From Candidatus Bathyarchaeota archaeon (GTDB lineage: Archaea > Thermoproteota > Bathyarchaeia > Bathyarchaeales > DTEX01): 39,069 nt of DNA. Made by a program: the position numbers and the translations under genes. Under the pieces are notes generated by a model. That model did no database searches. It was not told the origin of the DNA and saw nothing but the letters and a program-made list of their open reading frames with translations. How positions within the stretch are numbered: position 1 is the first letter of the stretch; every line of letters begins with the position of its first letter. Location: the NCBI GenBank assembly GCA_003601695.1, contig PIYH01000001.1:1-39069 (forward strand), written 5' to 3'. Positions 1-39,069 of the stretch are shown piece after piece.

Positions 1-276
1 GAAGTATATGCCTATTCTCTCCCCGCCTCTGATAATCTTATCAACCCCAACTCCAAATTGGCGCAGATAGTTTATGCAAGCATCGCCAATTTCATGTGGG
101 GGAAGCCTAGTTACGTAATCAACGGGAACTCCGAAGTTTGCTAGGGCGATAGCTACGTTTGCTTCTCCTCCACCATATATTGCTTCAAATGATCTAGTCT
201 GGACAAATCTGAGAAACTTGGGAGGGGAGAGGCGAAGCATTATCTCCCCAAAAGTCACTACTTTCCTTTGCTCCAT
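1..276 (-). CDS. kdgK: PfkB-family sugar kinase, 2-keto-3-deoxygluconate kinase-like; 5' part only (92 codons), the gene runs off the left edge
   Basis: Reverse-strand ATG at 276-274. My translation MEQRKVVTFGEIMLRLSPPKFLRFVQTRSFEAIYGGGEANVAIALANFGVPVDYVTRLPPHEIGDACINYLRQFGVGVDKIIRGGERIGIYF stays open to position 1. The pattern FGEIMLRL...RF...YGGxEANVA..LANFG is the N-terminal signature I associate with KDG kinases of the ribokinase/PfkB family. It is absent from the ORF track because it is truncated. Confidence 0.6.
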   Translation of the reverse strand, partial: MEQRKVVTFGEIMLRLSPPKFLRFVQTRSFEAIYGGGEANVAIALANFGVPVDYVTRLPPHEIGDACINYLRQFGVGVDKIIRGGERIGIYF

Positions 277-425
277 ATTAGATATCCTCCACACTCTTTA
301 TTCAAACCCTAATTCCTAATTTATTTTATGCTATGCTAGATGTTGCTTAAGAAGTAAAAACCCATTAATCTTTTATCTGAAGAGAAGTAAATATTCCATT
401 CAAGATCGCTTTCAAGTGAACATTG

Positions 426-887
426 ATGAGTAAAGATTCTCCTCTAAAAGAGAAAGTGGAGGAAGAATTTGAAGAGAAAGATGGAAATCTTAATAAGCTT
501 GTTGAAACCTTGATGGAGAGCTTCTTAAGATCAAATAGCAACTATGGGGCAATAACAGATATAGAGACTGACATCAACAGAATATACGATTTAGTTAGAA
601 AATGCATAAAAAAGAGGAGGATGAAAGTTTACGCACTCAAGATTGATGACCGCATTTTGCTCTCCAAAACAAATGAGGAATTCAGCGATCTTTATGAGGT
701 AATAAAGGAGTGCTCAGATCTCCAGATTAAGAAAGATATGATTGAGATATGGGATGATGCAAAGAATAGAATCTTACATTTGCTGATTACACCCGTTAGA
801 AAACACTTTCCGTTAAGGTATAAAAACTCAAGACAGAGGCTGGAGATTATAAAGAAGATATCGTCCATGACATGGTCTGCTGATTAA
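426..887 (+). CDS. hypothetical protein (153 aa), acidic N-terminus, no recognisable family
   Basis: ORF track 423..887, with TTG at 423 directly followed by ATG at 426. The composition is charged and looks helical. It is convergent with rps12. I recognise no motif. Confidence 0.5.
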   Translation: MSKDSPLKEKVEEEFEEKDGNLNKLVETLMESFLRSNSNYGAITDIETDINRIYDLVRKCIKKRRMKVYALKIDDRILLSKTNEEFSDLYEVIKECSDLQIKKDMIEIWDDAKNRILHLLITPVRKHFPLRYKNSRQRLEIIKKISSMTWSAD

Positions 888-929
888 CTTTTATGATCTA
901 AGAAACAGAAATTGCTTGTGTATGGAGGC

Positions 930-1367
930 TTACCGCAGAGGCTTCTCCTTCTTTCCTAAAACGAGCTCTTTAAGAGAAACGTCGTTGACTAAGCTAACCT
1001 TCCATCTAATCCCTGGAATATCTCCCATCGCGCCGCCCTGTGAACCGCCGATTCCTTCAACGATCACTTCATCATGCTCATCAACAACGTTTAATGCTCC
1101 ATCTCCCGGAAGGAAGGCAGTTATAACTTTTCCATTCTTTATGAGCTGAACGCGGACACATTTTCTTATGGCACTGTTTGGCTGTTTGCTTTCGCGTCCA
1201 ACTTTCTCTAGGACTATTCCGCGGCCCATCGGAGCGCCTTCGAGAGGATCTGATTTAACATCTAGCCTAAGTTTACGCCGTTTATAGTCAATATCACTCC
1301 ATCTCCACTTCTTCCTGTTTAGGCGTAGTTTTCTAGCGGCGAACATTCCCTTAGGAGACTTACCCAC
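930..1367 (-). CDS. rps12: 30S ribosomal protein S12 (uS12)
   Basis: The ORF track 930..1415 contains [56 protein letters not shown], the universal uS12 core. The first 16 codons ([16 protein letters not shown]) look non-genuine. An in-frame GTG at 1367 ([14 protein letters not shown]) gives the usual ~145 aa. ATG at 1346 is an alternative start. Confidence 0.95.
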
Positions 1368-1468
1368 CGAGTTCTCCCTCTCACACTTGTTAATAAAGCA
1401 GTGATGAAAGAACATTCTTAAATATTTCTATTTTTGGACTTGTCTAGTGTAGAAACGCTTAAGGTTTT

Positions 1469-1906
1469 TCAGAGTATGGAAACGTTACTTATATCAAAGT
1501 ATCGTTTAGCTAAGAATCTGATTCTTTCAGCATTCTTTCCATTCTTTCCGATGGCTATCCCCTTGTCTCTCGGATCTACTGAGACGACCGCTATCTTCTT
1601 TCCATCAGTTCTTTGAGTTATCCGTATCTCTCTAAGCCTAGCTGGGCGCAGAGCGTTTCTTATGAATGCCGCCGGATTATCAGAGAATTCGATGACTTCA
1701 TGCTTTTTTCCAGTCATCTTCTCAAGCAAGATTATATTTTTCCCTCGTTTTCCGATGGCCATTCCTGCTTCGCCTTCCTTCACAACGTAGATCACTCGGT
1801 TATTCTCATCATCTATTATGCAATCTCTTACGGTCGCTCCGGTGATGCTTTCGAATAGCGATATGAACTGTAATTCACGATTCGTGAATTTTATTCCCTT
1901 AGACAT
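1469..1906 (-). CDS. nusA: archaeal NusA-like transcription elongation/termination factor (two KH domains)
   Basis: 145-aa ORF with two KH-type GxxG loops (IGKRGKNI and IGKNGKNAERI). It sits in the canonical archaeal position between rpl30e and rps12. Its ATG overlaps the rpl30e stop (ATGTCTAA). Confidence 0.9.
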   Translation of the reverse strand: MSKGIKFTNRELQFISLFESITGATVRDCIIDDENNRVIYVVKEGEAGMAIGKRGKNIILLEKMTGKKHEVIEFSDNPAAFIRNALRPARLREIRITQRTDGKKIAVVSVDPRDKGIAIGKNGKNAERIRFLAKRYFDISNVSIL

Positions 1907-2210
1907 TCCTCTCTCTCACCACTTCTAGTATATCTGAGTCTCCAGGATCCCTTACGGCTAGAACCGAGATAGAGAAAGGTTTTCCACAGGCTCTACCTAG
2001 CTCTGTATTATTTCTTGGGGATACAACTAGAGGGATTCTTGAAATTTTACAGTATTTCTCCACATCTTTCCTGATACTATCTGGACAGTTAGATGCTAAT
2101 ACTACTAGCCGAACTTTCCCCGTCATAACATTTTTTATGGCTGAGTTCGCACCGAATAAAACTTTCCCCGTCTTTACAGCGACTCCCAATGCTTGATCAA
2201 GATTCACCAC
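1899..2210 (-). CDS. rpl30e: 50S ribosomal protein L30e
   Basis: 103 aa. The GKVLFGANSAIKNVMTGKVRLVVLASNCP...GRACGKPF pattern is typical of the L30e/L7Ae fold family. The GTG start at 2210 lies 14 nt inside the rpoA 3' end. Its position directly after rpoA is the conserved archaeal one. Confidence 0.9.
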   Translation of the reverse strand: MVNLDQALGVAVKTGKVLFGANSAIKNVMTGKVRLVVLASNCPDSIRKDVEKYCKISRIPLVVSPRNNTELGRACGKPFSISVLAVRDPGDSDILEVVRERNV

Positions 2211-5200
2211 TAGATTTCACCTCGCTTTTCGATGGCACAGCGGACATGTAGATGTCAACTAACCCTGTACCTATGGGAATGAATTGACCAACTATTACAT
2301 TCTCGGTAACGCCTTTAAGGTTATCGGTCTCTCCCCTAACGGCAGCTTCAACAATATTTGGAACCGTTATCTCAAATGCTGCCCGGGCGAGTACGCTTGC
2401 CTTCTCTCCGCTTACTCCATGCCTACCTATCTGTCTAACCTCGCCAGTTGCAGTCATGATATCGGCTACGAGCATTATGTGCCGAATATCCACATCAAGT
2501 CCTTGCTCTTCTAGTACTGATGACGCCTCTCTTATAAGAGCGTTTCTGGCAGCCTCTATTCCAAGAGTCTCCGCGATCTCGTGAATATTATTGGTAGTAG
2601 TCCTCGTCGGATCGACTCCTTCAATCTCAAGAACTTTTGGCAGATTTGAGCCGTCCGTCCTTATGATCCATCTTCCCTCCTCTTCAGAAACGAGTATTCT
2701 CTTGATTCCCGGAATTCCCTTAATGTGCATTGATGATATCTGACTTAGAAGCTTCTTTGGATCTACAGGTTTCTTCGAGTCAACGAAGATTTTACCGTCT
2801 TTTACCTTCACAAGATACTTTTGTTTCTCCAAAACTTCAACTAAATCGTTAATCGTTACACCCCTTTCCCTCATCTTCACGGGGTCTATCTCTATGATTA
2901 TTCCTCCAGTCTCCGGGTTGATAAAGACTTCAGAGGCAACATCTTCAACAGTCGTGTAAAGAATTCTTTGCGCGACTTTCGTTGCTTTCTCTCTACTCCC
3001 ACCGTACTCTTTATTCAAGTATATCGTCATGATTGGTGTTGACGGTTTTCTTCTCGCGTCAACTATCTCGATGAGACGCGGTAAACCTATCGTTACATTC
3101 ATTTCTCTGACGCCTGCGTAATGGAAGGTTCTAAGGGTCATCTGTGTGCCAGGTTCACCGATTGATTGAGCTGCCACAATTCCAATAGCTTCTCCAGGTT
3201 CAACGAGAGAACGCCTGTAGTGTTCAACTGTTGATCTGATCGCCAAATCCACCCCCTTTTTGCTTAGCTTCACATGTGAAAGATTAGTTTCAAGCTCATC
3301 TAGAAGTAAAGGTGTTAGCTGATCCTTCACTTTTTCTAAATGTTTCTTCATATATTCTTTGGAGGCTGGTTTTCTTCCCTCATCAATTAGCTTTATCTGA
3401 TCGATGAGCCGTGCAACATTTACCGCCTTTCCATGATCACTCTTCGCAGGATCAACTCCATCCTCTCCATATTTGAACTGTATAATATCTCCAGTTGAGT
3501 TTCTGACGGTGCCGTCATATTCAACTCTAAGGTGTTCCATAGCGTTTATTAGTCTTCTCTGCATATATCCGCTCTGCTGGGTTCGCACTGCAGTATCTAC
3601 AAGCCCCTCTCTTCCACCCATAGCGTGGAAGAAAAACTCTATGGGATCTAGTCCATCCCGATAAGATGAGTAGACGAAGCCGCGGGCTTTAGGCGAAGCA
3701 TCTCCGACTTTAAAGTGTGGGAGAGCCCTGTTCATGTAGCCTCTTGTGATTCTTTTACCGCGTACTGATTGTTGCCCCAAACATGCAGTCATCTGGCCGA
3801 TATTGATTGTAGAGCCTCTAGCTCCGCTTCTCGTCATTATCACTCCGGAGTTATTCATGCTTAGATCAGCATCTGCAATATCTCCAGCCTTAGTTCTGGC
3901 CTTAGCCAGTTCATTCATAACGTATATCTCAAATGAATCTTCAAGGGTTAATCCAGGAAGCCGTTCCAGCGTTCCTTTATGTAGCTGTTCGGTGAATTCT
4001 GAGACCTTCCTCTCAGCTAGGCTTATCACGTTTCTGATCTCCTTCTTAACCTCTGAGGAGAGATTGAGTTCCTCATAGGAGAATGAGAAGCCGCGCATGG
4101 TTATGAACCGTGTGAGAAGTCTGCTTATGCTGTTGAGAAATTTCCTTGCAGATTTTGTTCCATAATCTTTTATAAGCCTGTGTAGAATGCTTTCGGACTT
4201 CTCAGCTCCTATAGAGTTTTTATCTATTACTCCACATATTAACTCTCCATTCTTTATTACTACATATGCGTCGTATGGGCATTTCTCATGCAAGCAGACA
4301 TCACAGTTTCTGCATATGCTAGCCTTAAGAGTGTAGCTGAAATCTTTTGGAAGAAAGAGACTAAATATCTGCTTGCCAGTCCATAGCTTTTTTGGCTTCT
4401 TTATTGCCGGCTCAGGAATCTCGCCTTCATATCCGGCTGCCATTAAAAGCTTACAGACCTCCTTCTTGGTGAGAAGAGTAGATTTTCGGGTAAGGAGATA
4501 AGCAGCGGTTACGAAGTCTCTAATAGCACCTATTATTGGACCTCCGAATCTTGGAGAAAGAATCTGATCTTGAACCTGCATGAGAATTCGAGCCTCGGTC
4601 TGAGCCTCTTCGCTCTGAGGAACATGCAGGTTCATTTCGTCTCCGTCGAAATCCGCATTATATGGTGGGCAAACGCAGAGATGAAGACGAAAAGTCTTAT
4701 AGGGAAGAACTTTAACGTAATGCGCCATTATAGACATTCGGTGGAGGGATGGTTGCCTATTAAATATTACTATATCTCCATTTCGCAGATGTCTCTCGAT
4801 GACGAATCCGGGCTCTAGAGACTCAGCAATCTTCTCCCTATCGAGAACAAATTCTAACCTAATCCGCTTACCGTCTGGCCTCACGAGATATAAAGCTCCA
4901 GGATATTTTTCCGGTCCGTTGATGATTAGCTTTCTCATCTCCTCGATATTCCAAGGTGTAACTTTTTCTGGAACGGAAAGCTTCTTAGCTATTTCTAAGG
5001 GAACTCCAACTTCATTAATATCGATGTTTGGATCTGGGCTTATAACTGTGCGTGCTGAGAAATCAACGCGTTTTCCAGATAGATTTGTTCTGAATCTTCC
5101 CTCTTTTCCCTTAAGTCGTTGTGATAGAGTCTTCAAAGCTCGTCCGGAACGATGTCTGGCCGGAGGGATACCGGAGGATTCATTATTGAAATACGTTGTT

Positions 5201-6033
5201 ACATGATACTCAAGAAGCTCTGTTAAGTCTTGGATTATAAGTGTCGGAGCTCCAGCTTCCAAATTCTCTTTAAGTCTTTCATTTATTCTAATGACATCTA
5301 CAAGTTTGTGGGTAAGATCATCCTCAGATCTGATTCCAGACTCTAGGGTGATCGACGGTCTAACATAGACTGGGGGGACTGGAAGAACTTGAAGTATCAT
5401 CCATTCTGGACGAGCATGCTCGGGATCGTATCCTAAAATTCTTAGATCCTCATTAGGTATCCTCTCGAATCTCTCCCTTATCATGCTTGCGGTTAGCCGC
5501 TGTACACCTTTCTCTGTATGTTCATAGAAGATTGTAGGCTTAACGAATTCTATCTTGTATTGCTTCGCTCCGCAGTGAGGACATTGCATCGTTGATTTGG
5601 CTTGCTCAAGGAGATTATAGTGGAAGGAGTTCGGAACTTCACCGAGTAGCTTCTCGGCCTCCTCACTCCGAGCCTTAGCCTTTGATATACTCTTATCGTC
5701 GAGCAAGATCCTACCACAGTTTCTGCAGAACGCTTGAAGAAGATCATGGATGCTCTTAGTAAACTCGACATGTATTATTGGAACAGCTAGTTCGATGTGA
5801 CCAAAATGGCCTGGACACTTTGTTGCTGTATTACCGCATGTCCCGCATCTTTGCCCCGGCTCTAGAACTCCAAGTCTATTATCCATTAGACCAGAGGGTA
5901 TTACCGCTCCGTCTTCATCATATGTATCCGCGGTTTTTATTTCTGCAACTGAGAGCTTACGTATCTCTTGAGGAGAAAAGATTCCGAAGCGGATGGCATC
6001 AATAACTTTTCCATAAGATTCTTCAACAGCCAT
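2197..6033 (-). CDS. rpoA: DNA-directed RNA polymerase subunit A, unsplit (A' and A'' fused in one 1278-aa ORF)
   Basis: One uninterrupted frame holds the N-terminal Zn motif CGTCGNTATKCPGHFGHIEL, the catalytic NADFDGDEMNLH, and the A''-type AAQSIGEPGTQMTLRTFHYAGV region. The total length is about that of A' (~880 aa) plus A'' (~390 aa). Confidence 0.97.
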   Translation of the reverse strand: MAVEESYGKVIDAIRFGIFSPQEIRKLSVAEIKTADTYDEDGAVIPSGLMDNRLGVLEPGQRCGTCGNTATKCPGHFGHIELAVPIIHVEFTKSIHDLLQAFCRNCGRILLDDKSISKAKARSEEAEKLLGEVPNSFHYNLLEQAKSTMQCPHCGAKQYKIEFVKPTIFYEHTEKGVQRLTASMIRERFERIPNEDLRILGYDPEHARPEWMILQVLPVPPVYVRPSITLESGIRSEDDLTHKLVDVIRINERLKENLEAGAPTLIIQDLTELLEYHVTTYFNNESSGIPPARHRSGRALKTLSQRLKGKEGRFRTNLSGKRVDFSARTVISPDPNIDINEVGVPLEIAKKLSVPEKVTPWNIEEMRKLIINGPEKYPGALYLVRPDGKRIRLEFVLDREKIAESLEPGFVIERHLRNGDIVIFNRQPSLHRMSIMAHYVKVLPYKTFRLHLCVCPPYNADFDGDEMNLHVPQSEEAQTEARILMQVQDQILSPRFGGPIIGAIRDFVTAAYLLTRKSTLLTKKEVCKLLMAAGYEGEIPEPAIKKPKKLWTGKQIFSLFLPKDFSYTLKASICRNCDVCLHEKCPYDAYVVIKNGELICGVIDKNSIGAEKSESILHRLIKDYGTKSARKFLNSISRLLTRFITMRGFSFSYEELNLSSEVKKEIRNVISLAERKVSEFTEQLHKGTLERLPGLTLEDSFEIYVMNELAKARTKAGDIADADLSMNNSGVIMTRSGARGSTINIGQMTACLGQQSVRGKRITRGYMNRALPHFKVGDASPKARGFVYSSYRDGLDPIEFFFHAMGGREGLVDTAVRTQQSGYMQRRLINAMEHLRVEYDGTVRNSTGDIIQFKYGEDGVDPAKSDHGKAVNVARLIDQIKLIDEGRKPASKEYMKKHLEKVKDQLTPLLLDELETNLSHVKLSKKGVDLAIRSTVEHYRRSLVEPGEAIGIVAAQSIGEPGTQMTLRTFHYAGVREMNVTIGLPRLIEIVDARRKPSTPIMTIYLNKEYGGSREKATKVAQRILYTTVEDVASEVFINPETGGIIIEIDPVKMRERGVTINDLVEVLEKQKYLVKVKDGKIFVDSKKPVDPKKLLSQISSMHIKGIPGIKRILVSEEEGRWIIRTDGSNLPKVLEIEGVDPTRTTTNNIHEIAETLGIEAARNALIREASSVLEEQGLDVDIRHIMLVADIMTATGEVRQIGRHGVSGEKASVLARAAFEITVPNIVEAAVRGETDNLKGVTENVIVGQFIPIGTGLVDIYMSAVPSKSEVKSSGES

Positions 6034-6035
6034 CT

Positions 6036-9000
6036 TTACGCCCTCTCTTTAAGAATTAATCTTGGAGAAATGCAGAGACTCATAAGCTCTTGAAGTAGAA
6101 GCTTAAAGGCGTAGGAAACTTGAACCGGGGAGATCTTGGCCTTGTCCCCGCAGATTCTACAGACATATTTTCGCTGTCTCATATCATAGTATGCGATATA
6201 ACCGCAGTTCTCGCATACGTAGAGCGTGTACTTATCTGATTCTTCTAAAAGTCTATCGTGAAGCAGCATTGCGGCTCCATGTCCAATTAGGCAGTCCCGC
6301 TCCATCTCCCCGAATCTTAATCCTCCGCCCCTAGCACGTCCCTCAGTCGGTTGTCTAGTTAACATCTGAACCTGTCCTCTAGCCCTCGCATGGATCTTGT
6401 CAGAGACCATGTGATGAAGCTTCTGGTAATAAATTACTCCCATGAATACTTCAGCTTCATACTTCTCTCCTGTTATACCATTATAGAGAACTTCTCGGCC
6501 AGTATAGCTGAAACCTAAGTCGATAAGCGCCTTCTTGAGTGCGTCTCCCTTTGCACCTGCAAATGGAGTTCCATCGATTATTTTTCCTTGAGCCACGCCT
6601 ACCTTCCCAGCGAGCGATTCTAAGAACTGGCCGATAGTCATTCTAGATGGAAAGGCATGTGGATTTATTATGATGTCAGGAACTATTCCGTCAACGCTGA
6701 AGGGCATATCTTCTTGAGGAACTATCATTCCTATAACTCCTTTTTGACCATGGCGAGAAGCGAATTTATCCCCTATTTCTGGAATACGTTCATCCCTCAC
6801 TCTAACTTTAACAAGCTTGTTTCCCTCATTCGTTTCGGACAGAAATATGGCATCAACCGTTCCCTTCTCGGAGGGTCTCATACTAATAGAGGAATCCCTC
6901 ATACTTGGACCTCTTATCTCAAACTCCTTGTACTCTTCAAGGAAACGCGGCGGGCTTACTCGGCCTATAAGGACGTCTCCCCCGGAGACCTCAGATTCAA
7001 CGCCAACTATGCCGTCCTCTTCTAGGAAACGGTAATACTGTTCTCCACGGTATCCCCGAATTCCAGGCTCCGGTATCCTAATCTCATCTCTTAATCCTCC
7101 TAAATAGTGGAGACATTCAGCTTCGTAAATTCTGTAGAAAGTTGACCGTGCAAGTCCCCTTTCTATCGAGGCTTTGTTAAATATTAGAGCGTCCTCCATA
7201 TTGTATCCTTCAAACGAAAGTACAGCTACAATACAGTTTTGCCCTGAGGGACGGAGGTCATAGCCTATGATCTCCATCGGCTTAGTCTGAACTATCGGTA
7301 TTTGAGGATAGTGAAGTATGTGAGCACGTGAGTCAACTCTGAACGGGAAGTTTGACGCATAGATGCCGAGAGCCTGCTTCGCCATCGCCGACTCATAAGA
7401 GTTACGGGGAGATTGATTATGCTCAGCATATGGTATAAGGGAGGCACATATCCCAAAGATTGAATAAGACGTTATCTCTAAATGCGTATGCTCCGAAGTT
7501 ACGTCTTTAGGATCAAGAGCTATTAATGCATTCTCCTCCTCCTCAGCATCCAAATATTCGATAATGCCGCGTTTTATGAGATCCTCCCACTTCCATTCTC
7601 CTTTCTTAACCTTCTCTATCTCTTCGGGTCCTAACTTCGGCTCACCATCCTCGACAATTATAAGTGCCCGCCTAACTCTTCCCTCATCACAGTTCACATA
7701 AACTTCATCATTACTTCCATTAATCTTAGAGAAGTATGCAACGTTTATTTCAGAGGAGATCTCCCCTCTCCTTCTAGCTTCTCTCAATTCTTTCACAAGC
7801 TTAGGTGGAAAAGAGTGATATCCAATTGGGCAACCATCGACGAAGACTTTAGCTCCGGAAATCTTCAACTCTCTACTTGCCTCTGCAAGCGGGACTACTC
7901 CTCTTTCATAAAGCATCTGTTTAACTTTTTCCGGGTCATAGCCTACTGAAATCACTGCTGAAAGAGCAAGATTTTTAACTAACCCGCAGTTTGCGCCTTC
8001 AGGAGTCTCATTCGGACATAGCCTGCCCCAATGAGTAGCATGAAGATCGCGGGCTTCAAAATTAGGTTGGCTTCGGCTGAGGGGAGATTGAAGCCTTCTG
8101 AGATGGCTAAAAGTAGATATCATGTTAGTTCTATCTAGAAGCTGCGTTATTCCTACACGTCCCCTACCCCAGTTTCCAGTCGCGAGTGAGTGTTGAATTT
8201 TATCAGTGACTATTCCAGGCCTAACCGCTATTGATATGCCAAGCATTCTTCTCCTCGCCCCCATTCTTTCAAGCTGGTATTTGATATCGCGGCAGAGATT
8301 TCTGAATGCAACTCGGAAGAGATCAGATAGAAGCGGACCAGCGAGCCTCAAGCGTTTATTCTTGAAGTGATCCTTATCATCCGGCTTCCGTCTTCCGAGC
8401 TTCAGTTCTATGGCTCGCCGAGCCATCTCTCCTAAAAAGAAGGCTTTTTCTCTCCTCGATTCCTTTGTCCTTCCAACGTGGGGAAGAAGATTCTTGTCAA
8501 TTATATTTTCAGCTTTTACTAGACGATAACTTCTTATCTGACCATATGCGGCTCTGTTTCCGATAAATAAGAGAGCATCCTCAACAGTATCAATGCCTTC
8601 AGCGGCGTCAAATGACGCCTCCAGCTCGCCTTGAACATCCTCATCAAGCGAGATCGCCTCAGCTATCTCTTTATCTGACTCTAAACCGAGCGCTCTCATA
8701 AGTATGATAAATGGAATCTCTGTAGATACTCCTGGAACCGACACATTTATGCGCCCGTCAGATTTGATACGTAGCTCGATTCTTGCTCTGAACCCCACAG
8801 TTGTGGAGAAAACTTTAGCCTCATACACCGGGTTGGCTCCGCTTGTATCTATATCTGTAAGAATACGATTCGGAGCTAAATCCTCAATCGCTACAATTAC
8901 TCGCTCAGAGCCGTTAATTATGAAGTATCCTCCCGGATCCAGCGGGTCCTCCCCATGCCTTATTAAATCTTCTTCTGAAAGTCCGGAAAGGAGACAGAAC

Positions 9001-9407
9001 TTGGACTTCAGCATTACAGGCAAATCGCCGATGTAGACTAGCTCCTTCAAATCTACACGTTCTCTTCCATCTATTACCGGCGTCATCTCCACTGATAGAG
9101 GCATAGCATACGTGAGATTTCTCAATCGAGCTTCCATGGGATATATTTCGTGGCGTGTTCCGTCAACCTCAGTTGTGTAGGGACCATAGATCACATCGCT
9201 TTCAACTTCTCTAACTATAAAAACCCGGCCAAACTTTATCTTGTAGGGGCCTTCTGGAACTTCTATATCTATTTCGTTTATCTCATCAATAACTTGCTGA
9301 ATCCCATGCTCTACGAATTCATTATATGAATCTAGATGCTGTCTGACAAGTCCCTTCTCTTCAAACATTGCCTTTTGTATGAAGAATGCATCTTCTGAAC
9401 TAATCAA
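6036..9407 (-). CDS. rpoB: DNA-directed RNA polymerase subunit B (unsplit, 1123 aa)
   Basis: Contains GDKFASRHGQKGV, RQPTEGRARGGGLRFGEMERDC and the C-terminal Zn ribbon CENCGYIAYYDMRQRKYVCRICG. The TTG start is at 9407. The stop lies 2 nt before the rpoA start. Confidence 0.97.
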   Translation of the reverse strand: MISSEDAFFIQKAMFEEKGLVRQHLDSYNEFVEHGIQQVIDEINEIDIEVPEGPYKIKFGRVFIVREVESDVIYGPYTTEVDGTRHEIYPMEARLRNLTYAMPLSVEMTPVIDGRERVDLKELVYIGDLPVMLKSKFCLLSGLSEEDLIRHGEDPLDPGGYFIINGSERVIVAIEDLAPNRILTDIDTSGANPVYEAKVFSTTVGFRARIELRIKSDGRINVSVPGVSTEIPFIILMRALGLESDKEIAEAISLDEDVQGELEASFDAAEGIDTVEDALLFIGNRAAYGQIRSYRLVKAENIIDKNLLPHVGRTKESRREKAFFLGEMARRAIELKLGRRKPDDKDHFKNKRLRLAGPLLSDLFRVAFRNLCRDIKYQLERMGARRRMLGISIAVRPGIVTDKIQHSLATGNWGRGRVGITQLLDRTNMISTFSHLRRLQSPLSRSQPNFEARDLHATHWGRLCPNETPEGANCGLVKNLALSAVISVGYDPEKVKQMLYERGVVPLAEASRELKISGAKVFVDGCPIGYHSFPPKLVKELREARRRGEISSEINVAYFSKINGSNDEVYVNCDEGRVRRALIIVEDGEPKLGPEEIEKVKKGEWKWEDLIKRGIIEYLDAEEEENALIALDPKDVTSEHTHLEITSYSIFGICASLIPYAEHNQSPRNSYESAMAKQALGIYASNFPFRVDSRAHILHYPQIPIVQTKPMEIIGYDLRPSGQNCIVAVLSFEGYNMEDALIFNKASIERGLARSTFYRIYEAECLHYLGGLRDEIRIPEPGIRGYRGEQYYRFLEEDGIVGVESEVSGGDVLIGRVSPPRFLEEYKEFEIRGPSMRDSSISMRPSEKGTVDAIFLSETNEGNKLVKVRVRDERIPEIGDKFASRHGQKGVIGMIVPQEDMPFSVDGIVPDIIINPHAFPSRMTIGQFLESLAGKVGVAQGKIIDGTPFAGAKGDALKKALIDLGFSYTGREVLYNGITGEKYEAEVFMGVIYYQKLHHMVSDKIHARARGQVQMLTRQPTEGRARGGGLRFGEMERDCLIGHGAAMLLHDRLLEESDKYTLYVCENCGYIAYYDMRQRKYVCRICGDKAKISPVQVSYAFKLLLQELMSLCISPRLILKERA

Positions 9408-9571
9408 TTCATATCAGCCTCTTCAAACGGCCTCCATTTAGACTTCACCACCGGAGAGATAATCGCCTCCGCCTCTCCGATGGACAAAGGATAGTTAAAT
9501 ATATTATCGGCATTTCCGCCATGTTTATGAGGATCCCTTCCTTTAGGCTTCACAAAGTAACGAAAGCACAT
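9404..9571 (-). CDS. possible small ORF (55 aa) whose stop overlaps the rpoB TTG start; function unknown, not RpoH-like
   Basis: My translation of the minus strand is MCFRYFVKPKGRDPHKHGGNADNIFNYPLSIGEAEAIISPVVKSKWRPFEEADMN*. The TGA at 9406-9404 overlaps the rpoB TTG at 9407-9405 (TTGA). It is below the ORF-track size cutoff. A TTAAATA element abuts its ATG, so the region may instead be a 5' leader. Confidence 0.2.
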   Translation of the reverse strand: MCFRYFVKPKGRDPHKHGGNADNIFNYPLSIGEAEAIISPVVKSKWRPFEEADMN

Positions 9572-9648
9572 ATTTAAGGATTACTTTGGAGTATTCATAG
9601 ATAAGCCCATAAATTATTTTGATAGCCTTTACGATGCCCCATTTTCCT

Positions 9649-10665
9649 TTAAATCTTCCTAGACCGAGATGCCGTTTCTCTTATCACCGTTAGCACGTCA
9701 TTCAGAACGGCTGAGACCGTCTCTTCTCCAGCGCCGCGACCTATCAATGTAATCTCTCTTGCCAAGTCTGTCTCTATGTGGATAGCATTCAACGTGCTAT
9801 GGACGCATAAGGGATGATTTATTGGAACGAGTTTTGGAGACACTTCTATGCGCTTATCAATCACGCTGACGAGCTTTATGGCAAATTTTGACTTTTTAGC
9901 CAGACTTATAGCCTCTTGAGTAACTCTTCTTATTCCTGTTCTTTTAACATCCTTAAACTTTACGTTTCTGTTCATTAACGCGTTTGCAAGGATTACTGCC
10001 TTACAGGCTGCATCTATTCCATCAACATCATATGATGGATCTCGCTCGGTAAGCCCTCTTTCTCGGGCTTCCTTCAAAGCCAGCTCGAAGCTTGTTCCTT
10101 CAAAGTACATTCTTGAAAGGATATAATTTGTTGTTCCGTTCAGTATTCCCATAATTCTTCGTATCGTATCTCCTTGAAGACATCTTTTAATGAGGGAGAA
10201 GATTGGTATAGCTCCAGCAACAGTACCTTCATAGAGAAGAAAACAATCATTCCTCTTAGCTAGGCTTGTAAGCTCCCTAAAGGCCACGACAAGCGGCCCC
10301 TTGTTTGATGTAACTACGTGAATTCCCTTTTTGAGAGCTGCCTTCATGAAGGAGAGACCTGGCTCTCCATCATCGACGTTTGTAGGAGTCACTTCGATCA
10401 TCAGGTTTGCTTCTCCCTTCTCAATCATTTCCTCAGTTGATCTGCCTTCTCTATATTCTTCAGAGTATTCTGACAGCCTTTTCACAGAGCTGAGCCTTTT
10501 GAGATCAAGTCCATTTAAGTTGTATAGGTAGCCTTTACTGTCTGAAACTCCGATGATCTTGAATTTTGAATCCACATTTTTTATAAGATCTATCTTTTTG
10601 TGGAACGTTCTCACAAGTTTTCTGCCGATGAAGCCGAAGCCGGCAATTATAACATTCAACAACAC
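9649..10665 (-). CDS. hom: homoserine dehydrogenase
   Basis: 338 aa. It has an N-terminal Rossmann GFGFIGRKL, the hallmark GILNGTTNYILS, and GRGAGEETVSAVLNDV near the C-terminus. The GTG start at 10665 is preceded by GGAGGA. Confidence 0.9.
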   Translation of the reverse strand: MLLNVIIAGFGFIGRKLVRTFHKKIDLIKNVDSKFKIIGVSDSKGYLYNLNGLDLKRLSSVKRLSEYSEEYREGRSTEEMIEKGEANLMIEVTPTNVDDGEPGLSFMKAALKKGIHVVTSNKGPLVVAFRELTSLAKRNDCFLLYEGTVAGAIPIFSLIKRCLQGDTIRRIMGILNGTTNYILSRMYFEGTSFELALKEARERGLTERDPSYDVDGIDAACKAVILANALMNRNVKFKDVKRTGIRRVTQEAISLAKKSKFAIKLVSVIDKRIEVSPKLVPINHPLCVHSTLNAIHIETDLAREITLIGRGAGEETVSAVLNDVLTVIRETASRSRKI

Positions 10666-10677
10666 TTCCTCCTTACG

Positions 10678-11148
10678 CTATATTGGAAGTATTATAAGCG
10701 AGCCTTCCGATTCCGCCATTCTCCTAAGGTTTTCCAGAGTCTCATCAAGGAGTCTCGTCGGAACTTCGATCTCAAGCTTTAAGCATGCATCTTCAGATAC
10801 TGGATCTGAAACCTCAAATCCTATAATTTTCGCGTTTTTTATTCCCCTCTGAATTATATCTTTCAGGTTCGCTTTACCCACTAAAATGGCTATAATGCGA
10901 GATGTATCGACTATTTCCTCAGCTCGGATGATGGTAATCCCCATATTTCTTAAATCACTGATTGTTTTCTGCAAATTCCATTTTGAGGGGAAATCAACGA
11001 CGAGGCTGACGGGAACGAATCCATCTGAGGGATTCTCACGTTCATGAATTATGGAGATTATATTTCCGCCGTACTTTGCGATTGGTTTAAGAGCTTTAAG
11101 GAGCTGACCAGGCCTATCGGCCAACGCGATAGTTAAATCGAATTTCAA
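10678..11148 (-). CDS. ACT-domain protein (likely amino-acid-binding regulatory subunit), co-transcribed with hom
   Basis: 156 aa. Both halves show an ACT-like beta-alpha-beta-beta-alpha-beta pattern, the first beginning LTIALADRPGQLLKALKPIAKYGGNIISI. The stop lies 12 nt upstream of the hom start. Confidence 0.65.
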   Translation of the reverse strand: MKFDLTIALADRPGQLLKALKPIAKYGGNIISIIHERENPSDGFVPVSLVVDFPSKWNLQKTISDLRNMGITIIRAEEIVDTSRIIAILVGKANLKDIIQRGIKNAKIIGFEVSDPVSEDACLKLEIEVPTRLLDETLENLRRMAESEGSLIILPI

Positions 11149-11162
11149 GATTACCTCACACT

Positions 11163-12821
11163 TTAGGGAGTTCTGAAGGTTCCACCTTTATCGGCTGATT
11201 GTACAAGAAACGAGTATCTGTGCAAATATCCTTTATTTATCTTTGGCGGCTTGGGTTTCCACACTGAAAGCCTACGTCTCATTTCTTCTTTATCTATTTT
11301 TATATTAAGCGCTCTTTTGGGAACATCGATACTTATTTCATCGTCATCTTTCACCACCGCTATGGGGCCTCCAGCCGCCGCCTCAGGAGATATATGCCCT
11401 ATGCATAGACCCCTAGTTGCACCTGAGAATCTTCCGTCAGTTAATAATGCAACAGACTCAACTAGCCCCATACCAGCTATGGCGGCCGTTGGAGAGAGCA
11501 TCTCTCTCATTCCTGGACCTCCCTTAGGTCCCTCGTATCGAATAATGATTACATCTCCCTCATTGATTTCCTTGTTCAAGATAGCTTTCATGGCTTCTTC
11601 TTCAGAATTAAAGACTCTTGCTGGTCCTCTATGCGTGAGCATCTTAGGCGGAACAGCTGTAACTTTGAGTACAGCGCCGTTCGGTGCCAGGTTCCCTTTA
11701 AGCACTGCTATTCCACCTTGCTTGTGGACTGGATTGTCAAGTGGGCGTATAACTTCCAAGTCATAGACAGTCGCATCTTTAATATTCTCCCATACTGAGC
11801 GGCCAGTTACTGTCATGGCGTCTAGATGGAGAATGTTCTTTAGAATCTTCATCACTGCTGGAATTCCCCCTGCCGCTTCAAGCTCAGCTAAGTCATGCGG
11901 TCCGGCCGGTCTCATGTCACATATGTGTGGAGTTCTTCTTGCAATCTCGTCAAAGATCTCAAGAGGCAGAGAGACCTTGGCTTCATTCGCTATAGCAGTT
12001 AAGTGCAGAACAGCATTTGTTGACCCGCCAAGAGCCATATCCACGACTATAGCGTTCTCAAATGCCTCTCTAGTCAGAATATCTGAAGGTTTAAGATCTT
12101 CTTTAACCATATGAACTATTCTTTCTCCGCTTTTCTTTGCGATTCTAGCTTTCTGAGATGAAACTGCAAGCGACGATGCGCATCCTGGAAGTGAGAGACC
12201 TATAGATTCAGCTATGCAAGCCATGGTATTTGCGGTGTACATCCCGTTACATGACCCGCTTCCCGGAAAGGCTATGTCCTCTATCTTCTTCAGTTCTTCT
12301 TCAGACATTTTTCCAGCTGTTACTTCGCCTACCGCCTCGAAGATCGAAGTTACATCGACCTTTCTTCCCTTATATACCCCGGAGAGCATAGGGCCTCCGG
12401 TCACCACGATTGACGGAATGTTAAGTCTAGCCGCGGCCATCATCATTCCAGGAGTTATCTTGTCGCAGTTGGTTAGCAAAACTAATCCGTCAAATCTATT
12501 CGCTTCAACGACAACCTCGATTGAATCCGCTATTATCTCTCTTGAAGGCAGAGAGTAATGCATGCCTATATGTCCCATTGCTATTCCATCACAGAGAGCT
12601 ATCGTGTTGAACTCGAATGGAACTCCGCCTGCTGATCGAATTCCTGCCTTAATATATTTTGCGAGCCTGTTGAGGTGCATGTGGCCGGGAACAGACTCGG
12701 CGAAGCTATTAGCGATACCTATGAAGGGTTTATCAAAATCTTCATCCGTGACGCCTAGGCATTTCCATATGCTTCTTTGGGGAGCTCTTTCGACCCCGCG
12801 TTTAACGACCTCGCTTCTCAA
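11163..12821 (-). CDS. ilvD: dihydroxy-acid dehydratase
   Basis: 552 aa with the IlvD/Edd family motifs [26 protein letters not shown] and [11 protein letters not shown]. Confidence 0.95.
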
Positions 12822-13037
12822 TGTAGACCCTACAATTTCTCCTATTGTAAACTCTTAAACTTTTTGGCTTTATGGTTTATTTGAACAGTTCATCCAAGTT
12901 TAGACTATTGAATTCAAAATTCATTCTTATGAGAACCAATGATCCGAAAAGCTTTTATATAACATTATCATGCTATGATGGTTTGAGGTTGCTGAAAATG
13001 GGGTATCGCTTTATCGAATAGATTTGCAGAGAAGATC

Positions 13038-14600
13038 TTGATTTTTGACACTACGCTAAGAGACGGCGAGCAGATGCCTGGAATTTCTTTAACCCCCGAG
13101 AAGAAACTGAAGATAGCAAGAAAACTAGATGATCTTGGAGTAAATGTGATCGAGGCTGGATTTGCAGCGGCGTCCCCAGGTGAGATGGAGGCCATAACTC
13201 TAATATCCAAAGAGAATCTTAAAGCCGAGATCTGTAGCTTTGCAAGAGGAGTGGAGAAAGATATAGATGCTGTTGCGAAGAGTGGGGCGGACTCTGTATT
13301 TCTCGTGATTCCCTCATCAGATCTTCATATAAGGCATAAACTGAGGAAGACGAGAAATGAGATCTTAGATTTAACGTCCCGAAGCATTAGATACGCAAAG
13401 GATCTTGGACTTATCGTTGAGTTTGGGCTTGAAGACTCAACCAGGGCAGATTTAGAGTTCATTAAGGAAATGATAAACGTAGCTATATCTGCTGGAGCTG
13501 ACAGAATTACACCATGCGATACGGTGGGGGTTCTAACACCTGAAAGAGCATATGAGTTCTATTCAGAACTAAAAGAAGCCTTCCCAGATGTAACTCTCGG
13601 AGTTCACAGCCATGACGACTTCGGAATGGCCGTTGCAAACTCCATAGCCGCTCTTAATGCAGGCGCGGATGAAGTTCACGTCACAGTAAATGGTCTAGGT
13701 GAGAGGGCTGGAAACGCAGCTTTAGAAGAGGTTGTAGTCTCGCTAAAGATTCTCTATAATGTTGAAACCTCTATAAAAACGGAGAAGATTTATGACGCTT
13801 CTCTTTTAATCTCGAGACTTACCAACACGTCTATTCAGCCGAATAAGGCGATAGTCGGGGAAAACGCGTTTGCGCATGAATCTGGGATACATACGCATGC
13901 TATCCTTTCAGAGCCCTCAACATATGAGCCTATATCCCCAGAGATTGTTGGAAGAAGAAGGAGACTTGCAGTTGGGAAACATGCTGGTTCACGTGGAATA
14001 AAGGCGGCTCTTGAGGAAATGAGGCTTCATCCAAACGAGGAGCAATTATCGGAGATATTCAATAGAGTAAAGGCGCTGGGGGACAAAGGAAAACTAATTA
14101 CCGACGCTGACTTGTACGCTATAGCTGAATCCGTCATGAATCTTCCGGCAACTAGCGCCATTGAACTTGAAGAATTAACCGTGGTAACCGGAAATAAGGT
14201 CACGCCGACTGCTTCTGTGAAGCTGAAGCTTAATGGTGATCATTTAACCGAAGCTGCTACTGGAATAGGACCTGTAGATGCAGCTATTCAGGCTATAAGG
14301 AGAGCTGTTTCTGCGGTTGAGCCTATTCGCCTCGAAGAGTATCACGTGAATGCAATCACGGGGGGGACAGATGCTCTTGTGGAGGTAACGGTTAGGCTTA
14401 GCAGAGGAGACCACGTTGTCACAGCTATGGGTGCTCACGGCGACATAGTGATGGCGAGTGTTGAGGCGATGTTGAAGGGAATGAATCTACTGATGAGCAA
14501 TCATATTATACATGCGAAAACGAGAAGCCTTCAAAAAGCTTATAAATATGTATCTAGTAAGCACTTTAGTGCTTCATCATCTAGGAGGACAGACAAGTGA
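13038..14600 (+). CDS. cimA: LeuA/CimA-family synthase, paralog 1; probably (R)-citramalate synthase
   Basis: 520 aa with FDTTLRDGEQ, HSHDDFGMAVAN and NGLGERAGNAALEEV, plus a LeuA-dimer-type C-terminal regulatory domain. It deviates from canonical LeuA blocks (HSHDD rather than HCHND; ITPCDTVGV rather than INIPDTVG), whereas paralog 2 keeps them. The only in-frame start after the upstream stop is TTG at 13038. The CimA assignment is an inference. Confidence 0.8.
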   Translation: MIFDTTLRDGEQMPGISLTPEKKLKIARKLDDLGVNVIEAGFAAASPGEMEAITLISKENLKAEICSFARGVEKDIDAVAKSGADSVFLVIPSSDLHIRHKLRKTRNEILDLTSRSIRYAKDLGLIVEFGLEDSTRADLEFIKEMINVAISAGADRITPCDTVGVLTPERAYEFYSELKEAFPDVTLGVHSHDDFGMAVANSIAALNAGADEVHVTVNGLGERAGNAALEEVVVSLKILYNVETSIKTEKIYDASLLISRLTNTSIQPNKAIVGENAFAHESGIHTHAILSEPSTYEPISPEIVGRRRRLAVGKHAGSRGIKAALEEMRLHPNEEQLSEIFNRVKALGDKGKLITDADLYAIAESVMNLPATSAIELEELTVVTGNKVTPTASVKLKLNGDHLTEAATGIGPVDAAIQAIRRAVSAVEPIRLEEYHVNAITGGTDALVEVTVRLSRGDHVVTAMGAHGDIVMASVEAMLKGMNLLMSNHIIHAKTRSLQKAYKYVSSKHFSASSSRRTDK

Positions 14601-14615
14601 GGGATAGCCGAGTAC

Positions 14616-14633
14616 GGAGGAATCGTTTCCTCC
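14616..14633 (+). terminator. short hairpin (7-bp stem GGAGGAA/TTCCTCC, 4-nt loop) 16 nt after the cimA-like stop
   Basis: Read directly as ggaggaa-tcgt-ttcctcc. It lies in an unusually long (147 nt) gap inside an otherwise tightly packed gene string. A TATA-like tattttat follows at about 14703. Its function is not established. Confidence 0.2.
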
Positions 14634-14747
14634 CCAAATGAATCAGCATTCACAGAGAATTTACTAAAAGTTTCCAAGGAACGCGTTAATTCTCGTGAAA
14701 TCTATTTTATCCATACTTCTGTTGAGAATGAGAGGAGGTTATAGTAA

Positions 14748-16427
14748 ATGACCAAAATGAATGGAGCTGAGGCTCTAATAGAATCGCTAAGAAGAGAGAA
14801 CGTCGACGTCATATTCGGCATACCAGGAGGAGCCATAATACCAATCCACGACGTACTCTATGACTCTAATAATATTAGACATATATTAATGAGGCACGAA
14901 CAATGTGCGGCTCATGCAGCTGACGGATACGCAAGGGCAAGTGGGAAAGTCGGAGTATGCATGGCTACCTCAGGTCCTGGCGCAACAAACCTAGTTACAG
15001 GAATAGCGAATGCATATATGGATTCAACGCCGATTGTAGCCTTCACGGGTCAGGTTCCCAGACCGATGATCGGCAAGGATGCCTTTCAAGAAACAGATAT
15101 AGTGAGAATAACTAAGCCAATAACTAAGTATAACTTCCAAGTCTTGAAGGCTTCGGAGATTCCTAGAATTGTTAAGGTTGCCTTCCATATAGCTTCTAGC
15201 GGAAGGCCTAGGCCTGTGCTCGTGGATATACCTAAAGATATACAGACAGAGATTGACGATATCGAGTTTGATCATAGCATCGAGATTCAAGGCTATAGGT
15301 TGAATTATAATCCGCATCCACTTCAAGTGAAGAGGGCAACTGATCTCCTAGCTAACGCTGAGAAACCAGTTATAATAGCTGGTGGAGGAGTAATTGCTTC
15401 CGGCGCATCCTCTGAACTTATTGCTCTCGCTGAGCTCCTACAGGCACCTGTTGCAATAACTCTTATGGGGAAAGGATGCATGCCTGAGAATCATCCGCTC
15501 TTTCTTGGACTTTTGGGCATGCATGGAACTATAGCTTCTAACCTCATAGTCTCCGAGGCTGATGTCTTACTCGCTGTTGGAATGCGTTTTTCAGATAGAA
15601 CAACTGGAAAGGTCGAGAAGTTCTGTCCAGATGCGAAGATAATACATGTTGACATAGATGCTGCGGAGATGGGCAAGAATATTAAGCCGTACGTGCCCAT
15701 AGTTGCAGACGCTAAGAGAGCTTTGAAAGCGATACGTAGAGAGATGCTCCGTAAACTTAAGAAAAGAGAGAGAACGTCGTGGATGAAGAAGATTAGAGAG
15801 CTTAAGCAACAACATGAGAAGATGAGTGAAAGAGAGGGCTTATCCCCGCCACGTTTAATGAAGGAACTCCGAAAGTTATTGCCAGTGGATGCAATAATAG
15901 CAACGGAGGTGGGGCAGAATCAGATGTGGGCTGCCCTATACTTAAAGATGTACAAGCCTAGAACTTTCATAAGCTCTGGGGGTCTTGGAACTATGGGTTT
16001 TGGATTTCCAGCCTCGCTTGGAGCGAAGGTTGCATGTCCAGACGTTCCAGTTGTGGACATAGCGGGAGACGGAAGCTTTCTCATGACTGAGCAGGATTTA
16101 GCAACTTCTGTAACCGAGAAGATTCCGGTGATCGTCATAATAATGGATAATAGGTTCTTGGGAATGGTTGCTCAGTGGCAAAGGCTATTCTACGATAGAC
16201 GATACTCATCCATAGATTTGGGCAAAACACCCGATTTCGTCAAGCTAGCGGAAGCCTTTGGGGCTCAAGGAATCTATGTGGACTCGCTTTCGGAATTCAA
16301 GAATGCCGTTAAGGAAGCTCTAAGAAGTGACGTTACAACCGTAATAGATGTTCCAATCTCCTCTGAAGAGAACGTCTTCCCAATGGTTCCTCCAGGAGAA
16401 GGGATTACGAAGATAATTAAGGAGTGA
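14748..16427 (+). CDS. ilvB: acetolactate synthase large (catalytic) subunit
   Basis: 559 aa. It has a ThDP-enzyme N-terminal domain (RHEQCAAHAADGYARASGKVGVC, TSGPGATN) and the ThDP-binding motif GDGSFLM...IIMDNRFLGMV. GAGGAGG precedes the ATG. Confidence 0.95.
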   Translation: MTKMNGAEALIESLRRENVDVIFGIPGGAIIPIHDVLYDSNNIRHILMRHEQCAAHAADGYARASGKVGVCMATSGPGATNLVTGIANAYMDSTPIVAFTGQVPRPMIGKDAFQETDIVRITKPITKYNFQVLKASEIPRIVKVAFHIASSGRPRPVLVDIPKDIQTEIDDIEFDHSIEIQGYRLNYNPHPLQVKRATDLLANAEKPVIIAGGGVIASGASSELIALAELLQAPVAITLMGKGCMPENHPLFLGLLGMHGTIASNLIVSEADVLLAVGMRFSDRTTGKVEKFCPDAKIIHVDIDAAEMGKNIKPYVPIVADAKRALKAIRREMLRKLKKRERTSWMKKIRELKQQHEKMSEREGLSPPRLMKELRKLLPVDAIIATEVGQNQMWAALYLKMYKPRTFISSGGLGTMGFGFPASLGAKVACPDVPVVDIAGDGSFLMTEQDLATSVTEKIPVIVIIMDNRFLGMVAQWQRLFYDRRYSSIDLGKTPDFVKLAEAFGAQGIYVDSLSEFKNAVKEALRSDVTTVIDVPISSEENVFPMVPPGEGITKIIKE

Positions 16428-16433
16428 TGAAAA

Positions 16434-16790
16434 ATGAAGGAAAATGGAAGCTATATAATCTCCGCGATTGTTGAACACAAGCCCAGCGTATTGTATCAGG
16501 CTTCAAACATGTTTAGGCGACGAGGCTTCAACATAGAAACGATAACTGTCGGAGAGTCTGAGCAGGCAGGTCTATCCGAGATGACGATAACTATAAAAGG
16601 TGATGAGAAGATAGTTGAGCAAGTAATTAGGCAGCTAAATAAGCTTCTCGATATAGTTAAGGTCAGCATATTGAATCCTAAATTCGCCCTGACTAAGGAG
16701 CTAGCTTTGTTCAAGATCAATACTCCGAATCCCGCAGTTAGATCAGATGTGATAAATTGTACAGAGATCTTTAAAGGGGGAAATGGTTGA
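16434..16790 (+). CDS. ilvH: acetolactate synthase small (regulatory) subunit, N-terminal 114 codons plus a frameshifted tail
   Basis: It has the ACT domain [33 protein letters not shown]...[29 protein letters not shown]. The frame ends prematurely (..IFKGGNG*) just after a G5 run at 16776-16780. The conserved C-terminus continues in the +1 frame, listed as the next feature. Confidence 0.85.
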
Positions 16791-16923
16791 CGTGACGCAT
16801 GTTTCATTAATTGTGGAGATGACTGGAAGCTTGGAGAAGATAACAGCATTCATTGATCTTATGGAGACTTTCGGCGTGAAGGAACTTGCAAGAACGGGCA
16901 TAACTGCGCTTCCTAGAGGATGA
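16783..16923 (+). CDS. ilvH: acetolactate synthase small subunit, C-terminal fragment in the +1 frame
   Basis: My translation is [46 protein letters not shown]. It matches the conserved IlvH/IlvN C-terminal domain pattern (ivDv...l.vE.TG...Ki.af..ll..fGi.E..RTG..al.RG). It joins the upstream part if one G of the G5 run is removed. Confidence 0.8.
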
Positions 16924-16994
16924 GGTCTAACAAAAATGGAATAAAGATATAGATGGTAGGAGGTTAAGATGAAGGAGTCTGAGAGGAGATAAAA

Positions 16995-17984
16995 ATGGTG
17001 AAGATATACTTTGATAAGGACGCATCGCTGGATCTGATCAAGGATAAAACTATAGCGGTCATTGGATATGGTAGCCAAGGACATGCGCAAGCACAGAATA
17101 TGAGGGACTCCGAATTAAACGTGATAATCGGCGTTAGGCCTGAAGGGGCTTCTTGGAAGAAAGCTATGAAAGATGGATTTGAGGTTTATCCAATCTCAGA
17201 AGCCGCGGAGAGAGCTGACGTAATCTTCATGCTGATCCCAGATATGATTCAGCCATCAGTCTATAAAGAGAAGATAGCGCCTCACATGTCTGAGGGAAAG
17301 ACGCTGGATTTCGCACATGGATTCAACATACACTTCAAGCAGATTGTTCCGCCCAAAAATGTCGACGTGATAATGGTCGCTCCGAAGAGCCCTGGAGTGA
17401 GGCTTAGAGAAACATACAAAGAAGGATTCGGAGTTCCCGCGTTAATCGCTGTTTATCAGGATTGGTCTGGAAGAGCTAAAGAAACAGCCTTGGCGGTCGC
17501 TAAGGCCCTAGGCTGTACTAGAGCTGGGGTGATGGAGACCACATTTAAGGATGAAACTGAAAGCGACTTAATAGGTGAGCAGACAGTTCTGGTTGGAGGA
17601 CTTGTAGAGCTGATAAAAAGCGGATTCGAAGTTCTCGTTGAGAATGGATATCCTTCGGAGCTAGCATACTTTGAAGCATGCAACGAAGCAAAGCTCATTA
17701 TGGATCTAATCTATGAGAAAGGTATAACAGGAATGCTTAGGGCAGTTTCAGATACTGCAAAATATGGCGGATTAACCGTTGGGCCGAAGATAATAGATAA
17801 GCATGTTAAGGAGAATATGAGAAGAGCCGCCGAATACGTTCAGAACGGAGGATTCGCCAAAGAATGGATTGAGGAGCATAGAACAGGAGAGAAGAATCTT
17901 AAGAGGCTCATGGAAGAAATTGAGAAACATCCACTTGAGAAAGTAGGCAGATTCATCAGGAAAACATCCGGAATCCAAAAGTAA
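16995..17984 (+). CDS. ilvC: ketol-acid reductoisomerase
   Basis: 329 aa of class I KARI type, with [24 protein letters not shown] and GEQTVLVGG. Confidence 0.95.
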
Positions 17985-18001
17985 ACGGAAGTACTGAGTG
18001 C

Positions 18002-19264
18002 ATGAACCTCGCTGAGAAGATCCTAGCTCGAGCTTCGGGGAGAGATGAGGTTAAGCCCGGTGAGATAGTGCAGTCTAGAGTGGATGCCGCGATGGCTAAT
18101 GAGATCACAGGACCCCTAGCAATAAAAGCGTTCAGGGAGATAGGCGTACCGAAAGTATGGGATAATGAGAGGATAGTTCTAATTCAAGATCATCAAGTAC
18201 CAGCAGATACCGTTAAGTCAGCTGAGCTTCATAAGATAATGAGAAGATTCGCTGAGGAACAGTCTATAAAATTTTTCTATGACATAGGACGCGGCGGAGT
18301 ATGCCATCAAGTCATGGTTGAAGAGGGACATGTGCTTCCCGGAGACCTCATAGTTGGAGCTGACTCGCATACATGTACTTATGGGGCTTTAGGTGCATTC
18401 GGAACTGGTATAGGCTCAACCGAGATGGCGGCAGTATTCGCCACTGGAGAGATATGGCTCAGGGTTCCCTCATCTATAAAAGTTAACTTTTGCGGGTCTC
18501 TTAGGGAGCATGTGGCGGCGAAGGACCTAATATTGTATGTTATAAGCTTGATCGGGGCGTCTGGAGCTACATACAAGGCTATGGAGTTCACAGGATCTAC
18601 GATCAGTAAATTAAGCATAGGCGAACGGATGACTCTATGTAATATGGCCGTTGAGATGGGTGCTAAGGCTGGATTGGTTAATCCAGACGAGAAAACTTTA
18701 AGATACGTTGAAAAGCTGGCGAGACGACGATTTGAACCATTAAAAAGCGATCAAGACGCGGATTATGAGAAAACTTTGAAGATAGATGTGAGCCGCATTG
18801 AACCTATGATCGCCTGTCCACATGCAGTTGACAATGTTAAGCCCGTTAAGTCTGTGGAGGATGTGAAGATCGATCAAGCATTTATAGGATCATGCACGAA
18901 TGGAAGGATCGAGGACTTGCGGGCGGCGGCTGAAATACTTAGAAGAGGAAGAATCAGCAAAGGCGTCAGAATGATCATCACACCTGCTTCGAGAAGGATC
19001 TATTTGCAAGCATTAAGGGAGGGTTTAATAGAGACATTTATCGAAGCAGGCGCGCTTGTGACAAATCCGACTTGTGGAGCATGCTTCGGAGGACACATGG
19101 GACTCCTAGCTCCAGGAGAGGTTTGTATAAGTTCATCGAATAGGAATTTTATCGGGAGAATGGGCAGCCCCGAAGCTGAGATTTATCTCGCATCTCCAAT
19201 TACGGTTGCGGCTTCCGCTCTAGCCGGGAGAATAGTAGACCCAATTGAGTATCTGGAGGATTAA
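18002..19264 (+). CDS. leuC: 3-isopropylmalate (and probably citramalate) dehydratase large subunit
   Basis: 420 aa of the archaeal aconitase-family type, with GADSHTCTYGALGAFGTGIGSTE, GSCTNGRIEDL and CGACFGGHMG (Fe-S cluster cysteines). Confidence 0.9.
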   Translation: MNLAEKILARASGRDEVKPGEIVQSRVDAAMANEITGPLAIKAFREIGVPKVWDNERIVLIQDHQVPADTVKSAELHKIMRRFAEEQSIKFFYDIGRGGVCHQVMVEEGHVLPGDLIVGADSHTCTYGALGAFGTGIGSTEMAAVFATGEIWLRVPSSIKVNFCGSLREHVAAKDLILYVISLIGASGATYKAMEFTGSTISKLSIGERMTLCNMAVEMGAKAGLVNPDEKTLRYVEKLARRRFEPLKSDQDADYEKTLKIDVSRIEPMIACPHAVDNVKPVKSVEDVKIDQAFIGSCTNGRIEDLRAAAEILRRGRISKGVRMIITPASRRIYLQALREGLIETFIEAGALVTNPTCGACFGGHMGLLAPGEVCISSSNRNFIGRMGSPEAEIYLASPITVAASALAGRIVDPIEYLED

Positions 19265-19764
19265 TGATGAAAATAGCGGGCAAAGCGATAGTTTTCGGAG
19301 ATGACATAAACACTGATGTGATCATTCCAAGCAAATATCTGACAACGTTAGATCCTAAGGAACTCGCTAAACATGCGATGGAAGGGATGGATCCGAGCTT
19401 CGCGGATAAGGCTAAGGAAGGCATAATACTGGTTGCGGGTAAAAACTTTGGATGCGGATCAAGCAGAGAGCAGGCTCCCATAGCTCTGAAATATGCTGGT
19501 GTTAGATGCGTCCTAGCAGAGTTCTTTGCCCGAATATTTTATAGGAACGCCGTAAATATTGGATTGCCTGTTCTTGAGGCTCCCGGAGTCTCTAAGGCAG
19601 TAAATGATGGAGACTTCTTAACTGTGAATCTAGAGAAGGGAGAAATATTGAATGAGACTAAAGGTGAAGTAATGAAGGCTGTTAGGCTTCCCGAATTCAT
19701 TCTTGAAATTCTAAAGGATGGGGGATTAATCAATCATTTAAAAAAGAAGATTGGAGGGAAATAA
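19264..19764 (+). CDS. leuD: 3-isopropylmalate dehydratase small subunit
   Basis: 166 aa with GKNFGCGSSREQAP. Its ATG overlaps the leuC stop (TAATG). Confidence 0.9.
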   Translation: MMKIAGKAIVFGDDINTDVIIPSKYLTTLDPKELAKHAMEGMDPSFADKAKEGIILVAGKNFGCGSSREQAPIALKYAGVRCVLAEFFARIFYRNAVNIGLPVLEAPGVSKAVNDGDFLTVNLEKGEILNETKGEVMKAVRLPEFILEILKDGGLINHLKKKIGGK

Positions 19765-20799
19765 GTGAAGTATAAAGTCGCGTTGATACCTGGAGATGGC
19801 ATAGGTCCAGAACTAACGGAAACAACGCTTATCGTGATGAATGCGGTTCAGAAGAAGATAGGCATAAAGCTAGAATTCGTCGAGTTAGAGGCAGGTGACT
19901 CTTGCTTGGAGAAGAGAGGAATAGCTCTTCCAGAGGAAACCGTAGATGCCATTAAGAGATCTCATGTCTGCCTTAAGGGACCTGTAGGTGAGACAGCCGC
20001 AGACGTTATCGTTAGGCTTCGAATGATGTTTGATCTCTACGCAAATATTCGACCGATAAAGTCTTACCCTGGAGTTCCATGCTTAAGGAATGATATAGAC
20101 TTAGTTTTTGTGCGAGAGAATACTGAGGGGCTCTATAAGGGTTTTGAGTTCAACTTAAACGATGATGTCACAGTTGGGTTGAGGGTGATAACTAGAAGGG
20201 GATGTCAACGTATAGCGAGAAAGGCATTTGAGCTAGCCTTGAAGAGGAATAAGAAGAAAAAAGTAACGGCTATCCATAAGGCAAACGTGATGAAGAAGAC
20301 ATGCGGGCTTTTCGCTCAAGTCTGCAGAGAGGTTGCAAGGGAATATCCGGATGTGAGTTTTAATGAGCAGTATGTTGACGCCGCCTCCATGAGGCTCATA
20401 AAGGAACCTCAAAAGTACGATGTCATCGTAACTACAAATATGTTTGGCGATATCTTGTCAGATGAAGCAGCTCAGCTCGTCGGCGGGCTTGGCATGGCTC
20501 CGGGAGGAAATGTGGGTGATGACTTCGCCATTTTTGAACCCGTCCACGGCTCCGCGCCAACGAGGGTAGGCAAGCATACCGCCAATCCATGCTCAATGAT
20601 GCTTGCCGCCAAAATGATGCTTGAGTGGCTCAGCGAAAGATACGGCGATCCGCTCTGCTTAAAAGCAGCTGAGAGCGTCGAATGGGGGATGTCTCAAGTG
20701 CTGAAAGAAGGCTTAACAATACCTGATTTTGGAGGGAACCTAAAGACTATGGAGATGGGTGAGGCGATAGCTCAGAAGATCGCCGAGATGAGATCATAA
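19765..20799 (+). CDS. leuB: 3-isopropylmalate dehydrogenase
   Basis: 344 aa with IPGDGIGPE, VRENTEGLY and NMFGDILSDEAAQLVGGLGMAPGGN. The GTG start immediately follows the leuD stop. Confidence 0.9.
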   Translation: MKYKVALIPGDGIGPELTETTLIVMNAVQKKIGIKLEFVELEAGDSCLEKRGIALPEETVDAIKRSHVCLKGPVGETAADVIVRLRMMFDLYANIRPIKSYPGVPCLRNDIDLVFVRENTEGLYKGFEFNLNDDVTVGLRVITRRGCQRIARKAFELALKRNKKKKVTAIHKANVMKKTCGLFAQVCREVAREYPDVSFNEQYVDAASMRLIKEPQKYDVIVTTNMFGDILSDEAAQLVGGLGMAPGGNVGDDFAIFEPVHGSAPTRVGKHTANPCSMMLAAKMMLEWLSERYGDPLCLKAAESVEWGMSQVLKEGLTIPDFGGNLKTMEMGEAIAQKIAEMRS

Positions 20800-20832
20800 A
20801 TCGTTTCATTTTGAGAATTGAAGTGTGAAATT

Positions 20833-22350
20833 ATGGATTATATCCGCATATTTGATACAACCCTAAGAGATGGGGAACAGACGCCGGGCGTCTCATTCAC
20901 TCCCGAAGAGAAGCTCGAGATAGCTCAGCAACTCGATAGGCTTGGAGTGGACACGATCGAAGTTGGTTTTCCATCAGCGTCTAAAGGGGAGAAACTAGCC
21001 TTCAGAGAAATAATCAACGCTGGGTTGAAGGCTGAGATCTGTGCTTTAGCCCGTACAATAAAGAGTGATATTGACGCGGCTTTGAAATGCGACGTTCCAT
21101 ACATTCACACTTTCATATCGACATCTGATGTTCACATAAAGCATGCTCTAGGAATGACTAGAGAGCAAGTTTTGGAAGCCGCTGTTAATTCGGTCGAATA
21201 TATAAAAGACCATGGAGCTACATGTGAATTCTCACCTATGGATGCCACTAGAACTGAGATGGATTTTCTGAAGAGGGTGTGTAAGGCAGCTGAGGAGGCT
21301 GGAGCTGACAGAATAAATATTCCAGACACTGTTGGAATAATGACCCCGCATGGAATGGAGAAGATTATTCGGGAGCTAAAAACCGTACTGAAAACTCCTT
21401 TAAGCGTGCATTGCCACAATGATTTCGGCTTAGCCGTTGCGAACTCGCTGGCTGGAGTTGTCGGGGGAGCATGTCAGATCCACGTTACCGTAAATGGAAT
21501 CGGGGAGAGAGCTGGAAACGCGGCTTTAGAGGAAGTTGTGATGGGCCTTCATATGCTCTATAATAAAAGAACAGGCATTAATACAAGCTTACTCTATATA
21601 ACATCTAAGCTTATATCTCGATTAACGGGGATAATAATTCAGCCAAACAAGGCAATTGTGGGAGAGAATGCCTTCTCACATGAGTCAGGCATACATACGA
21701 GGGGAGTTACCGTTGAGCCTCTCACCTTCGAACCCTTCAGTCCAGAGATAGTCGGTAGGAGAAGGAAGCTTCAGGCCGGAAAGCTCGCTGGGAGGCATGG
21801 TATAAGAGCTGAACTTAAGGAAGCCGGCCTTCATCCGACTGAGGCTCAACTTAAAGAAATTGTTCAGCGGGTTAAGGATCTCGGGGACAAAGGCAAAACC
21901 GTCACCGACGCAGATCTGCTTGCGATAGCTAGGACTGTTATTGGAGAAGTAACCGAGGAAAAGATTGTGGAGTTAACGGATTTCGCTGTTACAACTGGCA
22001 TAAGAGTGATACCAACGGCTTCAGTTAAGCTCGTAATCGATGGGAAAGAGTATATAGCTGCCGAGACTGGTGTGGGACCTATCGACGCCGCGATAAAGGC
22101 GATTCAGAAAATAACTGATAGGCTTGCAAACGTTAGATTGACTGAGTATCGTCTTGAGGCTTTAACTGGAGGATCGGATGCCGTAGCTGAAGTAGTAATA
22201 AAAGTTGAGGATGACAAGGGAAATGTCGTCTCGGCTAGAGGGGCTAGGGAGGACATAGTTATGGCTAGCGTTGAAGCGATGATAAATGGAATAAATAAGA
22301 TACTTCTAAAGAAGAGAAGAGAGAAGGATCTATCCAAATCTTTCTATTAG
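20833..22350 (+). CDS. leuA: 2-isopropylmalate synthase (paralog 2, canonical LeuA-like)
   Basis: The ORF track starts at TTG 20818. ATG at 20833 gives MDYIRIFDTTLRDGEQ, the usual N-terminus. It has the canonical blocks HTFISTSDVHIKH, INIPDTVGIMTP, HCHNDFGLAVANSLAG and NGIGERAGNAALEEVVMGL, plus the C-terminal LeuA-dimer domain. Confidence 0.9.
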   Translation: MDYIRIFDTTLRDGEQTPGVSFTPEEKLEIAQQLDRLGVDTIEVGFPSASKGEKLAFREIINAGLKAEICALARTIKSDIDAALKCDVPYIHTFISTSDVHIKHALGMTREQVLEAAVNSVEYIKDHGATCEFSPMDATRTEMDFLKRVCKAAEEAGADRINIPDTVGIMTPHGMEKIIRELKTVLKTPLSVHCHNDFGLAVANSLAGVVGGACQIHVTVNGIGERAGNAALEEVVMGLHMLYNKRTGINTSLLYITSKLISRLTGIIIQPNKAIVGENAFSHESGIHTRGVTVEPLTFEPFSPEIVGRRRKLQAGKLAGRHGIRAELKEAGLHPTEAQLKEIVQRVKDLGDKGKTVTDADLLAIARTVIGEVTEEKIVELTDFAVTTGIRVIPTASVKLVIDGKEYIAAETGVGPIDAAIKAIQKITDRLANVRLTEYRLEALTGGSDAVAEVVIKVEDDKGNVVSARGAREDIVMASVEAMINGINKILLKKRREKDLSKSFY

Positions 22351-23409
22351 AATCTTTACTATTCTTTTTCCTGCTTTTCCATCCCCAAACGGGTTTGGCC
22401 AGTTACATTTTCTTTTAAGCATCATCTCCGCCTTCTCAGCTATTGATTCGGGATCAACTCCAGCTAGAATGTTAGATTTCACCTCTAATGTCTCAGGACG
22501 CTCCGTATTATATCTTAAGGTTACGCATGGAACTTGAAGGATGCATGCTTCCTCCTGAACCCCTCCTGAATCAGTAAGTATGAGCCTCGCATTCTTTTCT
22601 AGAAGGAGAAAGTCCAGATAGTCTAACGGATTAATCAGCGTTAACCCTTCTGGTTTTAGGTTGAACTCTCTCATCCTCTTAGCTGCTCTTGGATGAACGG
22701 GATATATTATTGGATATCCGAGGCGTTCATGAACCGATGTTAAGCCTTTAAGTATTTTACTGAACCTTTCCTTATTGTCAACATTCTCTTGGCGGTGCAC
22801 TGTTACTAGAAGGTATCTTCGCTCTTCTACTTCTAGCTCGTCCATGAGACCCCTTCTACTTTCGGCGAGTCTTAAGTTTCTATACAGAGCATCAACAATC
22901 GTGTTTCCGGTGACATATATCCAGTCATTAGGGATTCCTTCCCCTAGAAGAATTTGTCTCGCCTTCTCCGTTGGGGCGAAAAGTACATCCGAGCAGTGAT
23001 CTACGAGGCGTCGGTTGATCTCCTCCGGCATGCTACGATCATAGCTTCTAAGTCCAGCTTCAACATGCCCTATTGGAATCCTTAGCTTAGCAGCCGATAA
23101 AGCTCCTGCCAGCGTGGTGTTCGTGTCTCCCTGCACGATCACGACATCGGACGATTCTTCCTTCAATATCTTCTCTATACCTATAAGCATCCTTCCAGTC
23201 TGTAAGCCATGGGATCCTGAGTTCACATCTAGATTATATCGGGCTTCCGGCAGACCGAGCTGCTCAAAGAAGACTCTATCCATGCTATATGAATAGTGCT
23301 GTCCACTATGAAGTATGAAGTACTCCAGTCCTGAACGTTCAAGCTCGAGTATTACTGGGGAGAGCTTTATGATCTCTGGACGTGTTCCTAGGATTACTGA
23401 GACCTTCAT
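22330..23409 (-). CDS. wecB: UDP-N-acetylglucosamine 2-epimerase (non-hydrolysing)
   Basis: 359 aa with MKVSVILGTRPEIIKLSPV, VQGDTNTTL, HVEAGLRS and DSGGVQEEA. Its 3' end overlaps the leuA 3' end by 21 nt (convergent). Confidence 0.9.
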   Translation of the reverse strand: MKVSVILGTRPEIIKLSPVILELERSGLEYFILHSGQHYSYSMDRVFFEQLGLPEARYNLDVNSGSHGLQTGRMLIGIEKILKEESSDVVIVQGDTNTTLAGALSAAKLRIPIGHVEAGLRSYDRSMPEEINRRLVDHCSDVLFAPTEKARQILLGEGIPNDWIYVTGNTIVDALYRNLRLAESRRGLMDELEVEERRYLLVTVHRQENVDNKERFSKILKGLTSVHERLGYPIIYPVHPRAAKRMREFNLKPEGLTLINPLDYLDFLLLEKNARLILTDSGGVQEEACILQVPCVTLRYNTERPETLEVKSNILAGVDPESIAEKAEMMLKRKCNWPNPFGDGKAGKRIVKILIERFG

Positions 23410-23438
23410 TGGAGAGCTCCCGCTGGATCCATATCATG

Positions 23439-23735
23439 CTACTTCTGGATTCTCCGACATTTAAAGATGACCGTTCCTCCCGAAGTGTAGGGTTCTCCCG
23501 GGTCGACACATTGTATATAAGCGTGTTCTCTATCTTCAGACTTAGTTAGCCCCAGCTCCACTGGATCTACCCCTCGATCAAGCGCGACTACATAGTGTAG
23601 AAGTGTTGATAATGCGTGGATACAAATAGCGTCTGTCTTCTCAAGTATCAGGTTTGGCCCGTCAATTAGGATCCTGTCGCCGACTTTATGCACAGGACAG
23701 CGCCCCCTTATCTCATGAACCATTATCTCAAGCAT
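23439..23735 (-). CDS. small Cys/His-containing protein resembling the TIGR04076 family (function unknown)
   Basis: The pattern GRCPVHKVGDRILIDGP...ICIHALSTLLHYVVAL...YIQCVDPGE...VIFKCRRI matches what I recall of TIGR04076 (CP.HKVGD, IC.HAL, C.DP). The ORF track begins at 23765. ATG at 23735 has a better-spaced GGAG upstream and gives ~98 aa. Confidence 0.55.
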   Translation of the reverse strand: MLEIMVHEIRGRCPVHKVGDRILIDGPNLILEKTDAICIHALSTLLHYVVALDRGVDPVELGLTKSEDREHAYIQCVDPGEPYTSGGTVIFKCRRIQK

Positions 23736-23987
23736 CTTATCATCTCCGAGACCATAGATATTCATTCCTTATGTTAAGAATTATTAAGTTTTGTCTGATT
23801 CTGATAATCCTATAAGGAATTTTATAAATAGGAACGTGATAAATCACTTTACTATTAAGGTGAAGGTGAGCTGGAAGCCTCTGAGGTAGCAACAGGATCA
23901 ATATACCTGACGCTGCAGAATATTCTTTCAACGGTTATAGGAGCTGTTGGACTCGCGTTTCTAGCAAGAATTATTACTCAAGAGGAT

Positions 23988-25397
23988 ATGGGCGTATTAG
24001 CTATTCTATCTCTTCTGCTCGCCGTCATTCAGATAATCTCTGGCTTCGCCGTCACGCAAGCATTAGCCAAGTATGTTGCAGAGCTTAAGGGTAAGGGGGA
24101 AGATTTCTCAGCGCATTTCCTCTCCGCCTTAACCCTCAAGGCCTCATCAGCCCTAATTATCTGCCTGATTTTCTACCCTATTTCCGAAATCGTTTCTTCT
24201 ACGCTTCTTAAGTCAACGTCACTTCACGTCCTCATAAAGCTAGCCCTTCTAGACGCGTTCATCTCGGCTTTTATACCTGTATTTAGTAGCTTACTGTTAG
24301 GCGTCGGATTGCTTAGAAGGATGGCCTTGTGTAATATATTCTCCTCAATCGCCCGGTGGACGGGAATAGTTACCTTTGCATATCTCGGCTATGGCTTATA
24401 CGGCGCAGTTTTAGGCTGGGTGGTAGGTGACCTCTTCGGCGCGGTTATATATGCGGTTGTCTCAGTCAGCCTTGTAAGGATAGATGGCGACATGTTTAGG
24501 AAGTCAGTTCGTCTCATACATCCGCTTTTAGGGTTTTCCTGGCCTCTTCTCGTCGCTTCAATAGTTGCATTTATCTATGCACGGTATGATCAAGCCTTGG
24601 TGATAGCTTTTCTACCCCTAGGCGACGTTGGCGTTTATAATATTAGTTGTAAAGCCTTTGGGGTTATTAGTGGAATCGCGCTTGCTCTTGGGCAGTCTCT
24701 TTTTCCATATTATGGCATGACTTATGGTAAGGGGAGACATGAAGATATTAGTAATGCCATCAGGAGGGCGAGTAGATACATGATGCTGATAATGTTCCCG
24801 CTGAGTTTGGGTTTAGCATCTACAGCGAGACCCGTGATCACATTATTTGCTGGAAACCAGTATGAGCCGGGATGGTCAGTTCTCGCAATTATGTCAGTCT
24901 TCGGCTTGGTATATGGGATTCAGCCAGCATTTTCAGGGCTTCTTATAATATACGAGAGAACCAAGACTGTTATGTTCATTAATATAATGTCTGTTCTCGT
25001 CAGCCTTGTTCTCCTTCCAATCGTCGGAATTTTAGGGCTTAACGGCTTAGCATTAATAAAGGGAATTTCCCTACTGGCTACTCTTATCCTGAACGTTATT
25101 TTCGTCTCTAAGGTTGTTAGGGTTGAGGTTGACAGGGAAGTGCTTGCTAAGGCCTCAGCCTCAGCCTCAATCATGGCTACAGTTGTATTCTTCATCCAGC
25201 AGGTTTACTACAGTAAGTTTCTCCTTCCATTCTATGTTTTAGCCGGAGCGGCTACGTATTTTCTCGGAATAAGAGCCTTAAAGGTTGTAGATGACTCTGA
25301 TATTCAGTTGCTCACGCAGATAATCGGAGAGAGAAGTGCTCTCCTAATTGGTAGAATTGCAGGTTGTAAAAGAGACAACCGGAAAAGACGAGTATAA
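23988..25397 (+). CDS. polysaccharide/oligosaccharide flippase (MOP superfamily, Wzx/AglR-like); the true N-terminus probably lies upstream
   Basis: 469 aa and highly hydrophobic, with about 12 or more predicted TM segments by eye. The in-frame upstream sequence back to 23859 (..EASEVATGSIYLTLQNILSTVIGAVGLAFLARIITQEDM) looks like the conserved first TM of this family, but it has no ATG/GTG/TTG. Confidence 0.8.
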   Translation: MGVLAILSLLLAVIQIISGFAVTQALAKYVAELKGKGEDFSAHFLSALTLKASSALIICLIFYPISEIVSSTLLKSTSLHVLIKLALLDAFISAFIPVFSSLLLGVGLLRRMALCNIFSSIARWTGIVTFAYLGYGLYGAVLGWVVGDLFGAVIYAVVSVSLVRIDGDMFRKSVRLIHPLLGFSWPLLVASIVAFIYARYDQALVIAFLPLGDVGVYNISCKAFGVISGIALALGQSLFPYYGMTYGKGRHEDISNAIRRASRYMMLIMFPLSLGLASTARPVITLFAGNQYEPGWSVLAIMSVFGLVYGIQPAFSGLLIIYERTKTVMFINIMSVLVSLVLLPIVGILGLNGLALIKGISLLATLILNVIFVSKVVRVEVDREVLAKASASASIMATVVFFIQQVYYSKFLLPFYVLAGAATYFLGIRALKVVDDSDIQLLTQIIGERSALLIGRIAGCKRDNRKRRV

Positions 25398-25410
25398 ACT
25401 CATATTTGAC

Positions 25411-25436
25411 CTCGTTTTTTGAATACATAAAAATTG
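25411..25436. terminator. bidirectional T-rich/A-rich tract between convergent genes
   Basis: A T6 run at 25415-25420 follows the flippase stop. taaaaat at 25428-25434 is a T5 run on the minus strand after the surface-protein stop. Archaeal termination typically uses oligo-T. Not verified. Confidence 0.3.
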
Positions 25437-25462
25437 GGGGGTTATATGATGTGTTTTCCAGC

Positions 25463-28213
25463 TTATCCAGCTATCTTCCTCTGTAGGAAGACGATGGACA
25501 TTATGGCTGCGACCGCCGCTATGAGCGACAGGATAACGGCGAGGTACACGGCCGTTGAGATTCCGCCTACCGCTGACTGGGCTGCTGAAGCTGCTTCTGA
25601 AGCATCCTTAGCGGCTGATTGAGCCTCTGAGACCGCCGTTGAGAGACTATCGATGTCTCCCTCAACCTTGTCTAGAGAGCTGCTTAAGTCGCTGACTAAA
25701 TCCTTTAGATTCTTTACGCTGTCACTTAGGCTACTTATATCCGATGCTTGACCCTCAACGAGGTCGCTTAGGTCTGAGACGGTCTTGGATAAGTCCGCTA
25801 GGTCGCTCTTCAGTCTAGATACGTCTTCGCTCAGCGTGGAGAGCGTCGGCTTCTCAACTACCTCAAATGTGCCCTCAACGAGCACGTCCATTATGGTTGC
25901 GTTCCAGACCCACGTGCCGAGCTCAGCGTCTGATGGAAGTAGGTAGGTAGCCGTTCCAGTGTAGTAGCTTCCCTTCTTCGTCTCAAGATCTAAGTCGGTT
26001 ATCTCAGTCTTGAATCCGCTTGGAGTGTACAGGTTTATCACTTGATCAAGCACTTCGAATTCGCACTCAGCGAAGAACATGACGGTGTCTCCCGGCATAT
26101 ACTCGGCCGCTCCGGTGTAAACTTTTACATACGGCTTGATAACTTCGAATGTTGCCTGCGCATATAAGCCGTTAGCATCCGTGGCATTTATGTAGTAAGT
26201 CCCGAGCGCAAAATCTACCGGAAGTTTAAATGTTCCTTCGAAGCTACCTGAAGCATCCGTCTTCTCCTTTTCAAAGCCATCTGCTGCTGTGATATACTCC
26301 CATAGATCATATTCCTTGGAGACTTCTCCCTCATCCGTCACATTGTAAATCTTCAATGTTAGGGCTGTACCCTCCTCCGCTGTGAAGTATCTGAGCTTGA
26401 TCGATACTGAGGTATCTGTAGGCGCACTTGAAGGATCAACCGTTATCTCCGTGATTGCGGTTACATCGAATGTCTCCTCAGCCTTTATTCCAGTCTCATC
26501 CATGACCGTTATCGTGCATATGCCAGCTGGAACTGTTGGTATGTAGGCATACTTGTCTATTTCACCTGTACTAGAAGTCTTATTGTCTCCGACCAGTACC
26601 AGAAGCTTTCCGTCTATCGTAGCGTTGAATTCTGTGTCGGCGCTGAATCCGCTGGCAACTATGTGGATCTTCGTCCCGGTTGGGCCGGATTCTGGAAGTA
26701 TCGTCATCGTGGTTATGTAAGATTCAAATGTTGTTGAGGCAGATAGGTCATATGAATCCGTAGCCGTAATTGTGTATGTTCCTGGAACATCTGGAGCGGT
26801 TAATGTAGCTGTGAATTCACCGTTCTCCGTGGTATTCACTTTTGCATAGGACAACATTGTTCCGAAGTCTATCGTGACAACGACATCCTTAATGGCGGTG
26901 AAGTTGTATCCCTTAACCGTTATAGTTTCTCCTGGAGAGCCTACAGCTGGAGTAACCTCTATTGCAGTTTTACCAGTCACCTCGAATGACGCGGTTGCCC
27001 AGTAATTTTCATCGCTTGCATTCACTGTATAAGTGTCTTTATCCAGTGTTGGAACAACGAATTTTCCGGTGAATATTCCGCTACTATTAGCCTGAATCGC
27101 CTCCACCGTCTTGCATGTCACGCCGCCCATTTCTATCGTTACGTTACCATTCGCGGTGAAGCCCTCACCAGTTATATCCACAACCTTTCCTGAAGGACCT
27201 TCAGTGGGGCTCAACGTTATCATCGGCTTTAATGTCACCGTTGCCTCTGCCTCGTTTCCATCCTCATCCACAGCCTTTATCGTGTAGTCTCCATAGACGA
27301 CATTGCCGCTATCGATGGTTTTCGGAACCTCGAATGTGCAATTGAAGCTTCCCTTATCATCCGTCTCAACGGTTTCTGGAGAAGTTGTCAAGGTAGTTAA
27401 AACTGTGCTGTCATTAAGCATTGTAAGCGTTATTTCCTGATTGGCGGCGAAGCCCGTACCCGTAACCGTGACGGTCTTTTCTGGGAGGGTAGCGGTCGGT
27501 GAAAGAGTGATCTCAGCTGTCAATGTATAAGTCTCTATGAATAGAGTTTCGCCGGCTTCACGGTCATAAACTAGGATGCTGTATGTTCCTGCAGGCGAGT
27601 CGGGTGTCTTCACGGTGAAGCTGAATGATCTGTCAGCCTTCGCGTAGGCCTCGCCTATCTTGTTCGCAAGATTCTCCCAGTAAACCTCAACTAAGCCGCC
27701 TGGCGTGGTGGCCCAGCCGCCTACAAGTATCTCGTCTCCTTTATGACCAGACTTTGGATATATGCTGGCTACAACATCGAATGGTTCAGAGTCCCATTCA
27801 CCATCATCAACATATCCATTATTATTTTTGTCCTGCCATGCAACGAAATAGTATACGGTGCCCGGCGGTAGGCTTGGCACCGTAACATCAACTTTGTATT
27901 CAGTAGTGGTACCTTCAATCGGAGACTCAACAGTGGCTAAAAGTTCACCCTGCATTCCATATCCATATCCTTCTCCAGCGACATCTGGAACCTGATCCGC
28001 CTTACACCAATAAATCTTAACTGGATATGTCGAGTTTATTACTTGAGTTGTATTACCGCTGACAGTTACACTGACCCCCATGGGTCCTTCACTTAGCGAT
28101 GTTTTATAAATTAGATTGGGATCTTTTGATGCTGCTACAGGAGGCACTGGGATCGCCAGAATCGAAACTATCAGAAGAGTCGTTATCAGAGATGAAAGTA
28201 TCTTCTTATTCAA
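25463..28213 (-). CDS. large secreted, C-terminally membrane-anchored surface (glyco)protein; candidate S-layer protein
   Basis: 916 aa with a TTG start and GGAGAG upstream. It has an N-terminal signal peptide (KKILSSLITTLLIVSILAIPVPPVAAS). At least five ~85-95-aa Ig-like repeats follow the pattern I.L/V.P..G..G..V.V.G.GF.A (IPT/TIG-like). I count 14 N-x-S/T sequons. A Ser/Asp/Leu-rich coiled-coil stalk (LSEDVSRLKSDLADLSKTVSDLSDLVEG...) is followed by a C-terminal TM (AVYLAVILSLIAAVAAIMSIVFL) and a basic tail. Confidence 0.85.
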   Translation of the reverse strand: MNKKILSSLITTLLIVSILAIPVPPVAASKDPNLIYKTSLSEGPMGVSVTVSGNTTQVINSTYPVKIYWCKADQVPDVAGEGYGYGMQGELLATVESPIEGTTTEYKVDVTVPSLPPGTVYYFVAWQDKNNNGYVDDGEWDSEPFDVVASIYPKSGHKGDEILVGGWATTPGGLVEVYWENLANKIGEAYAKADRSFSFTVKTPDSPAGTYSILVYDREAGETLFIETYTLTAEITLSPTATLPEKTVTVTGTGFAANQEITLTMLNDSTVLTTLTTSPETVETDDKGSFNCTFEVPKTIDSGNVVYGDYTIKAVDEDGNEAEATVTLKPMITLSPTEGPSGKVVDITGEGFTANGNVTIEMGGVTCKTVEAIQANSSGIFTGKFVVPTLDKDTYTVNASDENYWATASFEVTGKTAIEVTPAVGSPGETITVKGYNFTAIKDVVVTIDFGTMLSYAKVNTTENGEFTATLTAPDVPGTYTITATDSYDLSASTTFESYITTMTILPESGPTGTKIHIVASGFSADTEFNATIDGKLLVLVGDNKTSSTGEIDKYAYIPTVPAGICTITVMDETGIKAEETFDVTAITEITVDPSSAPTDTSVSIKLRYFTAEEGTALTLKIYNVTDEGEVSKEYDLWEYITAADGFEKEKTDASGSFEGTFKLPVDFALGTYYINATDANGLYAQATFEVIKPYVKVYTGAAEYMPGDTVMFFAECEFEVLDQVINLYTPSGFKTEITDLDLETKKGSYYTGTATYLLPSDAELGTWVWNATIMDVLVEGTFEVVEKPTLSTLSEDVSRLKSDLADLSKTVSDLSDLVEGQASDISSLSDSVKNLKDLVSDLSSSLDKVEGDIDSLSTAVSEAQSAAKDASEAASAAQSAVGGISTAVYLAVILSLIAAVAAIMSIVFLQRKIAG

Positions 28214-28263
28214 TAGTATTCTCTCCTCTTTTCTATTTTATTAGTAATCTTTGCCTTGGCAAA

Positions 28264-28278
28264 CATTTATATTTTATG
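28264..28278 (-). promoter_or_regulatory. candidate TATA box/promoter of the surface-protein gene
   Basis: The minus strand reads cATAAAATATAAATg, 51-65 nt upstream of the TTG start. This would leave a ~30-nt leader containing GAGGAG. A small inverted repeat tttgcc-tt-ggcaaa lies between the TATA element and the start. Confidence 0.35.
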
Positions 28279-28289
28279 TAAACAATCCC

Positions 28290-28331
28290 TAATGTATATG
28301 AGAAAATGTGTACATTTTCTCATATACATTA
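28290..28331. repeat. perfect 42-bp palindrome (20-bp arms, 2-nt spacer)
   Basis: Read directly as TAATGTATATGAGAAAATGT-GT-ACATTTTCTCATATACATTA. I verified base by base that the arms are exact reverse complements. It lies 10 nt downstream of the stop of gene 28341..28928 and about 12 nt upstream of the candidate TATA box of the surface-protein gene. Confidence 0.9.
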
Positions 28332-28340
28332 ATCTTTAAA

Positions 28341-28928
28341 TCACGGAGAGTTCTTGACATTTAAACCCTTAAAGTCTAAGATTATCATCCCTTTCATATG
28401 ATCACTTCTAGTTGTTTCGTATCCCATGCCATGAAAGGCTCCCTCTACATATTTTAGAAGAGCTTCTGTTCCTTCATTCGTGAGCACGGATGAGAAGCAT
28501 CTCAGCTTGATCAAGTCCCCTTCATTCTTAACCTCAACTTCATTTAGATCCCATCTCGACGCTTCAAGGAACTCTTTGAAAGCTTCTACCGGATCCTCAA
28601 ATTTTTCCTTCAAATATTTCCCGTGTAACTTTCCACTCTCATACCATCTCTCCTTGAGGCTTCGGCTCTTATCCTTAGAGGCAACCTTAATGAAGAAATT
28701 GAAGACATTTAGCGGAACAAATGTTCCACCTAGGATTCTATTCGCCTTTGTAACTGCAAGCAAGTCCGCCGCCTCCTTTAATCTATAGCCAAGCCTTTTC
28801 GCTAAGAGAGCAAGCTCTATAGACTCTTCAACGAAGACCCCTAAAGATTTGCCCTCGCTTCTTGCGACTTCCATAGCCTCTCTTATGAGATTCTCCGAGA
28901 CGTATACGAGCCGCCTACTCTTCGACAT
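28341..28928 (-). CDS. hypothetical protein, paralog A: RHH-like N-terminus plus ~140-aa C-terminal domain (possibly V4R-like ligand-binding)
   Basis: 195 aa. The N-terminus RRLVYVSENLIREAMEVARSEGKSLGVFVEESIELALLA has a strand-helix-helix (CopG/Arc-like) pattern. The C-terminal part (WYESGKLHGKYL...LIKLRCFSS...YVEGAFHGMGYE...GMIILDFKG) is collinear with the neighbouring paralog. Confidence 0.7.
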   Translation of the reverse strand: MSKSRRLVYVSENLIREAMEVARSEGKSLGVFVEESIELALLAKRLGYRLKEAADLLAVTKANRILGGTFVPLNVFNFFIKVASKDKSRSLKERWYESGKLHGKYLKEKFEDPVEAFKEFLEASRWDLNEVEVKNEGDLIKLRCFSSVLTNEGTEALLKYVEGAFHGMGYETTRSDHMKGMIILDFKGLNVKNSP

Positions 28929-29508
28929 TCAAATCCTTCCTGAGGGCTTTAATCCTTATAGACCCTGCTGAGACATCCTTATTCGACACTTTGTAGCCGA
29001 AGGTCTCCAATGCGCCTTCAAGAAAGGCCAAATATAAGATAGCGTAGGACTCTGGGATTCTGGGGCTTACTATCCGAATGTAGACCGCTTCCTCATTCTC
29101 CTCAATAATCAGTTCTGGAATATTCCATGTATAAGCCTTCAGACTTTTCTTGAATGCTTCGAAGGCATCCTCAGGTTCTATGGTCATATATCTTTTAGCA
29201 AGCCATATTCCGGCTTCGAACCATTTTTTCAAAGCTTCCTCCCGAGCATTTTTATATGCTATGTCGGCCATATCATACCATAAGGCTTCAGGTCCAAGTA
29301 TGAATCCGTCTTTCTTAGCCTTTTTGGGAATCCAGCTCTCCTCAAAGAGCTTCCTAAGATTAACTCCAGCCTCCTCGGCTTGAATCGCGAGCTCAAATAT
29401 TTCATTCACCATGCTGTAAAGGGTATAGCCTCGCTGCTTCGCCATCTCAATCAGTTTATTAGCTAGATCCTCCCGGGCGAAGAGGGTCTTTCTCTTAACC
29501 AAGGACAA
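28915..29508 (-). CDS. hypothetical protein, paralog B: RHH-like N-terminus plus ~140-aa C-terminal domain
   Basis: 197 aa. The N-terminus is RKTLFAREDLANKLIEMAKQRGYTLYSMVNEIFELAIQA. The C-terminal part is WFEAGIWLAKRYM...AFEAFKKSL..W...VYIRIVSPRIP...FLEGALETFGYK...GSIRIKAL. Its 3' end overlaps the start of paralog A by 14 nt. Confidence 0.7.
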   Translation of the reverse strand: MSLVKRKTLFAREDLANKLIEMAKQRGYTLYSMVNEIFELAIQAEEAGVNLRKLFEESWIPKKAKKDGFILGPEALWYDMADIAYKNAREEALKKWFEAGIWLAKRYMTIEPEDAFEAFKKSLKAYTWNIPELIIEENEEAVYIRIVSPRIPESYAILYLAFLEGALETFGYKVSNKDVSAGSIRIKALRKDLNVEE

Positions 29509-29637
29509 TAAGCAACCCCATTTTTAAGAAAAGCTAAGAGGCTAATTAGTGTTATCTAGCCTTTACGTATATCTATGATATAAACCTTAAATTCAGCTGT
29601 AGTAATACTCATTTATACTTTTAGGAAGTATGAAGAG

Positions 29638-29805
29638 ATGCCCAGTATCAGGGATGCAGGCTCACCAAGTATTCCCTACATTAAGGAACTTGAGAAAGTA
29701 GCGCTAAAGATTCTTAAGGAGAATCCAGACTATAAAGAAAGGTTAAAGGAGATACTTGAGGAATATGCCAGCCGATACTCCAGGGAATATAATATTAGAA
29801 CTTGA
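29638..29805 (+). CDS. possible small ORF (55 aa) preceding and overlapping the ATPase gene
   Basis: My translation is MPSIRDAGSPSIPYIKELEKVALKILKENPDYKERLKEILEEYASRYSREYNIRT*. A TATA-like atttatactttt lies ~20 nt upstream, so the transcript could be leaderless. It overlaps the ATPase ATG (29765) by 41 nt in another frame. It is below the ORF-track cutoff. Confidence 0.25.
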   Translation: MPSIRDAGSPSIPYIKELEKVALKILKENPDYKERLKEILEEYASRYSREYNIRT

Positions 29806-31261
29806 GAATATAGGTTGCCTAAGAAGGCTGCGCCTAGAGTTTAAGCCCGGGATTAACATAATTAAGGCGCCGAATGCCTCGGGAAAGACAACTATAGTCA
29901 GAAGTTTTTCAAGCATGTTCTCGGACAAAATTCCACCGTCGCACATCCTAGCATTAGATGAACTAAAAGGAAGAATACGAGTATACTATGGTGAAAAAAT
30001 ATATGAGAAAGTCTTCAGAAGAACCCCTTCGGGTCATGTAATAGTTCAGGGAGACATGCTTCCCTTCGCTGATCCAAGAGCATTTGATGCATGCGTCGCG
30101 CTAGCTGAGACGGGTATAGTGCATAGAATCACTGGGGGAAACGTAATATTCCGTAAATACCTCGAGAACTTATCCTATGGAAACTATTACAGCGCTCTGA
30201 TCGAAGCTTCACAAGAGCTCGTAAACGAGTATGGGAGGAAACTGGCTAGTCCAAGCTTTAGAAACTTTGAGATCCTTCCTCTCTTACTGACTGAGCTAAC
30301 TGATCTCCACATGAGACGAGACGAGATTAGACAGAAAATTGAGAATTCTAAAAAGAATCATGAGGATAAACTCCGGAAGATAAAGCTCAAAATAACCGAG
30401 AAGAACTCCGCATTGTCTCAAGAGAAAGTTCTTCTATCACAGTTATACAGAGACCTCTCCTTTGAGAAGGAAAGAGAAAGAAGCCTTCAAGAACTATTAA
30501 GTATGGCTGGAGAATCATCAAAGATTGTCTCCAGCATAAAGATAAGCATAGCCTCCTCTCAAGATAGACAAACAAGACTTAAGAAGGAGATCAAGACTCG
30601 CAGATGCCTACTTAAAGAACTCAGGAGAGAAGTTGAAGAGCTTAGAGAAAAACTAAGAAGAGAGGAGAAAGGTCCCCTAGAAATTAAAGGTCTCGAAGAG
30701 AAACTAGAGAAAGTTAATAAGATGATTATACTGAAGGAGGAAGAGATTCAGCGGGCTGAACGCTTTCCTCCCGATGATGCAGAATATCCGGGGAAACTCA
30801 TCGTAGATGTCCGCTCCGAGATTCTGAGAAAGATAGAGTGGCTTGAAATGGTTATGGGATATTTCCAAGAGAAATATATGCGGTGCATGACGAGCGCGAG
30901 GCGTAGATTCAACGAGAACGTTACAAGAGCTTTCCATGAGCTTAATCTCGGAGGATTCGAGAATGTTTTTTTAGATCAAGATTTCTCGCTTCAGGTTATG
31001 CGTGAAGGAAATATTCGCCAGCCTATTGAGACGTTGAGCGCATCCGAGAAACTAACGATAAGTCTGGTGTTGATGCTAGCTGCAAAGGAAACTTTTCTGC
31101 CGGATTTTCCCCTCTTCATAGTTGACGAGTTAACTCTCAGTTATGATCCGGAGAGATTCTGGAGGCTTATGGAATATGTTAAAAGACGAGTTCCATATCT
31201 TATTGTTACGTCACTTTCGTCCAGCCTTTCCGATACGCCGAAGGTAATTCATAAACCATAA
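29756..31261 (+). CDS. SMC/Rad50/RecF-like ABC ATPase with a short central coiled coil (uncharacterised family)
   Basis: 501 aa. Walker A is APNASGKT (nt 29867-29890). A ~160-aa heptad-rich K/E/R/L segment spans roughly residues 180-340. The ABC signature is LSASEK (nt 31034 onward) and Walker B is LFIVDE (D at 31124). I see no hinge domain and no CxxC zinc hook. The start is TTG 29756 or ATG 29765, with AGGAG at 29747-29751. Confidence 0.8.
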   Translation: MRNMPADTPGNIILELENIGCLRRLRLEFKPGINIIKAPNASGKTTIVRSFSSMFSDKIPPSHILALDELKGRIRVYYGEKIYEKVFRRTPSGHVIVQGDMLPFADPRAFDACVALAETGIVHRITGGNVIFRKYLENLSYGNYYSALIEASQELVNEYGRKLASPSFRNFEILPLLLTELTDLHMRRDEIRQKIENSKKNHEDKLRKIKLKITEKNSALSQEKVLLSQLYRDLSFEKERERSLQELLSMAGESSKIVSSIKISIASSQDRQTRLKKEIKTRRCLLKELRREVEELREKLRREEKGPLEIKGLEEKLEKVNKMIILKEEEIQRAERFPPDDAEYPGKLIVDVRSEILRKIEWLEMVMGYFQEKYMRCMTSARRRFNENVTRAFHELNLGGFENVFLDQDFSLQVMREGNIRQPIETLSASEKLTISLVLMLAAKETFLPDFPLFIVDELTLSYDPERFWRLMEYVKRRVPYLIVTSLSSSLSDTPKVIHKP

Positions 31262-31271
31262 AGTAGGAAAC

Positions 31272-31694
31272 TTGAAAGTGATGAGGCGAGAGGTAGTGAA
31301 TGAAAACTCTTGGAAACAGTCGTTCGAGAGTATTTATCGAGAACTTGAGGTGGCAAACAGAAAGAAGAATTCGCTAGATGATCTTTTAGCTAGGAATAGA
31401 GTGTCAAAGCCGACATATGAGTACTTATTGAGAAACCTGGATGAGGAAATAAGCAAATTAGAGGCTCATCTAAAATCATTGACGAAGAGTATGAGTAAAA
31501 GAATAAATGAGTTGCAAAAGCAGATAAAACTCTTCGAAGTTTTCTTTGCTAATTTTGAGCTTCTTCATATAGGTTTTGAAGTAGATGAGGAAACATATGC
31601 TCGGCAGAGAGAGATAATGATAAAGGGGATGGTGGCATCAAAGAAAGAGATGGAAGAGATAGAGAATGCCTTAAAGAAGATAGGCGGCAAATAG
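31272..31694 (+). CDS. small coiled-coil protein (about 137-140 aa), loosely CdvA-coiled-coil-like
   Basis: It starts 10-20 nt after the ATPase stop (TTG 31272, GTG 31278 or ATG 31281). It is almost entirely helical with heptad repeats. Two segments (RNRVSKPTYEYLLRNLDEEI and GFEVDEETYARQREIMIKGM) recall the 'G-I-S-x-x-x-Y-x-x-L' pattern I associate with CdvA-type coiled coils. There is no PRC-barrel domain. Confidence 0.6.
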   Translation: MKVMRREVVNENSWKQSFESIYRELEVANRKKNSLDDLLARNRVSKPTYEYLLRNLDEEISKLEAHLKSLTKSMSKRINELQKQIKLFEVFFANFELLHIGFEVDEETYARQREIMIKGMVASKKEMEEIENALKKIGGK

Positions 31695-31846
31695 AAATTC
31701 TACTTTGAAATCAAACGTCACCCATTTGATGCCTAAAACTTTATCCCAAAACGTCACATTTAATTATCAGTTTACGTTCATAAGCTGAAAATATTAGATC
31801 AGATAATGCTTAAATATTCCAGTAAAGCTCTAGAAGACTCGTCTAG

Positions 31847-32500
31847 GTGAAGACTTTGAGCGGAGAAAGAGAGGATCAACGTTCAGAGAAGCTTGAGGAA
31901 TGGACGCCACGGACAAGACTAGGCCGTCTTGTCTTAGAGGGTAAAATCTCCTCCATCGAAGAGATCTTCGCAGAGGGTATGAGAATACGTGAGCCTGAAA
32001 TAGTTGATATGCTTCTTCCAGATCTACAGGAGGAGGTTATTCACATAGGTATCGTTCAGAAGCAGACAGACGCTGGAGAAAAAACGAGATTTAAAGCGAT
32101 AGTAGTCGTGGGGAACGGAAATGGATATGTAGGCATAGGCTCTGGAAAAGCTGATCAGGTTAGGACGACCATAGAGAAAGCGGCAAGCGAGGCTAGGCTC
32201 AACGTAACCATGGTCCGTAGGGGATGCGGTAGCTGGGAATGTGGCTGTGGACAGCCACACTCTCTGCCATTTGAGACCATTGGAAAATCTGGATCGGTTG
32301 TGATAAAGATTATTCCTGGACCTAGAGGCTTAGGGCTTGTTGCAAGCGAAGTTGCGAAAGTTATACTGAGACTTGCGGGGATAAAGGATTGCTGGACTAA
32401 AAGCTATGGTCAAACAAGAACGGTGCCATCCTTCGCCTATGCTGTGTATAATGCTCTTAAGAGAACCTATGAGATAGTTACTCCCATGGATTGGGTGTGA
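31847..32500 (+). CDS. rps5: 30S ribosomal protein S5 (uS5)
   Basis: 217 aa with a GTG start. It contains EEWTPRTRLGRLVLEGKISSIEEI, FKAIVVVGNGNGYVGIGSGKA and GPRGLGLVAS. Confidence 0.95.
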   Translation: MKTLSGEREDQRSEKLEEWTPRTRLGRLVLEGKISSIEEIFAEGMRIREPEIVDMLLPDLQEEVIHIGIVQKQTDAGEKTRFKAIVVVGNGNGYVGIGSGKADQVRTTIEKAASEARLNVTMVRRGCGSWECGCGQPHSLPFETIGKSGSVVIKIIPGPRGLGLVASEVAKVILRLAGIKDCWTKSYGQTRTVPSFAYAVYNALKRTYEIVTPMDWV

Positions 32501-32504
32501 AGAT

Positions 32505-32984
32505 ATGGAAAAAGGTCAGAAATGCTTAGCTGCCGTTCGGATCCGAGGTACAGTTAACGTTAGAAAGGAAGTTGAGAATACGCTAAGAATGCTTAATCTT
32601 CAACGCAACTGTCACGCCACACTTATAGATGATAGACCGTCCTTCCTAGGAATGCTCAGAAAAGCTCAGAATATAATAACGTGGGGTGAAGTTTCAAAGG
32701 AGACGATTAGTATTCTGCTGAAAAAAAGAGGCCGAACAGTTGGAGACAAGCCTTTAACAGATGATTATGCTAGAAAGATTGGATATAGATCATTAGATGA
32801 CCTCGCAGATGCAATATATAATTTGAAGGTTACGTTGAAGGATCTTCCCAGAGTTAAACCTGTCTTCCGACTTCACCCTCCAAGGAAGGGATTTAAGAGA
32901 TCTATAAAGAAGAGTTATAGAGCTGGAGGAGAAGCTGGATATAGAGGAGGAGACATCAACGATCTCATACGTAGAATGGTGTGA
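32505..32984 (+). CDS. rpl30: 50S ribosomal protein L30 (uL30)
   Basis: 159 aa. AAVRIRGTVNVRKEVENTLRMLNLQRNCHATLID is typical of archaeal uL30. It sits in the canonical position between rps5 and rpl15. Confidence 0.9.
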   Translation: MEKGQKCLAAVRIRGTVNVRKEVENTLRMLNLQRNCHATLIDDRPSFLGMLRKAQNIITWGEVSKETISILLKKRGRTVGDKPLTDDYARKIGYRSLDDLADAIYNLKVTLKDLPRVKPVFRLHPPRKGFKRSIKKSYRAGGEAGYRGGDINDLIRRMV

Positions 32985-33003
32985 AAGCCTAAGGTGATAC
33001 AAA

Positions 33004-33423
33004 ATGCCTCACAAGCTTAGAAAGATTAGAAAGAAACGTGGATCCAGAACTCAAGGATACGGGAGGGTTGGGCAACATAGGAAGAGCGGAAGCAAGGGGA
33101 GAAGAAAGGTGGGAAGACACAAGCATGGATGGAGCTACGTTCTCAGGTATGAGCCGGACTATTTTAAAAAGAAGAGGCTGAAGTCGCGAATAAACAAGTC
33201 GAATATAAGAATCATTAACCTAAAGGAGCTTGAGGAACTCGCCTTCCAGAGGGTTGCAGGAAAGGCGAAGGAGATCCTCGATCTGGAGAAGATGGGTTAC
33301 GATAAGCTTCTCGGAACAGGGAAATTATCACTACCAGTAATAGTTAAGGTTTCAGCATGCTCCCAAAGGGCCCGCGAAAGAATAGAGGCCGCCGGGGGGA
33401 AAGTTTTAACAAGTCATTCTTAA
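33004..33423 (+). CDS. rpl15: 50S ribosomal protein L15 (uL15)
   Basis: 139 aa with a basic N-terminus RKKRGSRTQGYGRVGQHRKSGSKGRRKVGRHKHGW. It sits in the canonical position before secY. Confidence 0.9.
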   Translation: MPHKLRKIRKKRGSRTQGYGRVGQHRKSGSKGRRKVGRHKHGWSYVLRYEPDYFKKKRLKSRINKSNIRIINLKELEELAFQRVAGKAKEILDLEKMGYDKLLGTGKLSLPVIVKVSACSQRARERIEAAGGKVLTSHS

Positions 33424-33447
33424 ATAGGATTTCACTAAAACCTTTAT

Positions 33448-34899
33448 TTGGCTGAGGAAAGGGGGAGACATTTGGCTGGTAGATTTCTCAGATTATTCGA
33501 ACCTGTCATAAAAATTTTGCCAGAGGTTAGAAGCCCAACTAAGAAGGTTAGCTTTAATGAGAGGCTCTTCTGGACCGGCGCCGCTCTAGCGATCTACTTA
33601 ATCATGAGTGAGGTTCCACTTTATGGGCTGGGCGCAGGAGGTATGGAAGAACTAGCTTATTATCGTGTAATCTTCGCTTCAAGCCGTGGAACACTTATGG
33701 AGCTTGGAATAGGCCCAATAGTTACCGCAGGGCTCATACTGCAGATGCTAGCCAGCGCAAAACTTATTGAAGTCGACTTCTCAAATCCTGAAGATCGATC
33801 GCTATTCACTGGGGTTAGCAAGTTCTTCTCGGTGCTTCTAACGGCTTTCCAAGCGTCAGCTTACATAATAAGCGGCTTATTCGGTAGACTAGGATTCATC
33901 CAGTCAATAGTAATATTTCTTCAGCTACTCTTAGCCGGGCTGATAGTGATGCTCCTCGACGAGATGATTCAGAAGGGGTGGGGAATCGGAAGTGGGATAA
34001 GCCTCTTCATTCTGGCGGGTGTAGCGCGGCAGATAATGCTCTGTTGCTTCCATGTGTACATAGTCGGTGAAGATGAATTTGCGAGACCATATGGAATAAT
34101 ATCTGCTCTTATACAAGCCGCTGTTTCCGGAGGAAACTTCAGCTACCTAATACTCAGCGAGTATGGATACCCGAGCATTATAGGACTCTTAACAACTATT
34201 GGGGTCTTTCTGTTCGTAATATACGCACAAGGAATAAGAGTTGAACTTCCAATATCCCATGCGAACTATAGAGGATTTAGAGGAAGATATCCGATCAGCC
34301 TACTTTATGTCTCAAACCTGCCAGTAATATTCGCATCAGCTCTCTTCGGCAACATATACATGTGGTCGCAGCTTCTCTGGAACAACTATAAGAATAGTTC
34401 GTGGGCGCCTTACATTAGTCTCCTAGGAAATTTTGCTGAAGAGAAAGGAAGAATAGTTCCAGTCGGAGGACTAGCTTACTACGTAATCTCTCCAACACGC
34501 GGATTTATTGATGTCATCACAAATCCTATACGATACTCGATCTACGCGATCGTATTCGTGGCTTTCTGCATAGTATTCTCTGCGATGTGGCTGGAGGTCG
34601 GCGGTTTAGATCCAAAAACAATCGCTAAGCAACTTGTTGACTCGGGAATGCAGATACCCGGCTTCAGAAGGTCTGAGAAACCAATAGAGATAGTTCTAAA
34701 GCGATACATACCGGCAGTAACTATACTTGGTGGGTTAATAGTCGGCTTACTCGCGGTTGTTGCAGACTTCTTTGGGGCATTCGGAACTGGAACTGGCATT
34801 CTACTTTCAGTAGGCATAGTATACCAATATTATCAACAACTAATGAGAGAAAGAATAGAGGAGATGTATCCCAGCATTAGAAGATTCATAGGGAGATGA
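33448..34899 (+). CDS. secY: preprotein translocase subunit SecY
   Basis: 483 aa with about 10 TM segments. It contains ILPEVRSPTKKVSFNERLFWTGAAL, GIGPIVTAGLILQML and GFRGRYPISLLYVSNLPVIFASAL. Confidence 0.95.
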   Translation: MAEERGRHLAGRFLRLFEPVIKILPEVRSPTKKVSFNERLFWTGAALAIYLIMSEVPLYGLGAGGMEELAYYRVIFASSRGTLMELGIGPIVTAGLILQMLASAKLIEVDFSNPEDRSLFTGVSKFFSVLLTAFQASAYIISGLFGRLGFIQSIVIFLQLLLAGLIVMLLDEMIQKGWGIGSGISLFILAGVARQIMLCCFHVYIVGEDEFARPYGIISALIQAAVSGGNFSYLILSEYGYPSIIGLLTTIGVFLFVIYAQGIRVELPISHANYRGFRGRYPISLLYVSNLPVIFASALFGNIYMWSQLLWNNYKNSSWAPYISLLGNFAEEKGRIVPVGGLAYYVISPTRGFIDVITNPIRYSIYAIVFVAFCIVFSAMWLEVGGLDPKTIAKQLVDSGMQIPGFRRSEKPIEIVLKRYIPAVTILGGLIVGLLAVVADFFGAFGTGTGILLSVGIVYQYYQQLMRERIEEMYPSIRRFIGR

Positions 34900-35387
34900 A
34901 TGAAATGACGGATTCGGTTTTCCTATACTCTATAGCCGTATTCGCAGCTTCATTCGTAATAGCTATGATTTCAATGATAATAAACCAGAGACTCCTAAAT
35001 CAAGAGCAAGTTTTGGAGTGGCGAAGAGAGATAAACTTATGGAATGAAGAGAAGAAGAGAAGTGAGAAGCTCGGCGATAAAAAGCTTCTTGCAAAGCTGA
35101 AACGCAGGGAAAAAAGGATATTGCAGATACAGTCTAGGATGCTCAAGAAGCAAATGATTATCCTATTCTTAAATATGGCTCTATTTTGGGGAATATGGCA
35201 GATCCTAGTTTTCTATCTTGGAAATAAGCCAGTAGCATACCTTCCATTTTGCATACCATTCATCTCCGGAACCTCCCAATACACTCTGAATCTATTCTAT
35301 TGGTACATTGTGTGTTCCTTAATGTCAACTATAATAGCCTCTCGCATATTACGTGTACCGCTTACATCAAGCCTACCTGAAAAGTAG
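34896..35387 (+). CDS. DUF106/EMC3-TMCO1-like membrane protein (archaeal YidC/Oxa1-superfamily insertase candidate)
   Basis: 163 aa. The layout is TM1, then a basic coiled region (WRREINLWNEEKKRSEKLGDKKLLAKLKRREKRILQIQSRMLKKQ), then two further TMs, which is the DUF106 architecture. Its ATG overlaps the secY stop (ATGA). The position after secY is conserved in archaea. Confidence 0.75.
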   Translation: MNEMTDSVFLYSIAVFAASFVIAMISMIINQRLLNQEQVLEWRREINLWNEEKKRSEKLGDKKLLAKLKRREKRILQIQSRMLKKQMIILFLNMALFWGIWQILVFYLGNKPVAYLPFCIPFISGTSQYTLNLFYWYIVCSLMSTIIASRILRVPLTSSLPEK

Positions 35388-35405
35388 CCGGGAGAAAAAT
35401 AGAGG

Positions 35406-35999
35406 ATGACATTGAATAATGAAGAAAAAAAGAAAAAGCTAATCCTATGTATTTGTGGAATGGCTGGTTCCGGGAAGAGTACGCTGGCTAAAAGAATAGC
35501 TCAGCATTACGGATTGAAATATTCTTCTGGTGGAGATGCATTAAAGGCAGTGGCATTGGAGATGGGATATTCTGTAAGTGGAAAAGGATGGTGGGAGACG
35601 AAGGAAGGGTTGCGGTTCTTAGAAGAAAGATCTAGAAATCTGGAAATAGATCGCAGAATGGATCAAAAGCAGCTGGAGTGGGCTGAGAAGGGGGGAATAG
35701 TCTTCGATAGCTGGGCTATTCCATGGCTTCTTAAAGGCGGATTTAAAGTGTGGCTTGAAGCCTCGGAGATTGTAAGAGCTAAACGCGTAGCGGAGAGAGA
35801 TAATTTAACCGTTAAAGAAGCTTTAAGGTTTCTGAGGGAGAAGGAGGCCATGACGAAAAGGATCTATAAAAGACTTTATGGATTCTCTTTGGGAAAAGAC
35901 TTCTCACCCTTTCACCTGATAATAGATGTAAATTTTCTTAGCAAAGATGAAGTTTTCGAAGCGCTACGCCTCGTAATAGATAGATTTGTTCTACGCTGA
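35406..35999 (+). CDS. cmk: archaeal-type cytidylate (CMP) kinase
   Basis: 197 aa. It has the P-loop GMAGSGKSTLAKRIA, then IDRRMDQKQ, VWLEASEIVRAKRVAERDN and LIIDVNFLSKDEV, collinear with archaeal Cmk as I recall it. It does not resemble archaeal AdkA. Confidence 0.7.
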   Translation: MTLNNEEKKKKLILCICGMAGSGKSTLAKRIAQHYGLKYSSGGDALKAVALEMGYSVSGKGWWETKEGLRFLEERSRNLEIDRRMDQKQLEWAEKGGIVFDSWAIPWLLKGGFKVWLEASEIVRAKRVAERDNLTVKEALRFLREKEAMTKRIYKRLYGFSLGKDFSPFHLIIDVNFLSKDEVFEALRLVIDRFVLR

Positions 36000-36104
36000 G
36001 AATTCTAACCTAATTTTTTATATTTAATGTCGAATGAGCATATAAGGAAAAGAGGTTTAAGCAGAGATCATTGAAAGGCAACATTCCCCGGGAAGGGATA
36101 AGGT

Positions 36105-36389
36105 TTGGGAAAAGCTGCATACAAGGTCAAGGATGGAAAAATGATTAAAATTCAGCTAGCATTAGAAAACAAGAAAATAAAGGATTTGAAGATAACTGGA
36201 GACTTCTTTTTGCATCCCGAAGAAACAATTGAAGAGATCGAGAAAAATTTAAGAGGACATTTCTTAAGTATGGAGGAGCTAGTCCACGTCATAAAGGAGA
36301 CTTTGACAAGTAAAAGAGCAGTTTTGCTTGGAGCAAGCTTCGAGGATCTTGCAAGATGCATCATAATGGCGGGTGAAAGAAATGATTGA
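36105..36389 (+). CDS. lplB: lipoate-protein ligase C-terminal (accessory) domain protein, LplB-like
   Basis: 94 aa with a TTG start. The pattern KVKDGKMIKIQLALENKKIKDLKITGDFFLHPEE...IEKNLRG is typical of the LplA C-terminal domain. It overlaps the following lplA gene by 17 nt. Confidence 0.7.
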   Translation: MGKAAYKVKDGKMIKIQLALENKKIKDLKITGDFFLHPEETIEEIEKNLRGHFLSMEELVHVIKETLTSKRAVLLGASFEDLARCIIMAGERND

Positions 36390-37152
36390 GGAATGGAGAC
36401 TTTTAGATACGGGCTTAAATGACGCTTTCTATAACATGGCTCTTGACGAAGCTATACTCATTGCTAGATCGAAAAACATCGTTCCAAACACTATAAGATT
36501 TTATAGGTGGAGACCGCCAGCTGTCTCAATCGGGTATTTTCAGAGCATGGAAGATGAAGTTGACATCAAAACATGCGATAAACTGGGTATAGACTATGTG
36601 AGAAGAAGAACGGGAGGAGGAGCCGTGTACCATGATACTGAGGGTGAGCTAACATACAGTATAATCGTTAATGAAAAACATAGACTGATTTCAAGGAATA
36701 TTCAAGAGACTTATCGAATCTTATGTTCAGGACTCGTTCTCGGGCTACGTCAACTTAATATACCAGCTGAATTTAAACCAATAAATGATATTGTGGTTTA
36801 TGGGAAAAAGATATCTGGTAACGCTCAGACGCGTAGAATAAATATAGTCTTACAACACGGTACAATTCTTAGAAAGGTTAATCCAAGATTGATGTTTAGA
36901 GTCTTGAAAGTGCCGAGTGAGAAGATAAGAGATAAGCTGATAAAGTCCATTGAAGAAAGAGTTACGTCAATCAGCGATATCCTAAAGAGAGATGTGAGCT
37001 TTGATGAGATTAAGAAGGCTCTCATAAAAGGATTCGAAAATTCTTTCGAAATAAAACTTACATCTGGAAGATTAACCGATTTTGAGGAGGAGATGACTTA
37101 TAAACTGAAACGCGAGAAATACGTCATGAAGGAATGGAATTTCAGAAGATAA
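36373..37152 (+). CDS. lplA: lipoate-protein ligase A, catalytic (BPL/LPL) domain only
   Basis: 259 aa with RFYRWRPPAVSIGYFQ, RRRTGGGAVYHD and KKISGNAQTR (catalytic Lys motif). It lacks the C-terminal domain, which the upstream gene supplies. Confidence 0.9.
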   Translation: MKEMIEEWRLLDTGLNDAFYNMALDEAILIARSKNIVPNTIRFYRWRPPAVSIGYFQSMEDEVDIKTCDKLGIDYVRRRTGGGAVYHDTEGELTYSIIVNEKHRLISRNIQETYRILCSGLVLGLRQLNIPAEFKPINDIVVYGKKISGNAQTRRINIVLQHGTILRKVNPRLMFRVLKVPSEKIRDKLIKSIEERVTSISDILKRDVSFDEIKKALIKGFENSFEIKLTSGRLTDFEEEMTYKLKREKYVMKEWNFRR

Positions 37153-37261
37153 ACGCTTGAGCAGAGAATATATTATTTTTAATCTTTGTCACCGATATCC
37201 ATTAGCAATCAGATACACAAGAGATAAAATTTGTCATATTTAATCATAAATATAGATCACT

Positions 37262-37534
37262 ATGACTAGAAAGAGAACAACCATAGAGATATACTTGGAT
37301 GTATTAAGAACCGTTAAAAATGGGGTGAATAAACCGACAAATATAATGTATAGATGCAATCTTGCATGGAGACCATTCAGACATGTCTTAGATTCTCTAG
37401 TTGAGAACGAACTTTTAGAGATAAGATGGAAGGGAAGGAGGAGAACATATCACCTAACCGAGAAGGGATACAAGGTTTTAAGACGCTTTGAAGATACACA
37501 GTCTCTCCTCTTAACATTGATGAAGCAGCGATAA
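37262..37534 (+). CDS. small winged-helix DNA-binding protein (archaeal wHTH, PF14947-like)
   Basis: 90 aa with IEIYLDVLRTVKNGVNKPTNIMYRCNLAWRPFRHVLDSLVENELLEI...YHLTEKGYKVL. This is the typical layout of the small archaeal wHTH family. Confidence 0.65.
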   Translation: MTRKRTTIEIYLDVLRTVKNGVNKPTNIMYRCNLAWRPFRHVLDSLVENELLEIRWKGRRRTYHLTEKGYKVLRRFEDTQSLLLTLMKQR

Positions 37535-37575
37535 AGAGTCGTAATGAACAGCTTATGCAATTATGTTCTCTCAGA

Positions 37576-38358
37576 TCAAAGGGAAAATAGAGATTCTAGC
37601 AACCAATCTGCAAAATCACCAAGGAATAATGCGGCAATGAAACCGGCGGTGATGAAGATTAGAAATGGGAGACCCGGCGTCGCCCAAACTTCACCAGAAC
37701 CCTCAATTATCCGAATATCCCCTTCGATCTTGGGAGAAACTTTTAAGTGCCGTGTGATACCGCCGCTTCTTTCAACATGATACTCTAATGGGAGATAATG
37801 AGCGTTCTTAATTTTTTCCGGTCTAACTTTAATTCCGGTCATAAAGACAATTATCTTTCTCCAGGAGGGCTCATGCTTGAACCCTCTGAACATATCTCCT
37901 CTATCATGAATATATCTTATTAAATTATAGCCAGTGATGAATAATACAAGCAATGAGGAGGAGAAGATCGCATTAACCAGAACAGCTAATGGAAAGATTA
38001 TGATCTTGGTGCTTAGGCATATGGGAGAGAAAGTGGGATGGTATGGAAGCGTTATTGATAGGCATATAAGAGCCTTTGCATCTGCCCCTCCAAAAAACCC
38101 CGCGTAGAAGAGAAGAAACGAGACCGCTGTTATGACCCCTACGGATAGAAGCCAATACGAGAACACATGAGTCTCTCCAAGTGTGTATTCGATATAATAC
38201 TGAGTAAATGTTAAGGCGAGACCTATAGGTGCAAACAGAATCCACACGCCGTTCGGAACCTCTCTAAACTTGTAGTCGTACCAGGAGGAGATCAGAAAAA
38301 AGAAGAGACTAACTAACACGCGGAGAACCTCGATAATATAAATAAGCTCATTCATCAA
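37576..38358 (-). CDS. A24-family prepilin/preflagellin aspartyl peptidase (PibD/FlaK/EppA-like)
   Basis: 260 aa and polytopic. The first catalytic Asp context is SSWYDYKFREVPN and the second is FFGGADAKALICLS (GxGD-type). The C-terminal extension ending in a TM resembles that of FlaK-type enzymes. Confidence 0.85.
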   Translation of the reverse strand: MMNELIYIIEVLRVLVSLFFFLISSWYDYKFREVPNGVWILFAPIGLALTFTQYYIEYTLGETHVFSYWLLSVGVITAVSFLLFYAGFFGGADAKALICLSITLPYHPTFSPICLSTKIIIFPLAVLVNAIFSSSLLVLFITGYNLIRYIHDRGDMFRGFKHEPSWRKIIVFMTGIKVRPEKIKNAHYLPLEYHVERSGGITRHLKVSPKIEGDIRIIEGSGEVWATPGLPFLIFITAGFIAALFLGDFADWLLESLFSL

Positions 38359-38532
38359 GGATTCAATCCTCAGAGATTTATTGATTCCTAATCATGACCT
38401 AAAAATAAAAAATATTTCTTGTTTATGAACGATCAGCACATTCCTCATCATTTGCAATCTAGCTATCCTTAACTGATTACTGATTTAGAAGAGACCTAAG
38501 GTTTTTCGCTACTGATGCGTGGAGAATACTTA

Positions 38533-38572
38533 TCCAGTATAGATCTGGAATATCTTAGTAACCTATACTGGA
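38533..38572. promoter_or_regulatory. inverted repeat (10-bp arms TCCAGTATAG/CTATACTGGA, 20-nt spacer) upstream of the pilin gene
   Basis: Read directly, with arms at 38533-38542 and 38563-38572. The flanking cttatcc/ggatagg extend it imperfectly. It lies 34-70 nt upstream of the candidate pilin starts. Confidence 0.3.
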
Positions 38573-38641
38573 AGGATAGGGTACGACTTCATAACTCATT
38601 TATCAATGGACATCTCTGAACTTCTTTCAAAGGTGAATAGA

Positions 38642-39069
38642 ATGAGCAGAAACATAGCAAGGGAGAAGAAGGGACTAAGCCCAGTAATCGCCACGGTCAT
38701 CCTAATATCAGTCACAATAGTCGTCGCAGTCTCAGTAGCATACTGGATGGGATCAATCGCAAGCGGATACACAACATTCGAACAGATAGAGCTACCAACC
38801 TCATATGCAAGATGGGATGGTAACAAGACATTCACTAACGGGGGATGGAACATAACTATTGAGCTTAAGAATACAGGATCAGCAGATGCTACGATAGATA
38901 ATATATTCCTTAATGGGATTCCGCTTAGCGGATATAGCTCGAGCAGTATCAGACTCTATGAAGACGGACGGCAAGTCCCTAATCTTTCGAGTATTAGCAT
39001 CTCAGTTACGAAAGGAGGCTCAAAGACACTGCTTATCCAAGTTGAGAAGTATAACGCGACAGATAATTC
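38642..39069 (+). CDS. archaeal type IV pilin-like protein with class III signal peptide (3' end beyond the window)
   Basis: It is not in the ORF track because it runs off the right edge. My translation is MSRNIAREKKGLSPVIATVILISVTIVVAVSVAYWMGSIASGYTTFEQIELPTSYARWDGNKTFTNGGWNITIELKNTGSADATIDNIFLNG... . KKG/LSPVIATVILI is the hallmark prepilin-peptidase cleavage site with hydrophobic stretch. In-frame alternative starts are at 38606 (ATG) and 38633 (GTG). The track's minus-strand ORF 38596..38853 is its shadow. Confidence 0.85.
   Translation, partial: MSRNIAREKKGLSPVIATVILISVTIVVAVSVAYWMGSIASGYTTFEQIELPTSYARWDGNKTFTNGGWNITIELKNTGSADATIDNIFLNGIPLSGYSSSSIRLYEDGRQVPNLSSISISVTKGGSKTLLIQVEKYNATDN

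Follow-up and report, generated by a model that had tools for sequence, protein, structure and literature searches.

This locus consists of two independent conserved gene units which are neighbours only within one Bathyarchaeia sub-clade. Unit 1 is an apparently undescribed three-gene set encoding a 55-aa protein, a short SMC-type ATPase and a CdvA-like coiled-coil protein, whereas unit 2, a pair of paralogs accompanied by a long palindrome, stands on its own beside a gene for a cell-surface protein. What was observed, in the window (the whole stretch of DNA that was analysed, 39,069 nucleotides) and in related loci, designated here by L numbers, is the conservation of genes and motifs, their linkage and overlaps, and the assignment of families and folds.

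Composition of the locus

The features are, from left to right:

25463-28213, minus strand: S-layer-like surface protein, 916 aa (Pfam and translation)
28265-28284, minus strand: conserved surface-gene promoter (six loci)
28290-28331, no strand: perfect 42-bp palindrome between the unit 2 stop and the surface-gene promoter (sequence)
28341-28928, minus strand: 'parA' (working label), 195 aa, unit 2 gene 2, paralog of 'parB' (pairwise comparison)
28915-29508, minus strand: 'parB' (working label), 197 aa, unit 2 gene 1 (AF2 and Foldseek)
29509-29637, no strand: divergent intergenic region (six-locus alignment and sequence)
29638-29805, plus strand: conserved 55-aa helical micro-protein, unit 1 gene 1
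29765-31261, plus strand: ATPase, 498 aa, short, hook-less, ASRP-type and SMC-related, unit 1 gene 2
31281-31694, plus strand: CdvA-like coiled-coil (helical hairpin) protein, about 137 aa, unit 1 gene 3

The five ORFs named in the preliminary description were all recovered, at 28341-28928 and 28915-29508 on the minus strand and at 29638-29805, 29756-31261 and 31272-31694 on the plus strand. The last two are mechanical ORFs opening on TTG codons at 29756 and 31272 (140 aa for the latter); the ATG at 29765 is the likely start of the ATPase.

The GC content is uniform across the window, which contains no tRNA genes, and no sign of a mobile element or defence system was seen at the locus. It is neither an integrated element nor a known defence system. 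The idea that an insertion had truncated the spc operon was abandoned, because other Bathyarchaeia (L012, L020) likewise have rps5 as the first gene of its ribosomal cluster, preceded by unrelated genes. In the divergent intergenic region, the six-locus alignment revealed two conserved elements: a BRE/TATA-like AAACCTTAAATT at 29582-29593, assigned to the operon of unit 1, and the palindrome CTAATTAG at 29542-29549, which adjoins the 'parB' promoter. The tatatc-tat-gatata repeat reported in this region is indeed present (29570-29584), but even the closest relative covering it has not retained it.

The unit 1 proteins

The genes had been said to lack any characterised ortholog, which is wrong for the ATPase and for the 140-aa protein. 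The ATPase matches the NCBIfam model NF045487 (ASRP) with an E value of 1.9e-79 and 268 bits, under the cutoff of 300; its relatives score 235-429 bits against the same HMM, and its second-best NCBIfam match is Rad50 (2e-11). ASRP, which includes ClsN and Sph, is an archaea-specific, named and poorly understood family. Consistent with the SMC/Rad50-type ATPase with a coiled-coil insertion originally recognised, the AF2 model (pLDDT 88.6) comprises a head and an antiparallel coiled coil whose arms each have about 77 residues, and its best Foldseek matches are SMC, Rad50 and condensin heads (E down to 5e-14). The two Walker motifs (A, NASGKT; B, DE) and the TLSASE signature are invariant, and no CxxC (zinc hook) is conserved. 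The H-loop histidine is replaced (VIVTSL) and the signature reads LSASE instead of LSGGE, so that ATP turnover, judged from these residues, may be slow or atypical.

The CdvA-like protein scores 47.2 bits against Pfam PF18822 (gathering score 30) and is composed solely of this coiled-coil (helical hairpin) domain; its NCBIfam CdvA match covers only profile positions 60-192 of 235, at 38.7 against a cutoff of 350. In a profile search, PF18822 was matched by 45 of the 45 relatives sampled and a PRC barrel by none of them. The pI of the orthologs varies from 4.9 to 8.9 and is acidic in most, which gives no consistent clue to a DNA as opposed to a membrane ligand.

The 55-codon ORF at 29638, formerly held to be optional, is a real gene, conserved at the protein level in about 20 loci (tblastn E values down to 1e-19), with most differences between orthologs at third codon positions. 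Its final 41 nt overlap the start of the ATPase gene, and this overlap is identical in L001-L009. The orthologs (56-60 aa) have the common motif (V/I)PYIxExExxAL...LKExLExYAxRYxRE, and no family match was obtained in Pfam, NCBIfam or PADLOC.

Conservation and neighbourhood of unit 1

The window, L001-L009, L012-L023 and L025 all carry the triad, and essentially all Bathyarchaeia relatives, as far as those with 51% ATPase identity, retain its order together with the 41-nt overlap. A CdvA-like homolog follows the ATPase in 21 of the 22 loci that extend far enough. L024 is an exception: it has no CdvA-like gene, and its ATPase is split into pieces of 329 and 124 aa. The three genes form a compact conserved operon, as had been suggested, and no description of the pairing of the ATPase with the CdvA-like protein was found in the literature.

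Unit 1 usually lies among S-layer-like and nucleotide-sugar genes. In six contexts, the triad is flanked by S-layer-like, CARDB or SlaA-like genes, or by NTP_transferase-epimerase-DegT operons, and sugar-nucleotide families predominate among 87 neighbouring ORFs from 11 further loci. Immediately upstream in the window are a UDP-GlcNAc 2-epimerase gene, a Wzx-like gene and the 916-aa surface-protein gene.

One alternative is that unit 1 serves in defence, as an SMC-like system resembling Lamassu, Wadjet or PARIS and directed against viruses or plasmids, or that its ATPase acts in repair in the manner of Rad50. PADLOC does return weak matches to mad3 (3e-14), LmuB (1e-12) and PtuA, and JetC and LmuB are among the Foldseek matches. 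However, the ASRP match surpasses the PADLOC matches by 65 orders of magnitude, and, in agreement with the known partners already noted as missing, the flanking ±6-8 kb of over 20 loci contain no effector, nuclease, kleisin or Mre11. Moreover, the ATPase gene is single-copy, with stable synteny in a core chromosomal context, and a search for viral-contig relatives found none. Together with the uniform GC and the lack of tRNA genes, the core setting and the absence of viral relatives give unit 1 a housekeeping character. We regard the defence or repair reading as highly improbable.

The paralog pair and its link to the surface-protein gene

The two minus-strand proteins are paralogs, as stated previously (26% identity, E 1e-18). 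Their genes overlap by 14 nt, with the same order and overlap in L008, L010, L011 and L038, and constitute a translationally coupled pair. The N-terminus of 'parB' is predicted as strand(?)-helix-helix, which makes it RHH-like in an unproven sense; the RHH assignment originally given to the pair is not supported by any sequence model. The 'parB' AF2 model (pLDDT 87) gave Foldseek matches to TPC6/Bet3/Trs33, H-NOX, BcsD and DmpR/MopR sensor domains (E about 1e-3, probability about 1.0, TM 0.4-0.5), suggesting a Bet3/V4R-like alpha/beta domain at the C-terminus, at the level of fold only (E about 1e-3). No Pfam domain was found among 252 'parB' homolog clusters.

The pair and the triad are divergent and adjacent in the window, L008/L014, L012, L013, L026 and L038, but lie apart in L001-L006, L009-L011 and L016-L025; in L007 a 705-aa surface-protein gene sits between them, and L010 and L011 contain the pair without the triad. 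Co-occurrence was found for the ATPase and the coiled-coil protein but, outside a sub-clade, not for the paralog pair, which in more distant genomes stands apart, beside a large surface-protein gene. Such a gene adjoins the pair in almost all genomes where the pair occurs without the ATPase. Unit 2 usually has this gene as its downstream neighbour, adjacent and co-oriented in L007, L008, L010, L012, L013, L026 and L038. The copy in the window encodes the 916-aa protein, which has a signal peptide, Ig-like repeats of the TIG/MG2 type (Pfam), a stalk of coiled coil and a TM anchor at its C-terminus.

The palindrome has 20-nt arms of 100% complementarity and a 2-nt spacer, is unique within the window, as claimed, and was matched in 0 of 100 shuffles; if transcribed, it is computed to form a hairpin of -26 kcal/mol (z -5.7). 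Its centre (28307-28314) is TGTACACA on the minus strand, a conserved TGT-N2-ACA element that is invariant in six loci, where its spacing from the TATA box is constant. A second TGT-N2-ACA, TGTTTACA (28277-28284), directly abuts the TATA-like TAAAATATAAAT (28265-28276), and TTGTTnACAnAAAnTnTAAATG in this promoter is nearly invariant across the six loci. In L038, the closest relative covering the palindrome, only inner arms of about 10 nt remain, and elsewhere it is absent save for the 8-bp core inside the promoter. The giant palindrome would be a recent symmetric expansion of the distal TGT-N2-ACA element.

These data weigh on the model of the preliminary description, in which the five parts would together make a single segregation-type module: RHH adaptors would bind the palindrome, serving as a centromere, and would recruit the SMC-like ATPase with its coiled-coil partner. 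The divergent adjacency in some loci and the statistically non-random palindrome speak for it, but the five parts are not syntenic outside a sub-clade, the palindrome is lineage-specific apart from its short promoter core and the RHH is unproven. In addition, no partition system is known to use an SMC-type NTPase. The synteny data largely rule the model out, and we consider it highly improbable.

Proposed roles

As a whole, the best explanation, to which we give about an even chance, is that unit 1 is an envelope-linked scaffold and unit 2 a regulator of the surface gene. The physical interactions, DNA binding and cellular roles set out below are what we infer for both units.

Unit 1 would encode a three-subunit SMC-like complex in which two ATPase protomers engage their heads upon ATP. 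The arms are short (about 12-16 nm) and end without a hinge or zinc hook, so that higher-order assembly would rest on the two small subunits. The CdvA-like hairpin would dock on the coiled coil or neck of the ATPase and link it to a polymer or membrane; the Mre11 helix-loop-helix on Rad50 and kleisin helices on SMC necks are precedents for such docking. Because unit 1 is embedded in S-layer and nucleotide-sugar clusters, and because an ASRP controls shape in Haloferax, where Sph3 and the adjacent RdfA are both needed for rod shape (PMC10869688), its role is most likely that of a cell-envelope-linked scaffold for shape or division, rather than one in DNA repair or defence. Neighbourhood conservation among related lineages may nevertheless reflect inherited synteny rather than functional coupling.

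The main rival to an envelope role is chromosome organisation: unit 1 would be a coalescin- or condensin-like DNA bridger that organises or segregates chromosomes, with the CdvA-like protein as a DNA-binding or filament-forming non-SMC subunit and the envelope-gene setting incidental. The ATPase is basic (pI 9.1) and belongs to ASRP, whose best-studied member, ClsN, compartmentalises Sulfolobus chromosomes (PMC9389158; PMC11946384); a role in division and in segregating chromosomes has been predicted for the CdvA-like domain (PMC5906684), and CdvA is reported, as cited there, to form filaments with DNA (Moriscot 2011). However, the ATPase lacks the zinc hook or hinge that would join two arms (ClsN and most ASRPs have the CxxC), its arms are very short, most CdvA-like orthologs are acidic, the linkage to glycan and S-layer genes is persistent and haloarchaeal ASRPs affect cell shape. 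On balance, we find a chromosomal role rather unlikely and favour the envelope scaffold.

In unit 2, the paralogs would form a heterodimeric, possibly ligand-sensing regulator, each combining a small N-terminal DNA-binding module with the Bet3/V4R-like domain, that would act on the adjoining surface-protein gene, whose promoter has two conserved TGT-N2-ACA elements. TGT-N2-ACA is absent from the sequence of the pair's own promoter region, so that adjacency alone ties the pair to the motif.

Comparison with known systems

The C-terminal domain of the unit 2 paralogs matches the fold of the V4R/Bet3 (TRAPP)/H-NOX-type sensors that are fused to DNA-binding modules (e.g. DmpR/MopR), and the paired paralogs recall Bet3-family heterodimers. 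They differ in having no sequence-level match to V4R (PF02830) and in an N-terminal module that is a short RHH-like element (unproven) rather than an HTH or AAA+.

The unit 1 ATPase shares its head fold and coiled-coil arm with Rad50-Mre11 and SMC-kleisin complexes, and its small helical partner is a plausible coiled-coil or neck ligand, but unit 1 has no nuclease, kleisin, hinge or hook and its partner families are unrelated. With CdvA, the crenarchaeal and thaumarchaeal ESCRT-III recruiter, unit 1 has the PF18822 helical-hairpin coiled-coil domain in common, which is also carried by the 'additional CdvA-like proteins' noted in Bathyarchaea by Makarova et al. 2024; unlike CdvA, the unit 1 protein has no PRC barrel, C-terminal ESCRT-III-binding tail or Glu/Pro-rich tail, and its gene is fixed downstream of the ASRP and does not adjoin cdvB or cdvC.

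The archaea-restricted ASRP family (ClsN/coalescin, Sph1-4; Yoshinaga et al. 2022) exceeds all other HMM matches of the ATPase by a wide margin and has the same N-terminal Walker A, antiparallel coiled coil and C-terminal LS-x-SE signature with Walker B. At 498 aa, the unit 1 ATPase falls about 100-160 residues short of the usual length of about 600-660; it also lacks the CxxC zinc hook, scores just below the NCBIfam cutoff and has fixed partners, whereas no consensus neighbours were reported in the ASRP paper (Yoshinaga et al. 2022). In the module formed by Sph3 and RdfA for rod shape in Haloferax volcanii (Schiller et al. 2024), RdfA (PF21811, 213 aa) is encoded upstream of the ASRP and is not similar to the 55-aa or CdvA-like protein, and the Walker A motif, intact in the unit 1 ATPase, seems degenerate in the one haloarchaeal ASRP compared (pHV3 copy, L039; pairwise alignment). 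In both cases, however, an ASRP gene adjoins a small lineage-specific partner gene in a region rich in cell-surface genes, and the pairing is kept across a whole class, 78-84% of haloarchaeal RdfA and Sph genes adjoining each other (PMC10869688). Unit 1 is thus an ASRP carrying a lineage-specific partner set, for which haloarchaeal Sph3-RdfA provides the parallel.

Genomic context and gene content

The window corresponds to core chromosome of a Bathyarchaeia archaeon, and all the ORFs that the preliminary description had placed in it are indeed present at those positions. The features of the locus and its surroundings are as follows.

Upstream of the locus: rpoB, rpoA, the ilv/leu operon, a UDP-GlcNAc 2-epimerase gene and a Wzx-like flippase gene
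25463-28213, minus strand: 916-aa S-layer-like surface-protein gene
28290-28331: palindrome
28341-28928, minus strand: parA (working label)
28915-29508, minus strand: parB (working label), paralog of parA
Plus strand: a 55-aa ORF, the ATPase gene and a CdvA-like coiled-coil gene of about 137 aa (140 aa as a mechanical ORF), here called the triad
Downstream of the locus: rps5-rpl30-rpl15-secY

An origin as a mobile element was rejected, given that there is no tRNA, that the GC content is uniform and that core genes flank both sides.

The 1278-aa ORF at 2197-6033 (minus strand) carries RNA polymerase Rpb1 domains 1-5, with RpoA' and RpoA'' unsplit; this subunit is split in most archaea. Two paralogs resembling LeuA and homocitrate synthase (HMGL-like and LeuA_dimer domains, 13038-14600 and 20818-22350, plus strand) flank the ilvB-ilvN-ilvC-leuCD-leuB cluster on both sides. 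Apparent TTG starts, each preceded by a GGAG-type Shine-Dalgarno-like motif, were observed for the ORFs at 25463-28213 and 28915-29508, at 29756, at 31272 and elsewhere, the genes concerned including those of the surface protein, parB, secY and leuA; for the surface-protein gene, TTGAATAAG is conserved in five loci. The likely start of the ATPase is ATG 29765, which yields 498 aa, the same length as P0001, a database protein 97% identical to it.

The ATPase is a member of the ASRP family

The ATPase had been presented as lacking any recognisable characterised ortholog. Its top family match is the archaea-specific SMC-related proteins (ASRP, NCBIfam NF045487; E 1.9e-79, 268 bits), with Rad50 as runner-up (2e-11). 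Orthologs score 235-292 bits with the same model and one 623-aa relative reaches 429 bits. The 268 bits of the window protein lie below the 300-bit curated equivalog cutoff of NCBI; since the match consists of two stretches that span both halves of the head, this score fits a shorter coiled coil. The protein has an N-terminal Walker A, a C-terminal signature and Walker B, and an antiparallel coiled coil in between. Among 22 aligned orthologs, Walker A (NASGKT), the ASRP-type signature (TLSASE) and the Walker B DE are invariant, the H-loop histidine usual in such ATPases is replaced, and neither a CxxC zinc hook nor a conserved cysteine was found in the arm, whose apex reads MAGE / TDDS. In the AF2 model (pLDDT 88.6), an antiparallel coiled coil projects from a bipartite head; its helices 171-247 and 252-332 fold back on each other (about 77 residues per strand and a 4-residue apex), and Foldseek matched the model to the heads of SMC, Rad50, condensin, JetC and LmuB. 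The ATPase also has a conserved loop, ERFPPDDxxYPG, at about residues 333-345.

[quoted passage not shown] In a pairwise alignment with the Bathyarchaeia ATPase, the annotated ASRP of Haloferax pHV3 (L039, 15302-17290) has no GK[ST] at the Walker A position and DS opposite the Walker B DE, and some Sph proteins may thus be ATPase-dead.

Matches to JetC, LmuB and Rad50 heads could also point to a defence or repair system. Indeed, PADLOC returned matches for the ATPase, but these were generic and at ATPase level only, none of the other four proteins matched a partner (LmuA/C, JetA/B/D, AriB, GajB or PtuB) and a viral-contig scan was empty; Lamassu, Wadjet, PARIS, Gabija and Septu were therefore rejected. 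No effector-type Pfam family was listed among the annotated neighbours of the triad in six contexts, nor among the 25 commonest families of 87 neighbouring ORFs in 11 further loci. We consider both defence and repair unlikely as functions of the triad.

Two small proteins accompany the ATPase

The 140-aa protein, also presented initially as without a recognisable characterised ortholog, matches PF18822 (CdvA-like coiled-coil) with 47.2 bits for a gathering score of 30, and its orthologs carry the same precomputed match. With the CdvA model NF041007, only profile positions 60-192 of 235, the coiled-coil part, are aligned (38.7 bits, cutoff 350). The window protein is a hairpin from end to end, with neither a PRC barrel nor the C-terminal, ESCRT-III-binding (E3B) tail. 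In Cdv-type division, the CdvA-like hairpin domain recruits ESCRT-III, and it resembles the ESCRT-I steadiness box. Snf7 and Vps4 families were not among the triad neighbours in the six annotated contexts and lie outside the 25 commonest Pfam families in the 87 ORFs of the 11 further loci.

A word-index homolog search gave just three matches to the CdvA-like protein; an exhaustive profile search gave 247 cluster representatives, nearly all with the domain at the N-terminus and usually with a low-complexity tail after it. PF18822 was matched by all 45 relatives sampled and a PRC barrel by none of the 45. Makarova et al. noted that Bathyarchaea have 'additional CdvA-like proteins' encoded outside cdv loci; the relatives found here correspond to these, with the window protein as a tail-less form. 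A second CdvA-like paralog of 219 aa (L008, 9619-10278, minus strand; equivalent to the 10898-11281 region of L014) is convergent with the triad of that locus, about 0.7 kb downstream; its hairpin domain is followed by an acidic Ser/Pro/Glu-rich tail of about 95 aa, and it too fits the additional proteins of the ESCRT survey of Makarova et al.

The 55-aa ORF, considered optional in the preliminary description, proved to be a real gene: its orthologs have a clear common motif, and their overlap with the start of the ATPase gene is invariably 41 nt in the loci examined.

The triad is conserved across Bathyarchaeia

The comparison covered nine contexts obtained through exact look-up of proteins, together with representatives of fifteen GTDB species. 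The order small ORF, ATPase, CdvA-like gene is kept wherever the contig permits, down to 51% ATPase identity. The sole exception is L024 (3422-4930), in which the ASRP ortholog is split into ORFs of 329 and 124 aa and the CdvA-like gene is absent beside the broken ATPase, through either operon co-decay or an assembly error. All of the closest proteins in the databases carry the label Bathyarchaeota or Bathyarchaeia and, at 50% identity or more, the ATPase family is apparently confined to Bathyarchaeia. Outside them, one partial ATPase match (48%) is labelled Jordarchaeaceae; the Asgard-MAG labels of this relative (P0069) and of a 63%-identical relative of the paralogs (P0139, Freyarchaeota) could reflect mis-binning or lateral transfer.

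The triad is repeatedly flanked by S-layer-like, CARDB or SlaA-like proteins, and a nucleotide-sugar operon (NTP-transferase/epimerase/DegT) often lies directly downstream. Apart from the window, rps5 adjoins the triad only in the two relatives closest to the window; in L012 and L020, rps5 also heads its cluster after unrelated genes.

Distant ASRPs (25-29% identity, 633-664 aa) in an Aenigmatarchaeota MAG (L027, 2866-6130) and a Thermoproteota MAG (L028, 6693-10034) share an upstream context of their own, an AAA-family ATPase of about 255-267 aa and a family-less ORF of 113-125 aa. Partners of the Bathyarchaeia type were thus rejected for them (profile of the 55-aa protein against the small ORF of L028, E 0.04, not significant), and these two genes may form another ASRP partner set.

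The paralog pair is a separate unit

The preliminary description had joined the two paralogs, as ribbon-helix-helix (RHH) adaptors, with the ATPase and the palindrome as centromere in one candidate module reminiscent of chromosome or plasmid partition and of condensin-like loaders. The co-occurrence it asked about holds for the ATPase and the CdvA-like gene but not for the pair, which adjoins the triad only in a sub-clade with at least 67% ATPase identity; in most genomes pair and ATPase lie apart. Thus a 705-aa surface-protein gene stands between them in L007, and no ATPase was found within 8 kb of the pair in L010 and L011. The pair itself is stable, parB always preceding parA and overlapping it by 14 nt, and its family (252 clusters) has no Pfam domain. 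Directly downstream and on the same strand, a large surface-protein gene is present in eight of nine contexts (window, L007, L008, L010, L012, L013, L026 and L038); in the ninth, L011, it is 1.4 kb away.

In the AF2 monomer (pLDDT 87), a basic extended N-terminal segment precedes two helices (13-25 and 30-46), a helical linker and an alpha/beta domain. The best Foldseek matches of this domain are TPC6 and Bet3/Trs33 (TRAPP Bet3-family), H-NOX, BcsD and V4R-type DmpR/MopR sensors (E 1e-3 to 3e-2, probability up to 1.0, TM 0.4-0.5); Pfam gave no V4R (PF02830) or Bet3 sequence match. An RHH N-terminus would be compatible with the predicted secondary-structure pattern and the conserved basic segment. 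The family has no RHH Pfam match, one of 31 members reaching E 0.09, and the profile search against PDB gave only a sub-threshold match to the RHH protein ORF56 of pRN1 (E 0.56). We propose this RHH-like/Bet3-like pair, a widespread Bathyarchaeia family tied to surface-protein genes, as a candidate cell-envelope regulator.

Palindrome and promoter elements

The palindrome is real: its 20-nt arms match perfectly around a 2-nt spacer, it has a single copy in the window and its occurrence is far beyond chance. It lies 10 nt past the parA stop, directly upstream of the conserved promoter of the surface-protein gene. In this promoter, TTGTTnACAnAAAnTnTAAATG, in which a TGT-N2-ACA element adjoins a TATA-like box, hardly varies across six loci; a second conserved TGT-N2-ACA lies about 32 nt upstream, and the palindrome is centred on this distal copy. 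Inner arms of about 10 nt are left in L038 and the 8-bp core alone in other loci, so that the palindrome extends, symmetrically and in a lineage-specific way, a conserved element upstream of the promoter, and is not a co-inherited site of the module formerly proposed. In the parBA transcript it could also form a 3' hairpin (predicted -26 kcal/mol). A structured RNA was rejected (no Rfam match at E <= 0.1 in 27900-32000), as was a regulon motif, the half-site and core showing no exact 14-mer recurrence in the window or 39 loci. In the divergent intergenic region, CTAATTAG and AAACCTTAAATT are conserved; the tatatc-tat-gatata repeat pointed out earlier is not.

Functional implications and comparison with known systems

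The most plausible reading of the triad is that it encodes an SMC-like complex to which two small subunits are dedicated. We found no description of an ASRP-CdvA-like linkage in the literature on CdvA with SMC or Bathyarchaeota and, to go by that literature, the triad has not been described before. To our knowledge, phenotypes exist for just two ASRPs, ClsN in chromosome compartments and Sph3 in rod shape, and the chief alternative to a function at the envelope is a role on the chromosome like that of ClsN. We favour the envelope, to which the complex would be linked as a scaffold for shape or division, on account of the surrounding envelope and glycan genes, the CdvA-type partner and the absence of a hook to join the arms. 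A more specific proposal, which we regard as rather improbable, is a hitherto unrecognised archaeal cytoskeletal or division machine, made up of the three proteins, in which the SMC-type ATPase would drive or regulate a polymer of the coiled-coil protein, akin to CdvA and the ESCRT-I steadiness box, at the envelope. If true, it would tie the SMC superfamily mechanistically to the Cdv/ESCRT lineage, the division proteins in TACK relatives of the ancestors of eukaryotes. With a bare CdvA-like hairpin as partner of an ASRP, cooperation between SMC-like ATPases and coiled-coil proteins of the Cdv type seems possible. Within the SMC superfamily, no branch is less well understood than the ASRPs, and this class-wide, translationally coupled partner set offers a specific proposed complex of three proteins for reconstitution and testing.

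In function, the nearest precedent is the Sph3-RdfA pair of Haloferax, likewise an ASRP with an adjacent partner. RdfA is unrelated to either the 55-aa or the CdvA-like protein: homology was rejected by BLASTP of RdfA against both, and no window protein matches PF21811 (RdfA). Sph3 and the adjacent RdfA are both required for the rod shape of Haloferax and their pairing is conserved across haloarchaea (PMC10869688).
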